DNA from: Pseudomonadales bacterium
GTDB lineage: Bacteria > Pseudomonadota > Gammaproteobacteria > Pseudomonadales > CAWVSB01
Assembly: GCA_046710535.1 (NCBI GenBank)
Contig: JBKEHH010000014.1
Coordinates: 13,927 to 77,926, forward strand
Direction of reading: 5' to 3'
DNA: 64,000 nt
The notes below the pieces were generated by a model, which saw only the letters and a list, made by a program, of their open reading frames with translations, had not been told where the DNA came from and did not search any database. Within the stretch, counting starts at the first letter, position 1; each line of letters begins with the position of its first letter. Shown one piece after another: positions 1-64,000 of this stretch. The translations under genes were made by a program, and so were the position numbers.

Positions 1-1311
1 TTCATCTTCTAACATGTCTTGCTGTCGGCTTAAGTCACCACTGCCATAGCCAAAACAGGGAAAGTAGATAACGTTTTTACCGTTGTTTTTCATCATTACG
101 TTATAGGCATATTCTGGCGGCGAAACACCAGCGGCTTTGGCCATAGCTGCAATGCTATCTTCAGGGCCTGGCTCGTAATTCGGCGGCGACCCTAATTCAT
201 ATAATTTGTCCCAACCGGCAATAATGGTATCCATAAAATCATCGCCCATTAATGGCGCTGCCTCTGCCAAAATAGCTTTGCGAAACTCTGGGTCATTTAA
301 GCGTACTAAACGATCCTTAGGTTCCATAATCGACAGCTCGGCAAAACATGGGTTAAAGCTAAACGGATGAACCGTACTTTCCCAGCTTAATAATAAATTC
401 ACTGGCCGCGCACCCACATGCGGAATCAAGCGAGCGCCTTGTTTGGCGGCTTCTTTCACATAAGCCAACTGCTGCACAACCTGCGTCCAGTCACTTTCGC
501 TGCGGAAGAATAAAATAAAATTGATTTGGCAATTGTTATCGATGGATAGTTTCTTCATCCAATCCATTTCTTGTTGCCAGTTGGTCCAATCAGACACTAC
601 GCCATAAATACCTTTGCCTAACTCACCAATCGCCTCACCAATACCCAGTAATTCACTTTCGTCAGCATAGGTGCCAGGCATAGCTTGGGCTAGGCGGGTA
701 GTATGCAGCTCGGTGCGTGATGTAGTAAAACCGAGTGCACCAGCATTGATGCCGTCTTTTACAATCTCTTTCATTTTGGTGACATCATCAGTAGTCGCTT
801 GTTCGTTATTAAGGCCTCGCTCGCCCATTACATAAGTACGAACAGCGCAATGTGGTACCTGCGCGCCGATATCAATAGCGCGGGGGAATTTTTCAAGTGC
901 ATTCAGGTATTCCGGGAAACTTTCCCACTCCCAAGTGATGCCTTCATGCAAAGCAGCACCGGGAATGTCTTCAACATCTTCACAAACTGATATCAGTTGA
1001 TCACGGGCCTCGGCAGTGGGCGCGCAAGGAGCAAAGCCAATACCGCAATTACCCATAATAATAGTAGTAATACCATGGTTGGCAGCAGGGCTGCATAAAG
1101 GGTCCCAGGTTGCTTGTCCGTCCATATGTGAATGCACATCAACCCAACCTGGAGCTATCAGTTGGCCCTTAGCATTAATTGTCTTAGTCGCTGCTGCAGA
1201 GATATCCCCTATCGCAGAAATCTTTCCATCCTTAATGGCTATATCGCCAATAAAGGCTGGCTTACCTGTGCCATCTACAATTTTGCCGTTTCGGATTATT
1301 AAGTCATTCAT
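1..1311 (-). CDS. N-acyl-D-amino-acid deacylase-family amidohydrolase (3-prime part runs off the window)
   Basis: Own minus-strand translation from the ATG at 1309-1311 (alternative ATG at 1315-1317): MNDLIIRNGKIVDGTGKPAFIGDIAIKDGKISAIG...APGWVDVHSHMDGQ...NHGITTIIMGNCG. The HxH metal motif and layout fit D-aminoacylase/amidohydrolase_3. The frame stays open to position 1. Plus-strand ORFs 799..990 and 1016..1339 are antisense artefacts. Confidence 0.7.
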   Translation of the reverse strand, partial: MNDLIIRNGKIVDGTGKPAFIGDIAIKDGKISAIGDISAAATKTINAKGQLIAPGWVDVHSHMDGQATWDPLCSPAANHGITTIIMGNCGIGFAPCAPTAEARDQLISVCEDVEDIPGAALHEGITWEWESFPEYLNALEKFPRAIDIGAQVPHCAVRTYVMGERGLNNEQATTDDVTKMKEIVKDGINAGALGFTTSRTELHTTRLAQAMPGTYADESELLGIGEAIGELGKGIYGVVSDWTNWQQEMDWMKKLSIDNNCQINFILFFRSESDWTQVVQQLAYVKEAAKQGARLIPHVGARPVNLLLSWESTVHPFSFNPCFAELSIMEPKDRLVRLNDPEFRKAILAEAAPLMGDDFMDTIIAGWDKLYELGSPPNYEPGPEDSIAAMAKAAGVSPPEYAYNVMMKNNGKNVIYFPCFGYGSGDLSRQQDMLEDE

Positions 1312-1567
1312 ACACATAGCCTCAAAATTGGAACCGTAGTTAGGTACTTGTTTTAAATCAGACCATTATCCTAACAAGAAAAGTAGGCGGCATTTATGTC
1401 AGTCAGTTAATGGAAATCAACTAACTGGCCTAATGTTTTTATTGCTAACAATAGATTTTTGATTGGAGCGCTGGTTTTACTAATTAAGCCATCGCTAGAT
1501 GCAATCCGTTCTGTTTAAATGTACGTATTGCTCTAGGTAATTAGTAGATCAAATTAGGAAGACAATA

Positions 1568-2134
1568 ATGAGAAATAACCCTTGGTTTGGACAGGTTATT
1601 GAAGGCATCAGCGCTGATGAGTATTTGTATTGGTTGCCAGAAATAGGTGTTATCTCTGTTTATGATGACAGCCTTTATGACCGCAGCGATTTAGATATAT
1701 TGTCGCCGGGTATGCGAAGCCATATAGCCCAATTTTTAAAACAGCATGGCTGTCATCAAAAGCGCGGCACTTGCATTACTGCGCCTGACTCAATAGGTCA
1801 TTTTTGGCTGTCTAAGCCGTCGGTACTGCTAGCTACGTCCCCTTATGACGCAACCCGTTACTTACCCCGCCAAGCAGGCGACGTTTACATTCTCACTCCC
1901 ACTCAGGCATCAGCGTATTTGCTCGATAATTTGCCCTTGCAGGCGGCCGTCGCCGCCGTTAAAGAGTTAGGGAAGCAACAACCAATGAACATTGGTAAGC
2001 TCGAAGACTACATGCCAGAAGACTTCAATAGCCCAGACTTGCGCGGCGCGTTTACCTATTTGCGCACACAGCAGAAAGCGGTGAGAGCGCAGCCTGGTAA
2101 GAAATTTAAACGTGCCCTTGGTAGTTTCTTTTAA
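1568..2134 (+). CDS. hypothetical protein (no family recognised); has a decayed paralogue at 3543-3830
   Basis: 188-aa ORF with ATG start. The existence of a recognisable paralogous remnant supports real coding. Confidence 0.5.
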   Translation: MRNNPWFGQVIEGISADEYLYWLPEIGVISVYDDSLYDRSDLDILSPGMRSHIAQFLKQHGCHQKRGTCITAPDSIGHFWLSKPSVLLATSPYDATRYLPRQAGDVYILTPTQASAYLLDNLPLQAAVAAVKELGKQQPMNIGKLEDYMPEDFNSPDLRGAFTYLRTQQKAVRAQPGKKFKRALGSFF

Positions 2135-2307
2135 GCTAGCACTGATAGAATTGTTATATTACTGAGGAAGTCTTGCGCTATGGTTGATGTTGAAACTATC
2201 GGCGATAATCAGCTGCACCCAAAATTATAATAATTGTATAAAAAGTTTTTTTGAAACGCTTTCTTTGGTTAATATTGCGCAGTTCCAATTTGTTGGATGC
2301 AGAGCTT

Positions 2308-3269
2308 ATGGTCTTAAAGTCTGAGATCAATAATCAAAACTGGTTTCCACTTCCAAAGCAAGACATGCGCTGAGCGGTGGTCGATAGCCTAATCTCACAA
2401 ATAGCTCAGTCGTATAGTTTTGAGCTTGTTGCTGATGATGATTCTAGGCGCAGCTCTGCAGGTGATATTCAAATTGGTATTGACCTAGTTGAAAAGGCCC
2501 AAATCGTTAAAGTGTCTGCACAGTGGAATAGCAGTAACGGTGCCAGCCATATTAGTAACCATAGCCTGAGCTACACGGCAAGCTTTACGATGAAATATAC
2601 AACACAATGGAACTGCTGGGACGTAATGCAGGCAGGAATATTCTTCAGCAAATCAATGATAAGAAAATAGTAAGAACAACGGACGAAGACGATAAGCTTA
2701 ATAAGATATTGGAAAATCAAGGTGATATATCTTCCGCTCTGAAGGCTTTAGAAGAAAATGATGATACTTATATAAATTTATTAAAACTAAAGCTTAGTTA
2801 TTTAAGTAGTGAGAGTCAGCAGGAAGAAATCATTAAGGAGTTTGACTTAGCTTCTAAGCAACAATTAGACTTGGCCGCTCGGTTAAAGAGAGAGGGGAAG
2901 TTTTAACAGGCCTATGCTAATTTACGAAGATTGTGGTCACGACCTGCATTAGATGAAGAGCTGAAAAGCTCTGTGTTTGAAGAGTTATATTTTACACTGC
3001 CAATTTATCAATTAGATATAGTGCTATCAAAGATTAGCGAGAACTCTCAGATTTGTCAGCAAGACAGTACTTTGTCGTCTCGAATAGCAAAGGTTCAAGC
3101 GAGATTAGAGGCCACGCTTAAACATAATGAACAAGATATGAATAAAAGTACTGAAATTAATCAGCGTTTAGATCAAATAATGATGGTGAGTACATATATC
3201 AGTCAAACTTTTAAGGCGCAGACCATTAGCCAGCTTTCTCCTTTGCGTATATATATCGATGACATATAA
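2308..3269 (+). pseudogene. decayed gene of unknown function (Lys/Glu/Gln-rich, coiled-coil-like pieces)
   Basis: ATG at 2308, in-frame TGA at 2371-2373, then ORF 2377..2670. The frame changes into the overlapping ORF 2607..2906, and a third piece is 2931..3269. The segment is AT-rich. Confidence 0.3.
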
Positions 3270-3542
3270 GGAAAGAGATAGTTATCCAGCGTCAGCTGAA
3301 TTAAAATAACAGATGGAATATTATGATATAGGTTTTGACGTTGAAGAAAAAACTTCAGTTAAAAACAAAGTGACCTATATTTTAAAAGAAGCGGATATGG
3401 CTAAAGCGACTATTCATGCTGACGGAGGAAAAGTAAAAGTTGAAGTGGAATAATGTTTTGGGGCAGCAAAGTTAACTGTGAGACCAAATATTAATTCCTT
3501 AGTTAACATCATCTAATATACTAATTACTCGCCTCACCATCT

Positions 3543-3830
3543 TATGATGCTCCCCGTTATAGTCCTCGCTAAGATGATAAATCTCATATTTTTTCACCCA
3601 CGCAAGCAGCTGCTAATTTATTCGACAACTTCCACTGCAAGCGGCTACTGCAGGTTACTGAAGAGTTAGTGGCACAGCAACTAATGAGCCTTGGCAAACT
3701 TGAAGATTACATGCCAGGAAATTTTGATAAGCCAGACAGTTGTGGTGCGTAACCCTATTTACAGACATTGAACACAGCAGTCACGGTATCTCCAGATAAG
3801 ACATTTAAACATACACTTGGTAGTTTTTTT
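3543..3830 (+). pseudogene. C-terminal remnant of a paralogue of ORF 1568..2134
   Basis: Translation YDAPRYSPR*DDKSHIFSPTQAAANLFDNF...LGKLEDYMPGNFDKPDSCGA*PYLQTLNTAVTVSPDKTFKHTLGSFF aligns with SPYDATRYLPRQAGDVYILTPTQASAYLLDNL...IGKLEDYMPEDFNSPDLRGAFTYLRTQQKAVRAQPGKKFKRALGSFF. In-frame TAA at 3570-3572 and 3750-3752. No 5-prime part is present. Confidence 0.7.
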
Positions 3831-3914
3831 AAGAAAGTCAGAGGGTCTGTAACGATTAACAAATATATATTGCGCCCCATTTAATATTGTTGTTAATTAA
3901 TTTTTAGTATTTGA

Positions 3915-4838
3915 TTAATGGGAGTGAAAGTGCGCGCCGTCATGTGAATGCTTTGCAAGTTTTTTATCTTGTTGTTGTTGTTGTTGTTGTTGTTCTTGTT
4001 GTTGTTCTTGTTGTTGTTCTTGTTGTTTATCTTGTGGCTCGGAAATAGGCGGTGCAATCGCAGCAATACTAGCTGGCTCTTGAGCGGCTTGAAATAGTTG
4101 TGGTGACGTTTTTGTTATACCTGCATGAACATGATGATGGTCATCTTGATTCAGCGGAAAAGTATCGGGATAAGTTGTGTGCTGGTAGCTATGTAACTGC
4201 ATTAATAATAGCAATCCACCGATTAGCATCAAGGCGACATTGGCAGCTTTGCTAAAACGATTAAATGATGCAGTTTTCTTCCATGCTAATAAAATAACTA
4301 GCATCACGCTTAGGGCAGTGATTTGCCCAACTTCAACCCCCATATTAAAAGCCAGTATGTTGAGTATTAGGTCGTCCTTACCTAGGGGTAATTGTTGAAG
4401 GCGTGTTGATAATCCAAAGCCATGAATTAAACCAAATATAAACACCACCCATGTCAAATTAGGCGATGGCGTTTGAAAATATTTTTTGAATCCATCCAAG
4501 TTATCAAAAGCTTTGTAACAGACGGTTAAGGCTATAACAGCATCAATCAAATAATGGTTCGCCTTTAGCGACAATAAAGTGGCGAACACCAGTGTTATTG
4601 AATGACCAATGGTGAAGGCAGTAATAAATTTAATAATATCGCGGAAACTGGTTAAGAAAAAAATCACGCCAAACAGAAACAATAAATGGTCGTAGCCCGA
4701 CAACATGTGGGTAGCGCCTAGGCGCATATATTCAACCGCCCCTGCATTTAATATGCTGGCTTGATCTTCGGCTGACATGCCATGAGAAAAGGCATTAGCG
4801 CTGAATAAACACACTAGGGTAATTGTTAGTAATTTCAT
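3915..4838 (-). CDS. HupE/UreJ-family metal (Ni/Co-type) transporter with a His- and Gln-rich C-terminal extension
   Basis: Signal peptide, HxxxGxDH-like motif (THMLSGYDHLLF) and multiple TM helices. The tail reads DDHHHVHAG...QQEQQQEQQQEQQQQQQQQ...HSHDGAHFHSH. Confidence 0.75.
   Translation of the reverse strand: MKLLTITLVCLFSANAFSHGMSAEDQASILNAGAVEYMRLGATHMLSGYDHLLFLFGVIFFLTSFRDIIKFITAFTIGHSITLVFATLLSLKANHYLIDAVIALTVCYKAFDNLDGFKKYFQTPSPNLTWVVFIFGLIHGFGLSTRLQQLPLGKDDLILNILAFNMGVEVGQITALSVMLVILLAWKKTASFNRFSKAANVALMLIGGLLLLMQLHSYQHTTYPDTFPLNQDDHHHVHAGITKTSPQLFQAAQEPASIAAIAPPISEPQDKQQEQQQEQQQEQQQQQQQQDKKLAKHSHDGAHFHSH
3969..4025. repeat. trinucleotide repeat inside the hupE-like gene: (TTG)8 TTC (TTG)3 TTC (TTG)3 TTC (TTG)2 on the + strand
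   Basis: Read directly. It encodes QQEQQQEQQQEQQQQQQQQ on the minus strand. Confidence 0.95.
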
Positions 4839-5050
4839 CGAGTAATACTCTAATAATATTTGGTTTGATACATTAATAAGAACGCCTAAATACCCATAGG
4901 TGACCTAGTATGGCATTATTATCAGGTTTTAAGTTCTAGCATATAGGCAATATATAGTAACAATGTTGGTTAAATAATGGCTGCGCACTGTCAGCCGTAG
5001 TGGATAACCGTCCCCGAGTTATCCGCAGAAAAATTACAGGCTAAACTGAA

Positions 5051-6040
5051 CTATTTTGACGACGAACGTTTGGCAATTTCTTCATCCAATATTTTAATCA
5101 GTCGCGCTCGATTAAACTCATGGGTTTGGCCATCGTTTAGTTCTAACATTTTGCTAAGTTGACGACGGATAACGCGGTCGGCTTGTGCCACTGTTTCAAT
5201 AACTAAATAACGGCTTTTGGGCGCATCACTGTGCATTGCATGTAACGCCGCTTTACCTACTGGGTCAGGGTCGGGCTGTAGATCCATTTTAGTCAGAGCG
5301 TCAAGCAGATAAGCGCGCTCTTGCGGATACGCGGTATCTTCGGTCCAGTAGTTATCGTCATCCATTAGTTTTTTCGCCGCTACACCGATGTTCGACTTAT
5401 AGGTGCTTGGCTCAATAATATGCACACTGACATCAAAACGTGCCATTTCCGTAGCCAGCGTGTCGGTGTATGCCTCAATGGCATGTTTGCTCATGCTGTA
5501 AGCGCCAAATACAGGAATAGTAACAATGCCCGCAACTGAACCGGTGGTAGCTATACGACCTTTACTTTCAATTATTAGTGGGGCAAATGCTTGAGTCACT
5601 CGCACTACGCCGTAAACGTTAACATCCATCTGGTAGTGTAGTTGCTCTACTGGTACTTCTAGTACTGGCCCAAAAACGTTAACTCCAGCATTGTTAATTA
5701 GGCCATATAAGCCCCTACCTTGTAATTTGACGAAGGTTACCGCGGCGTTAATTTCAGTTTGGCTTCGTACATCAAACTGAACGGCGGTAACGTTGTCCAT
5801 TTTGTTCATGGCAGCCATTTCATTTTTATGTAAAACCCCGGCATAAACGTAAAAACCATTTTGTGAAAGCTGCTGCGTCATCTTCAAACCGAGCCCAGAG
5901 TTAGCCCCTGTTACCAATACGGCTTTTTGAGTCGCGTTTGCTTCACCATTGTCCGCGGCCGTAAGAGATAAGCTCCCACATAGCGCTAGGGTAAGTAAAA
6001 TAAACTGAAATCGTCTCATATAGATTGCCTGGTGGGTCAT
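5051..6040 (-). CDS. SDR-family oxidoreductase with N-terminal signal/anchor
   Basis: VLVTGANSGLGLK (TGxxxGxG), NNAGV, YSMSKHAIEAY (YxxxK). Confidence 0.85.
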   Translation of the reverse strand: MTHQAIYMRRFQFILLTLALCGSLSLTAADNGEANATQKAVLVTGANSGLGLKMTQQLSQNGFYVYAGVLHKNEMAAMNKMDNVTAVQFDVRSQTEINAAVTFVKLQGRGLYGLINNAGVNVFGPVLEVPVEQLHYQMDVNVYGVVRVTQAFAPLIIESKGRIATTGSVAGIVTIPVFGAYSMSKHAIEAYTDTLATEMARFDVSVHIIEPSTYKSNIGVAAKKLMDDDNYWTEDTAYPQERAYLLDALTKMDLQPDPDPVGKAALHAMHSDAPKSRYLVIETVAQADRVIRRQLSKMLELNDGQTHEFNRARLIKILDEEIAKRSSSK

Positions 6041-6294
6041 TGTTGATGGTTACCGCGCTGATACTAACGGTTATTGCCTTAAAAAAGAGAGAAATCGTGT
6101 AGATATTTATAAAACGTTAACTGGTCAGAGTGAATATGGTTCGATCAAACGGTATACTAAGCCTTGCTGCAACAAACTAATAAGGCTATGCAAATAGTAG
6201 TTGTGTTGATCATATTGACTCAGTGACGAAATAATATTTTAAACGGACGCGGTTTTAATCTATAAGGGTTTTAGCCTGTTATATCAATCTTATT

Positions 6295-6501
6295 ATGGAG
6301 GACTATCAAATGTTTAAGTTATTCATCTTGATTATGTTGTTCTTTTTATCAGTTTTGATTGTGCGTGAGTTGAGAAAATATTTCACTCGCGATCAAAAAG
6401 AAGAGAAGTTACGTGATACCCTTATTAAAGGTGATTTAGTCGACATCGAGTTGGAAATTACTGGAGAAAAGCGCGTCAGCAAGATGTTCGTGCTGCAATG
6501 A
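6295..6501 (+). CDS. small single-TM hypothetical protein
   Basis: 68-aa ORF with one hydrophobic helix (FKLFILIMLFFLSVLIV). No family recognised. Confidence 0.3.
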   Translation: MEDYQMFKLFILIMLFFLSVLIVRELRKYFTRDQKEEKLRDTLIKGDLVDIELEITGEKRVSKMFVLQ

Positions 6502-6543
6502 ACGATCTGAAATCAGTAAATAACAATATCAAGGATAAAAGTA

Positions 6544-6899
6544 ATGACTAAAATTCCCGCTAAACTAATCGTATTATGAGTCTTGTTCGCAGCAACCTTG
6601 GTTGTACTTTTTATGGCGTTCGGTATCAATAATGCCGGTCACCGAACCGTGGTGAAGGTGACGGTGCCTATAAGCGTTTCGTAATCGAAGCGGATGGTGC
6701 GCTGGCGCAGAAACTAGAAACCTATGAGGCTGTGATGGGGCGCTTTGCAGCGGCTATCGAGAAACTAAAGAAGGTGCCTGAAGTGCAAATGGGCGGGGGC
6801 GCTGGTGCTGATGGCGGCTCAAACGCCATGACTCTGATTGAAATGATGAGCGTAAAAGCGGCTAAAGATTTGGCTTTGGACATGAGCGTCAATAAGTAG
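6544..6899 (+). pseudogene. SPFH/band-7 (prohibitin-like) gene remnant with a large internal deletion
   Basis: The N-terminus reads MTKIPAKLIVL*VLFAATLVVLFMAFGINNAGHRTVV (TGA at 6577-6579). It joins out of frame to a typical C-terminal tail GEGDGAYKRFVIEADGALAQKLETYEAV...GGGAGADGGSNAMTLIEMMSVKAAKDLALDMSVNK*. The central SPFH domain is missing. Confidence 0.5.
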
Positions 6900-6974
6900 A
6901 ACTAAGTGGTTTAGCAATAAGGGGTCAGAATGAATGATCCCATCAACTACCAATAGTAGTTTGAGGAATCGACA

Positions 6975-7421
6975 ATGGCTTCTGGAAAGAGAGAAACAAT
7001 ACTGACGTTTATTGCCGAGCCTACGTCGGCTAATTTTGCCGGCAACGTACACGGCGGCAGTGTAATCAAATGGCTGGATCACGCCGGTTATGCCTGCGCT
7101 GCCGGTTGGAGTGGGCGCTATTGCGTGACTGCTAATGTAGGTGGTATCTAGTTTCGCAAGCCTATACATATGGGTAACTTGGTTTGTGTTAGCGTAAAAA
7201 TTATCTACACCGGTACATCAAGTGTACATGTGCTTTTGGACGTGAGCGCCACCGATCCTAGAGAAGACAGCTACCAGTCTACAGCTCGTTGCATTCTGGT
7301 TTTTGTTGCCATGGGCGACGATAAAAAGTCGATGGCGGTTTAGGCTTGGGTTGCAGAAAAAAATGTTAAGGCATTGGCTGAAGCGGCAATGCGGTTAATG
7401 CACACTAGCCGAGCGATTTAG
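6975..7421 (+). pseudogene. hotdog-fold acyl-CoA thioesterase (YciA/Acot-like) inactivated by nonsense codons
   Basis: MASGKRETILTFIAEPTSANFAGNVHGGSVIKWLDHAGYACAAGWSGRYCVTANVGGI*FRKPIHMGNLVCVSVKIIYTGTSSVHVLLDV...DDKKSMAV*AWVAEKN... In-frame TAG at 7149-7151 and 7341-7343. The TAG at 7419-7421 may be the native stop. Confidence 0.75.
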
Positions 7422-7601
7422 GAGGATACTCGATCCGCAATAGTTGCTGGCTATGAGTAAATTGTTGGATGACCCAGATTAGTTTGATCCCATCAGTCAT
7501 TCCCGCTTAATCACAGTTTGGCTATTTGGCTAAGCAGAGATTCGGCTCAGTGACGCCCTAATAAACCGAGTTAACAATTTTTAAGCGATTTCGCAATTGA
7601 T

Positions 7602-8365
7602 GTGGAAACAAACGCATTAAAAAGATGGGCTTTATCCCTGACCAGTGGGAAGCAGCTATTGCCGACTGGCCAGTGATGCGGCGCTACCAAGGTGCAGACC
7701 ACGACGCGTTGCGAAATATGGCTTTTCGTTTTTTTGTGCGCAAAACTATTATCTCTGGCGTGGTTTTCAGTTTACTAATGATATATGCCTAAAAATAGCC
7801 ACTAAGGCATGTGTGCCTGTTCTACAGCTCGGCTTAGATTGTTATGACCGCATGTATACCATTATTGATTACGAAGGTGGGTTTATTCCCAATCGTCCTT
7901 ATTGCAGTGCGTATGGTGTTTTTCATACCAGAGGCCCTGGTTTAAGCGGCGAAGTCTGGCTGCATGGGCCGCTGATTTTGTCATGGGAAGTGGGAAGTGG
8001 TAAGTGCAACTGGTGCCCATGCGAGTGCTAATAAAGCCAGTAACGCGGTTATTCATGAGTTTGCACACAAGTTAGATATATTGCGCGATGGTGCCAACGG
8101 CGCTCCGCCTATGCATCCGGCTATGAAACCATGTGAATGGCATGATATTTTTACCGCGGCCTGGGAGCAATTACAGCGAGATATGCAAAACAGTAGGCCA
8201 TTACCCCTGGATGACTATGGGCTAACTAATCCGGCTGATTTTCTTGTTGTGTGCAGTGAGACATTTTTCGAGCACCCAGAAAGCATGAAACAACGCATGC
8301 CAGAGGTTTATCGACTGCAGTGTCAGTTCTATCGTCAACAGCCAGTCGCGGCGATTTACGTTTAA
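7602..8365 (+). pseudogene. mtfA: MtfA-type zinc peptidase (M90) with frameshifts
   Basis: Homology runs across frames. IPDQWEAAIADWPVMRRYQGADHDALRNMAFRFFVRK is in frame 2, which closes at 7790. GFQFTNDICLKIATKACVPVLQLGLDCYD...SGEVWLHGPLILSWEV is in frame 1. NAVIHEFAHKLDILRDGANGAPPMHP...YRLQCQFYRQQP returns to frame 2 and carries HExxH. Confidence 0.75.
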
Positions 8366-8628
8366 GATGATTTTTTAGAGGTAACTAGGTGTATAGTTAT
8401 GGCATATCTGTACAAAATGCATCCAATGTAATGCGTCATGCGGCCACAAGGTCTATAATAACCAACTGTTTAGTATGGTTTTTGCTTTCAGGCGTTGCGG
8501 TGATTGTTTTTAATCAATCATTACCCTTGGTCTAACTAGCAATAATACTTTAAAAACAATATACGCTGTGGCCAGATTAATTAGTGCGACGTATATTAAA
8601 ACAATAATTTTAAAAGGAGCACCTTGTA

Positions 8629-8895
8629 GTGCAAGAGAAAATTACCGTGGTAGTTGATTACCTAAATGAAGTGCAAACACGCTGCACCTTAAGTGCCGCG
8701 GCTGAAGCGATAGGGATTACATCCCAAGCGCTTAAAAAACAAATTGGTGAGCCGCGCCCGGAAGTTTCTTGGCTGGTTAGTCCAACCACTGGCGAGCCCA
8801 TTAATTACGCCGAAGGTGACAAACATCCTGAGCTTTATCGTACCAAGCGAATGATTACGTCTGCGACGGTTTTAAAACGTAACCTTGGCTTATAA
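8629..8895 (+). CDS. hypothetical protein, possible HTH
   Basis: 88-aa ORF with GTG start. Segment CTLSAAAEAIGITSQALKKQIG is HTH-like. Confidence 0.35.
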   Translation: MQEKITVVVDYLNEVQTRCTLSAAAEAIGITSQALKKQIGEPRPEVSWLVSPTTGEPINYAEGDKHPELYRTKRMITSATVLKRNLGL

Positions 8896-8929
8896 AGAGC
8901 TAATATGTTGTTAACAGCGGCCTGTTGCA

Positions 8930-9370
8930 GTGCGCTTTGACTTGGCGTTTAAGCAAATAGCGGAAGTTCAGAGAATAGGGCCATCTTGTGAAGTGCGATG
9001 GCCAGGTCATAAACACCCTAGCAACTGTTCAATACGAGTTCGAAATAATCTTGATATAGACGCTAGCCGTCAGGTTGTATGGGCGTGGTTGACTCATGCA
9101 ACACTTTGGCCTACTTGGTATGAGAATGCTGAAAATGTCTGTATTTTAGATGGTTCAGCGGTTGGCCTCGAAATTGGTTCTACTTTTCGCTGGAAAATCA
9201 TGGGAATCACCGTCAAATGCATGGTGGTCGAATACATCATTAATGAACGCCTGGCATGGAGTGGTCGAGCTTACGGTATTGATGTTTATCATTCTTGGGT
9301 TCTAGCGCCGTTAACTAGCGGTTGCAGTGTAATAACAGAGGAGACGCAGAGATGCTTGCTAGGCTCGTAA
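8930..9370 (+). CDS. SRPBCC (polyketide cyclase/dehydrase-like) family protein
   Basis: ASRQVVWAWLTHATLWPTWYENAENV...FRWKIMGITVKCMVVEY...RLAWSG is typical of SRPBCC domains. The start codon is uncertain. Confidence 0.5.
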   Translation: MRFDLAFKQIAEVQRIGPSCEVRWPGHKHPSNCSIRVRNNLDIDASRQVVWAWLTHATLWPTWYENAENVCILDGSAVGLEIGSTFRWKIMGITVKCMVVEYIINERLAWSGRAYGIDVYHSWVLAPLTSGCSVITEETQRCLLGS

Positions 9371-9555
9371 AGATGTATCTGCCTGCTAAAATGTATAGTA
9401 CACATCAACTATGGCAAGACTTTTTGCAAGCAAATGCGTGCAGTGGGCTTCCACCAGCAGCATAACTAAGAGCTGTTGCACTGTTGAAGCAGACGATTGT
9501 TAAACTACTTAAACTCATCAAAATATCTAATAATCTAGAGTTATAAATTGACATC

Positions 9556-10500
9556 ATGGCTAGAAAAACATTGTCTTTAAAAGTGAAAAGAAAACAAGAC
9601 GCTATAGTAGTAGATGAGATGGTTAAGACTGACACACCGGTTGACCCTCAGAAAGTTTTTTTAAATGGTATCGCAGTTCATCCTTATCAATGTATTCACC
9701 TAGAGTTAGGCTCTGCCCAACCCAGTATGCGAACCATGGATTTGATTACACCGATCGGTATGGGCCAGCGCGGTTTGATTGTTGCGCCGCCAGGCTGCGG
9801 TAAAACCACTATTTTGAAACATATTTGCCAGTCGGTTGGAGAAGCTTACCCCGAGATAAAACTTTATGCCTTGCTGATTGATGAGCGGCCAGAAGAAGTA
9901 ACTGACTTTAAGCGCAGCGTGCCAGCAGAAGTGCATGCGTCATCGTCGGACGAAGGCTATGCAAAACACGTGCGGGTTGCCAATAAGCTGCTTAGCAATG
10001 CTCAAAAGCAAGCTGGCGAAGGGCATGATGTAATGATTGTTATTGATTCATTGACTAGATTGTCACGCGTATACAATGCAACGCAAAAGGGCGGTGGCCG
10101 TACAATGACTGGAGGACTTGACTCTAGAGCAATGGAAATACCCCGTAAAATGTTTGGTGCTGCCAGAAAAATTGAAAACGGTGGCTCGCTTACTATTTTG
10201 GCGACTATACTTGTTGATACTGGCAGTCGAATGGACCAGGTAATCTTTGAGGAGTTTAAGGGCACCGGTAATATGGAAATCGTGTTATCGCGAGAGATCG
10301 CCGAGCAGCGTATTTTTCCCGCCATAGATATTGCTAAAAGTAGCACGCGCCGCGAAGAGCTGTTGTTAAATCCAAAAGATATTAAGAAGGTAACCGCTTT
10401 GCGCAGAGCGCTAACCGGTCTTCAGCCTATTGATGGTGCAAAAACATTACTTGAGCTAATAGAGCAGTACCCTACTAATGCAGAGCTGTTAAAGCATTAA
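9556..10500 (+). CDS. Rho-family RNA translocase/ATPase paralogue lacking the N-terminal RNA-binding domain
   Basis: IGMGQRGLIVAPPGCGKTT (Walker A), LLIDERPEEVTDF, DSLTRLSRVYN, GGRTMTGGLD, EEFKGTGNMEIVLSREIAEQRIFPAIDI. It is colinear with the C-terminal two thirds of E. coli Rho. Only about 45 non-homologous, Lys/Arg-rich residues precede it. Confidence 0.85.
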   Translation: MARKTLSLKVKRKQDAIVVDEMVKTDTPVDPQKVFLNGIAVHPYQCIHLELGSAQPSMRTMDLITPIGMGQRGLIVAPPGCGKTTILKHICQSVGEAYPEIKLYALLIDERPEEVTDFKRSVPAEVHASSSDEGYAKHVRVANKLLSNAQKQAGEGHDVMIVIDSLTRLSRVYNATQKGGGRTMTGGLDSRAMEIPRKMFGAARKIENGGSLTILATILVDTGSRMDQVIFEEFKGTGNMEIVLSREIAEQRIFPAIDIAKSSTRREELLLNPKDIKKVTALRRALTGLQPIDGAKTLLELIEQYPTNAELLKH

Positions 10501-10545
10501 CTACAGAAGTTGAACGACTGTTTATAAAAAAATATTAGGAAGAAT

Positions 10546-10995
10546 ATGGAAAACGCTTTTACTTATTTAATGCGTGTACGCTACGCTGACTGTGATGCAC
10601 AGCAAGTTGTCTTTAATGCAAAGTACGCTGAGTACATCGATGCTGCTGCTACGGAATACATCAGAGCAGTGTGGGGTAGTTTTAATACTTTGCTAGACAA
10701 AGGGTTTGATAACCAAGTAGTGAGTTTAAAAATCGATTGGAAAGCATCTGCGGTATTTGATGACGTAATCGGTATAAGAATGGATACTACTAATATTGGG
10801 AATAGCTCATATACGGTAGAGGCTGAGTTTTTTAATTATAAAACTAACAAAGTATTTGCCCTCGCCACCGTAGTGTATGTAATGGTGAATACGGCCGATT
10901 ATACCAAGATTACTATTCCTGATGAATTTAGGAAGACGATTGAAGTTGGTGCGCCTGGGGTCTTGGTCAATCATGCTGGAGTTGCTGTTAAGTAG
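10546..10995 (+). CDS. 4HBT/YbgC-type acyl-CoA thioesterase
   Basis: MRVRYADCDAQQVVFNAKYAEYID, a hotdog-fold thioesterase N-terminal signature. Confidence 0.7.
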   Translation: MENAFTYLMRVRYADCDAQQVVFNAKYAEYIDAAATEYIRAVWGSFNTLLDKGFDNQVVSLKIDWKASAVFDDVIGIRMDTTNIGNSSYTVEAEFFNYKTNKVFALATVVYVMVNTADYTKITIPDEFRKTIEVGAPGVLVNHAGVAVK

Positions 10996-12592
10996 TCGGT
11001 ATTGCTCCAATAAGTTTTTTTGTATATTCATGCTGAGGATTATTAAAAACATCCTCAGTATTATTCAATTCAATAATTTTTCCAGCATTCATAACTGCAG
11101 TGCGGTCACACAGATAACGAATAACTGACAAGTCGTGTGATACAAAAATAATCGATAACTGATATTTTTTAACCAAACCTAATAGCAATTTCATTATCTG
11201 CGCCTGAATAGTTACATCCAGCGCTGACACAGGCTCGTCGGCAATAATGACTTTTGGGCTTACTGCCAAGGCACGTGCTATCGCGATGCGTTGGCGTTGA
11301 CCGCCTGAAAATTCGTGTGGGTATTTACGGATATCGCTAGGTAATAGGCCAACTTCTTGCATTAGTTCAGCAATACGCTGATTCAGCGCCACTTTGTTTA
11401 AGTTTGAGTGTAATTTAAGTGGCTCTAATAACGCATCAAACACAGACATACGCGGATTTAGTGACGAGTAGGGGTCTTGGAAAATAATTTGTAAGTCTTT
11501 GCGAGTATTTTTAAGTGCGTGTTTGTTAAGTGTTGTTAGCTCGATGCCTTCTAATTTAATGCTGCCGCTAGTGGCTTTAACTAGCTGCAGTATCGTTTTT
11601 GATAGTGTCGATTTACCACAGCCCGACTCGCCAACTAAACCTAATATCTCACCTTTATGCAGCTTAAGGCTTACATCAATCACGGCATTCATAGTTTGTT
11701 TTTTACTAAAAAAACCGCCAGTGGTTGAATACTGAGTAGTTAGGTTTTGTATAGAGAGAACTTCTTCTTGGTTGTTATTAAATGCATATTCAGCTGGTTT
11801 AGCACTTGCGGGTATTGCCGCTAAAAGCTTGCGAGTGTAGTCGTGCTGAGTATTGTTAAAAATATCACTGGTGCTGCCTTGTTCGACAATTTCACCTTTG
11901 TTCATTACTAATACGCGGTCGGCAATTTGTGCGACTACTGCTAAGTCGTGAGTGACAAACAATATAGCGATGTTACGCTTTTTTTGTAATGCGCTTAGCA
12001 GCTCAAATATCTGTGCTTGTATGGTGACATCAAGCGCGGTGGTGGGCTCGTCAGCTATTAATAAATCCGGCTCTGTCATTAGCGCCATGGCGATCATTAC
12101 TCGCTGACGCATACCACCAGAGAATTCATGTGGGTATTGTTTTAGGCGCTGCGGCACATCACTTATGCCGACTTCTGTTAATGCATCTATCGCTTTTAGC
12201 TTGGCCTCTTTCTTACTAATGCTGCTATGGTTTTGCAGCGCTTCAATAAGCTGTGAGCCAATATTTAGGTAAGGATTTAGCGAGGTCATTGGGTCTTGAA
12301 AGATCATCGCGATACGGTTGCCACGGATATTTTGTAGTTCAGCTTTACTACATTGAAATAAGTCTTTGCCTTCGAAGATCGCTTTGCCGGCTGTAATTTC
12401 ACCAGGCGGAGTTGGCACTAAGCCCAGCAGTGAATAACAAGATACCGACTTACCAGAGCCAGACTCGCCAACAATGGCAACGGTTTCCCCGGCGTTTATT
12501 TCATAGCTGATGTTGTTAACCGCATTAACTATGCCATCACGGCTATGGAAGCTAATGCTTAAGTTTTCAACGCTTAACAATGCCATAGTCAC
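10988..12592 (-). CDS. peptide ABC transporter, fused double ATP-binding protein (DppD/DppF-like)
   Basis: Two Walker A motifs ([16 protein letters not shown]), two LSGGQ-type signatures ([16 protein letters not shown]) and two Walker B motifs. Confidence 0.9.
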
Positions 12593-13486
12593 TTAACCTT
12601 TCGATACGCGCGGGTCTAGCGCATCGCGCAGGCCGTCGCCTAAAAAGTTAAGTGCAAATAGGGTTAGCGACAAGGCTAACCCCGGGAAGACTAATAGCCA
12701 GGGGTATTCTTCCATGGTTTCAACGCCGTAAGATATAAGCAAGCCCCATGAGCTTTCGGGCGGTTGTATGCCTAAACCTAAAAAGCTTAAAAATGCTTCT
12801 AACAGCATCACGCTAGGAATCGTTAAGGTGACATAAACAATAATTGGCCCTAGTGCATTGGGGATGATATGCCGAGTGATAATTTGCCAAGGTGACAAGC
12901 CAATAACAACGGCAGCATCTACGAACTCTTGTTGGCGCAGTGTTAGTACTTGGCCGCGAACAATGCGAGCCATGGTTAGCCATTCAACGCAGCCGATGGC
13001 TAAAAACAATAACAAAATACTGCGACCAAACACGACCATGAGTAGAATAATAAAAATCATAAATGGTAGGGCGTAAAGAATATCGACAATGCGCATCATC
13101 ACTGCATCTGTTTTACCACCCACATAACCGGCAACAGCGCCCCAAAGCACGCCAATAAGTAATGCAACTGCGGTAGCGATAAAGCCAACAGCGAGTGAGA
13201 CTCTGCCGCCATACATTACGCGGGTTAGTAAGTCGCGGCCAAAGGTGTCGGTGCCAAACCAATGGGCAGCGGAGGGCGATGTTACACCTAGATCTAGATT
13301 TTGTGTCTCGTATGAATAAGGCGCGATAAATGGTGTTAGCAGAGCGACGACAACCATGAATAGCAAAAACCACAGCCCAGCCATGGCCAGTTTATTTTGA
13401 CGCAGCCGGTCGATAGCGTCTTGCCACAGTGAGCGACCTTGCACAGCTTGGTTTAGCAATTGCTCACTTTGCGGTTGGCTAATCAT
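12593..13486 (-). CDS. peptide ABC transporter permease (OppC/DppC-like)
   Basis: Multi-TM protein with a BPD_transp_1-like core. It abuts the ATPase gene. Confidence 0.9.
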   Translation of the reverse strand: MISQPQSEQLLNQAVQGRSLWQDAIDRLRQNKLAMAGLWFLLFMVVVALLTPFIAPYSYETQNLDLGVTSPSAAHWFGTDTFGRDLLTRVMYGGRVSLAVGFIATAVALLIGVLWGAVAGYVGGKTDAVMMRIVDILYALPFMIFIILLMVVFGRSILLLFLAIGCVEWLTMARIVRGQVLTLRQQEFVDAAVVIGLSPWQIITRHIIPNALGPIIVYVTLTIPSVMLLEAFLSFLGLGIQPPESSWGLLISYGVETMEEYPWLLVFPGLALSLTLFALNFLGDGLRDALDPRVSKG

Positions 13487-14415
13487 TGTGACTTACCGGT
13501 GTAGCTTAATCGTGGGTTAAGCCATACAGCCAAAATGTCTGATAAAAGGTTAAACACAATAATTAGCACCGAGAAGAATATTGTGGTGCCCATAATCATA
13601 GTGTAGTCGCGGTTGAATGCGGCCTGAACGTAAAAGCGGCCTAAGCCTGGTATTTGGAAAATGGTTTCGACTACAAACGAGCCAGACAATAAACCTGCAA
13701 TAGCCGGTCCTAAAAATGATACGACTGGCAATAAGCCGCCACGCAGCGCATGTTTAAAAACGATTTTGTACTCTGGTGTGCCTTTGGCGCGAGCTGTCCG
13801 AATATAGTCTTGCGAGAGCACTTCTAACATACCGCCACGAGTTAAACGCGCTATGTAGGCGGCATAAGTGGCGCCCAAAGTAATAGAGGGCAGTATTTTA
13901 TCACCAGCAGAATAGCCCCAGCCCGATACCGGCAGCCATTCAAGCCAAATGCCAAATAACAGTACTAATAATGGTCCTAACAAAAACGATGGCATACAAA
14001 TGCCTACCATTGCCGTCGAGATTGGAATGTAGTCTAAAGCTGTATTAGGCCGCAGTGATGCCAACAAGCCCGCGCCAATGCCAATAAACAACGCGACAAT
14101 GATGGCGTTTATGGCCAGCTCAAAGGTGACTGGCAGGCCGGTAAATATCATTTCAGACACGCTGCGGGTAGGGTATTTAAACGACGGGCCAAAATCGCCT
14201 TTTAATACATTACCTAGGTAGTCGATAAATTGTTCATGCACTGGCGCGTCAAGATTGTAACGCTCGTTGAGTTTTTCTAATACATAAGGTGATACGGTCT
14301 TTTCAGTATCAAACGGGCCACCCGGTGCTTGGCGAATGAGTACAAATGTTACCACCATAACAACCAGCAACACGGGTATGGCTTGGAGTAATCTTATGCA
14401 GATAAATTTCAGCAT
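13483..14415 (-). CDS. peptide ABC transporter permease (OppB/DppB-like)
   Basis: MLKFICIRLLQAIPVLLVV... is a typical OppB N-terminus. 4-nt overlap with the next gene. Confidence 0.9.
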   Translation of the reverse strand: MLKFICIRLLQAIPVLLVVMVVTFVLIRQAPGGPFDTEKTVSPYVLEKLNERYNLDAPVHEQFIDYLGNVLKGDFGPSFKYPTRSVSEMIFTGLPVTFELAINAIIVALFIGIGAGLLASLRPNTALDYIPISTAMVGICMPSFLLGPLLVLLFGIWLEWLPVSGWGYSAGDKILPSITLGATYAAYIARLTRGGMLEVLSQDYIRTARAKGTPEYKIVFKHALRGGLLPVVSFLGPAIAGLLSGSFVVETIFQIPGLGRFYVQAAFNRDYTMIMGTTIFFSVLIIVFNLLSDILAVWLNPRLSYTGKSQ

Positions 14416-14417
14416 TG

Positions 14418-16040
14418 TTAGTTTGCTTGTTTCTCTAAGTAGACATATTTATAGGGGTGATGGTCTAGGACATTGTCATACCAACCTGTAACTTCTGGTG
14501 CTTTTAGATATATTTTTGCATAAGTATAGATTGGCATTATTGGCACTTTATTAACTAATATCGCTTCGGCTTGTTGAAATAACTCATAACGCTCGCTTTG
14601 CTTGGTTGTTTTTGCAGCCTGACGAATAAGTTGGTCGTATCGGGAATTAGAAAAGCCCGTTTGATTGTTGCCGCCGCCGGTAACGAACATATCCAAAAAA
14701 GTATTAGGATCAACATAGTCACCAATCCAACTGGCGCGAGCTATCACATAGTCCATATTTTGAACGGTAAATAAGTAAGATTTCCAGTCTTGGTTGTATA
14801 AATTAACATTGATACCAAGGTTTGTTTTCCACATTTGCTGCAATGCGACTGCTATTTTTCGATGGCCTTCACTAGTGTTATACAAAATATCAAAGGCCGG
14901 AATTCCTGCGCCATTAGGATAGCCCGCATCTACCAAGAGTTGCTTGGCTTTATCTATATCGAATTCTATTTTTGCCCTAGGTGTATAGCCTAGTGTTCCA
15001 GCAGGGGTCAGGTTGTAGGCAGGAGATTGTCCGCCTTTTACTACCGCATCGATGATCTTTTGGCGATCAATAGACATAGCCAAGGCTTGTCTTACTCGGT
15101 AATCATCTAATGGCGGCTTGGTGGTATTAAAACGATAGAAATAGGTGCCTAGGTATGGCGATATAGTAAGTAGATGAGATTTATTGGCTTTATATTTAGC
15201 GATTTTGTTTTCCGCAAGCGAGTTAGTTAAGTGAAGCGCTTTTGCTCTAAACATCCTCTCTTCGGTCACAAGGTTATCAATTGGATAAAAGCGTATTTCT
15301 TTTAATCGTACTGTCTTTGCATCCCAGTAATACCGGTTAGGTTGTACCCGAATGATTCTGTTTAACGCCCATTCTGTCAGTTGAAAAGCACCGTTACCAA
15401 CGTAGTTGCCAGCTCTTGTCCATAAGCTTCCTGGATCGTCTATCGCGCCAAACTTCTCTATAGTTTTACGATGCACAGGAAAGGTGCTGTAGTGAGTTAG
15501 CATTGATAAGAAGTAGGGTGTAGGTGCGTTTAGTTTTACTTGAAAGGTTAGTTCGTCTAATGCTTTTGCGCCTACCTGAGCAAAGTCGTTAATCACGCCT
15601 TTATTGAAATCTTCAGCCCCAGTAACAATAAATAGCTGATACGCATATTCGGCCGCTAGGTCTGGCATTAACAACCGCTGCCAAGAGTAGACAAAATCAT
15701 TAGCGGTAACACTGTCGCCATTAGACCATTTGCCGTTTGGATTGAGGTGGAATGTATAGGTGGTTAAATCTTCAGAGATGTCCCAGCTACTAGCGGCACC
15801 AGGAAGTGGCGCTAAGGTTTCGGGATGTTCAGATATTAAGCCTTCTAGCAGCGTAGCAATTATATTGTGCTCAGTTACACCTGTGGCTAAATGTGGATCT
15901 AAGCCCTGAGGTTCGGTGCCATTGCCAGCATGAAATATCTGCTGCTCTGTACCGGTAGCAACATTATTGGCCATTTTACCGCAGCTGATAAGCAGTAAAG
16001 AGCAGCTAATAATGAATACTAATTGACTCACTATTTTCAT
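14418..16040 (-). CDS. family-5 peptide-binding periplasmic lipoprotein (OppA/DppA-like)
   Basis: Lipobox LLISC, 540 aa, family-5 SBP-like sequence. Confidence 0.9.
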   Translation of the reverse strand: MKIVSQLVFIISCSLLLISCGKMANNVATGTEQQIFHAGNGTEPQGLDPHLATGVTEHNIIATLLEGLISEHPETLAPLPGAASSWDISEDLTTYTFHLNPNGKWSNGDSVTANDFVYSWQRLLMPDLAAEYAYQLFIVTGAEDFNKGVINDFAQVGAKALDELTFQVKLNAPTPYFLSMLTHYSTFPVHRKTIEKFGAIDDPGSLWTRAGNYVGNGAFQLTEWALNRIIRVQPNRYYWDAKTVRLKEIRFYPIDNLVTEERMFRAKALHLTNSLAENKIAKYKANKSHLLTISPYLGTYFYRFNTTKPPLDDYRVRQALAMSIDRQKIIDAVVKGGQSPAYNLTPAGTLGYTPRAKIEFDIDKAKQLLVDAGYPNGAGIPAFDILYNTSEGHRKIAVALQQMWKTNLGINVNLYNQDWKSYLFTVQNMDYVIARASWIGDYVDPNTFLDMFVTGGGNNQTGFSNSRYDQLIRQAAKTTKQSERYELFQQAEAILVNKVPIMPIYTYAKIYLKAPEVTGWYDNVLDHHPYKYVYLEKQAN

Positions 16041-16042
16041 TG

Positions 16043-18070
16043 TTACTGATTTAGCCGTTCTATAAATGCATCAAAGTTACTGGGCCGGCCGAGGAAGTCA
16101 GTCACCAGATCTTTGGCGTCTTTTGATCCACCTGGCGCTAGCACTGTTTGTCGATAATGGTTAGCTAGCTCGGTGTTGCGCATTCCTTGCTTCTTAAACT
16201 CGCTTAGAATATCAGCGGCGATTACTTCAGACCACATGTAGGTGTAATAGGCAGCCGAATAGCCATAAAGATGCCCAAAACTTGCATAGAAGTGGGTGTC
16301 ATCAATGTAAGCAAATGGTGAGTATTGATTTTGTAGCTCTATCATTTTCTGTTTTAGGTTCAATTCGTCGGGCAATGTTTGATAGTAGTTTAACGATAAG
16401 GCGGCATAGAACATTTGGTTTTTAATATGGGTACCACGATTGAAGTCTCTTGCTTTACGCATTTTTTCCACTAGCTCTCTAGGGATTACTTCGCCGTTTT
16501 TATTGATTGCAAAAGTAGAAATTGAATCATAATCCCATATCCATTCCTCTAACATTTGTGACGGTGCTTCAACAAAATCTCTTTCCGTTGCAGTTCCTGC
16601 AAAACTAACCCAGCGCTGTTTACCACCGAAAATACTGTGGATCAGATGACCAAATTCATGAAGAAATGTTTCGACCTGCCTGTGTTCCATTAGACTGTTG
16701 TCATCGCCGCCTGGAAAATTACACACTAAAGCGGCTACCGGTAACTGCTGTCCGTCTATACCAGGCTGAAGACCAAACTGAGCGGCGTGTTTGAATTTGT
16801 CGTCTCGTGGATGCATATCGAGGTAAAAGCGACCAATAATACTTTCGCCTTCCCATATTTCAAACGCTTCAACGCTGTCATCCCAAACGTCAGTCTGCCA
16901 AGGCTTTATTTGGACCTGAAATAAGTCCTCTATTAATTGAAAAATACCGTGTTTAACTTTGTTGTACTCAAAGTATTGGCGAATTTCTTTGGTGTCTACT
17001 TCAAAGTCGTCTCGTCGTACCTTTTCTTCAATGTAAGCTTTTTGCCAGTTTTGAACTGAAGTTGCAGAGCTATCGATAGTCTTAAGTGTGCTCAGTAACT
17101 GGCTATAGTCGGCCTGCGCGCGGGGTTCTGCCATTGATGAAATACGTTCAATAAAGTCAGCGACAACCTGTGGATTTTTAACCATTAGTACTTCAGTCGC
17201 ATAGGTGGCGTAGTCTTTGTAGCCCAGCGTCTGCGCATAATCATGGCGGGTTGCAATAATTTGTTTTAACACCTGATCATTTTTGGGATAGGCGCGATTG
17301 AGAAACTGAGTATAGATAGCCTTTTTAGCATCATCATCATGGGCGTAGCGCACAAATGGGAAAAAATCTGGATAGTCGGTAGTTATCGTGATTTTGTCTT
17401 GTTCACTGGAGGTATGCGCTGCTATGTAATCTTCAGGTAAGCCGTCTAATTGCTTAGTAGAAGTTAGTTCAATTGAACGTACATCTTCTCTGATATTTTT
17501 AGAGAATTCTTGTCCCAGCGAGGTAAGCGTTTCGTTGATCTCGCGGATACGCTCGCGGGTATTATCATCTTGATCGACACCAGAACGTTTGAAATCACGA
17601 ATTAGATGGTTGTGAAACCGCTGGGTTTCTAGGTCGTCGTCGGTGGTATCGACTTGCTTGATACGCGAATAGAGCGGCTTTGACAGGCCTAGATTTGTAG
17701 ACAGCTTCGAGAAATCTTTAATGCATTGATCTGCCGCAGTTTGAACGGCCTTATCGGGATGAACACTGTTAAGTAGGTATGTTAATCCTGTCGCGTTATC
17801 TAACTCAATAAAAAGCTCATTTAACGGAGTTAATAGGGTCTCTGCAGTATAAGGAGCCGACGACTGCTCTAGTCTAGCCAAATCACTTTTCGCGCCGTCT
17901 AAGTTTTGCTGGCAGTTAATGGTTAGCTGCTCTGCTGTTAGGCTTTTATCAAAATAATAATGATTAGGGGTGGTGTATGGCGTAAGTTTCGTCTCTTGGG
18001 CTGATTCTAGTGATGGTTGGCATGAAACGATACAAACAGACGAGGTAAACGCCAAGGCGAGTTTACGCAT
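16043..18070 (-). CDS. M3-family zinc metallopeptidase (oligopeptidase/dipeptidyl-carboxypeptidase-like), probable lipoprotein
   Basis: FLHEFGHLIH (HExxH) plus downstream E. N-terminal CIVSC lipobox-like signal. First gene of the peptide operon. Confidence 0.9.
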   Translation of the reverse strand: MRKLALAFTSSVCIVSCQPSLESAQETKLTPYTTPNHYYFDKSLTAEQLTINCQQNLDGAKSDLARLEQSSAPYTAETLLTPLNELFIELDNATGLTYLLNSVHPDKAVQTAADQCIKDFSKLSTNLGLSKPLYSRIKQVDTTDDDLETQRFHNHLIRDFKRSGVDQDDNTRERIREINETLTSLGQEFSKNIREDVRSIELTSTKQLDGLPEDYIAAHTSSEQDKITITTDYPDFFPFVRYAHDDDAKKAIYTQFLNRAYPKNDQVLKQIIATRHDYAQTLGYKDYATYATEVLMVKNPQVVADFIERISSMAEPRAQADYSQLLSTLKTIDSSATSVQNWQKAYIEEKVRRDDFEVDTKEIRQYFEYNKVKHGIFQLIEDLFQVQIKPWQTDVWDDSVEAFEIWEGESIIGRFYLDMHPRDDKFKHAAQFGLQPGIDGQQLPVAALVCNFPGGDDNSLMEHRQVETFLHEFGHLIHSIFGGKQRWVSFAGTATERDFVEAPSQMLEEWIWDYDSISTFAINKNGEVIPRELVEKMRKARDFNRGTHIKNQMFYAALSLNYYQTLPDELNLKQKMIELQNQYSPFAYIDDTHFYASFGHLYGYSAAYYTYMWSEVIAADILSEFKKQGMRNTELANHYRQTVLAPGGSKDAKDLVTDFLGRPSNFDAFIERLNQ

Positions 18071-18166
18071 TGATAAGATCCTAAAAGTTAGTTGTAAAAA
18101 CAGACATCCAATTAATAAAGTGGCTTAACTTACCATTAAGTACAGAACTAGCAAAGCGGCGTTTAC

Positions 18167-19645
18167 TCAGCTTGTCTTACTAACATCCACATACAAGGTT
18201 AGGCGTTGGCCCGGTTTTAAAACATTGAGTTTGTTCAGGCCATTCCAACGTTTCAAATCTGACACCGTGACTTTGAATTTAGTTGCAATTCGTGACAAAG
18301 AATCGCCACTGCGAACTGAATAATTGAGTTTTCTTATGTAATTGGCGCTGTCGATGCTGTTTAGGCTGGCAGGCATTGCTGAGCCAAGTGACAGCTTTTG
18401 GCCTATTTTAAGTGTTGAATTGGACTTGATATTGTTCCAGGCGGCAAGTTTACTCACGCTAGTTTTGTGCTTTCTGGCGATGCCCCATAAGTTATCCCCA
18501 TTTTCAACCACATAAAAGTTACTGAGGTCTTGCGGGTTGTTGGTGAGGACATACAAGTTTGCTTTAATTTGAGCCGATTTTCCCACTGGCCAAAGCAAAG
18601 TGTATGGTCCTTCCGGGTCGGTTTGGGTGCGGTTAAAACCAGGGTTTAGCAGTCGTAGCTGTCCCATTGTGATACCACCTAGTTCGGCCGCTTTCTTCAG
18701 GCTTACCTGTTGGGTGAGGGCAATGGTTTCAAAATAAGCAGTATCTGGCGTCGTGGCCCAACTCACGCCGTATTGATCCGGATTCTTAATAAGTCTTGAT
18801 AAAGCTATTAACTTTGGGACGTAAGCCCTTGTTTCACTTGGTAATTTTAGTGACCAAAAGTCGGTGTCTTTATTGGCTTTGACGTTTTTACGGATCTCTC
18901 TATCAACGCGGCCCATACCACTGTTATACGCGGCCAAGGCTAACAACCAGTCACCGTCATAACGCTTAGCAAGCATAGATAGGTATTCGATAGCCGCACG
19001 GGTAGATTCCACCACATCACGGCGGCCGTCATACCACCAGGTTTGTTTTAAGCCCATTTGCTTGCCAGTATCAGGTATAAACTGCCACATTCCCGAAGCA
19101 AGCCCAGGTGAATAAGCGAAAGGGTCAAACGCGCTTTCTACTATTGGCAGCAACGCTATATCCTGGGGAATATTGTGCTTTTCCAGCTCACCGACAATGT
19201 AGTAAATATAGGGGCGGGCGCGGCTATTAACTCTGGCGAGATATTCTGGGTGATTTTTGAACCAATTAATGTGGTCGTCAATTCGTTTGTGGTCGGCATG
19301 AGTGTCTAAAACTATGCCATCGCGGACTCTATCCCATACGTCGGTTGAATTATGATCAATGTAACCTTCACCAGATTCTGAATGGCAGTGGGTGTTAGTG
19401 GTGATAATTCCGTCAATTATTTCATCTATTGACAGCTTATTAAGGGTTGCTTCAATCGGTTCCATCGACACTGTTTGTTGCTGGCTACTGCAGCCTGCGA
19501 GCAGCAGAGCAAAAAGCAGTGCCAGTGAGCGTGTAAAACGGATGGATTTATAGTTGGCGATTGAACGTATTGAAGCTGACAAAAATACACCAATTGGCTG
19601 AGGGTAGTGTTGCGCCAAGTCTAGTTGGCTAGACTGACAAGTCAA
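18167..19645 (-). CDS. mltD: membrane-bound lytic murein transglycosylase D-like (SLT domain plus LysM repeats)
   Basis: Lipobox LLLAGCSS; ESAFDPFAYSPGLASGMWQF (SLT catalytic region); two clear LysM repeats at the C-terminus. The true start is probably downstream of 19645. Confidence 0.85.
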   Translation of the reverse strand: MTCQSSQLDLAQHYPQPIGVFLSASIRSIANYKSIRFTRSLALLFALLLAGCSSQQQTVSMEPIEATLNKLSIDEIIDGIITTNTHCHSESGEGYIDHNSTDVWDRVRDGIVLDTHADHKRIDDHINWFKNHPEYLARVNSRARPYIYYIVGELEKHNIPQDIALLPIVESAFDPFAYSPGLASGMWQFIPDTGKQMGLKQTWWYDGRRDVVESTRAAIEYLSMLAKRYDGDWLLALAAYNSGMGRVDREIRKNVKANKDTDFWSLKLPSETRAYVPKLIALSRLIKNPDQYGVSWATTPDTAYFETIALTQQVSLKKAAELGGITMGQLRLLNPGFNRTQTDPEGPYTLLWPVGKSAQIKANLYVLTNNPQDLSNFYVVENGDNLWGIARKHKTSVSKLAAWNNIKSNSTLKIGQKLSLGSAMPASLNSIDSANYIRKLNYSVRSGDSLSRIATKFKVTVSDLKRWNGLNKLNVLKPGQRLTLYVDVSKTS

Positions 19646-19683
19646 GGCGCGGCAGGGTATTAACTGATAAATGTGAGGTATGT

Positions 19684-20457
19684 TTAGAAATTGTTTTTCC
19701 AGTGGCGAATTTCGGTAAACACGTCGTCTTCATCATTAGAGCAGCTAGGGTTTTTAGTTTGTGCGGCACTGACAACCGCAGGCTGGTCGCTGCGCATAAA
19801 CGGGTTGGTTGTTAGCTCATCGTTAATTGTTGATGGTACCGTAGATTTGTCATCTTGGCGCAGCTGCTGGCAGTGTTTAATGCGTTGAGTTAACGCTTCA
19901 TTACTGGGCTCAACTGCTGCCGCAAAGGCTAGATTTGCTAACGTGTATTCGTGGGCACAGTAGACTTTAGTAGCAGGGGGCAATGAGGCCAGCTTACTCA
20001 ACGAGGCTCTCATCATTGGTGCAGTGCCTTCAAATACGCGACCACAGCCACCAGCAAACAAAGTATCGCCACACAGTAAAATTTCACCGATGGGTGATTC
20101 GCTGCAGTAATAGGCAATGTGGTCTAAGGTATGCCCAGGGACTTCTATCACACTAAAATTACAGCCTAAGACTTCTATTGAGTCGCCATCACGCATAGTT
20201 TTCGTGATATTAATGAAGTGTGCCGATTCAGGACCGGGAATAACTAACTGGGGATATTGACTACGCAGTTGTTCAACGCCACCAGTGTGATCAAAATGAT
20301 GATGGGTGATTATGATGCCCTCTAACTCAAGACCTTTCGCTGCCAGTTTAGCAATGACCGGTTGGGCATCGCCGGGGTCTACTACCCACGCTTTTTTATT
20401 GTTATGCAGTAACCAGATATAGTTGTCACTAAAGGCTTTAATGGCTTCGATTTGCAT
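19684..20457 (-). CDS. gloB: hydroxyacylglutathione hydrolase (glyoxalase II)
   Basis: ITHHHFDHTGG metallo-beta-lactamase motif and the conserved position next to mltD. Confidence 0.9.
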   Translation of the reverse strand: MQIEAIKAFSDNYIWLLHNNKKAWVVDPGDAQPVIAKLAAKGLELEGIIITHHHFDHTGGVEQLRSQYPQLVIPGPESAHFINITKTMRDGDSIEVLGCNFSVIEVPGHTLDHIAYYCSESPIGEILLCGDTLFAGGCGRVFEGTAPMMRASLSKLASLPPATKVYCAHEYTLANLAFAAAVEPSNEALTQRIKHCQQLRQDDKSTVPSTINDELTTNPFMRSDQPAVVSAAQTKNPSCSNDEDDVFTEIRHWKNNF

Positions 20458-20512
20458 GGTTTGATCCTGAGGATTTTTGTACTAATGAGGTAAATCATAC
20501 CTTGTACTGTGT

Positions 20513-21319
20513 TTGATCCCAACGGTATTATCTACTTTTACGAATTTCAATATTATTATGCCAATGTTAGAGTTTAATCAGCAGAGCGAATTATTAGGTC
20601 AGTGGTTTAAAACGCCACTAGGCGCGGCGATGCTACAAGCTGAAGAACGTTTGATAATGCGCCGCTTAGAGCATTGCTTTGGCGACCGGCTTTTGCAAAT
20701 GAGCATTAATGATGAACTAGATATTTGTGTTGGTAATCGACTCCAGCACGCTTTTACGCTAAGCCCAGACGCCGGCGCTAAACGTGCTCAAGCCAGTTGT
20801 AAATTTGAGGCATTAGCATTGCCCGAAGATTCAATAGATGTAGTGGTACTTCATCATGTATTGGAATTTTGCGCCGATCCCCACCAAGTTTTACGCGAGG
20901 TAAAGCGGGTATTAATACCCAACGGTAAATTATTTGTTATTAGTATCAATCCGTTTAGTGCTTTAGCAGCGAGGTTTACGTTGGCTAGCATAGCCGGTAA
21001 ACAACATTTTTCACGTCAATCAATTGGCTCGCATCGTTTGCATGACTGGCTAGAGCTATTAGAAATGTCAACACTGGGTGCTCAGAGTGGTTTTCACCAA
21101 CTGCCGATCAACAATGATAGTTTTCTCAATTGGCAGTCTAGGCTTGCCAATTTCGCGCAAAAGCATTCTATGCCAATGGGTGGCGTGTTTATGCTCGAGG
21201 CGGTGAAGCAAATTCACGGCATGACGGCTATTAAACCTAAGCGAATGGCTTGGCGCCCTGAACTGGGCGGTCTGCGGCCATCTTCAATGCCTGCGCCATC
21301 GACGAAAACCATTCATTAG
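20513..21319 (+). CDS. class I SAM-dependent methyltransferase (yafS-like)
   Basis: VVLHHVLEFCADPHQVLREVKRVLIPNGKLFV. It sits between gloB and rnhA. An alternative start is the ATG at 20558. Confidence 0.75.
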   Translation: MIPTVLSTFTNFNIIMPMLEFNQQSELLGQWFKTPLGAAMLQAEERLIMRRLEHCFGDRLLQMSINDELDICVGNRLQHAFTLSPDAGAKRAQASCKFEALALPEDSIDVVVLHHVLEFCADPHQVLREVKRVLIPNGKLFVISINPFSALAARFTLASIAGKQHFSRQSIGSHRLHDWLELLEMSTLGAQSGFHQLPINNDSFLNWQSRLANFAQKHSMPMGGVFMLEAVKQIHGMTAIKPKRMAWRPELGGLRPSSMPAPSTKTIH

Positions 21320-21382
21320 CGCTATGAACTGCACTGATAAATAAGTTGTTACTAACAAAATAAATCTAATTAAAGGTTGTAG

Positions 21383-21826
21383 ATGAAACAAGTTGAATTA
21401 TTTACTGATGGTGCTTGCCGCGGTAATCCTGGTCCGGGTGGTTGGGGCGCTTTAATACATTTTGGCGATGCCAAGAAAGAACTTTGTGGTGGTGAACCCG
21501 ATACCACCAATAATAGGATGGAACTTACCGCTGCTATTGAAGGCTTAAAAATTTTAAGTGAAGAGTGCGAGGTGAATCTTTACACCGACTCCAAGTATGT
21601 ATTAAAAGGCATTACTGAATGGATAGATGGATGGAAGGCAAAGGGTTGGAAAACCGCAGCTAAAAAGCCAGTGAAAAACGCCGATTTATGGCAGCAGCTT
21701 GATACCGCTAACAGCTCACACAAGGTGAACTGGATATGGGTTAAGGGTCATAGTGGTCATGCTGGTAATGAAAAAGCCGATGAGTTAGCCAATAAGGGTA
21801 TCGACGACATGATGGTGCAAGGATAA
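21383..21826 (+). CDS. rnhA: ribonuclease HI
   Basis: [19 protein letters not shown]...[13 protein letters not shown]...TDSKYV...[15 protein letters not shown]. Confidence 0.95.
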
Positions 21827-21829
21827 GCA

Positions 21830-22603
21830 ATGAGACAAATTGTATTAGATACGGAAACTACCGGCTTAGACCCTCTGCAAGGCCACAAGATTATTGAAAT
21901 TGGTTGTGTAGAGCTTATCGACAGGCGGTTAACTGGCAGGCACTACCATCAATACATTCAACCACAGCGCGAGATAGATGCTGGGGCGATGGAAGTTCAT
22001 GGTATTACTCAGGAATTCTTGAAGGAAAAGCCGATATTTGGGCACATAGCCCAAGAATTTATGGATTTCGTTAAAGGCGCTGAACTGATCATTCACAACG
22101 CCCCGTTTGATATTGGCTTTTTGAATGCGGAGCTAAGTAAGCTGCCCCATTCATTAGGTATTATGAAAGATCATTGTACGGTGCTGGACACCTTGGTAAT
22201 GGCCAGAAACATGCATCCGGGCCGCAGAAATAGTTTGGATGCCTTATGTGACCGCTATGATATAGACAATACCAGTCGTGATTTACACGGTGCATTACTT
22301 GATTCTGAGATTTTGGCAGATGTATACATCGCCATGACATCGGGTCAAACAGACTTAGCCTTAGGCGGGCAGCTTGCTGGTGGCAATAGTCTAACTCAGC
22401 ATATAGAAGAAATTATTCGCTTAGATAGTGGCAGAGCTAAGCTGCCAGTAATTGCAGCCAACGCGGAAGAAATTGAACGTCATCGAGAGTGGTTGGCCGA
22501 ACATCGCGCCGAAGATCAGCCCGATGTTTGGCCCGGCGACAGGCTAAAGCCCATGGACGGGCTAAAGCTCCACGATGAGCTAAAGGATCAGCTATTACAG
22601 TAA
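21830..22603 (+). CDS. dnaQ: DNA polymerase III epsilon subunit (proofreading exonuclease)
   Basis: IVLDTETTGL, IIHNAPFDIGFL, HGALLDSEILADVY (ExoI-III motifs). Confidence 0.95.
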   Translation: MRQIVLDTETTGLDPLQGHKIIEIGCVELIDRRLTGRHYHQYIQPQREIDAGAMEVHGITQEFLKEKPIFGHIAQEFMDFVKGAELIIHNAPFDIGFLNAELSKLPHSLGIMKDHCTVLDTLVMARNMHPGRRNSLDALCDRYDIDNTSRDLHGALLDSEILADVYIAMTSGQTDLALGGQLAGGNSLTQHIEEIIRLDSGRAKLPVIAANAEEIERHREWLAEHRAEDQPDVWPGDRLKPMDGLKLHDELKDQLLQ

Positions 22604-24099
22604 GTACATTACTGGCAAAAAGCCTGTGGTAGACATAGTGATGGTTTAGGGCAGAGCCATAAATACCATTCGACCGTAAGACAAGCGCAGCAATGGCGCG
22701 ATAGCCGAGGTTAGCAAAAACAAAAACGCTGCTTGGCCATTGGGTGTCGCCATACTAGGAGTGTTAGTTCCGGTATTGATCGCAATTGCTAAGGTATTAA
22801 AGTGCTCGCAGGTAATGTCGCCGGCGTCTAGTGCAGCCTTCACTTCATTGATGTATACCGTTGCTACAAATACGTTATCGCTAATCATCGATAAGAATCC
22901 GTTAGCTAAGAAAAATACCGGTGCCTGTATTTCGATATTTTCCATGGTCAAAACCATGTGGATAATAGGCGTGAATAGATGCTGTTCGTGAATAACAGCC
23001 ACAATGGAAAAGAACACCACCAATAACTCAGTAAAGGGTAGAGCCTCTTCAAAAGCGTGGCCAATTTGATGCTCTTCAATGATGCCGTTAAAGGCGGTGA
23101 GTAGGACAATAACGGTTAGGCCTATCAGACCAACAGCTGCCCAATGTTGTGCTAGTGCTATAACTAAGAATATAGCGGTGACAGCAGATACCACTAACAC
23201 TGCTTTTTGTTTAGCGCTGCGGCTCTCTGTTCGTAAATCATCGAAGTCTTGTAATACCGTACGTACACTTTCTGGCAGCTTACTGCCATAACTAAAAATG
23301 CCTAAATACTCTAAAGCTTCATAGGTGGTTAAGCCTACGGCTAGTACAGGCATAGTAATTGGGGTCATACGTAAGAAAAACTCGATAAAGTCCCAATCTG
23401 CAGTAATAGCAATTAATAAATTTCGTGGTTCACCAACCAGAGTACAGACACCTCCAAGTGCTGTACCTACCGCGCCGTGCATTAACAAACTGCGTAAAAA
23501 AGCCCGAAACTCTTCTAAATCTTCGCAACGAATCGCAACTACTTCGGTGTCGCCGCTGTGGTCGTGGTCGTGATGTACTGTTTTACCGGATGCAACCTTG
23601 TGATAAACAGAATAAAACCCAACATCAACGCTAATTAATACCGCTGTTACTGTTAATGCATCTAAGAATGCCGATGAGGCGGCGGCCATGATTGAGAATA
23701 ACAAAGACAAGAAATGCTTAGATTTTACTTTGAGTAACACTTTGGTAAAGGCAAATAGTAATAAGTCCTTCATAAAATAAATGCCGGCTACCATAAACAT
23801 AAGTAGCAAAACGACCTTAAACAGACTCAATGTTTCTACATAGACGGCGTCTGGGGTAGTGAGGCCTATAAGAACGGCCTCGATAGCAAATAAGCCACCT
23901 GGTTGTAATGGTAGCATTTTAACGCTAAGGCTAAAGTAAAGATAAACTGGCCAATTAAAGCCCAACCATTCACAAATGGGCCTGTAACAGCTAGTAAAAC
24001 GGGATTGAGTATTAAAAATCCTATAATCGTTAATTTGTACCAGCTAGGCGCGTTACCCAAAAAGTTATTGGCCATGCCGCGAGAAAACGTTTGTTGCAT
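22598..24099 (-). pseudogene. nhaB: Na+/H+ antiporter NhaB, inactivated (frameshift plus nonsense)
   Basis: The N-terminal piece [33 protein letters not shown]...[12 protein letters not shown] continues in another frame as [16 protein letters not shown]..., a 1-nt loss in a C run near 23910-23912. An in-frame TAA at 22646-22648 stands where homologues have Tyr (MALP*TITMSTTGF versus MALPYTLVLTLVG). Confidence 0.85.
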
Positions 24100-24253
24100 A
24101 AATTTGTTCCTCATTTTAGTTATTAGTTGCCAGGTATTTGAGGAATAACCCCTGAAATAGTATGGTAAAAAAGCTAACTTTTTATTTAGCTGCTTTGTAA
24201 GCAAATAAAAACAATTCATATACGCACTCATCAGCAAGTATACTAAGCTAAAA

Positions 24254-24919
24254 GTGACAAACTATAAGGACAGCTTTGTGGAACCCTCAATGTTAGTTGA
24301 CCATCTTTATGTTATCGCCGCAGTTATTGGTGGGATTGGATTGTTTATGTTTAGTCGACTTAAATTTATACCTAAATGGATAAGAGCACCATTTGGATTG
24401 ATATTAGTAGCGGTTGCGGCAATAGCTGGTGGCTTGGGCTATGAGTTGAGTGCATATGGTCACCCTGATACCAACTTAATGATCGGCAGAGTCGGGTTTA
24501 CCGAACTGAAGCCTCAACAATATGTTGCCATGGTGCATTTAGGAGACAAAACTTCTTATTATGAGTTAAGCGGTGATCAGTGGCAGATTGACGCGCGAGT
24601 GTTATCTTGGCGGGGAATGTTTACTCCTAGCTCATCGTATAGATTTAATCGAATTAGCGGTCGTTATGTAGATATTATTGATGAAACTAGTCGTCCACGC
24701 TCGGTTTATGAAATTGACCAAGTGAAAAGCTATGTCGATGTGTGGCAAATAGTGCGGTCTAACGACACATTAGCGCAGTGGGTAAGTGCCGACCAAGGTA
24801 GTAGCGTATTTATGCCAATGGCCGATAAAGCGTTGTATTCGATTTCATTGGGCCAACATGGTTTAATTGCGCGCGCTGGAAATTTAGCGGCCCGCCAAGC
24901 TATCTTAAACTGGCAATAA
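24254..24919 (+). CDS. hypothetical membrane-anchored protein
   Basis: 221-aa ORF with GTG start and two N-terminal TM helices. No family recognised. Confidence 0.5.
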   Translation: MTNYKDSFVEPSMLVDHLYVIAAVIGGIGLFMFSRLKFIPKWIRAPFGLILVAVAAIAGGLGYELSAYGHPDTNLMIGRVGFTELKPQQYVAMVHLGDKTSYYELSGDQWQIDARVLSWRGMFTPSSSYRFNRISGRYVDIIDETSRPRSVYEIDQVKSYVDVWQIVRSNDTLAQWVSADQGSSVFMPMADKALYSISLGQHGLIARAGNLAARQAILNWQ

Positions 24920-24963
24920 GCAATTATTTTTAGTCGTTAGTCTTTAGTTTATGGAGTTAAATT

Positions 24964-26022
24964 GTGATCGAGTTTTTTGCCACCTACGGCATGTTTCTAT
25001 TGAAAACGCTTACCCTAGTTGTAGCGTTAGGTTTGGCTGTGGCTATCGTTATGTCGGCAAGTGGAAAAGGTCATGCCAGTGAAATCGGTAGTATCGAGGT
25101 TAAATCGCTTAACGATCGTTATATCAATATGCGCGAAACGTTAGAAGATGCGGTGTTAGATGAAGCCAGTTTAAAAAAACTAGCCAAAGATGAGAAGCAG
25201 AAGTTAAAGAAAGAAAAAGCCGAACAAAAAAAAGCTAGCAAGGCTGGAGACAAGGGCGAAACGAAAAAACGTGTGTTTGTATTAAATTTTGACGGCGATA
25301 TTAGGGCTCAAGCTGTTGACAATATGCGTGAAGAAATTACTGCCATTTTAACTATCGCCACTGAGAGTGACGAGGTTGTGCTGAAGCTAGAGAGCGGCGG
25401 AGGTGTTGTTCATGGTTATGGTTTGGCTGCTTCGCAGTTATGTAGAATTAAAGACAAGTCAATTCCGTTAACTATTTGTGTTGATAAAGTAGCTGCTAGC
25501 GGTGGTTATATGATGGCTTGTATCGGTAGTAAAATTCTTGCTGCTCCGTTTGCTATGTTAGGTTCTATTGGCGTCGTTGCTCAGGTTCCAAATTTTCACA
25601 AAATTCTTCAAAAGAACGATGTTGATTATGAATTGTTTACTGCCGGGGAATATAAACGTACGGTAACAATGTTTGGTGAAAATACTGACAAAGCTCGAGA
25701 GAAATTTAGTCTTGAATTAGAAGAAACTCATGATCTATTTAAAGCTTTTGTTTCGCTGCATAGGCCATCAATTGACATCCCTAAAGTTGCCACTGGTGAA
25801 GTATGGTTTGGTCAGCAAGCGGTTGATTTAGATCTAATTGATGAGTTGGGTACTTCTGATCAGTACTTGATGGAAGCAAGCGCTGCTGCCGAGGTTTATT
25901 CTGTAACTTATAAAACCAAGAAAACCTTACAGGAAAAATTAGGAATTGGGGTAGAAAATGCCTTGGTAAAAACGTTTGATAGAGCGTTTAAGGAGCTTCG
26001 CGACAATAAGTTTATCTCATAA
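24964..26022 (+). CDS. sohB: S49-family inner-membrane peptidase SohB
   Basis: N-terminal TM, Lys-rich linker, VAASGGYMMACIGSKILAAPFAMLGSIGVV. Confidence 0.85.
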   Translation: MIEFFATYGMFLLKTLTLVVALGLAVAIVMSASGKGHASEIGSIEVKSLNDRYINMRETLEDAVLDEASLKKLAKDEKQKLKKEKAEQKKASKAGDKGETKKRVFVLNFDGDIRAQAVDNMREEITAILTIATESDEVVLKLESGGGVVHGYGLAASQLCRIKDKSIPLTICVDKVAASGGYMMACIGSKILAAPFAMLGSIGVVAQVPNFHKILQKNDVDYELFTAGEYKRTVTMFGENTDKAREKFSLELEETHDLFKAFVSLHRPSIDIPKVATGEVWFGQQAVDLDLIDELGTSDQYLMEASAAAEVYSVTYKTKKTLQEKLGIGVENALVKTFDRAFKELRDNKFIS

Positions 26023-26059
26023 AGAAAGCGAAATTGTTACTTGTTCGCTTTTGTATTAC

Positions 26060-26341
26060 TTATTGTCTAGCATCAAGTTCCGTTTGTTCAATAATCATTG
26101 CCGCTATTTCTTCTGGAAATATCGCATTCAAAGCATCATAAGTCTCTTGGCAATTTGTTCTAAGCACTACAATTTCAGCATCAGGAGTTAAGCTTATATT
26201 TTCTTGTAAGCATTGCATATAAGCCGAAAGAGCATCGTTTACTGGGTCTGCTAAAGTATTTTGTCCGAAAGTGAGACAAACACCCAAAAATGCAATGCGG
26301 CTAAATTTTCGCACTGTTTCCTTAGTCTTTATAGTTGACAT
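26060..26341 (-). CDS. small secreted hypothetical protein
   Basis: The likely start gives MSTIKTKETVRKFSRIAFLGVCLTFGQNTLA, a signal peptide. The full ORF extends to 26377. Confidence 0.4.
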   Translation of the reverse strand: MSTIKTKETVRKFSRIAFLGVCLTFGQNTLADPVNDALSAYMQCLQENISLTPDAEIVVLRTNCQETYDALNAIFPEEIAAMIIEQTELDARQ

Positions 26342-26587
26342 ATATCTGTAAAAGCCTAAATATTTGATACTTATCATTCGTCCCTACTATTCAGTCCGTT
26401 GAATTCAGCCCTTTCCCTTGATGTCTCAGTATAGCCTGTATTGGAGAAAAGTCTTTTCTTTTACAATAACTTACGGTGACAAGCACTAGTCGTTGCCAAA
26501 CCGTAATTTTTTGACTGACATAAAATAATAAATAATCAGGCAAAATACAGTTGTTTTTCTATCTCGATAACAACAGCAGGATCAAAA

Positions 26588-28084
26588 ATGTCGTCAGCTA
26601 AAAAATATAGTCCTAGCAATCCTAAAAAATTAATAGATGTTATCAGCTGGGATATTACTACTGATGTAGCGGTAGTTGGTTTTGGCGGAGCAGGTGCTTG
26701 CGCCGCGTTAGAAGCAAGTGCCACTGGCGCAAATGTAAGTATTTTTGAGCTAGCTAGCACTTATGGAGGTTCAACCGCATTGTCTAGTGCAGAGATTTAC
26801 ATGGGCGGCAGTGGCGGTACACGTGTGCAACAAGCCTGTGGTTATGCTGACGACAGTGAAGATATGTATAACTACATGATGATGTCTAGTGGTCCGCAAG
26901 CGGATGCTAATAAAGTGCGTGCTTACGTAGATGGCAGTGCGGCACACTTCGATTGGTTGGTTGAAAAAGGCGTACCTTACAAAAATAGCGAATACAAAGA
27001 GCGCGCTATTATGGCAATGACAGACGATTGTATTTTGTATACCGGTAGCGAAAAAGCGTGGCCATATATTGATGCCGCAAAACCTTGTCCACGCGGTCAT
27101 AACGTTGAAGTTGAAGGTGACCATGGTGGCCCATTACTGATGAAAATACTGAGTTCACAAGTAGCTGAGCAGGAAAATATTGATGTGTATTACGACACAC
27201 GCGTAATCTGCTTAATCAAAGATGATGACAATGTAGTACATGGTTTAGTGATAAGAAGAGACCAACAAGAGCTAAATGTAAAAACTAGTCAGGGGGTTAT
27301 TTTATGTGCCGGCGGGTTTGTCATGAACGACGAAATGTTACAAAAATATGCCCCTGCATTACTAAAGGCCAATACGAAACTTGGTAACCCTGGCGATACC
27401 GGAGCAGGGATTCAGATGGGGATGTCTGTTGGTGGAGCCGCTATTAATATGCATGAAGGGTTTGTGACGATGCCATATTATCCGCCAGCGTCTTTAACCA
27501 AAGGTATTTTGATTAACGCGCAAGGGCAGCGTTTTATAAATGAAGACTGCTACCACGGTAGGGTAGGTCACCATGTACTGCAGCAGCAAGGCGATAGAGT
27601 ATATTTAATCTTTAACGCCGACGACTTTGGTGAGTATCAAAAAGTCAGTTATTTAAATGCTGATATTGCAGGTACTGGCGATACGATAGCTGAGTTAGAA
27701 CAGGAATTAGACTTTGTAGAAGGAAGCTTACAGCAGACGGTTGAGTTTTATAATAGCCATGCGAGGCAGGGTAATGATCCGAAGTTTCATAAAAGCGCAG
27801 ATTGGTTGTCTGCGATCGAGCCGCCTTATGCAGCATTGGATTGCACGCCAGGGCGCGGCGCATTTTTCCCATACTTTACTCTTGGCGGCTTAGACACTAA
27901 ACCTACCGGCGAGGTTGTCGATTCTGACGGTAATGTGATCGCAGGTTTATACGCAGCGGGGCGCACTACCGCTGGTATTTGCCGTACAGGTTCTGGTTAT
28001 AGTAGTGGTATGTCAGTTGGTGATGCGACCTATTTTGGCCGTCTGGCCGGTATTAGCGCAGCAACTGTTTCTAAGCGCGAATAA
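26588..28084 (+). CDS. FAD-dependent oxidoreductase (fumarate reductase/3-ketosteroid dehydrogenase-like flavoprotein)
   Basis: DVAVVGFGGAGACAALEA (GxGxxG) and C-terminal GLYAAGRTTAG. Confidence 0.8.
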   Translation: MSSAKKYSPSNPKKLIDVISWDITTDVAVVGFGGAGACAALEASATGANVSIFELASTYGGSTALSSAEIYMGGSGGTRVQQACGYADDSEDMYNYMMMSSGPQADANKVRAYVDGSAAHFDWLVEKGVPYKNSEYKERAIMAMTDDCILYTGSEKAWPYIDAAKPCPRGHNVEVEGDHGGPLLMKILSSQVAEQENIDVYYDTRVICLIKDDDNVVHGLVIRRDQQELNVKTSQGVILCAGGFVMNDEMLQKYAPALLKANTKLGNPGDTGAGIQMGMSVGGAAINMHEGFVTMPYYPPASLTKGILINAQGQRFINEDCYHGRVGHHVLQQQGDRVYLIFNADDFGEYQKVSYLNADIAGTGDTIAELEQELDFVEGSLQQTVEFYNSHARQGNDPKFHKSADWLSAIEPPYAALDCTPGRGAFFPYFTLGGLDTKPTGEVVDSDGNVIAGLYAAGRTTAGICRTGSGYSSGMSVGDATYFGRLAGISAATVSKRE

Positions 28085-28163
28085 ATAGACTATTATCACC
28101 GTCAATTTTGCTAGGGCCAAAGCCTTGGTGCTAATTTTATTATTAATTTAGGCTCCTTTTGTT

Positions 28164-30221
28164 ATGCGCAATACCAGCAATTTAATTAGGTTAACGGTTT
28201 TATCATCTTTTATCGCTTCTACTAATATGGCCATTGCGGCAACGAGTCCCAGTCTTGAAACCGTTGTTGTGACGGCTTCTCGGCGCGCTGATGATAGCCG
28301 TACGCTGGCCGCAAGTATTGCTGTTATTGATGCCCAGGCGATAAAAATGACTGCTCATAGTCATATTAACGAAGTTGTTAATCAGGTTGCGGGTGCTTGG
28401 ATAAGTCGCGGTAATGGGCAGGAGCATTTAACGGCTATTCGCTCTCCTTCATATACCGGCGCGGGTGCTTGCGGTGAGTTTTTGATGGCAGAAAATGGCG
28501 TGCCATTGCGAGCGACGGGATTTTGTAACGTTAACCAGTTGTTTGAAGTTAACTCAGAGCAAGCCGAGCGTATTGAAATACTAAAAGGTCCCGGTTATGC
28601 CTTTCATGGCTCAAATGCTGTGCATGGAGTAATCAATGTCATCACTATGCCCAGCACCATTGAAGAGGGTGGCAGCATAGGCCTTGAATTAGGCCCCCAT
28701 AGTTATACCCGCGGGAGCCTAGATTTAGGCACTGTGAGTGGTGCTCACTCACTGCAATTGAAGTTACACAGCGAATATGACGGCGGCTATAAAGATAGCT
28801 CCGACTATCATCAGTCCAAGTTAAATCTTGCGCATATCTATGAAGGCAGCGATTGGCAAGTCAGTAGTATGTTAAGTGCGACTGATTTAGACCAAGAAAC
28901 TGCTGGCTACCTCGAAGGTTTTGAAGCGTATAAAGACGAAGATATCAAAAACGATAACCCTAATCCTAACGCTTATCGAAAAGCTAGCAGTGTTCGGTTT
29001 AGCTCTAGTTTCGTAACGGTTAATGACAGTAATACTCAATGGACAATAACGCCGTATTTACGACATTCTGATATGGAGTTCTTACAGCATTTTTTACCTT
29101 GGCAGCCGCTCGAAAAAAACGGCCATGTTAGCGCTGGCGTACAAACAGCATCTTACACTCAGCTTAACGACTCTCTAGAGCTGAAAGCCGGGCTGGATAT
29201 TGAATACGCCAGCGGCTGGCTAGAACAGTTTCAAGCGGAGCCAGACCCTTTTAATAATCCAACAAGACCGCAGGGCTTTCATTATGACTATGAGGTAACC
29301 GCTTATACCGCGGCGCCATTTATCGCATTGAATGCAAAGCTAAGTGATACGCTGTCGTTAAATGTTGGTCTGCGTAATGAATCGACGCGTTATGATTATA
29401 ATAACAAGTTGAGTGATGGTAGCGCCTGCGACGCTAGCGTGCCTAATTGCCGATACACCCGTCCTGCAGACAGTGAAGATAGTTTTAATGACTGGTCACC
29501 CAGTGCAGACTTTACTTACAGTTATGCACCTAGCCACATGGCATATGTGAAAGTAGCCAACGGTTTTAGAGCGCCGCAAACCACTGAGCTATATCGATTA
29601 CAGCAAGGCCAAAACCTAGCCAACATCGATTCAGTTGAATTAAATAGCCGTGAAATAGGTTTTAAAGGCAGCTGGGAAATGCTGCAGTACGATGTAGCTA
29701 TTTTTGATATGGATAAATCGAATTTCATTTTTCAAGATTCCGACCGTAATAATATTGATGGCGGTGAAAGTACTCATACCGGTATTGAACTAGCCGCGAC
29801 GGTTACCTTTAACCCAATAGTTGATTTGGCAATAGCTGGCACAATTGTTAAGCACCAGTATGACAATGATATTAATATCAGTTCGGTTAACATCAAAGGC
29901 AATGACATTGTTACTGCGCCGCGTAAAACCGCCAATGTCCAGTTGGGCATTAATACTAGTGCTAACAGCAGAGTAGTTGTCGAGCTAGTGCATATGGGCG
30001 AGTACTATTTAGACGCTGAAAACTTGGAGGAATATAGCGGTCACAATCTATTGAATATTAGAGCCATGTGGCAGGCCTCTGATCAACTTGGATTTAGTGC
30101 CAGACTAATTAATGCTAGTGATGAAGACTACGCTGAACGAGCGCGATTTAATTTTGGCGACTACCAATACTTTGTGGGCCAGCCGCGAGGCTTATATTTG
30201 GGTGCTGATTATAGTTTCTAA
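28164..30221 (+). CDS. TonB-dependent outer-membrane receptor
   Basis: Signal peptide, ETVVVTASRR plug start, C-terminal ...GADYSF. Confidence 0.9.
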   Translation: MRNTSNLIRLTVLSSFIASTNMAIAATSPSLETVVVTASRRADDSRTLAASIAVIDAQAIKMTAHSHINEVVNQVAGAWISRGNGQEHLTAIRSPSYTGAGACGEFLMAENGVPLRATGFCNVNQLFEVNSEQAERIEILKGPGYAFHGSNAVHGVINVITMPSTIEEGGSIGLELGPHSYTRGSLDLGTVSGAHSLQLKLHSEYDGGYKDSSDYHQSKLNLAHIYEGSDWQVSSMLSATDLDQETAGYLEGFEAYKDEDIKNDNPNPNAYRKASSVRFSSSFVTVNDSNTQWTITPYLRHSDMEFLQHFLPWQPLEKNGHVSAGVQTASYTQLNDSLELKAGLDIEYASGWLEQFQAEPDPFNNPTRPQGFHYDYEVTAYTAAPFIALNAKLSDTLSLNVGLRNESTRYDYNNKLSDGSACDASVPNCRYTRPADSEDSFNDWSPSADFTYSYAPSHMAYVKVANGFRAPQTTELYRLQQGQNLANIDSVELNSREIGFKGSWEMLQYDVAIFDMDKSNFIFQDSDRNNIDGGESTHTGIELAATVTFNPIVDLAIAGTIVKHQYDNDINISSVNIKGNDIVTAPRKTANVQLGINTSANSRVVVELVHMGEYYLDAENLEEYSGHNLLNIRAMWQASDQLGFSARLINASDEDYAERARFNFGDYQYFVGQPRGLYLGADYSF

Positions 30222-30230
30222 GCCATAAGA

Positions 30231-30264
30231 CTATGACGATCCTTAACTGATCTGATCGTCATAG
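30231..30264. terminator. perfect 11-bp-stem hairpin between convergent genes (bidirectional terminator candidate)
   Basis: CTATGACGATC-N12-GATCGTCATAG lies between the TonB-receptor stop (30221) and the RND stop (30268). Confidence 0.6.
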
Positions 30265-30267
30265 CTT

Positions 30268-33200
30268 TTAACTTGTAGTCTTGCCTAGGCCTAGGCGCTG
30301 TTTCAATTTTTCCCGGGTGGTTTGTATCAGTACATAAAAGCCGGGAATCAATACCGTACCGATCAGCAAGATTGTAAGCATTCCGCTAAGTACCGTTACC
30401 CCCAGTGATACTTGGCTATACATGCCCGCACCGCTGGCAAATACCAGTGGCAGTATCCCCAGAATAAAGCTTATCGCGGTCATATTGACCGCCCGAAAAC
30501 GCAGTGCAGCGGCTTTTTTAGCAGCAGTGCTAATAGTTTCTCCATTTTCATGAAGCTGTTTGGCAAATTCAACAATAAGAATAGCGTTTTTGGCGGCCAA
30601 GCCGATTATTAGCACTATGCCTATCTGAGCATAGAGATCGAGGGTTAAGAATGAGAAAAAATGGATACTGGCAATGGCGCCCAGAATAGCGATAGGTACC
30701 ACCAGTAATATAGCCAGCGGAATAGACCAGCTTTCATAGAGGGCAACTAAGAATAGATAAATAAATACAAAGGCCGCGGCGAAGGCATAGACAGCTAAAT
30801 TACCGGCTGCTATTTCCTGGTAAGTCATACCTGTCCATTCAATTTGATAACTGTCGGGTAAGCTTGTCGCTGCAAGCTCTTCAACCACTTTGATAGATTG
30901 CCCGCTACTGTAACCATCGCCAACACTAGCGCGCACGGTCGCCGACCGATACAAGTTATAGCGTTCGGCTACATCAGGCCCGAGTATTGGCTCGGTGGTG
31001 ATAAACGTGGAAATAGGGATCATTTCGCCACTGTTTGAGCGGACATAGAATGTATCAAGGCTACTTAAGTCAGCGCGATAAGACGCTTTAGCCTGCATAA
31101 TAACTCGATAGGTTTGGCCAAATTTATTAAAGTCGTTGATATACAGAGAACCTAAATTAGCCTGCATTGTGCTAAATATTTCAGTTAACGGTACACCTAA
31201 GCTTTTAGCTTTTTCTCTGTCGATGTCAATAAAATACTGGGGGACATTGGCTCGAAATGAGGTAAACATATTACTCAATTCAGGCTTGCTGCCTGCGGCT
31301 GCAATAAAGCCATTAACCACTGACGCTAGCTGTTTGTGAGGCCTTGCTAGCTTATCTTGCACAATCATCTCTAAGCCATCATTAATACCCATGCCAGGTA
31401 CTGCTGGTGGCGCTAGTGCGAAGATCTGTGCTTCTGGAATATTAAAGTAGGCGCTAGTGTTAATTTTTTGAGTAATAGCAAATACGCTATTTTCTTTCCC
31501 GGGCCGGTCGTCCCAGTGGTCCAGCACTACAAATAAAGTGCCAGAATTACTTTGTGCTGCGCCGCTTAAAATACTATAGCCCGATACAGAGGTGACGCTT
31601 TCAACCCCATCAATGGCGTTAACTAAATTGACTGCTCTGGCCACAGTTGTGTCGGTTCTTTGTAGTGACGCTGCATCAGGTAACTGAATATTAACCAGCA
31701 GCATGCCTTTATCTTCAGATGGTACAAAAGCAGTAGGCGCTGTTATAAACCCTACCGCTGTAGCTATTAACACACCCACAGAAATGAATATAATTATCGT
31801 GTAGCGCCTGACAAACCAAGCAACACCGACATTGTATTTTTCACTGATCTTATCGAATATCTGATTGAACTTAATAAACCATTTCGGCGATGCTTTTTTC
31901 TCTGATGAAAGAATTAACGAAGCAAGCGCAGGGCTTAACGTTAAGGCATTAAGCGAAGAGAAAAGAACCGCGACACAAATAGTAATAGAAAACTGTTGGT
32001 ACATTTGGCCAGTAATGCCTGGCAATAATGCCACTGGAATAAAGACGGCAAGTAATACCAGTGTAGTAGAGACAATCGGGCCGCTAACTTCTTCCATGGT
32101 GATAAGCGTTGCTTGTTTAACCGACATATCCGGCGACTCGTTCAAATGCCGATCGATATTTTCTACTACTAGTATTGCGTCATCGACCACAATACCAATA
32201 GCTAGTACTAAGCCGAACAAGGTGACGATATTGATCGACATACCCATGGCCAGTAGTATCGCAAAGCTAGAGATAAGTGACACCGGAATTGCTATGGCCG
32301 GGATTATTGTCATGCGAATATTACCCAAGAAAATATAGGTAATTAATATAACTAAGGCGACAGCCTGAACTAGACTAGTAATCACCTGTGAGATCGCTAC
32401 CGATACATAACGGGTGGTATCGTAGCCAATCGAATAATCCAAGCCTGGCGGAAAGCTAGCTGATAGCGCTGTAAGTTCTGCTTTTATTGCAGCACCTGTA
32501 GCGAGTGCATTGGCATCAGGCAATAAATAGACTCCCATATTTGCCGACGGCTTGTTGTCCAGTTCACCGGTTACGCTGTAGTCAATCTGGCCTAATTCAA
32601 GTGATGCAACATCTTTTAAATAAACCGCGGTGCCATCAGTGTTACCTCTTAGAATTATCTGTTCAAACTCTTCTGGATCAGATAAACGACCTTTTGTTTG
32701 CAAGGTATATTGAGTTTGTAAATTGCCGTCAAAAGGAGGGGTGCCAACACGGCCTGCAGCAACCTGAATATTCTGTTCTTTTAATGCGTTGTATATATCG
32801 TTAACAGTAATACCTAGATTGCTCATGCGACTTGGATCTAGCCATATCCGCATTGAATAGTCGGCGGCGCCGAATATAGACGCCTGTGACACGCCAGTAA
32901 TACGCTTTAGATTATTTTGAATATTTATTTTTACATAGTTAGATAAAAAGGCGTAATCCAACGATTGATCGGGAGAGTTGAAGCTGATAACCATTAAAAT
33001 ATCTGGCGATACTTTGTCAATACTCAAACCCGTGGCTCTAACTTCGCTAGGAAGTTTTGGTTCTGCTAATTTAGCAAGGTTTTGTACTCGGGTTAGGGCT
33101 GCTTCAACATCAGTACCTAATGCGAAAGTAATGGTGAGGGAATAGCTGCCATCATTGGCACTTTTTGATGACATATAAATACTATCTTCTACGCCGTTAA

Positions 33201-33408
33201 GTGTTTCTTCTAGCGGGCCACCAACTGTTTGCTCTACTACCTCCGCAGATGCTCCGGCATAATTAGCGACAACTTTTATTTGCGGCGGTGCTACCGGCGG
33301 GAATTCAGCAACCGGTAATAAATTAATTGCAATAGAGCCCATGAGTGTAAGAACAATAGCGATGACCATTGCAAACTTGGGGCGCTCGATAAAAAAGGCA
33401 CTAAACAT
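30268..33408 (-). CDS. RND (HAE1/AcrB-type) efflux permease
   Basis: 1046 aa with a 12-TM/large-loop architecture. The N-terminus [24 protein letters not shown] is typical. Confidence 0.95.
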
Positions 33409-33440
33409 TTTCGCTTCCTGTTATTTCTATTTATTAGACA

Positions 33441-34661
33441 CTATGATTTAGAAGAGGGGGCTACTGGGCTTTCTTCCTGTTCTTTGTTATTTGATGGTTG
33501 CGAATCACTTTGCTGAATTGACGATTCTGGCTCTGACACTACTTGGTCCCTTGCTCTAACAGTTTGCCCGATGCGAACTTTTTGGATGCCTTGCAGAATC
33601 AACCTTTGACCTTCAGATAAACCGTCTATCACGATAACTTTTTCGTCGACTCGCTCGCCTAATTCAACCTCTGCTCGGTTAACCACATTGTTAGGACTGA
33701 CGACCAAAACGAAATTACCTAATTGATCAGATTGAACAGTGGCCTGCGGAATCATTAATGCAGCCACGCTCTCAGCCGCTTGCACAATTACTCGCACGTA
33801 TTGGCCATGCCTTAAATAGCCATCTGGGTTTGGAATAATAGCGGTTACCCGCACTGTACCGGTAGCTTCATCAATACGATTATCTAAAAAGTCTAAAGCG
33901 CCTTTATGCGGATAAATTGAATCATCAGATAACTCTATCAGTACTTCGACGTCGGTTACTGTCGGTAAATCTTCTTCATTAATGTTTGATTGATGAATTA
34001 GCAACAGCATCTTTTGATTAATTGAAAAAACTGCATTGACTGTTTGAGTGTTAACGATGGTTGTAAGCTCGCCTGATTCAGGGTTAACCAAATCGCCGAC
34101 ATAATATTTACTGCGGCCGATTTGCCCGCTAATCGGTGCCGTAATAATTGTGTCGTTAAAGTTAATTAAGGCTTTATCATAAATGGCTTCAGCCGCTTTA
34201 AGAGCGGCAATGGCTTCAAAATAAGTACCTTCTAGCTCATCCATCTGAGAGGCTGATATAACGCCACTGGTAACTAATTGTTCGCCGCGTTGATAGTTAC
34301 GTGTGGCTACTTTTACTTTAGCTTTGCCGCTCTCAATTTCTGCTTCTGCTTGTTCTTTGCTGGCCTCAAAAGTTGCTGGATCAATAGCATAGAGCTTAGC
34401 GCCTTTACTGATATGTTGGCCTTCAGCAAAAAAGCGTTGTTTCAAATAGCCACTCACTTTAGCCTGTATGGTGACGTCTTGGGCGGCTTCTAATCGTCCG
34501 ACATAACTATTACGTCGCTGATACGGCAGTAGCTGTACATCGGTGACAACCACTTCTATCGCTGGGGGAGCTTGATCATCTTCGCCTGAACAGGCAGATA
34601 GTATTAACAACGCAGACAAAAGGGCAACAAGGGATCTGGTTTTCAAGTTTGGCTCCAACAA
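33441..34661 (-). CDS. RND periplasmic adaptor (membrane fusion) lipoprotein
   Basis: Lipobox LILSACSG, coiled-coil hairpin, beta-barrel region. Non-ATG start; the second in-frame TTG (MKTRSLVALL...) is plausible. Confidence 0.9.
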   Translation of the reverse strand: MLEPNLKTRSLVALLSALLILSACSGEDDQAPPAIEVVVTDVQLLPYQRRNSYVGRLEAAQDVTIQAKVSGYLKQRFFAEGQHISKGAKLYAIDPATFEASKEQAEAEIESGKAKVKVATRNYQRGEQLVTSGVISASQMDELEGTYFEAIAALKAAEAIYDKALINFNDTIITAPISGQIGRSKYYVGDLVNPESGELTTIVNTQTVNAVFSINQKMLLLIHQSNINEEDLPTVTDVEVLIELSDDSIYPHKGALDFLDNRIDEATGTVRVTAIIPNPDGYLRHGQYVRVIVQAAESVAALMIPQATVQSDQLGNFVLVVSPNNVVNRAEVELGERVDEKVIVIDGLSEGQRLILQGIQKVRIGQTVRARDQVVSEPESSIQQSDSQPSNNKEQEESPVAPSSKS

Positions 34662-34879
34662 AGCGGTTTATTTGATTTTTAACGAGTCGGTACTTTAAAT
34701 AGCTGGGAGTAGTATACCGACAGACACTTAGATACCAAAGAAAACCTTTTAATTACAAGGCTTTCAGGCGTTTTATTAAGTTGGGATACAAAATTTGAAA
34801 TGGCCCTCTGCCAGAGGTAGTCTATGCGCCAGTAATTTAGTTTAACCAAATAGTCTTTTTACCATTACGGATACAAATT

Positions 34880-35305
34880 ATGCCCTTTCAGTTGTTTGTT
34901 GGCACTGCATTAATATCGATAACAGTTATTTTACAGGTGGTTTTTATTACCGTCGCTATACGTATGTTGACTAGAAACGAGCACTGGATGAAAACACCAC
35001 CTTTAGCGCTCAAGACGACTGTTGCTCTGGTGTTCGTTTTGTTTTGGTTACTGGCAGCAATAACGACCAGTGTTTGGTTGTGGGCGCATGTATTTATTTA
35101 TTTGGAGATTTTTGTTGAACTGGAAGAGGCTGTCTATTTTTCTACTGTAACATTTACCAGTCTTGGTTATGGCGACATCGTGCTAGATGATCAGTGGCGC
35201 ATTCTATCGAGCTTAACAGCGGTTAATGGCCTAATTGTATTTGGTGTGAGTACTGCATTTCTAGTTGAGTTTATCCGTTCGGTCAATATTGCTCAGAAGC
35301 ATTGA
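34880..35305 (+). CDS. small two/three-TM potassium channel (Ion_trans_2-type)
   Basis: Selectivity filter TFTSLGYGD. Confidence 0.8.
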   Translation: MPFQLFVGTALISITVILQVVFITVAIRMLTRNEHWMKTPPLALKTTVALVFVLFWLLAAITTSVWLWAHVFIYLEIFVELEEAVYFSTVTFTSLGYGDIVLDDQWRILSSLTAVNGLIVFGVSTAFLVEFIRSVNIAQKH

Positions 35306-35314
35306 TGACAAAAC

Positions 35315-35338
35315 GGGTGAGGCACTGCTGCCTCACCC
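35315..35338. terminator. GC-rich 10-bp-stem hairpin between convergent genes
   Basis: GGGTGAGGCA-CTGC-TGCCTCACCC lies between the K+ channel stop and the sat stop. Confidence 0.65.
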
Positions 35339-35370
35339 CTCATGATTCGGTTGCTCAATACAACGATGAT

Positions 35371-36561
35371 TTAGCTATCAAGAGTTTGATAGTAATCCAT
35401 GAGGATTTTTGCGCACTCTGGACGCGAGAATTCAGGTGGAGGTGCAATACCGTTACCTAGCATTTCTCTTACCTTGGTGCCTGATAGCAAAATGAAATCG
35501 TCTTTTTCGTGATCTGGTGCATCTTTCATCATAATAACTTTATCTAGCTTTTTAGAATAAGCCGTGTGATCTGCGCGGTATATTTCAATTTCTAAAGAAC
35601 CTGCGGGTACTTTTTCATCGAAAATAGTTTGCGCATCGAAGCCGCCGTAATAGTCCCCAACCCCTGCGTGGTCACGCCCAACGATTAGGTGAGTACAACC
35701 ACAGTTTTGTCGGAATACCGCATGTAACACAGCTTCACGTGGACCTGCATATAGCATGTCAAAGCCATAGCCTGTCACCATTACGGTGTTTTCTGGGAAG
35801 TAGATATCTACCATAGTGCGAATACAGTCATCGCGCACGTCAGCAGGAATATCGCCAGCTTTCAGCTTGCCCAACAACATATGAATTAATATGCCGTCGG
35901 TTTGTAAGTCCTGTTGCGCCATACGGCATAACTCTTCGTGCGCACGGTGCATAGGGTTGCGAGTTTGAAAAGCGACAACTTTATTCCAGCCACGATCAGC
36001 CATTTCATTGCGAATTTCATAAGCTGTACGGAAGGTATCAGGGAAGTCTTTTTGGAAGTAGCTGTAGTTAAGCACTTGAATAGGGCCAGACAATAAGGTG
36101 TTACCTTGGCCTTTAAATGCAGCCACGCCAGGGTGGTTATCATCTAAGTTACCAAAGATGTTTTCAGCCATGAAGTCAATCTGCTCAGCCGAGACTTCCT
36201 CGATTGCTTCAATGTCCATAATTGCAAGTACTGGGTTACCGTCAACATTAGGGTCGCGCAAGGCTATGCGCTTAGCATCGCCAATGGCGCTAATGTCGTT
36301 GCTCAGGTTAACAATGGGCACAGGCCAGAATAAGCCGTCGACAGTATGTAGGTTTTCGGCCACTGCCAAAGAGTCAGCTAAATTCATATAACCGGTTAAG
36401 GGGTTAAAGTAGCCAGCGCCAAGCATTACTGCGTTTGCCGCCGCAGCAGAGCTAACTAGTAGAGATGGCAGTGATTCAGCTTCTGTTGTTAAAGCTAGGT
36501 TTTTAGCCGCATCGGCCACAAACAGCGGGTTTAGTTCGTTAGAACCATAAGGTTTGATCAT
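35371..36561 (-). CDS. sat: sulfate adenylyltransferase, homo-oligomeric Sat type
   Basis: FQTRNPMHRAHEEL and VGRDHAGVG motifs. Confidence 0.9.
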   Translation of the reverse strand: MIKPYGSNELNPLFVADAAKNLALTTEAESLPSLLVSSAAAANAVMLGAGYFNPLTGYMNLADSLAVAENLHTVDGLFWPVPIVNLSNDISAIGDAKRIALRDPNVDGNPVLAIMDIEAIEEVSAEQIDFMAENIFGNLDDNHPGVAAFKGQGNTLLSGPIQVLNYSYFQKDFPDTFRTAYEIRNEMADRGWNKVVAFQTRNPMHRAHEELCRMAQQDLQTDGILIHMLLGKLKAGDIPADVRDDCIRTMVDIYFPENTVMVTGYGFDMLYAGPREAVLHAVFRQNCGCTHLIVGRDHAGVGDYYGGFDAQTIFDEKVPAGSLEIEIYRADHTAYSKKLDKVIMMKDAPDHEKDDFILLSGTKVREMLGNGIAPPPEFSRPECAKILMDYYQTLDS

Positions 36562-36589
36562 TCTATTTTCCTTGAATTCTTAAAAGGGT

Positions 36590-37207
36590 TTAAACCGACA
36601 ATAAGCCGCGTGCTTCCAATATGCTCAGTAGCGCTGCTACTTCATCTTCTAATGACATCTCATGGCTGTTTAATACTACTTCAGCATTGAGTGGCTCTTC
36701 ATATGGGTCTGAAATACCTGTGAAGTTTGGTATCTCGCCGGCACGAGCTTTTTTGTATAAGCCTTTAGGGTCACGCTCTTCAGCAACGCTTAACGGTACA
36801 TCAACAAATACTTCAATAAATTGCATGCCAGCGTCTTCGTGCAGCGTGCGCACTAAATCGCGATCTGCACGATAAGGGCTAACAAAGCTAGACAAGGTAA
36901 TGATACCGACATCGACAAATAGCTTTGATATTTCACCAATGCGGCGAATATTTTCGGTGCGGTCTTCAGCACTAAAACCGAGGTTTTTGTTGATACCTAA
37001 ACGAATATTATCGCCATCTAAGCGGTAGGTAAGTTTGCCTTTAGCTGCCAGCGCTTGCTCTAGCGCCACTGCAACAGTACTTTTACCGCTACCTGATAAG
37101 CCGGTAAACCATAGAGTTGCTCCTTTTTGGCCTAAAATTCCATGCCTATCGTCACGGGTAACTTCACCGTCATGCCATGTAACATTTGTCGCTTTTTGTT
37201 CGACCAT
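36590..37207 (-). CDS. cysC: adenylyl-sulfate (APS) kinase
   Basis: WFTGLSGSGKST P-loop, LDGDNIR. Confidence 0.95.
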   Translation of the reverse strand: MVEQKATNVTWHDGEVTRDDRHGILGQKGATLWFTGLSGSGKSTVAVALEQALAAKGKLTYRLDGDNIRLGINKNLGFSAEDRTENIRRIGEISKLFVDVGIITLSSFVSPYRADRDLVRTLHEDAGMQFIEVFVDVPLSVAEERDPKGLYKKARAGEIPNFTGISDPYEEPLNAEVVLNSHEMSLEDEVAALLSILEARGLLSV

Positions 37208-37246
37208 TTATTAAATCCTTAAGTTTTGCTAAAAAATGCAGGAGAG

Positions 37247-37333
37247 TACTTATTAATCAGCGCATTCTACGCGCGTATCATCTATTTGTTAAATCAATTA
37301 TATTTATAGATACTATCGATTTTACTTATTAAT
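37247..37333. promoter_or_regulatory. 11-bp direct repeat TACTTATTAAT (37247-37257 and 37323-37333) in the cysC / LysR divergent intergenic region
   Basis: Read directly. It is located between divergent start codons 37207 and 37352. Confidence 0.35.
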
Positions 37334-37351
37334 AATCCAGGCATAAAAACG

Positions 37352-38227
37352 ATGAAATATACCCTGCGCCAGTTAGAAATATTTTTGGAAGTGGCAAAGC
37401 AAGAGAACATGAGTAACGCGGCCAAAACCCTATTCATGTCTCAGTCTGCGGTTAGCGCTGCATTACAATCAATGGAGAGTAACTATCAAACACGCCTATT
37501 TGACCGCATTGGTAAAAGCCTAAAGCTAAGTGGAATAGGGCAGGCGCTCAGGCCCCAAGCTCAGCAGTTACTAATCTACGCCCAGCAATTTGATCAAGCG
37601 TTATTACAACAGGGCGATGCCGGTAATATCAGAGTAGGGGCCAGCCTAACCATAGGTAACTATTTGGCAGTCGAGTATTTAACTCAATACAGAACCAGTA
37701 ACCCGGATGCCAAAGTAGACTTTGAAGTGGCAAGCACCCCCGAAATAGTTAATAAGGTACTCAACTTTGATGCAGACGTTGGTTTAGTTGAGGCCGAAGT
37801 TAGTCATGCCGATTTAGATGTTACGCCTTGGCGCGATGACAGAATGATTGTGTTCTGCAGTAAAAACCACCCCTTAGCCAATAGTAAGAGTCTAGGCAAA
37901 GCTGATATTAGTAATGCCAACTGGGTTTTACGTGAGCCAAGCTCAGGTGCGAGGCAGACCTTTGACCTTGCGATCAAAAAACTAAAGACCCCGATTAATA
38001 TTTATCTAGAGCTGACCCATAATGAAGCAATTATGCGAGCGGTGGAGACGGGTATTGGTATTGGCTGTCTATCTGAAATTGCCTTGGAAGGCGCTTTAAA
38101 AAGAGGAGATTTGGTGGAACTTACGCTGCCAAAAGTTGATATGAGGCGGACTTTTTACTTTATCAAACGCAAGGATAGTTATCCCAGCGATGCTGTATCC
38201 CAATGGGTAGCGCTATGTACCCGCTAA
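37352..38227 (+). CDS. LysR-family transcriptional regulator
   Basis: N-terminal HTH MSNAAKTLFMSQSAVSAALQSME plus a LysR substrate-binding domain. Confidence 0.9.
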   Translation: MKYTLRQLEIFLEVAKQENMSNAAKTLFMSQSAVSAALQSMESNYQTRLFDRIGKSLKLSGIGQALRPQAQQLLIYAQQFDQALLQQGDAGNIRVGASLTIGNYLAVEYLTQYRTSNPDAKVDFEVASTPEIVNKVLNFDADVGLVEAEVSHADLDVTPWRDDRMIVFCSKNHPLANSKSLGKADISNANWVLREPSSGARQTFDLAIKKLKTPINIYLELTHNEAIMRAVETGIGIGCLSEIALEGALKRGDLVELTLPKVDMRRTFYFIKRKDSYPSDAVSQWVALCTR

Positions 38228-38278
38228 ATCTGAGTGAGTGATATAGCGAATCTTTATGGTGGGAAATCACTATAAAAA

Positions 38279-38335
38279 ATATCGGCAGTCAGCTTAGTTA
38301 ATATCGGATAGGGCTCATAGCGGGTATGATATCGG
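38279..38335. promoter_or_regulatory. three direct copies of ATATCGG (38279, 38301, 38329) upstream of the NMO gene
   Basis: Read directly. Spacing is 22 and 28 bp, ending 49 bp before the ATG at 38384. Confidence 0.35.
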
Positions 38336-38383
38336 CCGTTAAAATCTATTACCCATTCTAATAACTAAGAATAAGGCTAAGAC

Positions 38384-39355
38384 ATGAAGACTCGTATTAC
38401 GGAATTATTTGGTATTGAACATCCTATTATCCAAGGCGGCATGCATTTTGTCGGCTTAGCAGAGTTAGCTGCAGCTGTTTCTAACGCAGGCGGTTTAGGC
38501 ATAATTACTGGTTTAACGCAGGGAACTCCAGAGAAGCTTAAAGCTGAGATCGAACGCTGTAAAACAATGACTGACAAGCCTTTTGGCGTGAACATTACCT
38601 TTTTGCCGACGCTTAACGCACCTGACTACCCAGCTTTATTCCAAGTAATTATTGACTGCGGCATTAGCGTTGTTGAGACAGCTGGTAACAACCCAGCCAA
38701 ATACATGCCTATGCTTAAAGAAGCTGGTATTAAAGTTATTCATAAATGTACCGCCGTGCGTCATGCACTTAAAGCGCAATCGATTGGCTGTGATGCAGTA
38801 TCTGTAGACGGTTTTGAGTGTGGCGGTCATCCCGGTGAAGACGATATCCCTAACTTTATTTTGTTACCCCGCGCAGCTGATGAACTGACTATTCCGTTTG
38901 TAGCATCAGGTGGCATGGCCGATGGCCGCAGCCTTGTTGGCGCTTTAGCTATGGGCGCTGATGGTATCAATATGGGAACACGCTTCATTGCTACCCAAGA
39001 AGCACCTGTTCACCAAAATGTTAAAGATGCCATTGTTGCTGCAAGTGAATTGGATACCCGTTTAGTTATGCGCCCATTACGCAATACCGAGCGTGTAATG
39101 ACTAACCCAGCCGTGGAGCGCTTACTTGAGAAAGAAAAAGCGCTGGGCGCAGACCTTAAGTTTGAAGACATTATTGAAGAAGTAGCCGGCGTTTACCCAA
39201 AAATCATGCAAAACGGTGATATGGATGCAGGTGCATGGTCTTGCGGTATGGTTGCAGGTTTGATCAATGATATACCTACTTGCCAGCAGCTTATCGACAA
39301 TATTATGAGCGAAGCTGAAGACATTATAAACAAGCGCTTAGTTGGGTTTTTATAA
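38384..39355 (+). CDS. nitronate monooxygenase (NMO/2-nitropropane dioxygenase-like FMN enzyme)
   Basis: IIQGGMHFVGLAELAAAVSNAGGLGIIT and VASGGMADGRS. Confidence 0.85.
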   Translation: MKTRITELFGIEHPIIQGGMHFVGLAELAAAVSNAGGLGIITGLTQGTPEKLKAEIERCKTMTDKPFGVNITFLPTLNAPDYPALFQVIIDCGISVVETAGNNPAKYMPMLKEAGIKVIHKCTAVRHALKAQSIGCDAVSVDGFECGGHPGEDDIPNFILLPRAADELTIPFVASGGMADGRSLVGALAMGADGINMGTRFIATQEAPVHQNVKDAIVAASELDTRLVMRPLRNTERVMTNPAVERLLEKEKALGADLKFEDIIEEVAGVYPKIMQNGDMDAGAWSCGMVAGLINDIPTCQQLIDNIMSEAEDIINKRLVGFL

Positions 39356-39413
39356 TAGAATTTACTTTATTAAACCTTTATAAGTTAATGATTTATAATA
39401 CTATAGGAATTAT

Positions 39414-40058
39414 ATGATTACGCTGCATGGCAATTCTGTTTCTCCCTATGTACGTAAAGTACTAGCGGTTTTACAGCTTAAAAAACTCGCTTTTGAGCAG
39501 ACTCAGCAGATGCCGTTTTCGGCTGATGAAGAGTTTAAAAAAATCAGCCCGCTGGGAAAAATCCCAGCTCTGCAAGATGGCGATACTTCAATCTGCGATT
39601 CAACGGTTATTTGCGAGTATTTGGACGACGCTTATCCCCAGTGTCCGGTTTATCCGTCCGACCCTAAAGACAAAGCGCACGCTAGATGGATTGAAGAGCT
39701 GTGCGGTAATCAAATAACTGAGCAAGCCGCTGGAATCTTTTTCCAGCGGTTTATGCGCCCAATGGTATTAAAGCAGGAAACCGACGAAGAGCTTGTTGAA
39801 AAAATCATCAACAAGCGCTTGCCGCCATTATTGAACTATATGGAAACCCAAGTACCTGCAGAGGGGTATTTATTTGGTAAAGACATTGGTGTTGCTGATA
39901 TTAGTATTGTTACGCCCTTTGTTAATGCCGGTTACGCGGGTTATGAAGTTGATAGTACTACCTGGCCTAAATTGGCTAGCTTTATGGCACGAGTAAAAGA
40001 ACACCCAGTAATGGCTGAGCTGTTAAAAGCTGAAGCAGTAATGATGGGGCGCGGCTAG
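39414..40058 (+). CDS. glutathione S-transferase family protein
   Basis: N-terminal thioredoxin-like GST fold (SPYVRKV...GKIPALQDGD...ICDSTVICEYL). Confidence 0.85.
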   Translation: MITLHGNSVSPYVRKVLAVLQLKKLAFEQTQQMPFSADEEFKKISPLGKIPALQDGDTSICDSTVICEYLDDAYPQCPVYPSDPKDKAHARWIEELCGNQITEQAAGIFFQRFMRPMVLKQETDEELVEKIINKRLPPLLNYMETQVPAEGYLFGKDIGVADISIVTPFVNAGYAGYEVDSTTWPKLASFMARVKEHPVMAELLKAEAVMMGRG

Positions 40059-40101
40059 AGCTGCTTTTAAACAACTAAAAACATTGATAGGAACATAAGT
40101 T

Positions 40102-40866
40102 ATGGCTACAAATTTATTTGATCTAACTGGCAGGGTTGCATTGGTTACCGGCGCCAGCCGCGGTATCGGCGAAGAGATAGCTAAGCTGCTAGCTGAGCAG
40201 GGCGCTCATGTGATTGTTTCAAGCCGTAAAATAGATGGCTGCCAAGTTGTGGCTGAGGCAATTATTGCCAGCGGTAATAAAGCAGAGGCCTTTGCCTGCC
40301 ATGTTGGCAATATGGACGACATTAAAGCGGTGTTTGAACATATTGAGGCGACTCACGGTAAATTGGACATATTGGTAAATAATGCAGCGACCAATCCATA
40401 TTTTGGCGATATTTTGGATACCGACTTGGCCGCGTACAACAAAACCGTAGACGTTAATATTCGCGGTTACTTTTTTATGTCTGCTGAGGCTGGCAAGATA
40501 ATGGTGAAAAACGGCGGCGGCGCGATAGTAAACACTGCATCAGTCAATGCTTTACAACCTGGGCCATTTCAGGGAATTTATTCCATTACTAAAGCAGCGG
40601 TGGTCAATATGACTAAAGCATTTGCTAAAGAATGTGGCGGTCGTGGTATTCGTGTTAACGCACTATTGCCAGGTTTAACCAAAACAGCTTTTGCTGGCGC
40701 ACTTTTCGCTAATGAAGAAATTCTAGCGGAAGCGATGAAAGAGATTCCAATGGGGCGACATGCTGAGCCATCCGAAATGGCCGGCACGGTATTGTATTTA
40801 GTATCTGATGCGGCTAGCTACACTAATGGTGAGTGCATTGTGGTCGATGGCGGTTTGACTATCTAA
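40102..40866 (+). CDS. SDR-family oxidoreductase
   Basis: ALVTGASRGIGEEIA, NNAA, YSITKAAVVNM. Confidence 0.9.
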   Translation: MATNLFDLTGRVALVTGASRGIGEEIAKLLAEQGAHVIVSSRKIDGCQVVAEAIIASGNKAEAFACHVGNMDDIKAVFEHIEATHGKLDILVNNAATNPYFGDILDTDLAAYNKTVDVNIRGYFFMSAEAGKIMVKNGGGAIVNTASVNALQPGPFQGIYSITKAAVVNMTKAFAKECGGRGIRVNALLPGLTKTAFAGALFANEEILAEAMKEIPMGRHAEPSEMAGTVLYLVSDAASYTNGECIVVDGGLTI

Positions 40867-41660
40867 GCGCTTTTGGCTCTAGTGATGAATTTTGAAACTC
40901 AAATAACGGTGTGTTCGCCGATATAACATCCTCAAGTGCGTTATAACTTCGCAACATTGGATAGGATCCACCATTAATATTGAACATGCTAGTTGCGCCA
41001 GACGGGGTAATATCAAGGTTAGTCTTAGGCTCGTTCGATTTGTCAAACGGACGGGTAAATACTGCGACCATATAATGTTTATTACCCCAAGGTAAACTCG
41101 CTCCTTCGGGAACATACGGCGACAATACGCGTGAGCCTAAAATGAGTAAGTCTTGTTCAGATTTAAAAGAGGTAATCCCTTGAGTTACTATGTTTTGACG
41201 CAAATATCTATGTAGGCTAAGAATTGCAGCGGTATCAGGCTCTGGCAATAACAAATTGCTAGGGCTAAAGTTAATCAGATCTTTCAGGCTTACCGTTGAC
41301 AGTATGTTTAGCTCACTGTCTAACAATGCTGTATGGCTAAGACCTTTAACCTGACTGCTCAGCTGATAAGAGAATTCAATAAAAACTGGCTTCTAATGCG
41401 TGTTTTCTGGATTGGTTTTCCTTCTCTAGCGCAAGGCCAAAGCCCTGACTTTATTCTCCAGCTTTACTCAGTGCAGAGTCGATTTCAGATACCGCTTTCT
41501 CTACATTAAGCAGGGCAATCTTTAAGGCGAACTTAGTCCTATCAATTTCAGTCAAACGACTTTGATCGAATAATATTTTCCAAGAGCCCATCGCCATTAA
41601 GATCACTATCACCAAAATAACGAGCACTAACGTTAAAATAATTCGTTTCTGAAATCGCAT
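40859..41660 (-). pseudogene. 5-prime remnant of a membrane sensor (TM helix plus periplasmic domain), disrupted and truncated
   Basis: MRFQKRIILTLVLVILVIVILMAMG... with a stop at 41451. It continues in other frames (…KPVFIEFSYQLSSQVKGLSHTALLDSELNIL…SPYVPEGASLPWGNKHYMVAVFTRPF…). No second TM or output domain is present. It ends overlapping the SDR gene's 3-prime end. Confidence 0.35.
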
Positions 41661-42728
41661 TACTTGTTGTTATCTTCCATTATTTTAAAATTTGTTTTGG
41701 CAGGAAATACAAGCCACTGTCGCAGTCTCAATGCCGCTGATAATAAATGGGGCTTAGGATAGCTTCTTGCCATTACCTCTAAGCTAGAGTTTACCTCTTT
41801 ATCTTCAAAAAATTCGTCGGAAAGGTGGGCGAGCGCAGCGTTATTGGTAGGCGAGTGCCACACCTCTAGTGAATTTTTTCGCAGCCACTTTGCTATCGTT
41901 TAGATGAGACAGAAATTATATCGCTAACTGTGATGAATTATTAGTCTTAGGAATTGCCCAGCAATCTACCCGCAATGGCATCCCTTCTTTGGGCGCAACA
42001 TACTTGCATTCTGTCTGCCCGATGGTTTCAGCTATTTCTTCGGCATTGCCGTTAAAAGCCATTACAATAACGATATCACTTAGTTCACCTTTTGTTCGGC
42101 GTAAGTCATGCCCAGACTATAATCTTTAATGTAGGGCATTTGTTGTTTTAACAACTCCAAGGCCTGTCTGAAATCATCGATATTTTCAGAGGCCATATCT
42201 TTTCCTATAGCAAGCAACAACACTGAGATTGTACCAAAGTCATCGAGTGGCAATATTATGCGTTTGCCCACTTCAGCAGGGGGATTAAACAATTGGGTCC
42301 AGCTGGTGATTTCTTCTTTGATAATTGACGTACGGTAGATAATCCCATTACTACCCCAAGCATAGAGCACACCATAAGGCCCACAAGTATCAATATATTT
42401 CTGCGTCTGATTCTATAGCTCAGTAACGTTTAACTCAGTAATGTTCTGTAGTAGCCCACTCTCACCAAAGAGATCTCCCGTCTGAATCCAGTATAAAAAT
42501 ATCGTAGTTAATAGCATTTGCAGAAAGAATGTTTCTGTTGCGATCACCTTCATTATCGTAATGGGCCTCGCGAATTTTATGCCCGGTTTTGTTTTCAAAT
42601 AGAGCATCAGTGTCGGCACCCAAATTTCTCGCCCAGTTATAGATTAACAATTCGTCAGCGACTACCACGCAGGTGACAGGCATGAGTATTAGCGCTACTA
42701 GCAATTTATTAACTTTAGATAATAACAA
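41660..42728 (-). pseudogene. PotD/NspS-like polyamine-type periplasmic binding protein, multiply disrupted
   Basis: The pieces in order are: ELLIYNWARNLGADTDALFENKTGHKIREAHYDNEGDRNRNILSANAINYDIFILDSDG; DLFGESGLLQNITELNV; YGVLYAWGSNGIIYRTSIIKEEITSWTQLFNP...; GDIVIVMAFNGNAEEIAETIGQTECKYVAPKEGMPLRVDCWAIPK. They lie in at least 3 frames and are separated by stops. Confidence 0.65.
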
Positions 42729-42891
42729 TATAACTTATCCATTTATGCAGCTATGACAGCCAATTAGCAGTTTAGCTTAAGTTGGCCATTGGCTAACCGG
42801 TTCAGCATAGCTGATTTTCCGATAGCGCTATCGATTTAGCTGTTAAATACTCGACCTTTTGGGAGTGCTAGAATGAAATATTCCGGCGACG

Positions 42892-43368
42892 CTAGAATAT
42901 TTCAATTACTGAGAAATGCTTGCGCTCATTGCCTAGCACTATACTAATTTCGTCATCAACAGCGGTACCAATCAGCACTCTTCCCATTGGTGTTTGAGGC
43001 GAAACAGTGAGTATCGATAAGCCGTTTATTGCTAGTTTCATCCCGCCGGCGCTGGGGCCGATAAAGAGTATTTGAGAGTGATCCTTGTTATCATTAATTG
43101 TTACTGTACTGCCAACTTGGACAGTTGTGTGGCTAGTGGTAGTGGCTGAGTCTAATCGTCGATATTGTGCGATAGACCCTTGTAGCTCAGCAATTCTGAC
43201 CGATTGGCCGTGGGCCAAATATGCTGCCTCAACGGCTAAAGTATCATACTTATTTTCCGCTACATTCTCTTTATGGGTAGCGCTGGCGTGTGCTTGTTCA
43301 CTGGCTTTGGTCGCTGTTGCTAGCTCCTGAGCTAGACGCTCGATTATGGCATTAATAATTGTGTTCAC
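42892..43368 (-). CDS. GreA/GreB-family (Rnk-like) transcription factor
   Basis: N-terminal coiled coil plus a C-terminal GreA/B domain (VQVGSTVTIND...SPQTPMGRVLIGTAVDDEISI). Confidence 0.65.
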   Translation of the reverse strand: MNTIINAIIERLAQELATATKASEQAHASATHKENVAENKYDTLAVEAAYLAHGQSVRIAELQGSIAQYRRLDSATTTSHTTVQVGSTVTINDNKDHSQILFIGPSAGGMKLAINGLSILTVSPQTPMGRVLIGTAVDDEISIVLGNERKHFSVIEIF

Positions 43369-43687
43369 AGGCGGTATAAGCCTATAGATGCAATAGGGTT
43401 GATGTGTTTATATAAATGCATTGCGATGTCGCCTTAAGATTTAAACCAATAACCGTAGTTAAGCGTATGTATTCGGTTGTAGCTGATATATTTAGAGATC
43501 TATTGTGCCGCATTCAGCCGTAATTGAACAAAAATCAGCTAATATATGGTGCTAATTTGGTGCACTGACAACTTTCTGTACGGTAGATCAAAAAAAGAGT
43601 TATTTTTGCGAAAAATTGGTATCAGTATTCTAAAGCATAGTGCTAGATTAGACTTCATTGTAAACCCTTCGTTTAGGACCTAATAAA

Positions 43688-45163
43688 TTGATATTGTTGT
43701 TAGACACCGAGAAAAAACTAAAATTTGTCTGCGATCAGGCAAATTCATATGACGAATGGTTAGAAGCCGCGACTGCCTATGACGATAAGCTAGGCCATTC
43801 CCGCTGGAAGGTTTATGATCAGTCAACCCAATATGACTTCGTATCTATTCGCCAGCGCCTAGATGAGTTGCGATCACTGCGGGCAAGACATGACCATAGA
43901 GGCCTACTATTTACCTTGAATGAAGGTATTCACGGCAATATGGGCGGCATGGGTAAGGCGTTGCTGTATGGCCGCGCTATGTTAGGAACGAAACAGTTAA
44001 TTATCGACTATGTTGACGAAATTGTTGATGCACTAGAGTTAATAGCCAGTGACGAAGTCGTTGATATTTCGTTCGAAGAAAAACTGGATTTTTTCCGTCG
44101 CGCCCATCACTGTTTTGGTAGTTCAGCATTTATGATGAGTGGTTCGGGTTTATTACTGTTTTTTCATGTTGGTGTTGTGAAAGCGCTATCAGAACAGGGC
44201 TTATTGCCAAACATTATATCGGGTGCCAGTGGCGGATCTATAGTAGGCAGCTTAGTTTGTACGCACACGGACAAAGAACTTAAAAAATTACTAAACCCGG
44301 AATACTTCGCGAAATTGATCTTGAGCACGCCTGAGATTGAAGAAAAAGCAAATCGTATGATTCCTCCATTGATAGAAATTGAAGAGATTCATGTGATTGT
44401 TAAGCGGCTGATTCCCGATATGACCTTCAAAGAATCATTTGAGAAAACAGGGCGTGTTCTTAATATATCTGTGGCTCCCGCAGAAACACATCAAACATCA
44501 CGTTTGCTGAACTCAACGACAACGCCAAATGTGTTAATTCGCCAGTCAGTTTTAGCGTCAGCTGCAGTTCCCGGTATATATCCACCGGTGACATTAGAAG
44601 CTAGAGATAGCTATGGCCAACGTAAGGCGTATTTGCCGTCGCGTAAATGGGTTGATGGTTCGGTCAGTGATGATATGCCTACTAAGCGCCTAGCTAGGCT
44701 ATATGGTGTTAATCACTTCATTGTTAGTCAAACCAATCCGGCAGTATTACCGTTTGTATCGGACAGTCTGCGTCCTAGTGGCAACCGTGCCATTATTAGA
44801 AGCACCGTAGCGAGAACGGGCCGAGAATGGGTTAATGCTGCAGCAACAATTGCGCGTAAACCATTACAGCGTAACCCCAGCTTACATCGAGCATCTAATT
44901 TATTTTTATCGCTACTGAATCAAAATTATTTAGGCGACATTAATCTGGTACCTAAAAATCGCTTTCCAAATCCTTTTACCTTATTGGCGTATCCCTCGGC
45001 GGAAAAGATTGCCCGCATGATGAAAGACGGTGAAAAGTCTACCTGGGGACGAATGGAAATGGTTCGTAACCAGACAAAAATTAGTCGTACTCTTGATGCT
45101 ATTGTTAGAGATTACGAAGAAGACTTTATGAACATTCATAAAGATAAGGTCCAAGCCGGATAA
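43688..45163 (+). CDS. patatin-like phospholipase (DUF3336-type N-terminus)
   Basis: GASGGSIVG (GxSxG) and VDGSVSDD (catalytic DG). Non-ATG start as listed. Confidence 0.85.
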   Translation: MILLLDTEKKLKFVCDQANSYDEWLEAATAYDDKLGHSRWKVYDQSTQYDFVSIRQRLDELRSLRARHDHRGLLFTLNEGIHGNMGGMGKALLYGRAMLGTKQLIIDYVDEIVDALELIASDEVVDISFEEKLDFFRRAHHCFGSSAFMMSGSGLLLFFHVGVVKALSEQGLLPNIISGASGGSIVGSLVCTHTDKELKKLLNPEYFAKLILSTPEIEEKANRMIPPLIEIEEIHVIVKRLIPDMTFKESFEKTGRVLNISVAPAETHQTSRLLNSTTTPNVLIRQSVLASAAVPGIYPPVTLEARDSYGQRKAYLPSRKWVDGSVSDDMPTKRLARLYGVNHFIVSQTNPAVLPFVSDSLRPSGNRAIIRSTVARTGREWVNAAATIARKPLQRNPSLHRASNLFLSLLNQNYLGDINLVPKNRFPNPFTLLAYPSAEKIARMMKDGEKSTWGRMEMVRNQTKISRTLDAIVRDYEEDFMNIHKDKVQAG

Positions 45164-45169
45164 TACCAA

Positions 45170-45799
45170 ATGGCTTTAGCCAATACGGTTGTCGTACTCG
45201 ATTTTGAAACCACAGGCTTATCACCAGACGAAGGGGATAGGGCTATCGAAATTGGTGCAGTGCGTCTTGTCGACGGTGAAATTGTTGACCACTTTCAAGA
45301 ATTAATGGACCCAGGCAGGCGCGTCAGTGGTTTCATCGAAGACTACACCGGTATTACCAACTCTATGCTTAGTGGCGCCGATTCTTGCGCAGCGGTGATG
45401 AGGCGTTTCAGTGATTTTATCCAAGACGATAATTTAGTTGCCCATAATGCCTCATTTGATAAGCGCTTTTTAGACGCTGAATTTAGTCGTATTTCAACAA
45501 CATATCGTGGCGAGTTCTCATGTTCACTGTTGGCAACACGACGTATCTTTCAAGCAGCGCCTAATCACCAGCTTGGCACCTTAGTTAAATACAATAATAT
45601 AGAAAGCAGTGGTGGGTTTCACCGCGCGTTATATGACAGTGAAATGACTGCTCATGTGTGGAATAAAATGCTGCTATCTTTAGCGCAACATTATTCGCTA
45701 GGTGAAGTATCGTTTGAGCTTATTCAAAAGATAAACAAAACACCTAAGAAGCAGATTCATAAATTTTTAACAAAGCACGCGCAAGACTTGCAGAATTAA
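45170..45799 (+). CDS. DEDDh 3-prime-5-prime exonuclease (DnaQ/epsilon-like)
   Basis: VVLDFETTGL, LVAHNASFDKRFL, HRALYDSEMTA. Confidence 0.85.
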   Translation: MALANTVVVLDFETTGLSPDEGDRAIEIGAVRLVDGEIVDHFQELMDPGRRVSGFIEDYTGITNSMLSGADSCAAVMRRFSDFIQDDNLVAHNASFDKRFLDAEFSRISTTYRGEFSCSLLATRRIFQAAPNHQLGTLVKYNNIESSGGFHRALYDSEMTAHVWNKMLLSLAQHYSLGEVSFELIQKINKTPKKQIHKFLTKHAQDLQN

Positions 45800-45823
45800 C
45801 AGGCTATGTCGACGCCGATATAA

Positions 45824-46333
45824 CTACTTTGGCTTTACTGTTAAATGGTTATTTGCATCTCGGCTGCTAATAATTAACGCATCATTAGTCTCAATGTCAG
45901 CCTTGGCCAGCCTGTCATACAACACAACATTAACCGTAGCCGCCAAATTTAGGCAGCCCACAGTGGGTATATAAACAACGTCATCAGCCTGATCGATAAT
46001 GGCCTGGCTAATGCTGCCATCTTCGGGGCCAAAAACATAATGTGCATTACGCGGATGAACGTAAGAGGGCAGAGGTATTGCGCCTTCAACCAGCTCTACA
46101 CAGATAATCTTTGTGTCTTTAGCCAATTCATCAAGTACCGAGTCTTTATGGATTAAAGGGATATTACCAGCATTTTTTTGGGTGTCGGTATTAAAAGGTA
46201 AAGCGCGGTTAAGTCTATTACCCGAATAGGAAATACTACTTACTCCAAAGCAACCCGACGCTCGTAAAACCGCCCCAACATTAGTTGGACTTTTAGGGTT
46301 AATAAGGCCAATTGATAGTTTGGGCGCTGGCAT
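45824..46333 (-). CDS. SpoU/TrmH-family RNA 2-prime-O-methyltransferase
   Basis: NVGAVLRASGCFG, FGPEDGSIS, CLNLAATVNVVLYD. Confidence 0.8.
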   Translation of the reverse strand: MPAPKLSIGLINPKSPTNVGAVLRASGCFGVSSISYSGNRLNRALPFNTDTQKNAGNIPLIHKDSVLDELAKDTKIICVELVEGAIPLPSYVHPRNAHYVFGPEDGSISQAIIDQADDVVYIPTVGCLNLAATVNVVLYDRLAKADIETNDALIISSRDANNHLTVKPK

Positions 46334-46426
46334 AAACAGTTAGTCTCGCTACAGTTTTTGCATTTAGTTTATCATCTATAGCGAATAACTGGCATATCAA
46401 TGGATCGGCAGAAGACCTTGTAGCTG

Positions 46427-46693
46427 TCATTGCTCCGCCAGTATTAGGTTAAATTTCGTATAAAAATCTTCTAATGAGCGTTTGTCTGGTGAATCTACTT
46501 TAAATTTATTATGGAAGTACAAATATAACGTTGAGTCTCTATTTGAAATCATCAATGTGTAGCCGTCGAAAGAGCTTTCCGCCTGCAGCCCTTGGTAGAA
46601 TTTACCACCGTCTTGAGCTTCACCATGAGTATATATGGTATTAAACACTGCCATGATATCTCGCGGCGCTAACTTTCTCTCATCAGTTTTCAT
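46427..46693 (-). CDS. hypothetical protein (intact copy of a duplicated small gene)
   Basis: 88-aa ORF. A decayed paralogue at 48227-48436 supports real coding. Confidence 0.45.
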   Translation of the reverse strand: MKTDERKLAPRDIMAVFNTIYTHGEAQDGGKFYQGLQAESSFDGYTLMISNRDSTLYLYFHNKFKVDSPDKRSLEDFYTKFNLILAEQ

Positions 46694-46987
46694 ATTTCTC
46701 TATGACTCTCTTGGTGAGCAAACTTACGTGCCATTATACCAAACAGATTGGAGACGAAACGATAAAGGTAATATCGGCCGAAAAGTAAACGTAGATTTGA
46801 CCATGGCTGTTAAGTCATTAAAGTAAGAGTTTTTTCGATTACTCTCGACAGATCTTAAAAGCTTCATCAATAATTCGAGCGCCGGCATCACTGTGTGTTC
46901 ATCCCATTATATGCTTCCCCTTCGCTATTAACCAGTGGTGACTAACACATACGCCAAAGCTCGCATGACCCACGTCAAATAATAATT

Positions 46988-48124
46988 CTATTTTTCCTCA
47001 AAAGTAACATTAGGCTCATTTTGATCAACATAAGCTTCTGTTAAATAGTCTCGGAAGCTTTCGTCATTTTGTAAAAAAGTTTTAAAAAATGCGACACCGT
47101 AAACGTTTTGTATGCGAAGAGACTCATCAACTGAAAACACATCAGGTGCACAAGTGTTTTCATAAATTGCTTGCAAAGGCGCTGCCGCCGGGACTAATGC
47201 AACCAGTTCATCAAAGCTGGGAAAAAATTCTAATGCGGCCTTTGCGATGTCGCAGGAGGTGGTGAAATGGTTATGACCAGCACCGACTATTTCAATATTA
47301 TAGACTGGCGATTTATCAACCTTAGCAAACGCTTCTCTGTTGGTTTCAATCGGCACACTAGTATCCAAGGTACCGCCAAGAAGTAGGGTAGGAATAGCTA
47401 GGCTTTTGTATTGTCCATCAGTGATCGGGGCGGCGGGGACAAAAAACCATCCTGCCACCGGCATACTGGCGGTTACGCGAGGATCTGCAGGTGCATCACC
47501 AAAACCGACAGCCATCCCCAGGGTCGTTACACCACCAAAAGAATGCCCTGTTACGCCAACGCTGTCTGGTAGGATCGTGCCTTCAAATCTGTCGCCGCTA
47601 GTACTGCTCATTATTAACATCTGATCGATAACAAATGACATATCTGCTGCACGATTTGCAACCTGCACAGCTAATTCATCGCCATTATCGCCATTTGCAT
47701 TACCGGCATGAGTTGGTGCAGCGACAATAAAACCCTGAGTAGCTAGCGCTTCCATCATCGAATAAGCCTGATTGCTCAAACCACCACTTCCGTGTGAAAA
47801 CACAATCAAATTACGGTCAGGTTTCTGTGACACCGGTAAAACTTCGCCGGCAATTTCAGATGTAATACCAATGCCATTTCCTAAATCATAAACCGCAGCC
47901 GGATCAGCCAAAAAGTCGATATCATCAACTGGATACCATATATCTACTTCCAGTTGTCTGTTGTCTCTCGTTGAATCAGTTATTGTAAATTTATCATAAC
48001 CAACACCAGAGGTGCCTTTTATTGACGGCAACTCTAACGGGAGAACCACTGATCTATCGCTTCCGCCGCCGTCACAAGCCGACAACAATGTAACTAGACC
48101 AGTTATTAAAACGAAACGCAGCAT
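46988..48124 (-). CDS. alpha/beta-hydrolase lipoprotein (PAF-acetylhydrolase/lipase-like)
   Basis: Lipobox LLSAC, nucleophile elbow VTGHSFGG, second motif FSHGSGG. Confidence 0.75.
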   Translation of the reverse strand: MLRFVLITGLVTLLSACDGGGSDRSVVLPLELPSIKGTSGVGYDKFTITDSTRDNRQLEVDIWYPVDDIDFLADPAAVYDLGNGIGITSEIAGEVLPVSQKPDRNLIVFSHGSGGLSNQAYSMMEALATQGFIVAAPTHAGNANGDNGDELAVQVANRAADMSFVIDQMLIMSSTSGDRFEGTILPDSVGVTGHSFGGVTTLGMAVGFGDAPADPRVTASMPVAGWFFVPAAPITDGQYKSLAIPTLLLGGTLDTSVPIETNREAFAKVDKSPVYNIEIVGAGHNHFTTSCDIAKAALEFFPSFDELVALVPAAAPLQAIYENTCAPDVFSVDESLRIQNVYGVAFFKTFLQNDESFRDYLTEAYVDQNEPNVTFEEK

Positions 48125-48226
48125 AGTAGATTCCTTTTTACTTATAATTTGGTTGGTTGTTTAAAGTACCGCACAGATACTAATGCAGAGTAGGGGTTCA
48201 ACCTAGAAATCACGTAATCTTCAATA

Positions 48227-48436
48227 TTAAATTAAATTCAGTATAAAAGCATTATTATGAACGAGTGTGAGTTCTCCAAATTTGAATTTATTATGCAAGT
48301 CTATATATGCAGCTGAGTCTCTATTTCAAATTATCAAGGCATAGTCATCTACAGAACTAGCGTCAGCATGAGTATAAATAGCACTCAACACCGGCATGAT
48401 ATCTCCTGGTGTAAGCTTTCTCTGGTCATTATACAT
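48227..48436 (-). pseudogene. decayed paralogue of ORF 46427..46693
   Basis: MYNDQRKLTPGDIMPVLSAIYTHADASSVDDYALII*NRDSAAYIDLHNKFKF... compares with MKTDERKLAPRDIMAVFNTIYTHGEAQDGGKFYQGLQAESSFDGYTLMISNRDSTLYLYFHNKFKV. There is an internal deletion and an in-frame TGA. Similarity extends into the 5-prime leader. Confidence 0.65.
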
Positions 48437-48802
48437 AATGCGTAATACGTATTTTTATTTTAGGCTGACTGAAGCGACTAAACGGACGTATTATTACGCC
48501 AAATAGATTAAAACAAAGGGGAATTAAAACTACTAGTTTGCCAAGAACTGAACTCTAGTTTTTATCATTGGATTTTAGAAATCGTGTTAAAGCAGAGCTG
48601 CAAATTACTTACTCAATACAGTTTTTACCACCAGAATATTCTTGATAAATCAGTGATGTCTTTTTTGGGCTACGCCAAATTTTTACTCAAAGCAGTAATA
48701 TCACATATTGTCTTTTACTAAAAGTACATAAGTACTAATAAATATTATCAATAGATAGGGATGCCGATCCAACCACACGCACCCTATCTTTTCTTGATAA
48801 AG

Positions 48803-49597
48803 CTATTTCTTTGCTAGTTTCACAGGACGACGCAATTGCATATTGTACAATCTCGCAACGTTGCAATGTACTATATCACCAAAAATTTGGCGGGCTTTCA
48901 TGACACCGCCACCTGTGCCATAGGCGTCAAAGGCATTGCCAAAATCAACATAATTCGTATAGCCCTGAACCATTTTAAAATCAAAATCCACATCACCGCC
49001 ACCAAAAGCAGGCCAGAGAGTAAGCATAGGGCCGGTAATACCTTTGTTAGTTAAATAGTCACCCCAAATAGTTAAGGCAGCACCTGCGTCGGCAGGTGTT
49101 TTACCTTCGGCAATTTTGCAATCAGCAAAGGTCATTACCGCAGTATCAGGTGTTTCTACCGGACCTGCAGTTATTACATTAACTGCGAAGCTAGCATGTT
49201 GTGGGCAGTTCATGACCTTAAAGAAATCCTTAGTAGCATCTTGGCCTTTTTTGGACATCGTTTTTTCTATAGCTGCTCCCATTGATTTGCCGTCAGGCCA
49301 AAATCCCATCCAGACCACATCCATGTTCACACCAGGATCATTGAACATCGGTGTGAGTGTTATGCCTAAATAGTCATGCTGTTTTGTTTTATCCATCCAA
49401 GAGTTCCACTTGGCGGTCGCCTTATTTACTCCGCTAATATTTTGACCGTCTTTGTAGTTACATAAAAATATCTCTGCGGGTGAAAATTTCGGACCTTGAT
49501 GATTATCTGCCATTGCTGGACCACTGACTAACAGTGCTGCAAAAAGTGAGATAGTGGTTGAAACTAATTTTAAGGTTTTTATTGGTTTTATTAACAT
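48803..49597 (-). CDS. secreted hypothetical protein with apparent internal two-domain duplication
   Basis: Signal peptide ...LLVSGPAMA. Two halves of about 100 aa share a C..W..(W/Y)..L.P.F...G.A...G...F..(V/I)..C pattern. Confidence 0.5.
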   Translation of the reverse strand: MLIKPIKTLKLVSTTISLFAALLVSGPAMADNHQGPKFSPAEIFLCNYKDGQNISGVNKATAKWNSWMDKTKQHDYLGITLTPMFNDPGVNMDVVWMGFWPDGKSMGAAIEKTMSKKGQDATKDFFKVMNCPQHASFAVNVITAGPVETPDTAVMTFADCKIAEGKTPADAGAALTIWGDYLTNKGITGPMLTLWPAFGGGDVDFDFKMVQGYTNYVDFGNAFDAYGTGGGVMKARQIFGDIVHCNVARLYNMQLRRPVKLAKK

Positions 49598-49875
49598 ATC
49601 AATCTCTCCTTGAAGTGAAGAGCAAGTGTATGGGTCGTACCAAAAGTAGCAATGTGCTGTTTATACTCTATTTGTCTAAAGATTATTTTTTTCAGAACTT
49701 GCTAACATTTCATTCCATTTTATATTACTAAATAATTTACTAGCTTGCTTATCTGAGCGAGAAATCAAGCAGCGCTAGACTACTAAATATATTTGTTGTG
49801 CCAAGGAACAAAGCCTATGGTTTGTAATTGAGTTTGTGAAATGGGCTGAGTAATTGTTGAAAGCGTTTTACTAAC

Positions 49876-50047
49876 ACCAGCTTTGCCAGCTAATTTCCTC
49901 ATTAGAGTTATATAGGGAATGTCTAAAGAAAGGCATAACAATTACGCCAGGGTCTTTATTTACATCGCAAGGTAATTACCTGAATTTTTACAGCTTAGCT
50001 ACGCACATCCATGGAATGCTCAGCGAACAGATGGACGACCAAGCTAA
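49876..50047 (+). pseudogene. 3-prime remnant of a MocR/GntR-aminotransferase-like (PLP fold-type I) gene
   Basis: ...LELYRECLKKGITITPGSLFTSQGNYLNF, then after a 1-nt shift, LQLSYAHPWNAQ... This is the typical C-terminal PG..F....LRLSYA.PW pattern. There is no upstream part. Confidence 0.4.
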
Positions 50048-50163
50048 GTATCTATACTAAAATCAATATTTAAGTTGGAAATTAGTAGATTTATTCTTGA
50101 TATCCAGTCATCTAATTATGAAATAGATTAATATCCAACTTATTTATACTCTTCCAAGATAAA

Positions 50164-50237
50164 TGTGATTTTAGTTGACCACTATAATAGTTAACGCAGG
50201 AATTTGGAGTTCACCCTGTAATAAAGTTTAAATGGCG
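50164..50237. repeat. candidate Tn7-like left-end repeats: TGTG terminus-like start followed by four abutting A/T-rich-AGTT units
   Basis: TGTGATTTTAGTTGACCAC / TATAATAGTTAACGCAGG / AATTTGGAGTTCACCC / TGTAATAAAGTTTAAATGGCG, with AGTT at 50173, 50189, 50208 and 50225. The units recall Tn7 TnsB-site cores (AATAAAGTCTTAAAC, AAAATAGTTGG; from memory). They end 24 bp from the tniQ stop. Confidence 0.4.
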
Positions 50238-50260
50238 TTACTAAGAGATTAACCAAAACC

Positions 50261-51820
50261 CTAGAATTTTGCGTAATGTCGAAATTCATAGGGGGAATTA
50301 AACGGGAATGACTTTAGTCTATGCTCAAGATAATCATTGAATTCTTCTGTGAGTGCTTTGTATTGATGCCAAGGAAATTGAATAGTATCTATGAATTCAT
50401 AAAAAAATAATGATTCAAGAGGGTAGTGTTTTTTATGGTACCTAGTGAATTTCTCGCATATTTTATGATCATTACGCCTAGTCTGTATCTGATAACCATC
50501 TAACGGATAAACCACGTCCTTTAAGAATACTCTTAATTTACCCTCTTTAATCTCACAACTGTAATATTGATAATTATGAGGCCTTTCTTTATAAGGTGCA
50601 TAAAGCGTATCTGTTGTGAGGATTGATTCTTTGTTTACTTTTTCCCCAATATTATTCACTAATCTTTCTACTCGCTCGAATATATCGATAAAGCAGATTT
50701 CTAAGCTTCGTTGATAGAACCATTCAATAAAACGCTCTTCATAATTTAGATATCCTTCAATTATTAAAGGATGAAAGAATTGGAAAGGGTGATAAAAATT
50801 CCTATTATTTTCACTGTTTATCAAAAAAGGATAGTCTCTTATGGTTATAAAATTATGGATTTTTAGTGAATAGTTGAAACTTTCTACGTAGAAAAAATAC
50901 ACACTCAAAGCGGTACAAAATTTACATGATTTGGGTGCTTTTAAAAGATCTTTTAGACGTATAGATTTTAATGTGAATACTTTTGATCGATGCCCCTTAG
51001 GACATTGTTTTGCAATCCATCGTAAAATTCTGGTTAATGTTAGATATTTGACTCTCGCCATTTTAGCGATGAGTTTAGGTGAATAATTATTGATGAAAAA
51101 ATCTTCTCCTTCATATATCGGATTGATTTTTTCATATTTATTAAAAATGATAACCCGTACAGGTGAGATGGGAATTTTTAGAGATTGTAAGAGTTTATGA
51201 GTTACTTTTTTGTCTTTGATAGTGAGAATCGTTGGGTAATACCTGTCTTTTGGCGATATTTCATACCAGCCATCACCAAAAGATGGAATTGATCTCTGCT
51301 GAGAGAGATTTTCTTCTAAATAGTAGTAGTTTTTAGTCAACCAGTCTCTAAAAAGGTTGTCTAGTTTTTTTATAATTTTAAAATCGACATCTGTAAGAAC
51401 TAATTCAGGCTCTGAAGTAATATTTTGGGCACTATAGTCAATTGTCCCATCTTTTTTCGTGTTATCATCAAGACAAACTACAGAGGGAATTTCAGCGGTT
51501 AATTTACAGTGATGTATAGGGCAATGGGTTATCCAAGGTATATTAAAGATATCTGTATGGAAAATTATCTGTGCACATTTAGGACAAAATTTAAATTCTC
51601 CTATTAGTTGCGTAGCAATTTGATTGGAACTTTCAAACCCTTGATATGCGAGCACTCTCTGTTTGAACCCTGTAATCTCAGGAAATATGGTTTTCAAATA
51701 TTTATCAATAAATATTTGTGATAGTCCCCGATTTGCTACCATAAATCTCGTTATGCAGGAGAGCTCGCTTTCGTGAGGTCTCTTAAAATAGTCACCTGAG
51801 TTAAAATGTAGTCCCATCAC
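50261..51820 (-). CDS. tniQ: TniQ/TnsD-family target-selection protein
   Basis: TniQ-like N-terminus (PHESELSCITRFMVANRG) with a Cys/His cluster (FCPKC...WITHCPIHHC). 519 aa, comparable with Tn7 TnsD. 4-nt overlap with tnsC. Confidence 0.8.
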   Translation of the reverse strand: MMGLHFNSGDYFKRPHESELSCITRFMVANRGLSQIFIDKYLKTIFPEITGFKQRVLAYQGFESSNQIATQLIGEFKFCPKCAQIIFHTDIFNIPWITHCPIHHCKLTAEIPSVVCLDDNTKKDGTIDYSAQNITSEPELVLTDVDFKIIKKLDNLFRDWLTKNYYYLEENLSQQRSIPSFGDGWYEISPKDRYYPTILTIKDKKVTHKLLQSLKIPISPVRVIIFNKYEKINPIYEGEDFFINNYSPKLIAKMARVKYLTLTRILRWIAKQCPKGHRSKVFTLKSIRLKDLLKAPKSCKFCTALSVYFFYVESFNYSLKIHNFITIRDYPFLINSENNRNFYHPFQFFHPLIIEGYLNYEERFIEWFYQRSLEICFIDIFERVERLVNNIGEKVNKESILTTDTLYAPYKERPHNYQYYSCEIKEGKLRVFLKDVVYPLDGYQIQTRRNDHKICEKFTRYHKKHYPLESLFFYEFIDTIQFPWHQYKALTEEFNDYLEHRLKSFPFNSPYEFRHYAKF

Positions 51821-52764
51821 ACAGCCTTTATATTTTCTGGCACGAAGCCAGTGGCATCTAATGCACGCTCTACCATTTCTTCAGAGAGATGATCAACTCC
51901 GTAATGAGGCAAAAAATCAGTTAATAAAACATTCACCATTGATATAAAGTACTGCATACCCCAAGAATCAATCTGATATGCTTTTTGATAACGGGTGAAA
52001 GTACCCCATAATAAAGATGCCGCATCACTTAAGCGCCAATTATCATTAAACGCCTGTGGTAAAAAGAACTCTGTATAAACTGGACCGTCTTCTTTGGGAA
52101 AACGCAGTGAGTCGTATTGAGCAAGACACGCTTTGACATCAGCTTTATTTCGAAGGCCATAGAAGTTATAGATATTTATGAAAAATCGACCATGGATATG
52201 ACGATATTGTTTCTTTCTGATGACATGTAATAAAGACTCCGCCTCATCGCTATTCACCACAAGGAATACATGTAATTGGATTTTGTATTTCTCACGTAAA
52301 ATGTCATAGATTTGGCAAAAGACTCCACATTGCTCTGGTGATAATCGCTGTGCTTCATCGGCAAAGATAATAAACTGACGGCTCTTTTTCTCAGCCAAAC
52401 TATCGAGAATATAGCAGAGGAGATTATTCAGCATAGGTTCTACTCGCATGGTATTGGTAACAGGTAAATCCACGCTAACCAATAATGTTCTATAAAGAGC
52501 ATTTACTGTTTTTCGGTCAAGGGTAGGAACGGTCAGAAAGTGAGAAGGGATGATTTCGCCACGACGATTTTTCAGATTATCTCTAATGTAATCGAGCGCT
52601 GTAGTTTTTCCATGGCGCGCCTGCCCTTGTATCACTGCACCAGTGATGCCGTTCCAGAGCAGCTGTGTTAACTGGTCTTCAAGTAACTGAATAGCAGGTG
52701 TTCGTATGATGAGATCATAAGGATGGAACACGGGGTGATCGTAGTAATCAATGTTTTGTTGCAT
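51817..52764 (-). CDS. tnsC: TnsC/TniB-family AAA+ ATPase
   Basis: Walker A GQARHGKTT and Walker B FIIFADEAQRL. 315 aa, which is TniB-sized. Confidence 0.85.
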   Translation of the reverse strand: MQQNIDYYDHPVFHPYDLIIRTPAIQLLEDQLTQLLWNGITGAVIQGQARHGKTTALDYIRDNLKNRRGEIIPSHFLTVPTLDRKTVNALYRTLLVSVDLPVTNTMRVEPMLNNLLCYILDSLAEKKSRQFIIFADEAQRLSPEQCGVFCQIYDILREKYKIQLHVFLVVNSDEAESLLHVIRKKQYRHIHGRFFINIYNFYGLRNKADVKACLAQYDSLRFPKEDGPVYTEFFLPQAFNDNWRLSDAASLLWGTFTRYQKAYQIDSWGMQYFISMVNVLLTDFLPHYGVDHLSEEMVERALDATGFVPENIKAV

Positions 52765-54646
52765 GATTCGATACCATGAGTTTAGTGGATAGGGAAGTAC
52801 TCCAAGGTTTGATCTTCAGTGTAGTTTGGTCAACAGCTATCGCATCATATGAATGATCTTGAGATGGCTTTAATATAAGAGGTTCATCACCAGAATCCGT
52901 AAATTCATCATATATTTTAAGAATTTTCAGATTATCTTCAGAGTTACCTTTATGTTCCAATAAGTACCTAAAATAGCCTGCCAGTAAATCGGTAGCATGA
53001 AATGCATGAGCTTTCACTAGATTGTGAATATGTTTACGGGTTGCCAGGCTGTGTTTAAATCTACGCCACGATCTTGAAGCTAGTAATGTCCCTAATGCGG
53101 CACCGCCTGTCGTAAAAACACTTAATTCCCGAATGTCGCGTATATCGTATTCGACAGTTACGTAACTATCGTCTCTTAGAGCTGTATATAATTCTTGATG
53201 ACTTGAGGTATAGCGGACATAGAAGAAATTTACGTGGGGCTGTCTATTTTCTTTTTTTAGCCACTTAATCGGTAAATTTACTCGCCGCGTAAATGGTGAC
53301 CAGCGCTCTCTAAGGATCTCTGGAGTGTATCTCACATAATGATTCTGATGATGGTCAAGAAACAACGATAGAGGTGTTGTTGCGCCAAGGTGTGATTTCG
53401 GAGTCACATTATCTTGAGTCAATATAATACTGAGCGCCTCTTCTAATGTTCGCAGGGTAATCAACGGCACTTTTTTATTGTTTTTTCGTGATTCTTTTTT
53501 TGGGTCTTTAGGGTGTGATCCTGTAGTCGAGTTAGCACGATGACTAAAATTTATGTTGATATAGTTAAAGGCAGCTTCAATCCAGTTCCGTGTTTGGGGA
53601 ACAGCTGGGGGGCCAAAACTTAGAGTGGCTGACCGTTGTATACATATGACATCACGCACGCTATGGGAAAAATGGGATAAAGCATTATCCAGCTGTAAGG
53701 TATTAAAATTGATGTCTGTAATTGCTGGGTGACCTGATGGAAACATTGCTCCTGGTTCATATTGAAACCCCGGTGTTGTTAACTGTAATGGTTGCCAAGG
53801 TTTTATACATTTATCGAACAACATGAGAATGTCTTGTTGGTTAGGAGTTTTTGTATAGGCTATTGCAAAACCTAATTTGCAATTAGTATCGACGTCCATT
53901 GCCAATAAGAGGTTGATCCGTTTGATGCGAAGCGGAATCAACTCCTCATTGAGTTGAAGGTGGATACTAGTATGTAAATCCATGGTTTGTTCGTCAATTT
54001 GAATAGTTCTTAAAGCCCGCTGTGCTGGAAGATCGGAAATATACTTATGTGCTTTTTGATCGTGTATCCTCTTTAACTCATTACTGCGCTTGTGGAGATA
54101 TTGTCGTACTGATTCATAAGCCACACTTTGCGTGTTGTAGGGATAACAGTCGGTTGGATGATTAGCCTCTCTAAGCACATTCTTAAACTCACCATGAAAT
54201 ACCTTGGGCGTGAGATTTTGACTATAGGGCTTATCACTTTGGTATGCCTTAATCATGCTATCCAGACGACTTTCCATATATGGAACATGATTCAATAGCC
54301 ACTGAAAGCTATAATTCTGCCCACTAGTCATATCCATTGGTTGACGGCGTTCGCCTTTATTTAAGCGTTTATCAGGAATCAGCCCCTGAGTTAAAGGCGG
54401 AGGCTCATTCTCATCGCCACTCAAGCACCGATTGAGAATGTGGCTAACAAAAGAAGTGGAAACCTGATGAACTGTTGCTGTGTGCTTGATTGAGACGCCT
54501 TTTAGAACCGATAGAGCGATCTGCTGATTACGAATAAACCGTTTGCGTTTGGATTTATGTAAATTCGACACATCCACATAAGGCCATTCAGCAAGCTGCC
54601 GTAACCGAGGCTCTCTATCTAGGCGAACTGACCAATTGATCTGCAT
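52748..54646 (-). CDS. tnsB: TnsB-type DDE (Mu/retroviral-integrase-like) transposase
   Basis: N-terminal HTH region. DDE candidates are IQIDEQT, LQLDNALSH and WIEAAFNY. A C-terminal Mu-transposase-like beta domain is present. 632 aa. Confidence 0.9.
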   Translation of the reverse strand: MQINWSVRLDREPRLRQLAEWPYVDVSNLHKSKRKRFIRNQQIALSVLKGVSIKHTATVHQVSTSFVSHILNRCLSGDENEPPPLTQGLIPDKRLNKGERRQPMDMTSGQNYSFQWLLNHVPYMESRLDSMIKAYQSDKPYSQNLTPKVFHGEFKNVLREANHPTDCYPYNTQSVAYESVRQYLHKRSNELKRIHDQKAHKYISDLPAQRALRTIQIDEQTMDLHTSIHLQLNEELIPLRIKRINLLLAMDVDTNCKLGFAIAYTKTPNQQDILMLFDKCIKPWQPLQLTTPGFQYEPGAMFPSGHPAITDINFNTLQLDNALSHFSHSVRDVICIQRSATLSFGPPAVPQTRNWIEAAFNYININFSHRANSTTGSHPKDPKKESRKNNKKVPLITLRTLEEALSIILTQDNVTPKSHLGATTPLSLFLDHHQNHYVRYTPEILRERWSPFTRRVNLPIKWLKKENRQPHVNFFYVRYTSSHQELYTALRDDSYVTVEYDIRDIRELSVFTTGGAALGTLLASRSWRRFKHSLATRKHIHNLVKAHAFHATDLLAGYFRYLLEHKGNSEDNLKILKIYDEFTDSGDEPLILKPSQDHSYDAIAVDQTTLKIKPWSTSLSTKLMVSNHATKH

Positions 54647-55326
54647 GATTGAAACCGTGTAGGAAAGTCTAAGGGTGCTTCATTAAGATTGGCGCGAAAT
54701 TGCCCGTGATACAAGAGACGAAAAAGACCAATCTCGCGCTGATAGGTGCGCTCCCGATCCCCTCTATCAACAATATCACCCAGATAAAAGCAGTCTGTCA
54801 CGGTGCCAAATTCACCCAACAAATCAATCTCTGCTTGGTGAGTATCAATATCTACTGCTTGATGCAGCGTATGGACAATCATCAGCCAGTTCTCAGCGGC
54901 TAATTGCTGCTCAAACACAGTCTCATTAGCAAGTGTGCCGAAGCTCATTTGACGTAAAGCAAAGAATTGCTTGAGGGCCTCCACTTGGTTTTCATCAAAT
55001 TTACCCTCAGGTTTGAGTTCTAACACCTGCTGATCACCGTTTGCTTCAACGTAGATATCAGGTGTGTAGAAACCTCCAAAGACTTTTAACCGATACGGTT
55101 GCGGCACATAACGACGTACGGTGGGGTCACCTTCTAGCAAGGCAACATGGAGCAATTCGGCCAGTGAGTGAAATTCAGAAATTCCGGGGTGTTTCAGTAG
55201 GCAGCATTGAAAAAAATTTGTAGATTTCTTGAAATTCGGCCTAGTAGGCTGTTGTACCGGTTCAAGTGTATCGGCCCAGACATGCCTTGCCATGTCATAT
55301 CGAGAATGGAGTAACTGCTGGCTCAT
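54619..55326 (-). CDS. tnsA: TnsA endonuclease
   Basis: Restriction-endonuclease-like triad context: SLAELLHVALLEGDPTVRRYVPQP, YTPDIYVE, QVLELKPEG. Confidence 0.85.
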   Translation of the reverse strand: MSQQLLHSRYDMARHVWADTLEPVQQPTRPNFKKSTNFFQCCLLKHPGISEFHSLAELLHVALLEGDPTVRRYVPQPYRLKVFGGFYTPDIYVEANGDQQVLELKPEGKFDENQVEALKQFFALRQMSFGTLANETVFEQQLAAENWLMIVHTLHQAVDIDTHQAEIDLLGEFGTVTDCFYLGDIVDRGDRERTYQREIGLFRLLYHGQFRANLNEAPLDFPTRFQSCRSIGQFA

Positions 55327-55394
55327 GGCTTTCCCCCAGTAAAATGAAGAGACAAACGCTATCAGAAACAGGGATGCTTTAATACGCGGAGCTT

Positions 55395-55445
55395 TGCACC
55401 AATTATATATAGTTTGGTGCAGGTATAAAAACGCCTATTTTTATA
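55395..55445. promoter_or_regulatory. two adjacent perfect palindromes in the tnsA / recombinase divergent region
   Basis: TGCACCAA-N11-TTGGTGCA at 55395-55421 and TATAAAAA-CGCCTA-TTTTTATA at 55424-55445. A third TGCACCA lies at 55508-55514, just before the recombinase ATG. Confidence 0.5.
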
Positions 55446-55528
55446 GACAAATACGCTTAAAAGGCGGTTATGTCACCCACTTAAGCGGTTTATAATACCT
55501 CTCAATATGCACCAGAGTACAAGGGCAA

Positions 55529-56263
55529 ATGGTACAAACACATTACACAGACCATGAATTTTCGCCAACGCGCAGGCGCAACCTCTTTGCACCTATCGAA
55601 CGTCCTGCCGTCACGTTCCCGATACAGTCTGTCGTTATCGATTGGGATCGCCTGCAAGCCAAACGTGCCATCGTGCTAGAAACCGCCGACACCATGCCAG
55701 CTTACCTGCTGAAGCCCGAAATCAATCTCCTACTTGATGCGGAAAAAGATCCAATTTATCGCCTCATCTATGACTTAATGTGGACAACAGGAGCACGGGT
55801 ATCTGAAGTCCTCGCGTTAACCCCTGAACGCTTTACCAATGACGGCTACGATTACGGTGTTATTTTAAAAACACTCAAACAAGGGTCAGGACGACCAACT
55901 AAAAAGTCCTTACTTCGATCGAAAAAGCGCTATGTGCCCATCGTTGATCGGGGCGTACAAGATAGAATTCAAAGCTATTTATACACAGGACATTTTAGAA
56001 AGACTGAACACATATTTACCATGAAACGACAAACCGTTTGGCGACATATTCAGCGATTAGTGGAGAGAGTAGGGGGCGCACCATTTTCGATATCTACAAA
56101 GACCTTTAGGCATTCTTTCGCTGTTCATCTCATATTACATGGCAGGCCTTTAAAGATTGTCAGCAAACTCCTAGGACACGCATCGATACAAACGACAGAA
56201 ATTTACACCAACGTCCTAACGGTAGACGCTGGGCATTTTTTAGAAGGGGTGGATTTTCATTAG
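55529..56263 (+). CDS. short tyrosine recombinase (catalytic domain only; FimB/XerC-like)
   Basis: TGARVSEVLAL (Arg I), FRHSFAVHL (Arg II; the first His of HxxR is replaced by Lys: KTFRH), LLGHASIQTTEIYTNV (His/Tyr nucleophile). 244 aa with no recognisable N-terminal core-binding domain. Confidence 0.85.
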   Translation: MVQTHYTDHEFSPTRRRNLFAPIERPAVTFPIQSVVIDWDRLQAKRAIVLETADTMPAYLLKPEINLLLDAEKDPIYRLIYDLMWTTGARVSEVLALTPERFTNDGYDYGVILKTLKQGSGRPTKKSLLRSKKRYVPIVDRGVQDRIQSYLYTGHFRKTEHIFTMKRQTVWRHIQRLVERVGGAPFSISTKTFRHSFAVHLILHGRPLKIVSKLLGHASIQTTEIYTNVLTVDAGHFLEGVDFH

Positions 56264-56807
56264 AGAAAGGATATTAATAGCTCGGTGTATGTTGAAGACT
56301 GCCCGCTTAAAGGATTCATGATTACGTTTAATGCAGTTGCCTAGTAACTATGTTAAGTGTCTAGTAAAGTCTGGGAAGTTCAGGGAGTCCGAGTTCAAGA
56401 GATAGGTAGCCCTTTTTTACATTTCTTTTCTTCTTCCACGCGCCAGAGACTTTTTTCAAATTCTCGGTTTTTCTTTGGTATGGGGTCATTGGTGTTGCCT
56501 GTGGCAAATACCATTGTGCTCTTCTCGAAGCTGGCGGACTCATTTGTCCATGATAAATTTTCTAACTCCCAATGCTTTCTCTGTTTTGCGAATAGAAACA
56601 TCTTAGATTCACAACTAGACGTGCTGCCTGTAATCTAAATTCTGGGTTTTATGTCGGTCTCACTCGTCTGTTCATTGATCCGTAAGTAGTTATGAGATGA
56701 TAATGTCACCTTTTAATCAGGTGGTCAGCTTCACTATTACACTATCTACTACTTAACAGCCTATAAATGGATTATTCAGTTCGCATTTAGTGCTGTCAAA
56801 AGGCGAG

Positions 56808-57275
56808 TCATTTAGTTTGAATGGTTATTGTGGCGCTAACATTCCCAGGTTGCTTTCCTTTATTTAATGTTAATGACGTTATCTTGGTGCTTTTTGAGGA
56901 AGTATTTAATGCCCCGATAAGCGCTATGGTTTTACTATAAAGCGCATCATTGGTAGAGATAAGTACGCCTCCATCTGTTTTCGGTTGTATTCGATCCAAT
57001 GTAATTTCGTATTCGGCGGCAATTTTCGCGAGATCACTAATGGTAACTTCGTCAGTTCCAGTTCGAGTTCCATGATTGCTTTCTATCAGAGTATTTTTAT
57101 TTATCTGCATCCATGATAACAGCGACTTTTTTTCCGTATATCCATTTATAGCTTTTAGCTTCAGGGTATTGATAGAAGGCAAAATGACAAGCGAAAGAAT
57201 GATAGCTACCAAGGCAATAGCGTGACGCGGGTGTGATTTAGCATTGGTTTTAATTTGTTCTACGAGTTCATTCAT
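56808..57275 (-). CDS. gspM: T2SS GspM-like protein
   Basis: 155 aa with a single N-terminal TM (HAIALVAIILSLVILP) and a periplasmic ferredoxin-like-sized domain. It sits directly after the gspL-like gene. Confidence 0.55.
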   Translation of the reverse strand: MNELVEQIKTNAKSHPRHAIALVAIILSLVILPSINTLKLKAINGYTEKKSLLSWMQINKNTLIESNHGTRTGTDEVTISDLAKIAAEYEITLDRIQPKTDGGVLISTNDALYSKTIALIGALNTSSKSTKITSLTLNKGKQPGNVSATITIQTK

Positions 57276-57290
57276 ATTTTACTTGTGAGT

Positions 57291-58505
57291 CTATAAAGTG
57301 ACTTGTATTTTTGCACTGATAGTAGATTTTTGCTGATCTGCATTTAGTAATTTGGCTTTTGCACCATTTTCTTCAATCAATTTCACATATCGTTGTATTG
57401 CATCATGACTGGTGGCCTTAATATCTATAGTAAGACCGTTACTAGGCTGAAATCTCAACGATTGTATGTCAACTACATCCGCTGGTTTTAAAGCGCTTAC
57501 CAGCAACTGCTGAAGATTATTATTTGTTGCTGAACTAGTGTTATTGATATGTTGTTTAAGTTGTCTTTTAAGACTAATTATTCGTTTGTCTTGAGGATAT
57601 ATTTCCTTGTATAAGGCGACAGCTTGATCTTGGTATTCTTTTTCTTGTGACGAGTAGTAAAGCCACGACACGGTATTAATAACAACAACCATCAGAAGTA
57701 CAGCCGCTGCACTAATAGCAAATAACGGTTTTTTAATGAGATCGTATAACTCGTGTTTGATGTCTTTACGCTTATTGGGTAAAACGTCCCAGTATTCCAG
57801 TTCCGCTGAATGGTCTACTAACCATTGTTCGATCGGTACTGCTATTGAGGAATAGTCATAGCGGGCGTGTACCATATTACTGTCTATAGTCGGCTCACCG
57901 AAATGATGGTGAACTATGGAGTGGTCATCAGTACGTTCTCTTATAATACTTTCTAAAAATACAGTTAAATTTTTATAATCACAGGCGTAGGTGTTTGTTT
58001 GATCAAGGTTAATCAATACCATTGATTCGTCGCTGACAATTGTAATTGTCCTATTTGTTGATGAAATTAAGTGAGTATCTAAGATGGTTTTGCTGATGGG
58101 CACATGTTGTTTAGCTAAGAATGCGAGCCATTGGCTGGATAGCTGTTTATGTATGGCAACAGCTTTCCATTGATTTTCATCAAATGGGTGGCAGGTGATA
58201 GTGAATGCGTCAATATCTTCAAGAGCGTATTCTTCAAGATGATATTTGATGGTGTTGGAAATATGCTGGGATTTGTTATCTGTGTTAGGTAAATCGATGC
58301 AATCACAAATGGTGTGCATCGCTGGCCATACCAAAATACACTCATCCTCATCCTCATCCTCATCGTCGTTGATGACGGATATTAGCTGCGCGCCCGCTAT
58401 GAGTATTGCATCAACGCCTATTTCTTTCTGGTAGGCCTTAATACCTCCCCAAGTAGGGGTGCTGTTTATTGCCTGTTGATCAATAAATAGAAAATACCTA
58501 GTCAT
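57291..58505 (-). CDS. gspL: T2SS GspL-like protein
   Basis: 404 aa: about 250-aa cytoplasmic domain, one TM (LFAISAAAVLLMVVVINTVSWLYY) and a periplasmic domain. 8-nt overlap with gspE. Confidence 0.6.
   Translation of the reverse strand: MTRYFLFIDQQAINSTPTWGGIKAYQKEIGVDAILIAGAQLISVINDDEDEDEDECILVWPAMHTICDCIDLPNTDNKSQHISNTIKYHLEEYALEDIDAFTITCHPFDENQWKAVAIHKQLSSQWLAFLAKQHVPISKTILDTHLISSTNRTITIVSDESMVLINLDQTNTYACDYKNLTVFLESIIRERTDDHSIVHHHFGEPTIDSNMVHARYDYSSIAVPIEQWLVDHSAELEYWDVLPNKRKDIKHELYDLIKKPLFAISAAAVLLMVVVINTVSWLYYSSQEKEYQDQAVALYKEIYPQDKRIISLKRQLKQHINNTSSATNNNLQQLLVSALKPADVVDIQSLRFQPSNGLTIDIKATSHDAIQRYVKLIEENGAKAKLLNADQQKSTISAKIQVTL
58341..58364. repeat. hexanucleotide repeat (CTCATC)4 inside gspL-like gene, encoding DEDEDEDE
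   Basis: Read directly. Confidence 0.95.
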
Positions 58506-60000
58506 TGGGTTGCTCGACAGCGAGGCGAAGTACTTCTTCGATATTGGTTTCTAGATTTGATACTTTTTCTAGCCCTGAAGTTACCAGCGATCGATGGTCG
58601 TTGGGCAGTTGCTGCGCAATGACTTGCTCGCTTTCAGCTTTCGTAATGAGGTGTTTGAGTTTGTCGTCAATAATTACGAGTTCATATACAGCACTGCGGC
58701 CATAAAACCCTGTGTTGTTACACTCTGCGCATCCCTCTGGATGGGCTAGTTCTTGTGGTGGTTTAAGTTTATAGGTATTGAAGATATCGATTTCGTGCAC
58801 TGTGATTGGACGAATAATTTTGCAGTTATCACAAAGCTTTCGCACCAGTCTCTGAGCCATTACAGCGCTTAGACTGGAAGCTAGCAAATAGGATTCGACC
58901 CCCATATTGGTTAAGCGAGTAATCGCCCCAACAGCAGTATTTGTATGAAGCGTTGATAGGACGAGGTGGCCAGTGAGGCTAGCCTGTACGCCTATAGATG
59001 CCGTCTCGTTGTCTCGTATTTCCCCTATCAATATAACGTCTGGGTCTTGTCTAAGCATTGATCTTAAGCCGCTGGCAAATGTCATGCCAGATTTTTCATT
59101 GACTTGTGTTTGAGAGATGCCTTCTATATCGTATTCGATTGGGTCCTCAATAGTCAGGATATTACGTCGTAGCATGTCGATCGATTGGAGTGCTGCATAT
59201 AGTGTTGTGGTTTTGCCCGAACCTGTCGGGCCTGTCACTAGAATAATACCGTGCGGTTGAGCAATAAGCTTTTTGATGCTGCCCAGTAGTTGAGCATCCA
59301 TGCCTAAATTCGTTAGTTCGTAATTATTAGCGCCGTGAGCAAGTAAACGCATAACGATACGCTCACTTCTTTTTGTCGGCAGTGAAGATACTCGTACATC
59401 CATATCCGTGCCTAGTAATTGCATGGAGAAGCGGCCGTCTTGAGGTTTTCTCTTTTCAGCAATATCCATTTTCGACATCACTTTAATGCGCGATAATAAA
59501 AGATGGCCAATACTTCGATGCACCGATGCTGCTGACTGCAATACCCCGTCTACACGATAGCGAATCGTTAACTTGTCTTTACTGGTATCAATATGAATGT
59601 CTGACGCACGGCGTTTTAATGCTTCAACAAGCATAGCATTGACGAGTCTGATAACTGGAGCTGCATCCTCGCTATCTAGTAAATCAACTTTGTTGCCAAT
59701 ATCTAGCAGCGCATCACTTAACCCTTCGTTACCTGATAATGTATTTGCATCGGCAAATTCCTTACTTTTAGTATCTTCGTAAGTTTCGTAAGTTAGCTTT
59801 GCTATGTCTTCTTGACTCAGCAATTCTAGCTTTATTGACTTGTCTAAAAAACGCCTAACTTCCGCTAGTGCAGCTATTGGCGTTTTGTCTGAATATGACA
59901 CACACGGTTGTTGGTCTAACGTGTTGACGACGATATCAAAGCGTTTAGCCCACTGAATAGGGATACTATTCATCTTCTGGGGTTTCGCTGGGCTGTTCAT
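58498..60000 (-). CDS. gspE: T2SS ATPase GspE
   Basis: DLLDSEDAAPVIRLVNAMLVEALKRRASDIHI, Walker A GPTGSGKTT, Asp/His boxes and the tetracysteine motif CDNC...CAECNNTGFYGR. Confidence 0.95.
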   Translation of the reverse strand: MNSPAKPQKMNSIPIQWAKRFDIVVNTLDQQPCVSYSDKTPIAALAEVRRFLDKSIKLELLSQEDIAKLTYETYEDTKSKEFADANTLSGNEGLSDALLDIGNKVDLLDSEDAAPVIRLVNAMLVEALKRRASDIHIDTSKDKLTIRYRVDGVLQSAASVHRSIGHLLLSRIKVMSKMDIAEKRKPQDGRFSMQLLGTDMDVRVSSLPTKRSERIVMRLLAHGANNYELTNLGMDAQLLGSIKKLIAQPHGIILVTGPTGSGKTTTLYAALQSIDMLRRNILTIEDPIEYDIEGISQTQVNEKSGMTFASGLRSMLRQDPDVILIGEIRDNETASIGVQASLTGHLVLSTLHTNTAVGAITRLTNMGVESYLLASSLSAVMAQRLVRKLCDNCKIIRPITVHEIDIFNTYKLKPPQELAHPEGCAECNNTGFYGRSAVYELVIIDDKLKHLITKAESEQVIAQQLPNDHRSLVTSGLEKVSNLETNIEEVLRLAVEQPND

Positions 60001-61936
60001 TAACTTCTGAGGGCTGTTTGTTGGCAGCCCTATTTTGCTCTATAAATTCTTCTAACACTGAACCTGAACCAGGCAGTAAGAAATTATCAAGATCTTCATT
60101 CATGTCGTACTGATTTAGCTGCATTTGTTTGTAACGCTTTTTCGTCACTAAGTTGTTATCACTTTCTGTGTACAATATTTTTGGGTGTAAAAATACCATC
60201 AGGTTTTTCTTGACGATTTTATCGGAGGTGCTTTTAAATAGGCGCCCCAAATATGGAATATCACCGAGCAAGGGGATTTTACTTTCCGTCTGAGTGATCT
60301 CATCGCGAATTAATCCGCCTAATACTAAAATCGCATCATCATCAATTAACACATGAGTATTGATAGCACGCTTGTTGGTGACGATATCAGCTGTGGTAGC
60401 AGAGGTATCCGAGATGCTTTCTACAGTCTGATTGACTTCGAGATTAATTGAACCGTCATTATTAATACGCGGTTTAACTTTAAGCGTGACACCAATATCT
60501 TGGCGCTGAATAGTTTGAAATGGATTGTCGGTTGAAGATGATGCATTGGTAGATTGTCCGGTAATAAACGGTACGTTTTCTCCGACCAATATTTCAGCCT
60601 CTTCATTGTCTAGCACAACAATGGTTGGTGTAGATAACACGTTCGCAGCCGTATCGTTTTCGAGTGCGCGTATCATGGCGCGTAACTGGTCGTCTTTAAA
60701 CAACCCCAATGTTAGTCCTGACGCTATGGTAGGAGGGGATATGATATTGATATTCTTGGTGATAGTGTTTTGCCCTGCAAATACACCGTCGCTAGGAACA
60801 TCGGTTTGCCATTGTATTCCTAAATCTTTTAGTCGTTCTTCGTTAACCTCGACAATCAGAGCTTCCACAAGTACTTGCGCTCTGCGAATATCCAATTGAT
60901 CGATAATAGCGCGAAGCGACTTGATAATGTCGGGTGAGCCGGTGATAACCAGTGAGTTGGTTTGTTCATTGATTTCTATGGTAGTTTCGATGCGCTCACC
61001 AGGAGAGCTAACATTGCTTCGTAGCCCTGTGGCAACAGCTCGTAATGTCGGCATAAGTTTTGCGGCTTCAACATAATTGAGAAAAATAACTTGCGCATTT
61101 CCCTGGGTGTCTTGTGGGTTATCTAGCCTTCCTATGAGTATGCGCAACTGTCTTTTTTCAGACGAATTTCCAGCGATCAATATGCTATTAGTTCTTGGCT
61201 CCGCCACAATGGTGATTTTGCTATTCGCCGATGATTTTTGCTTAGCAGTTATTTTATTCAGTATGTCGACAATCTTGCCGGCATCTGCATAGTTAATAGC
61301 AATAATCTCTGCGTCAACATCACTGGTAATGTCGAGCTTGCTAATGATCGTAAGCAAATGTTCAATTTGTTGGTAGCGGCCAGAAATTATCAACGAATTC
61401 GTGCTGGGTTCAGCAATCAGCGAGCTGCCTTTGGCCGCGAGAGGTTTTACCAGATTGATGGTCTCGCTGGCATCAATATGCTTTAGACGAACTATTTTGG
61501 TGATGTTGTTTTCACTGGCTTGTGAAGATGACTTCTCATCAATCAGGGGGCTAGTGGGTTCAGTACCATTTGGAATTATTTTGATGACATCATCAAGCTC
61601 AATGGCTGAATAGCCGTGAACTTCTAATGTTGATAAGAAAACGTCATAAGCTTCTTTCTTGCTCATCGGATCACCCGCCAAAATAGTGACCTGACCGCTA
61701 ACCGACGGATGAATGACGATATTTTTGGTTACCAGAGTTGATGCCCAACGAATAAGTTCGCGAATATCGCCTTGCTCCATAGAAATCGAGATATTTCTTT
61801 CTTGGGATTGTTCAGCTGTAATGGCGTCAGTGGGTATGACTACTAGCACTGTGGTCAAAAAAATCATGACAAAGCTGTTGAGCCTATGGTTAACCCTTGA
61901 CGCAAACGCTTTTTTAATTGATGGGGTAAACAGCAT
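59966..61936 (-). CDS. gspD: T2SS secretin GspD
   Basis: N0-N3 domains (DIRELIRWASTLVTKNIVIHPSVSGQVTI...) and a secretin core (VPFITGQS...IPLLGDIPYLGRLFKS...NLMVFLHPKIL). Confidence 0.95.
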   Translation of the reverse strand: MLFTPSIKKAFASRVNHRLNSFVMIFLTTVLVVIPTDAITAEQSQERNISISMEQGDIRELIRWASTLVTKNIVIHPSVSGQVTILAGDPMSKKEAYDVFLSTLEVHGYSAIELDDVIKIIPNGTEPTSPLIDEKSSSQASENNITKIVRLKHIDASETINLVKPLAAKGSSLIAEPSTNSLIISGRYQQIEHLLTIISKLDITSDVDAEIIAINYADAGKIVDILNKITAKQKSSANSKITIVAEPRTNSILIAGNSSEKRQLRILIGRLDNPQDTQGNAQVIFLNYVEAAKLMPTLRAVATGLRSNVSSPGERIETTIEINEQTNSLVITGSPDIIKSLRAIIDQLDIRRAQVLVEALIVEVNEERLKDLGIQWQTDVPSDGVFAGQNTITKNINIISPPTIASGLTLGLFKDDQLRAMIRALENDTAANVLSTPTIVVLDNEEAEILVGENVPFITGQSTNASSSTDNPFQTIQRQDIGVTLKVKPRINNDGSINLEVNQTVESISDTSATTADIVTNKRAINTHVLIDDDAILVLGGLIRDEITQTESKIPLLGDIPYLGRLFKSTSDKIVKKNLMVFLHPKILYTESDNNLVTKKRYKQMQLNQYDMNEDLDNFLLPGSGSVLEEFIEQNRAANKQPSEVNEQPSETPEDE

Positions 61937-61951
61937 AAAATGAAAAATCCT

Positions 61952-62599
61952 TTATTGATCTCTTTTGGCGCGAAGTTTTCCCAGTCGATCACTAAGTTGG
62001 GAATAATTCTCTGAACTTCGCCTTACCAGCGGCTGCTGTTGCAGAGATGTATTTCGACCTAGGTTTTCGGCAGGCGTTGATACGGTTGGTTGATTGGTTG
62101 GCGTGGTGTAATGTGCATTATTATTTTTGTTAGACGCTAGCGCTTTTGCAGTAGGAAGCAACAGTGTTTCAAAGGCATCATCGCGTTTGATAGTGACTCG
62201 GTCGCTAAAGACCTCATGTAATGTCACGCCATCGGCGATGGTATCTTGTGTTAAAAACAGTTTTGCAGTGTTACGGGCGATAGCTATCAGCGCAGAGGAG
62301 TTTTCAGAGTTCTTTTTTACAAAGGTCGCAACTAAGCGTAGATCAAGATTTGTGGTCGGCAGGGCTTTAGGTGCCTTTATTGTTTTAACTGATTCGGCTT
62401 TTCCAAAAGGATGCAGGTCTGCAATCGAACTCAGTTTTAAGGCAGTACTATTTTGAGCGCTTGTTGTAAGTTCTGTTAATGCCAAATCGTATGCTACCGG
62501 GGTAGATAGCGCAGGCGCCAAATTGGCTATTAGAGTATAGCCAATCATGACGGTGGCGAGGATTATCGCACTTGCTGTTGTGGTCGTCGAAGATGACAT
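61952..62599 (-). CDS. gspC: T2SS GspC-like protein without PDZ domain
   Basis: N-terminal TM, an HR-like region (LHPFGKA...LDLRLVATFV...SSALIAI...LHEVFSDRVTIKRDDAFETLLLP) and a polar/basic C-terminal tail instead of PDZ. Confidence 0.55.
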   Translation of the reverse strand: MSSSTTTTASAIILATVMIGYTLIANLAPALSTPVAYDLALTELTTSAQNSTALKLSSIADLHPFGKAESVKTIKAPKALPTTNLDLRLVATFVKKNSENSSALIAIARNTAKLFLTQDTIADGVTLHEVFSDRVTIKRDDAFETLLLPTAKALASNKNNNAHYTTPTNQPTVSTPAENLGRNTSLQQQPLVRRSSENYSQLSDRLGKLRAKRDQ

Positions 62600-62794
62600 T
62601 CGATGGTCTAGTCCATTAAATTACGCTAGTAACAGTATTCATTCCTGCAACAGATCGTTACAATCAGCTGCTTAGTATAATTTACCCTAAGATAAGTTCG
62701 CTATCGTAATCTTTTCAGACTTGACTCACAAGGATAGCTTCGAGGGTAGTAGGTTGTTGTCCTACTTAAAGGAACAGGAGTTAAATAAGGGAAA

Positions 62795-64000
62795 ATGCCT
62801 CGTTATCGTTATAAAGCCATAGATGTGAATGGTGCCTTGCTCAATGGTGAGCTTGAAGGAGTAAGCGAGAGAGAAGCGCGGCAGAGCCTGCGCGACACGG
62901 CGTTAAAACCCGTTGAAATATGGCAGATCAAAGAGTATCGACAATTCACTGATTATTTTAGTCGCCATAGCAACGCGCCCCCCAAGCTAAATTCTGCAGA
63001 TCTTGCTGAAATCACGCGTCAACTAGCAACATTATTAGGTTCTGGTATGTCGCTAGATCAATCGCTCGGTGCGATTGCGTTATCCAGTGAGAATACTGCC
63101 AAGTCAGTGATCAACGAACTTAAAGTGTCAGTATTGGAGGGGCAAAGTTTAGCAAATAGTATGATGCGCTTTCCCAAAGCGTTTCCAACAATGTATAGCG
63201 CGATGATTGCATCAGCGGAACAATCAGGAAATTTAGAGTCAGTTTTAGAAGAGCTGGCTGATTACACGCAAGAACAGCATGACAATACACGTAAGATTCA
63301 AACCGCATTGATTTATCCTGTCATGTTAGTGGTGTTGGCGATTGTGATTGTCGCTGCGCTGTTAACGTGGGTGGTTCCAGATATTGTCGCGGTGTTTGAC
63401 GAGCAAGGGCAGAGTTTGCCATGGATGACCAAGGCGTTAATGGCCGTTAGTTACTTTTTTAGTCACTATTGGTTTTTGATGCTTGTTGGCATTATTTTAG
63501 TAGTTGTTCTAATACGTCTTTTGCTGCGTAAAACTGAATATCGATTACGGTGGGATAAAGCATTCCTATCGCTTCCTTTGTTTGGCGATTTATCGCGCGG
63601 AATAAATTTAAGCCGCTTTGTTAATACCTTGCATAATTTGGTTGCCAGCGGCGTGCCTTTGGTTGATAGCTTAAGTATTGCTTGTGAAGTGTTGACCAAC
63701 CAGCATTTAAAATTTCATATTTTAGCAGCTGCAATAAACGTGCAAGAAGGTGAAAGCTTGCATGTGGCGCTTAACAACACACAAGAGTTTCCGTCATTGA
63801 TGATTCATATGATTCATAACGGCGAGGTGTCAGGAGAGCTGCAGCGCATGCTGGCAAAAGCAGCGCTATTACAGCAGCGTAAAGTGGATCAAACATTGGC
63901 GACCGCAATTAGCCTATTTGAACCTGTTGCATTGTTAGTGATGGGCGTGATGGTGATGGCAATTGTTGTGGCTATATTGCAGCCGATTTTTGGATTGAAT
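62795..64000 (+). CDS. gspF: T2SS inner-membrane platform protein GspF (3-prime end just beyond window)
   Basis: Own translation from the ATG at 62795: MPRYRYKAIDVNGALLNGELEGVSEREARQSLRDTALKPVEI...LATLLGSGMSLDQSL...MIASAEQSGNLESVLEELA...LFEPVALLVMGVMVMAIVVAILQPIFGLN. 402 codons are open to the window end. Confidence 0.9.
   Translation, partial: MPRYRYKAIDVNGALLNGELEGVSEREARQSLRDTALKPVEIWQIKEYRQFTDYFSRHSNAPPKLNSADLAEITRQLATLLGSGMSLDQSLGAIALSSENTAKSVINELKVSVLEGQSLANSMMRFPKAFPTMYSAMIASAEQSGNLESVLEELADYTQEQHDNTRKIQTALIYPVMLVVLAIVIVAALLTWVVPDIVAVFDEQGQSLPWMTKALMAVSYFFSHYWFLMLVGIILVVVLIRLLLRKTEYRLRWDKAFLSLPLFGDLSRGINLSRFVNTLHNLVASGVPLVDSLSIACEVLTNQHLKFHILAAAINVQEGESLHVALNNTQEFPSLMIHMIHNGEVSGELQRMLAKAALLQQRKVDQTLATAISLFEPVALLVMGVMVMAIVVAILQPIFGLN

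Follow-up and report, generated by a model that had tools for sequence, protein, structure and literature searches.

The right ends of Tn7-like elements lie next to tnsA and consist of arrays of TnsB-binding sites of about 20 bp, with 5'-TGT...ACA-3' termini and a 5-bp duplication. In insertion sequences of the IS3/IS911 type, the heptamer A AAA AAG is the canonical -1 frameshift signal. Tyrosine recombinases have been connected to Tn7-like targeting as well, and the recombinase-derived target selectors TnsF and Tsy demonstrate that such proteins can be tied to it (PMC10293859). The nearest described analogue of the recombinase module reported below is the XerC-like/dif-like system of Tn6022 (PMC11014353).

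The locus analysed here lies in a stretch of 64,000 nt from a Pseudomonadales bacterium, referred to as the window. It comprises a divergent Tn7-like gene module, a gene for a tyrosine recombinase, here called rec, and a gene-to-gene tract that separates rec from the end of a T2SS operon:

50261-51820, minus strand: tniQ-like gene
51817-52764, minus strand: gene for an AAA_22 ATPase (tnsC)
52748-54646, minus strand: tnsB-like gene
54619-55326, minus strand: tnsA-like gene
50261-55326, minus strand: the tnsA-tnsB-tnsC-tniQ module as a whole, divergent from rec
55395-55421, no strand: rec-linked palindrome TGCACCA-N13-TGGTGCA, present once per rec locus
55529-56263, plus strand: rec, a 244-aa Xer-like tyrosine recombinase (Pfam Phage_integrase, E 7e-20)
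56264-56807: the tract, 544 nt between the convergent stops of rec (plus) and gspM (minus)
56808-57275, minus strand: gspM, last gene of the T2SS operon, which gspL, gspE and gspD continue

The rec module resembles the Tn6022 system in its Xer-like tyrosine recombinase, its nearby palindromic site, its Tn7-like association and its cargo diversification; this likeness belongs to the module and not to the tract. It differs from Tn6022 in the size of rec (244 aa, with a short N-terminus), in a palindrome that is symmetric and upstream of rec rather than a hybrid XerD half-site downstream, in being widespread without Tn7-like genes and in carrying anti-phage defence as cargo. Recombination by rec is predicted. 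The architecture of neither TnsF/Tsy nor the Tn6022 system matches that of the rec module, and a literature search found no description of this rec family.

The tract resembles a Tn7-type right end in that it lies on the tnsA-proximal side of tnsABC-tniQ and holds an ACA-ended sequence. It differs from such an end in that a repeat array, an inverted partner and a duplication are all lacking and that the rec gene separates it from tnsA. The ACA terminus differs as well, the ACA-ended sequence of the tract being an IS3 inverted repeat. A sequence-only reading had offered three explanations for the tract, namely the true right end of a Tn7-like element that would include rec, the remnants of an earlier insertion, and an attachment site downstream of gspM. 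The second of these comes closest to our findings, since an IS3-family fragment was found in the tract. We conclude with high confidence that the tract is non-functional debris, mostly the decayed front end of an IS3-family (IS911-like) insertion sequence.

A decayed and truncated IS3-family element between rec and gspM

The open reading frames listed for the tract are 93, 68 and 60 aa long and none is longer, in agreement with the sequence-only reading, which had counted only short frames of 60-93 aa. Its further statement that the tract has no recognisable similarity proved wrong. When the tract was compared with 72,556 plasmids by a distant blastn search, 807 records matched, with E values down to 8e-11. 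Every one of them matches at tract positions 115-308 (window 56378-56571), under coding sequences annotated as IS3-family transposases. The same tract matched annotated IS911 copies in the Shigella phages Sf6 and SfII when a phage collection was searched with blastn. In the plasmid copies that were retrieved (from Klebsiella, Vibrio, Pseudoalteromonas and Leclercia) the match covers the overlap of orfA and orfB, and both genes are antisense to the plus strand of the window. The DNA identity between the tract and the database copies ranges from 68 to 81%.

A 1.25-kb IS3-family element from a plasmid of Vibrio sp. J383 served as reference. Its proteins have the IS3 architecture, with Pfam HTH_Tnp_1 (PF01527) in OrfA and HTH_21 plus rve in OrfB. 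In a semi-global alignment the tract is collinear with nt 1 to about 440 of this element, and the similarity fades between about 56320 and 56290. When the reference was compared with the whole window by blastn, its nt 255-376 matched 56497-56378 (73%, E 3e-12) and its nt 3-55 matched 56744-56694 (79% over 53 nt, E 3e-6); no significant DNA match was obtained anywhere in the window outside the tract. Protein and DNA matches run collinearly for more than 400 nt, which makes an artefact of composition unlikely. About 455 of the 544 nt of the tract are derived from the insertion sequence, the inner break of which is bracketed between about 56290 and 56320, some 25 nt from the rec stop. The parts of the tract are as follows:

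56264-56288, plus strand: 3' flank of rec, the sole part of the tract held in common with L027, the closest rec relative
56289-56746, minus strand: truncated, pseudogenised IS3-family (IS911-like) insertion sequence, with left inverted repeat (IRL), orfA', frameshift site and start of orfB'
56379-56429, minus strand: first codons of orfB' (KRNVKKGYLSLELGLPE), matching OrfB residues 12-28 at 76% identity (tblastn, E 1e-5)
56412-56418, minus strand: frameshift heptamer A AAA AAG in the homologous orfA/orfB overlap, in register with the reference
56378-56675, minus strand: orfA' pseudogene (IS3 OrfA of the HTH_Tnp_1 type), interrupted by in-frame stops and by one frameshift or more
56694-56746, minus strand: IRL and leader, homologous to the reference copies
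56747-56807, no strand: flank of gspM, about 61 nt between the tip of the insertion sequence and the gspM stop codon

At the outer end of the remnant, the IRL of the window (...GATAGTGTAATAGTGAAGCTGACCACCTGATTAAAAGGTGACATTATCATCTC) aligns with that of the copy L030 (TGTAGTGGCATAGTTAATTTGGCCACCTGATTAAGAGGTGATGTATGATCATCTC). In ungapped register with the references (GATAGTG versus TGTAGTG) the tip lies at 56746 and the terminal dinucleotide is GA as opposed to the canonical TG. If TGTAAT is taken as the tip instead, which requires a gap of 5 nt, the tip lies at 56741. The orfA' pseudogene was delineated by tblastn with two reference OrfA proteins. Residues 1-75 of the Vibrio OrfA match 56675-56451 (E 6e-10 with the tract and 7e-8 with the whole window as target), the start reading MTKRERRTFNPEFKLECAQLV in the reference and MNRRVRPT*NPEFRLQAARLV in the window. 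Residues 27-100 match 56596-56378 in another frame and reach the OrfA C-terminus (E 2e-7, KKATALLMSDSLN versus KRATYLLNSDSLN). The conceptual OrfA' of the window stays below any Pfam threshold, as expected for a pseudogene.

Around the heptamer, AAAAAAGGGCTACCTATCTCTTGAACTCGGACTCCCTGAAC in the window aligns with AAAAAAGGCTACGGCTCTCTTGATGTCAGACTCCCTGAAC in the reference, and the A AAA AAG at 56418-56412 is a predicted -1 frameshift site. Beyond the first codons of orfB' no further OrfB match occurs in the whole window; the rest of orfB including the DDE/rve domain is missing, and so is a right inverted repeat (IRR) beside the fragment. What survives is the first 440-455 nt of an insertion sequence of about 1.25 kb, with one end only in place. 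Of the features that define the family, orfA and the frameshift heptamer are present and an orfB with a DDE (rve) domain is absent. Because this domain is missing, the feature was filed as a truncated remnant and not as a functional insertion sequence. The alignments establish homology, collinearity, decay and truncation. The remnant represents a diverged, dead lineage of the IS3 family that cannot transpose. The short overlapping reading frames are broken orfA and orfB frames together with chance antisense frames.

The 68-aa frame (ORF68, 56395-56601, minus strand) or an RNA could nevertheless be functional, for example as a small cargo of the rec module driven from TTGACA-17-AATAAT. This promoter-like site at 56799-56771 is sigma-70-like and near consensus (11 of 12 matches), lies on the minus strand in the gspM flank and aims into the IS remnant; at least one public annotation lists ORF68 as a gene, and related rec modules carry cargo at exactly the position of the tract. 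However, within the broken orfA frame ORF68 is simply the part that stays open longest, and it corresponds to the C-terminal half of OrfA (PIPKKNREFEKSLWRVEEEKKCKK versus PEQQKIRELERKIKRIEEEKEILK), and among 1.84 billion representative proteins it found no homologue but itself. The three small frames gave no match in Pfam or NCBIfam, and a structured RNA, which had been considered for this tract earlier, received no support from an Rfam scan of 49000-58000 (no match at E up to 1) or from folding, with minimum free energy z-scores of the tract of 0.06 (plus) and -0.65 (minus) that are at the level of shuffled sequences. The total of sigma-70-like sites in the region likewise does not exceed the shuffle expectation. 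A functional small gene or regulatory RNA is thus highly improbable. Conservation is uninformative on constraint or covariation, because the only other copy of the tract, on one other public contig, is 100% identical across it.

The two edges of the tract are short. L027, whose rec protein is 80% identical, shares 25 nt past the rec stop (AGAAAGGATATCAATAGCTTGATG versus AGAAAGGATATTAATAGCTCGGTG in the window) and diverges completely thereafter. On the other side, 56747-56807 shows no similarity to anything searched, and these 61 nt may be a short native flank of gspM. The 25 nt beside rec and the 61 nt beside gspM could leave room for a short functional site. Tn7-like elements typically insert downstream of conserved genes, and together with the possibly native 61 nt this would suit a reading of the tract as host sequence downstream of gspM that served as attachment site for the rec or tns element. 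Against such a native site stands the mostly IS-derived content of the tract. Moreover, the databases hold no related genome with an empty site: a search for GspL relatives at E below 1e-30 returned GspL itself only, GspM was found on one other contig only, with the same arrangement as in the window, and the related tns and rec loci are found in unrelated contexts and not beside T2SS genes. We consider an attachment site here very unlikely.

The decayed IS3-family element thus remains the preferred reading, and its history can be sketched as follows. An IS3-family (IS911-like) insertion sequence would once have resided downstream of gspM in the orientation opposite to rec, and would later have gained stop codons and frameshifts. 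A deletion or rearrangement, one edge of which would have been about 25 nt past the rec stop codon, may then have taken everything past the first orfB codons, and with it the DDE domain of the transposase and the right end. Related rec modules change their cargo content at this junction. Left over would be the IS remnant of about 455 nt, between a flank of 25 nt on the rec side and one of about 61 nt on the gspM side. It is the order of these events that we infer.

Candidate transposon ends on both sides of the rec-tns block

The sequence-only reading had based its case for a Tn7-like end on several short words, all of which are found where it had placed them: TTAGATTCACA (56603-56613) and, after 15 nt, TGTAATCTAA (56629-56638); ...CACTATTACA ending at 56741; the near-repeat TAAAGTCTGGG at 56365 and TAAATTCTGGG at 56636; and AACTCCC at 56564-56570, the reverse complement of GGGAGTT. 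The hairpin at 56603-56638 had been likened to abutting transposon termini. Its 10 pairs with one bulge are equalled in 9 of 60 shuffles, it lies in orfA', and its arms are codons of EFRLQAARLVVNL in the helix-turn-helix of OrfA (NPEFRLQAARLV). Also in orfA', TAAATTCTGGG (56636-56646), read in reverse complement, gives the codons for (N)PEF, which is the best-conserved motif of OrfA, and GGGAGTT falls in ALGV of the helix-turn-helix. The ACA at 56741 is inside the left inverted repeat of the insertion sequence (TGTAATAGTGAAGCTGACCACCTGATTAAAAGGTGA ↔ reference TGTAGTGGCATAGTTAATTTGGCCACCTGATTAAGAGGTGA). The suspicion that the tract holds a transposon terminus was therefore justified, but the terminus is that of an IS3-family insertion sequence and not of a Tn7-like element.

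The sequence ending at 56741 had also been paired with a motif at 50164 (TGTGATTTTAGTTGACCAC), on the far side of tniQ. A Smith-Waterman comparison of 56264-56810 with 50040-50262 on both strands gave scores of 19-20, and dinucleotide-preserving shuffles gave a mean of 19.5 (sd 2.1). The motif is best read on the other (plus) strand, with its tip at 50186:

50152-50186, plus strand: probable remnant of an IS3-family right end (IRR), with its tip 75 nt past the tniQ stop, at 50186

Here, TTTTAGTTGACCACTATA in the window compares with the IRR tips TTTTACTTGACCACTACA, AATTAGTTGACCACTACA and TTTTTGTTGACCACTTCA of three reference copies. No other place in the window, on either strand, matches as well as this one (16 out of 18, 50169-50186), and 7 of 300 block-shuffled windows equalled it (p about 0.02). 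A looser, gapped IRR test was not significant (6 of 20 shuffles reached it), and a database search with 49598-50262 found no insertion sequence. We therefore regard 50152-50186 as a probable, not a certain, IS3 right-end remnant. The resemblance between 56741 and 50164 would then have a common cause in ends of the same IS3 subgroup (IRL, E 3e-6; IRR, 16 of 18), and it is the interpretation as a pair of Tn7 ends that fails.

If the IRR remnant is genuine, the tniQ-tnsC-tnsB-tnsA-rec block has IS3 debris on both sides. The IRR tip at 50186 and the truncated orfB' at about 56290 both face the block, the IRL is outermost, and the ends are 6.5 kb apart. The remnant at 50186 may stem from the same or a sister copy of the insertion sequence, and an IS-mediated rearrangement may have bracketed the block. 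Such a history could have involved two inverted copies, since eroded, or one copy split by an inversion with its break point in orfB. The tns module may no longer be mobile, because it is hemmed in by IS debris with 75 nt from the tniQ stop to the IS tip.

The bracketing by IS3 ends has to be distinguished from the ends of a composite Tn7-like element that would include rec and would have its right end, with TnsB-binding repeats and a TGT/ACA terminus, in the tract. In 12 of the 15 distinct related elements with upstream sequence (17 loci were retrieved), rec divergently adjoins tnsA, and in seven loci the palindrome, which lies in the 200-bp rec-tnsA spacer, is 64-77 nt from the tnsA ATG. The spacer itself looks less like the end of a transposon than like a divergent promoter region that both genes share. 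In addition, the genes left of tniQ (37-48 kb) are housekeeping-like (SpoU methylase, RNase T, patatin, GreB, SDR, GST, LysR), so that any element at this locus would have to be small. These observations would be compatible with an end in the tract. The sequence left over for it, however, once the 455 of 544 nt of IS3 origin are set aside, is 25 plus about 61 nt and too short for a Tn7-type end, and rec modules also exist without tns genes.

Direct searches for ends point in the same direction. When inverted 18-mers (at least 13 matches) were counted per 200-bp bin across the window, the mean was 2.3 and the highest count 8, which three unrelated bins reached, and no region of the window is enriched in inverted 18-mers shared with the tract or the rec-tnsA spacer. 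An exhaustive search for TGT/ACA ends with a 5-bp duplication, with low ends at 40000-50262 and high ends at 55327-56810, gave no plausible pair; the sole TGT/ACA pair found is inside coding sequence and has 13/24 identity. Smith-Waterman inverted repeats between the 6 kb upstream of tnsA and the 8-12 kb downstream of tniQ were at background in the window and in seven related loci. In the comparison of the tract with 50040-50262 given above, the inverted-repeat relation to the tniQ-distal side does not rise above shuffles. No inverted repeats were present at homology-defined boundaries of a Kangiella pair and the window, and no inverted copy of the rec 3' end was found that could act as a terminus. 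With a repeat finder applied to 49600-57000, the best inverted pair (50061-50090/56744-56773, 73%) was no better than dozens of others. Ends were found in none of the related loci. With about 455 nt of IS3 sequence and neither a TnsB-site array nor a TGT/ACA inverted repeat nor a 5-bp duplication, the tract can hardly be the true right end of a Tn7-like element.

As a separate candidate, a 19-mer that is repeated near the far end of the Halofilum locus L011, at positions 21216 and 21330, was considered as a TnsB site; it has no inverted partner, is absent from the other loci and was rejected.

The rec module and its cargo position

The rec protein has more than 287 homologues, the best 120 of which are 66-80% identical. 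The TnsB-like protein has 73, mostly from marine Gammaproteobacteria. Profile matches of the tns module to TnsA, TniQ and Mu-transposase_C are all weak and sub-threshold; AAA_22 was matched as well, and the proteins of the module gave no match to solved structures. Between related loci, rec is 62-73% identical, as against 27-56% for TnsA, TnsB and TnsC.

Every rec locus has the palindrome, whether or not tns genes are present, and tns loci that have no rec lack it. A third half-site, TGCACCAG, is located at 55508-55515, just after TATAAT (55491-55496), at the rec transcription start. No second copy of the palindrome is present in the tract or elsewhere. No tns genes at all are present in four rec loci that were sampled independently (Teredinibacter turnerae, Aestuariirhabdus, Aurantivibrio and one metagenomic contig), and rec is for this reason a separable module. 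It is less likely to be cargo of the tns element than to be its neighbour or target. The proposal that the Tn7-like element includes rec is supported by the divergent position beside tnsA, and these four loci speak against it. The association is asymmetric, with rec beside 12 of 15 tns elements and tns genes beside none of the four independently sampled rec genes. Homing of the tns family to rec sites, in the way that Tn7 homes to glmS, would be expected to produce such a pattern, and rec as cargo of a Tn7-like element would not. The pattern fits homing without amounting to proof, and no end sequence is conserved beside the palindrome.

The catalytic E/D/K motifs of TnsA are conserved, as judged against a Tn7 TnsA sequence. 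The idea that rec acts as a cointegrate resolvase needed by an inactive TnsA is weakened by this, because with the catalytic motifs conserved a resolvase role forced by replicative transposition is not needed.

In the relatives of the window, defence genes start within tens of bases of the rec stop. They comprise a CBASS cyclase with E1-E2 (L004), Gabija GajA/GajB (L024), Dsr1 (L013), Avs-like STAND ATPases (L002 and L003), HKD plus Snf2 (L006), HmaC (L016), a 2044-aa double-PIN protein (L011) and a ubiquitin-like system (L025). The pairs L006/L016 and L013/L014 are 95-97% identical from rec through tniQ, and their homology breaks within 0-2 nt of the rec stop. It resumes further out in L013/L014, and likewise in L006/L019. 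Homology that breaks at the rec stop and resumes outside points to an internal cargo hotspot and not to an element end, which also speaks against a right end in the tract. One locus (L025/L026) has, about 1 kb downstream, a second and degenerate rec C-terminus, a hint that sequence may accrete through recombination at the 3' end of rec. No such remnant of the rec C-terminus is present in the tract. When all neighbouring reading frames of the related loci were compared with the tract by tblastn, the rec C-terminus was the only one to match. In the window, the palindrome and rec are present, and the cargo position contains the IS fragment only.

A wider reading of the locus can be put forward tentatively, as a possibility that we judge to fall somewhat short of probable. 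The tract would be the emptied cargo bay of an undescribed platform, made up of the 244-aa Xer-like rec and its single upstream palindrome and widespread in marine Gammaproteobacteria, that swaps anti-phage defence genes at its own stop codon. At the same time, a highly divergent tnsABC-tniQ family, which escapes recognition by Pfam and shows no detectable ends of the Tn7 type, would prefer the platform as a landing site or have it as an obligate partner. The IS3 fragment would have been left by the deletion or rearrangement in which the cargo was lost, and the cargo loss may have occurred in the same deletion that truncated the insertion sequence. The IS3 ends at 50186 and 56746 would then record an IS-mediated capture or inversion of the rec-tns block.

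As a dead IS3 fragment, the tract on its own is of very little importance. The practical value of its assignment is that a false candidate for a Tn7-like right end is removed and that the orphan reading frames of automatic annotation are explained. The rec context is more useful: the rec family is large and apparently undescribed, anchors defence-gene hotspots and lies repeatedly beside a divergent Tn7-like module. The Tn5053-family "res hunters" follow a logic comparable to homing of the tns module at the rec palindrome, if such homing is true. Should the tns family indeed home to the rec-linked palindrome, this would constitute a new mode of target selection for Tn7-like elements.

The rec family and the divergent tns genes

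The 244-aa Xer-like tyrosine recombinase encoded at window 55529..56263 (+), termed rec here, has over 287 homologues; among the 120 best, identity ranges from 66 to 80%. In the window and in the related loci fetched for comparison (L002-L028), each rec gene is accompanied by one palindrome, TGCACCA-N13-TGGTGCA, located ~105-135 nt 5' of the ATG, and by a further half-site where transcription starts. Members of the family occur among these loci both with and without tns genes.

Palindromic sites linked to rec in the window
55395-55421, rec-linked palindrome, upstream of rec
55508-55515, additional half-site of the rec palindrome, at the rec transcription start

For the tnsA-tnsB-tnsC-tniQ family (window 50261-55326; loci L002-L020), 73 TnsB homologues were found, chiefly in marine Gammaproteobacteria. 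The family is not recognised by Pfam or NCBIfam at those databases' thresholds, and neither terminal inverted repeats nor TnsB-site arrays were detectable in any tns locus (window and L002-L020). The TnsA catalytic motifs are intact. Of 15 distinct tns elements, 12 have a rec module next to them; in seven loci, 64-77 nt separate the palindrome from the tnsA ATG.

The tnsA-proximal border

The Kangiella locus L010 lacks rec and carries a different, 316-aa tyrosine recombinase (7714-8664), which terminates at the half-site CTGCACCATTAAAC (8651-8683), the exact start of the homologous tns flank. In the Pseudomaricurvus locus L005 a shorter palindrome, GTACCAACC-N6-GGTTGGTC (~232-258), lies 75 nt 5' of tnsA, with no rec within the 230 nt present. 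The half-site and this palindrome both suggest a link between tyrosine-recombinase sites and the tnsA-proximal border of the divergent tns family. In some loci, extra DNA of 0.4-3.7 kb separates the rec palindrome from tnsA, which marks the upstream flank of the palindrome as an insertion point too. In Kangiella, this extra DNA contains an HTH gene.

Extra DNA between the rec palindrome and tnsA
L019, 1915-5347
L006, 8905-9324
L009, 8543-9231

Flanks of the rec-tns block in the window

A probable right-end remnant of an IS3-family insertion sequence is located at window 50152-50186, where 16 of 18 positions match the tips of reference right terminal inverted repeats (IRR; p about 0.02 window-wide). 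This IRR-like remnant lies just 75 nt past the tniQ stop. Since the conserved tail after tniQ measures about 135-150 nt in the two Kangiella loci compared, the tns element of the window may have lost part of its left end. Farther out, 49860-50058 (+) holds what is left of an aminotransferase-like gene, a C-terminal fragment (...GITITPGSLFTSQGNYLNFYSLATHIHGMLSEQMDDQAKYLY*) preceded by stop codons. This pseudogene remnant likewise points to rearrangement at the block's left border. Between this fragment and the IRR-like remnant lies a 27-nt inverted repeat (50066-50092 / 50121-50147; 78% complementary, loop of 28 nt).

On the other side of the block, a sigma-70-like site of near-consensus sequence (TTGACA-17-AATAAT; 56771-56799, -) is found directly past the gspM stop codon. 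It is directed into the truncated IS3-family fragment between rec and gspM; this pseudogene could be transcribed through read-through or from a fortuitous promoter.

Defence cargo at the rec 3' end

Directly 3' of the rec stop, loci L002-L028 carry anti-phage defence genes, namely CBASS, Gabija, Dsr1, Avs-like, HKD+Snf2, Hma and ubiquitin-like. In Halofilum ochraceum (L011), the distal end of the defence cargo carries two direct copies of AGGTWWAGCGTTTTCTGTC (21216-21234 and 21330-21348, spacing 114 nt); an inverted partner is absent from this 21.9-kb locus and the motif from the other loci. In L025 (5559-5669) and L026 (5251-5361), the last 37 codons of rec are duplicated in degenerate form with two stops, ~1 kb 3' of the intact gene and beyond two small ORFs. 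This copy looks like the scar of an insertion or replacement at the rec 3' end.

Elements with 95-97% identity across rec-tniQ diverge totally from base 1-2 past the rec stop codon.

Compared segments with divergence past the rec stop
L006 8039-8046 and L016 4900-4905
L013 6985-8382 and L014 409-5016
L006 6486-8046 and L019 942-1055

In two of these comparisons, homology was regained 0.1-4.6 kb farther out. This pattern indicates that cargo is replaced at the rec 3' end in a cassette-like manner.

Follow-up and report, generated by a model that had tools for sequence, protein, structure and literature searches.

The type II secretion systems (T2SSs) of the canonical Gsp/Eps/Pul/Out kind are encoded by single operons in the order C-D-E-F-G-H-I-J-K-L-M. 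This order is typical of T2SSs and not defining for them, since the Xcp, Xps and Lsp systems all depart from it. In Xanthomonas, xpsE and xpsF are followed by an operon running from xpsG to xpsD, and experiments on the Xps proteins show GspC, GspL and GspM to make up a complex with which GspE and GspD are associated (PMC11981180). In Legionella, T2SS genes are found at separate loci, namely lspC, lspDE, lspFGHIJK, lspLM and pilD (PMC6617341), and the five loci of the L. pneumophila Lsp system indicate that a T2SS is able to function with its F-K, L-M and D-E blocks apart. In P. aeruginosa xcpPQ is transcribed divergently from xcpR-Z across a short intergenic region, and the GspC of this system, XcpP, is a short protein without the PDZ domain that is found in OutC and EpsC (PMC11981180).

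The locus described here lies at one end of the window, by which we mean the whole 64,000-nucleotide stretch of Pseudomonadales DNA that was analysed. Judged from its sequence, it is probably a single, complete and apparently functional T2SS of the Gsp/Xcp kind belonging to an Oceanicoccus-like host, and its genes form two operons that point away from each other, gspC-D-E-L-M and gspF-G-H-I-J-K, in an order permuted from the canonical C-to-M.

Organisation of the gsp cluster

In the initial annotation gspL and gspM were placed directly after gspE in an operon gspC-D-E-L-M, with gspF divergent from it across a 195-bp gap. The open reading frames, with their identities assigned by profile, bear out both statements. 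The minus-strand operon spans 62599 to 56808 (coordinates within the window), and gspF is on the plus strand, with an ATG at 62795 and a reading frame that passes the window end:

gspM (155 aa), 56808..57275, minus strand: inner-membrane assembly-platform protein; Pfam T2SSM
gspL (404 aa), 57291..58505, minus strand: cytoplasmic domain, TM helix and periplasmic GspL_C domain
gspE (500 aa; 491 aa from the alternative start at 59973), 58498..60000, minus strand: secretion ATPase; T2SSE and N1E domains
gspD (656 aa), 59966..61936, minus strand: outer-membrane secretin; signal peptide, N0, three Secretin_N and Secretin domains
gspC (215 aa), 61952..62599, minus strand: short form with HR domain; Pfam T2SSC
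gspC/gspF divergent intergenic region (195 bp), 62600..62794, no strand: presumed from the layout to be the site of both promoters
gspF (405 aa in full; the window ends at residue 402), 62795..64000, plus strand: heads gspF-G-H-I-J-K; T2SSF

The genes of the minus-strand operon are closely packed. The start of gspL overlaps the stop of gspE by 8 nt (ATGACTAG), as first noted, and gspL and gspM are separated by a spacer of 15 nt. An overlap of 35 nt had been proposed between gspD and gspE. This holds if the first gspE ATG is used, but a second in-frame ATG at 59973 gives an overlap of 8 nt (ATGAATAG), and, as alignments to GspE homologues begin at residues 8-13, the shorter overlap is no less likely than the longer one. 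The idea that the two operons share a bidirectional control region finds support in their divergent layout but not in the sequence of the 195-bp gap itself. A scan for promoters and terminators gave nothing above chance, with no sigma-70 consensus exceeding chance in the gap, and operator-like repeats were sought there and not found: the gap has just one weak inverted repeat (12 nt) and one palindrome (9 nt). An Rfam search returned no family anywhere in the window, the gap included.

It had been presumed that gspF heads the pseudopilin genes past the window end, and this could be followed on L001, a 15-kb Logan contig (SRR28961167) that has 4 mismatches to the window in 12,565 nt (99.97% identity) and reaches approximately 2.5 kb past position 64000. 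The contig carries gspF (405 aa), gspG (149), gspH (169), gspI (132), gspJ (250) and the first 139 aa of gspK, at which point it ends. The overall gene order is thus K-J-I-H-G-F / C-D-E-L-M, and departs from the canonical single-operon order. On L001, GspG has T2SSG and N_methyl domains, GspI and GspJ have N_methyl with weak T2SSI and T2SSJ matches respectively, and GspH has a weak N_methyl match; the partial GspK was recognised by iterative search only. The prepilin motif G-F-T-L-(I/L)-E is present in GspG, H, I and J, and GspK has the usual E-less form. The initial annotation had also pointed to gspN and gspO as genes to be looked for past the window, and these, unlike gspG-J and the partial gspK, were not seen on L001. 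Pfam searches of window ORFs, and the sequence of L001, revealed no gspO (prepilin peptidase), gspN or pilotin gene. The prepilin peptidase gene often sits elsewhere, as in the pilBCD genes of Legionella (PMC6617341).

Identity and conservation of the components

The Pfam matches of gspC, D, E, L, M and F are all above their gathering cut-offs. GspC has T2SSC (72 bits) as its only Pfam domain at E<=0.01 and lacks a PDZ domain; with a TM helix at 9-27, an HR domain at 34-148 and a length of 215 aa it resembles XcpP. GspD has the N0, three Secretin_N and Secretin domains and reaches 482 against the NCBIfam equivalog cut-off of 351 for TIGR02517. GspE has T2SSE (463 bits) and GSPE_N1E, a Walker A motif GPTGSGKT at residue 257, the Walker B motif VILIGEIRD, a His box and a tetracysteine motif formed by one CxxC at residue 390 and another at residue 424; its TIGR02533 score of 599 is slightly under the equivalog cut-off of 630. 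GspF, the polytopic platform protein, matches T2SSF in two stretches (182 bits) and scores 423.2 against the TIGR02120 cut-off of 424, with a query that is missing the residues beyond the window end.

The initial annotation left room for the L- and M-like proteins to fail T2SS profile searches; both pass. GspL matches T2SSL (42.8 bits) and GspL_C (52.2 bits), exceeds the TIGR01709 cut-off of 65 with a score of 89.4, and has a TM helix at 261-279. GspM scores 33.5 bits against the T2SSM cut-off of 27.8, and a hydropathy scan gives it one N-terminal TM helix (residues 20-38). No NCBIfam model matched GspC or GspM at threshold. Across all eleven gsp genes identified in the window and on L001, the hallmark motifs are intact.

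GspL, GspM and GspC are very divergent, with 24-30% identity to anything else. In an exhaustive HMMER search of 1.84 billion representatives, GspL alone among them reached E<=1e-30 against itself, and its best non-self match had 24% identity and 79 bits. A scan of genome contigs for GspL found no relative, and a word-indexed search returned itself and one weak match only; GspL is too divergent for either method. Divergence of this degree in GspL, M and C makes it possible that their function has been altered.

Relationship to other T2SSs

One clade provides the best relatives of GspD, G, I, J, L and M. It is characterised by a short, PDZ-less, XcpP-like GspC (215-217 aa in L062, L068 and L084), and it includes Spongiibacteraceae and Pseudomonadales metagenome-assembled genomes (MAGs) (loci L068 and L062, respectively). 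GspD is closest to L084, L043, L062 and L068, with 43-49% identity and 532-541 bits as against 380 in the next group, L084 being the nearest homologue (48-49%). GspG is 60-63% identical to that of L084, L085, L088 and L062. This set of loci is likewise the closest one for GspI, J, L and M, and the nearest relatives of GspM are those of L043, L091 and L068. As components of both operons share the same clade of best relatives, the two operons are the halves of one system.

Placing GspD, GspE and GspF in a phylogeny had been suggested as a check, and this was informative for GspD but not for the other two. A neighbour-joining (NJ) tree of GspD puts the window in the short-GspC clade (85-89% bootstrap) and makes this clade sister to the loci of Xcp-like layout L099 and L113, the two together having 99-100% bootstrap. 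GspE and GspF are nearly equidistant from all loci; with 46-51% and 40-44% identity to everything, respectively, they are conserved too strongly to show where the system belongs. The nearest GspE (P0004, 548 bits) was tried as a guide to the E-L junction and sits in an ordinary E-F context.

Gene order within the clade supports the view that C-D-E-L-M is atypical and not universal among relatives. Most of the members surveyed keep the canonical order (L084, L085, L087, L088, L091 and L062). In other members the cluster is interrupted at the junctions at which that of the window is: L043 and L068 have C-D-E-L-M, L089 has M-L/C-D-E, and L093 and L094 have C-D-L-M. An F-K block divergent from gspC was found in the window only, among the clade members surveyed. 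Such a layout is uncommon, comparable rearrangements occur frequently in related systems, and the gene order of the window is a lineage-specific permutation within a known kind of T2SS.

A tentative alternative, to which we give a modest chance, is that the C-D-E-L-M order was not an independent event but is an old trait shared by a sub-lineage of the Spongiibacteraceae consisting of the window, L068, L043 and perhaps L089. The E-L adjacency is also present in L043 and L068, the latter from a Spongiibacteraceae MAG and thus in keeping with an Oceanicoccus-like host, and an NJ tree of D+L+M joins the window with these two loci in 32% of bootstraps. Trees based on GspL and GspM are weak because identities are only 18-25%, and the GspD tree recovers the same grouping in only 1-10% of bootstraps. 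Moreover, the canonical L091 and L084 fall among loci of the L043/L068 type, and the gene upstream of gspC in L068 is not gspF. The GspE tree joins the window with L089 at 92% bootstrap, but this grouping is probably due to long-branch attraction, the two GspEs being 46% identical, no better than with any other locus.

Genomic setting

The host backbone is chromosomal, and the host belongs to the uncultured Gammaproteobacteria of marine habitats, with Oceanicoccus (Spongiibacteraceae) as a close relative. The 11-24 kb region of the window is syntenic with an Oceanicoccus MAG (opp, which are ABC-transporter genes, M3 peptidase, mltD, gloB, rnhA, dnaQ and nhaB). The synteny around the M3 peptidase gene bears out the affiliation of the host; in this MAG it does not extend to any T2SS.

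The initial annotation was correct in noting that mobile DNA adjoins the gsp cluster, and that two proteins nearby have export signals. A small tyrosine recombinase gene (55529-56263) is next to the gspM end, followed by a Tn7-like tnsA/B/C/tniQ module (50261-55326); beyond these are a hydrolase with a lipobox (46988-48124) and a 264-aa protein with a Sec signal peptide (48803-49597). The T2SS is on the tnsA side of the Tn7-like element, outside the tnsA-tniQ gene module. In classical Tn7 the cargo is found at the end of the transposition-gene block opposite to tnsA. Repeated TnsB-type sites that would mark the ends of the element next to the gsp cluster were looked for, and none was convincing.

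From this setting it had been proposed that the cluster may be an accessory T2SS, additional to the housekeeping one. Spelled out, the system would have been gained horizontally, together with the neighbouring mobile DNA or close to it, and might be dedicated to the signal-peptide proteins nearby, while a canonical housekeeping T2SS would lie elsewhere in the genome. We regard this as unlikely, and the step from adjoining a mobile element to being accessory is not supported. The recombinase and Tn7-like module directly downstream of gspM, the export signals of the two neighbours and the unusual divergence of GspL, M and C could all be read in its favour, as could the clade locus L043, which is binned as Verrucomicrobiaceae and could mean either transfer or mis-binning. 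The gsp genes, however, have a GC content (0.38-0.45 per gene) and a GC3 that match the core genes of the window, whereas the Tn7-like block (GC 0.32-0.41) is compositionally foreign. The position of the cluster outside the Tn7-like module and the presence of its clade in MAGs from the order and the family to which the host belongs also argue against it, nothing ties the two secreted proteins to the gsp system, and no second T2SS is present within the 64-66 kb examined.

In tetranucleotide distance the Tn7-like block is highest (23-25), the T2SS lies between (14-16) and the backbone is lowest (9-12), the backbone windows being part of the reference set. The slightly raised distance of the T2SS could be read against the interpretation preferred here and in favour of an accessory system.

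That the unusual order is an artefact of a chimeric contig is extremely unlikely. The source is a metagenome assembly, and two genes in other parts of the window are split or frameshifted, which suggests some imperfection. Against an artefact, a separate Logan assembly, 99.97% identical but possibly built from the same reads, has the same order, gspE and gspL keep intact reading frames through their 8-nt coding overlap, and the same E-L adjacency is found in two unrelated assemblies.

Discussion

Taken as a single T2SS of its Oceanicoccus-like host, the system has the same twelve-component parts list as the canonical Gsp/Eps/Pul/Out systems, minus N, O and S, and the same motifs. It differs from these in that the F-K block is relocated and inverted, and also from OutC and EpsC in the absence of a PDZ domain from its GspC. 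The canonical order is found exactly in the nearest homologues of its GspD and GspG (L084, L085 and L088). Several features are shared with Xcp: two divergent operons with a short intergenic region, a short GspC without PDZ domain, and a GspD whose best solved-structure match is 5wln (349 bits), by a small margin over the next T2SS secretins listed, 5wq8 (340) and 5wq9 (337). The 5wln structure is that of P. aeruginosa XcpQ (PMC11981180). The Xcp-layout loci L099 and L113, however, have GspDs that are only 39-41% identical to that of the window, and where Xcp splits C-D from E-M, the window splits C-D-E-L-M from F-K.

The breakpoints of the window are the same as those of the L. pneumophila Lsp system, in which F-K is one block and L-M and D-E are pairs. 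The Lsp blocks are scattered, whereas those of the window are at one locus in two operons. The Legionellaceae GspDs in our survey are approximately 32-33% identical to that of the window, and the Legionellaceae loci surveyed show D-E only. The Xps system is another functional permutation, with a gene order unlike that of the window. The C-L-M trimer with E and D defined in the Xps experiments corresponds to the exact five proteins of the minus-strand operon (PMC11981180).

The window order could have arisen if the F-K block moved out from between E and L and is now inverted upstream of gspC. Either one inverted transposition or two nested inversions (C-K, then C-E) would yield it. Judged from the families of its proteins, the system should work like any T2SS. 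GspD would form the secretin in the outer membrane, and GspC, L and M an inner-membrane cage touching GspD through the HR domain of GspC, with the hexameric ATPase GspE docking onto the cytoplasmic domain of GspL. GspF would be the core of the platform, and the GspG pseudopilus with its H-I-J-K tip would push folded periplasmic proteins out. The operon split would then happen to part GspD and the C-L-M-E scaffold from GspF and the pseudopilus core, and the 8-nt E/L overlap would permit translational coupling of two mutually binding proteins.

The cluster reveals neither a new mechanism nor a new kind of system. It is conceivable, though we consider it improbable, that T2SS clusters of this clade come apart again and again at E|F and K|L, and that the split in the window, with exactly the secretin and the C-L-M-E scaffold in one operon and GspF and the pseudopilus in the other, reflects selection for expressing two assembly sub-complexes separately, in different amounts or at different times, under a shared bidirectional control region. 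If this were true, the operon architecture would record the assembly pathway of the machine. The gene orders of the window and its relatives suggest that F-K, L-M and C-D(-E) are modules that can be moved and that match known sub-complexes. Together with these relatives, the window adds a well-documented case to the catalogue of T2SS gene-order variants, which may be mildly useful for software that recognises secretion systems from the order or co-localisation of their genes, and when considering how partners that interact, such as E-L and C-L-M, are co-expressed.

The gsp genes and their products

The arrangement proposed in the initial annotation is borne out by the ORF map and Pfam assignments: gspC, D, E, L and M are closely packed on one strand, and gspF, which starts with ATG, is transcribed divergently across a gap of 195 bp.

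Type II secretion system (T2SS) genes in the window
61952-62599, minus strand: gspC, 215 aa (Pfam T2SSC)
59966-61936, minus strand: gspD, 656 aa (N0, three Secretin_N, Secretin)
58498-60000, minus strand: gspE, 500 aa (T2SSE and N1E)
57291-58505, minus strand: gspL, 404 aa (T2SSL and GspL_C)
56808-57275, minus strand: gspM, 155 aa (T2SSM)
62795 to window end, plus strand: gspF, incomplete in the window, 405 aa on L001 (T2SSF)

All six proteins score above the Pfam gathering score for the expected T2SS family. With NCBIfam models GspD (482 against a cut-off of 351) and GspL (89.4 against 65) pass, and GspE and GspF fall slightly below their respective equivalog cut-offs. It had been allowed that the L- and M-like proteins might fail T2SS profile searches; as both exceed the Pfam score, and GspL that of NCBIfam also, they can be taken as T2SS proteins. 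The motifs of GspE are intact (Walker A GPTGSGKT, Walker B, His box and two CxxC), and transmembrane segments occur at the expected places in GspC, L, M and F. The short GspC has HR as its sole recognised domain and lacks a PDZ domain. GspL carries an acidic run, NDDEDEDEDE, at residues 46-55 within its cytoplasmic domain, through which the GspL of other systems binds GspE.

The cluster could be followed past the window on L001, a 15.1-kb Logan contig of SRR28961167, retrieved by exact-protein look-up, that differs from window 51436-64000 by 4 mismatches. On L001 a complete gspF is followed by gspG, gspH, gspI, gspJ and the N-terminal 139 residues of gspK, so that the divergent gspF does head the pseudopilin genes, as had been presumed. 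GspG, H, I and J each have a G-F-T-L-(I/L)-E motif, and the N-terminus of GspK is without the glutamate, as is usual for GspK.

Both overlaps first reported were read directly from the sequence: 8 nt between gspE and gspL (ATGACTAG), and 35 nt between gspD and gspE when counted from the first ATG of gspE. A second ATG, nine codons downstream, is a better fit to where homologue alignments begin and reduces the D/E overlap to 8 nt (ATGAATAG). The spacing of gspL and gspM is 15 nt. It is an attractive idea, prompted by the E/L overlap, that translation of gspE and gspL may be coupled. Both transcription units must at least begin within the gspC-gspF gap. Within it, a sigma-70 scan gave no candidate exceeding shuffled expectation, a repeat search only one weak 12-nt inverted repeat, and Rfam no match; given the layout, shared bidirectional control of the two operons is a reasonable conjecture rather than something observed.

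Relationships and gene order

The comparison drew on 80 loci from genomes, gathered with GspE, and 80 from metagenomes, gathered with a GspD alignment; they were annotated in iterative searches that started from the Gsp proteins of the window. GspE and GspF are about equidistant from all T2SSs. GspL lacks close relatives: when 1.84 billion representatives were searched exhaustively with HMMER, no protein but GspL itself reached E<=1e-30, the best non-self match being 24% identical. GspD scores 532-541 bits against loci L043, L062 and L068 (binned as Verrucomicrobiaceae, Pseudomonadales and Spongiibacteraceae, respectively) and 380 bits against the group that follows, and shares 48-49% identity with that of L084; GspG is 60-63% identical to those of L084, L085, L088 and L062. 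The best matches of GspI, J, L and M come from the same set of loci, and this affinity, shared with GspD and GspG, argues that both gsp operons descend from one ancestral system.

Neighbour-joining of GspD placed the window inside the L043/L062/L068/L084 clade in 85-89% of bootstrap replicates, and this clade with L099 and L113, loci of the P. aeruginosa permutation (xcpPQ/xcpR-Z, the Xcp layout), in 99-100%. A short GspC, of 215-217 aa, is common to members of the window's clade. The best solved-structure match of GspD is 5wln, the P. aeruginosa XcpQ secretin (PMC11981180).

In a survey whose sample is biased through the manner of its collection, the gene after gspE, where determinable, was gspF in 61 loci, a non-gsp gene in another 61, mostly 'D-E' loci of Legionellaceae, and gspL in three: the window's own contig, L043 and L068. 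The last two have the order C-D-E-L-M, the gene upstream of gspC in L068 not being gspF; a gspF divergent from gspC was found, among the surveyed loci, in the window only. Most of the window's clade has the canonical order (L084, L085, L087, L088, L091 and L062), and several of its loci are split at the same junctions as the window. Besides L043 and L068, these are L089, in which M-L is divergent from C-D-E, and the metagenome loci L093 and L094, a sister group to the C-D-E-L-M loci, in which gspC-D is followed directly by gspL-M without an intervening gspE. Outside the clade we found the Xcp layout and two further orders: C-D-E-F facing a convergent M-to-G, and G-to-M with C-D-E-F after it.

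The trees do not unite the window with L043 and L068 (1-10% in GspD trees, 32% with D, L and M combined). The E-L adjacency may have been inherited from a common ancestor or have arisen independently. Grouping of the window with L089 (92% in the GspE tree) was regarded as unreliable because the GspE identity, just 46%, gives it no backing. Immediately 3' of gspE, L089 has five small ORFs of 109-160 aa (7056-8948, minus strand), at least three of the five with signal-peptide-like N-termini; they are possibly co-located substrates.

Host and flanking DNA

Core genes lie between 11 and 26 kb of the window (an opp ABC transporter, an M3 oligopeptidase, mltD, gloB, rnhA, dnaQ, nhaB and sohB). The M3 peptidase has its closest named relative, at 64% identity, in an Oceanicoccus MAG, whose gene order around it is matched. 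Taken together, these features show the host to be a Spongiibacteraceae-like marine gammaproteobacterium and the window to be chromosomal. In the metagenome locus L099, sohB, dnaQ, rnhA, gloB and mltD (11985-21420) directly adjoin gspD, and their counterparts in the window (18167-26022) are some 30 kb away from the T2SS; such loose synteny over a long range could mean that the T2SS occupies an old chromosomal neighbourhood.

Downstream of gspM come 544 bp with no recognisable gene, a tyrosine recombinase and a divergent Tn7-like module.

Mobile-element genes adjoining the gsp cluster
55529-56263, plus strand: tyrosine recombinase, 244 aa
54619-55326, minus strand: TnsA-like, weak match
52748-54646, minus strand: TnsB-sized protein, 632 aa, no Pfam match
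51817-52764, minus strand: TnsC/TniB-like protein (Pfam AAA_22)
50261-51820, minus strand: TniQ, weak match

It had been suggested that the cluster may be an accessory, second T2SS, which is the less likely reading. Within the DNA covered here, the window and L001, adjacency to the Tn7-like element is the one point in favour of this, and that element is clearly distinct from the gsp cluster. The Tn7-like block is of foreign composition (GC 0.32-0.41, tetranucleotide distance 23-25), and its ends were sought and not located; in GC and GC3 the T2SS genes match the core genes, with tetranucleotide distances of 14-16 versus 9-12 for backbone windows. Of the neighbouring proteins singled out earlier, one has a lipobox (LLSAC) and the other a Sec signal peptide, and nothing connects either to the gsp system.

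Other features of the window may be recorded. A DUF3081 gene (46427-46693) has a partial second copy of about 157 nt (48281-48437, 75% identity) 1.8 kb away, between the lipoprotein hydrolase gene and that of a 264-aa secreted protein; this copy may be left over from a duplication or from a second element. A 314-aa protein (9556-10500, plus strand) corresponds to the ATPase part of transcription terminator Rho and is 50% identical to residues 145-427 of Rho-like ORFs from other loci; upstream there is no coding sequence for an N-terminal RNA-binding domain, and the protein is either a truncated paralogue of Rho or the product of a damaged gene. At 7645-8365 (plus strand) the N- and C-terminal halves of a Peptidase_M90 (MtfA-like) lie on two overlapping ORFs in different frames, owing to a frameshift in the gene or to an error in assembly.

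Known arrangements and the origin of the split

T2SS genes usually form one operon or locus, Legionella being the well-studied exception with five loci: lspC, lspDE, lspFGHIJK, lspLM and pilD (PMC6617341). The modules that have moved in the window, C-D-E, F-K and L-M, are also the ones found in Legionella. Another permutation, xpsE, xpsF, xpsG-D, is that of Xanthomonas (PMC11981180). For type IV filament systems, genetic organisation is reported to be stable inside a type and to shift as types diverge (PMC6668835).

In Xanthomonas, C, L and M form a trimer that associates with the ATPase and secretin (PMC11981180), exactly the five products of the window's minus-strand operon; the plus-strand operon codes for the platform core and pseudopilus. 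It is attractive to suppose, by analogy, that the split might mirror these sub-complexes. Most likely the cluster is an Xcp-related T2SS native to the host, in which known modules have been reshuffled in a lineage-specific way.
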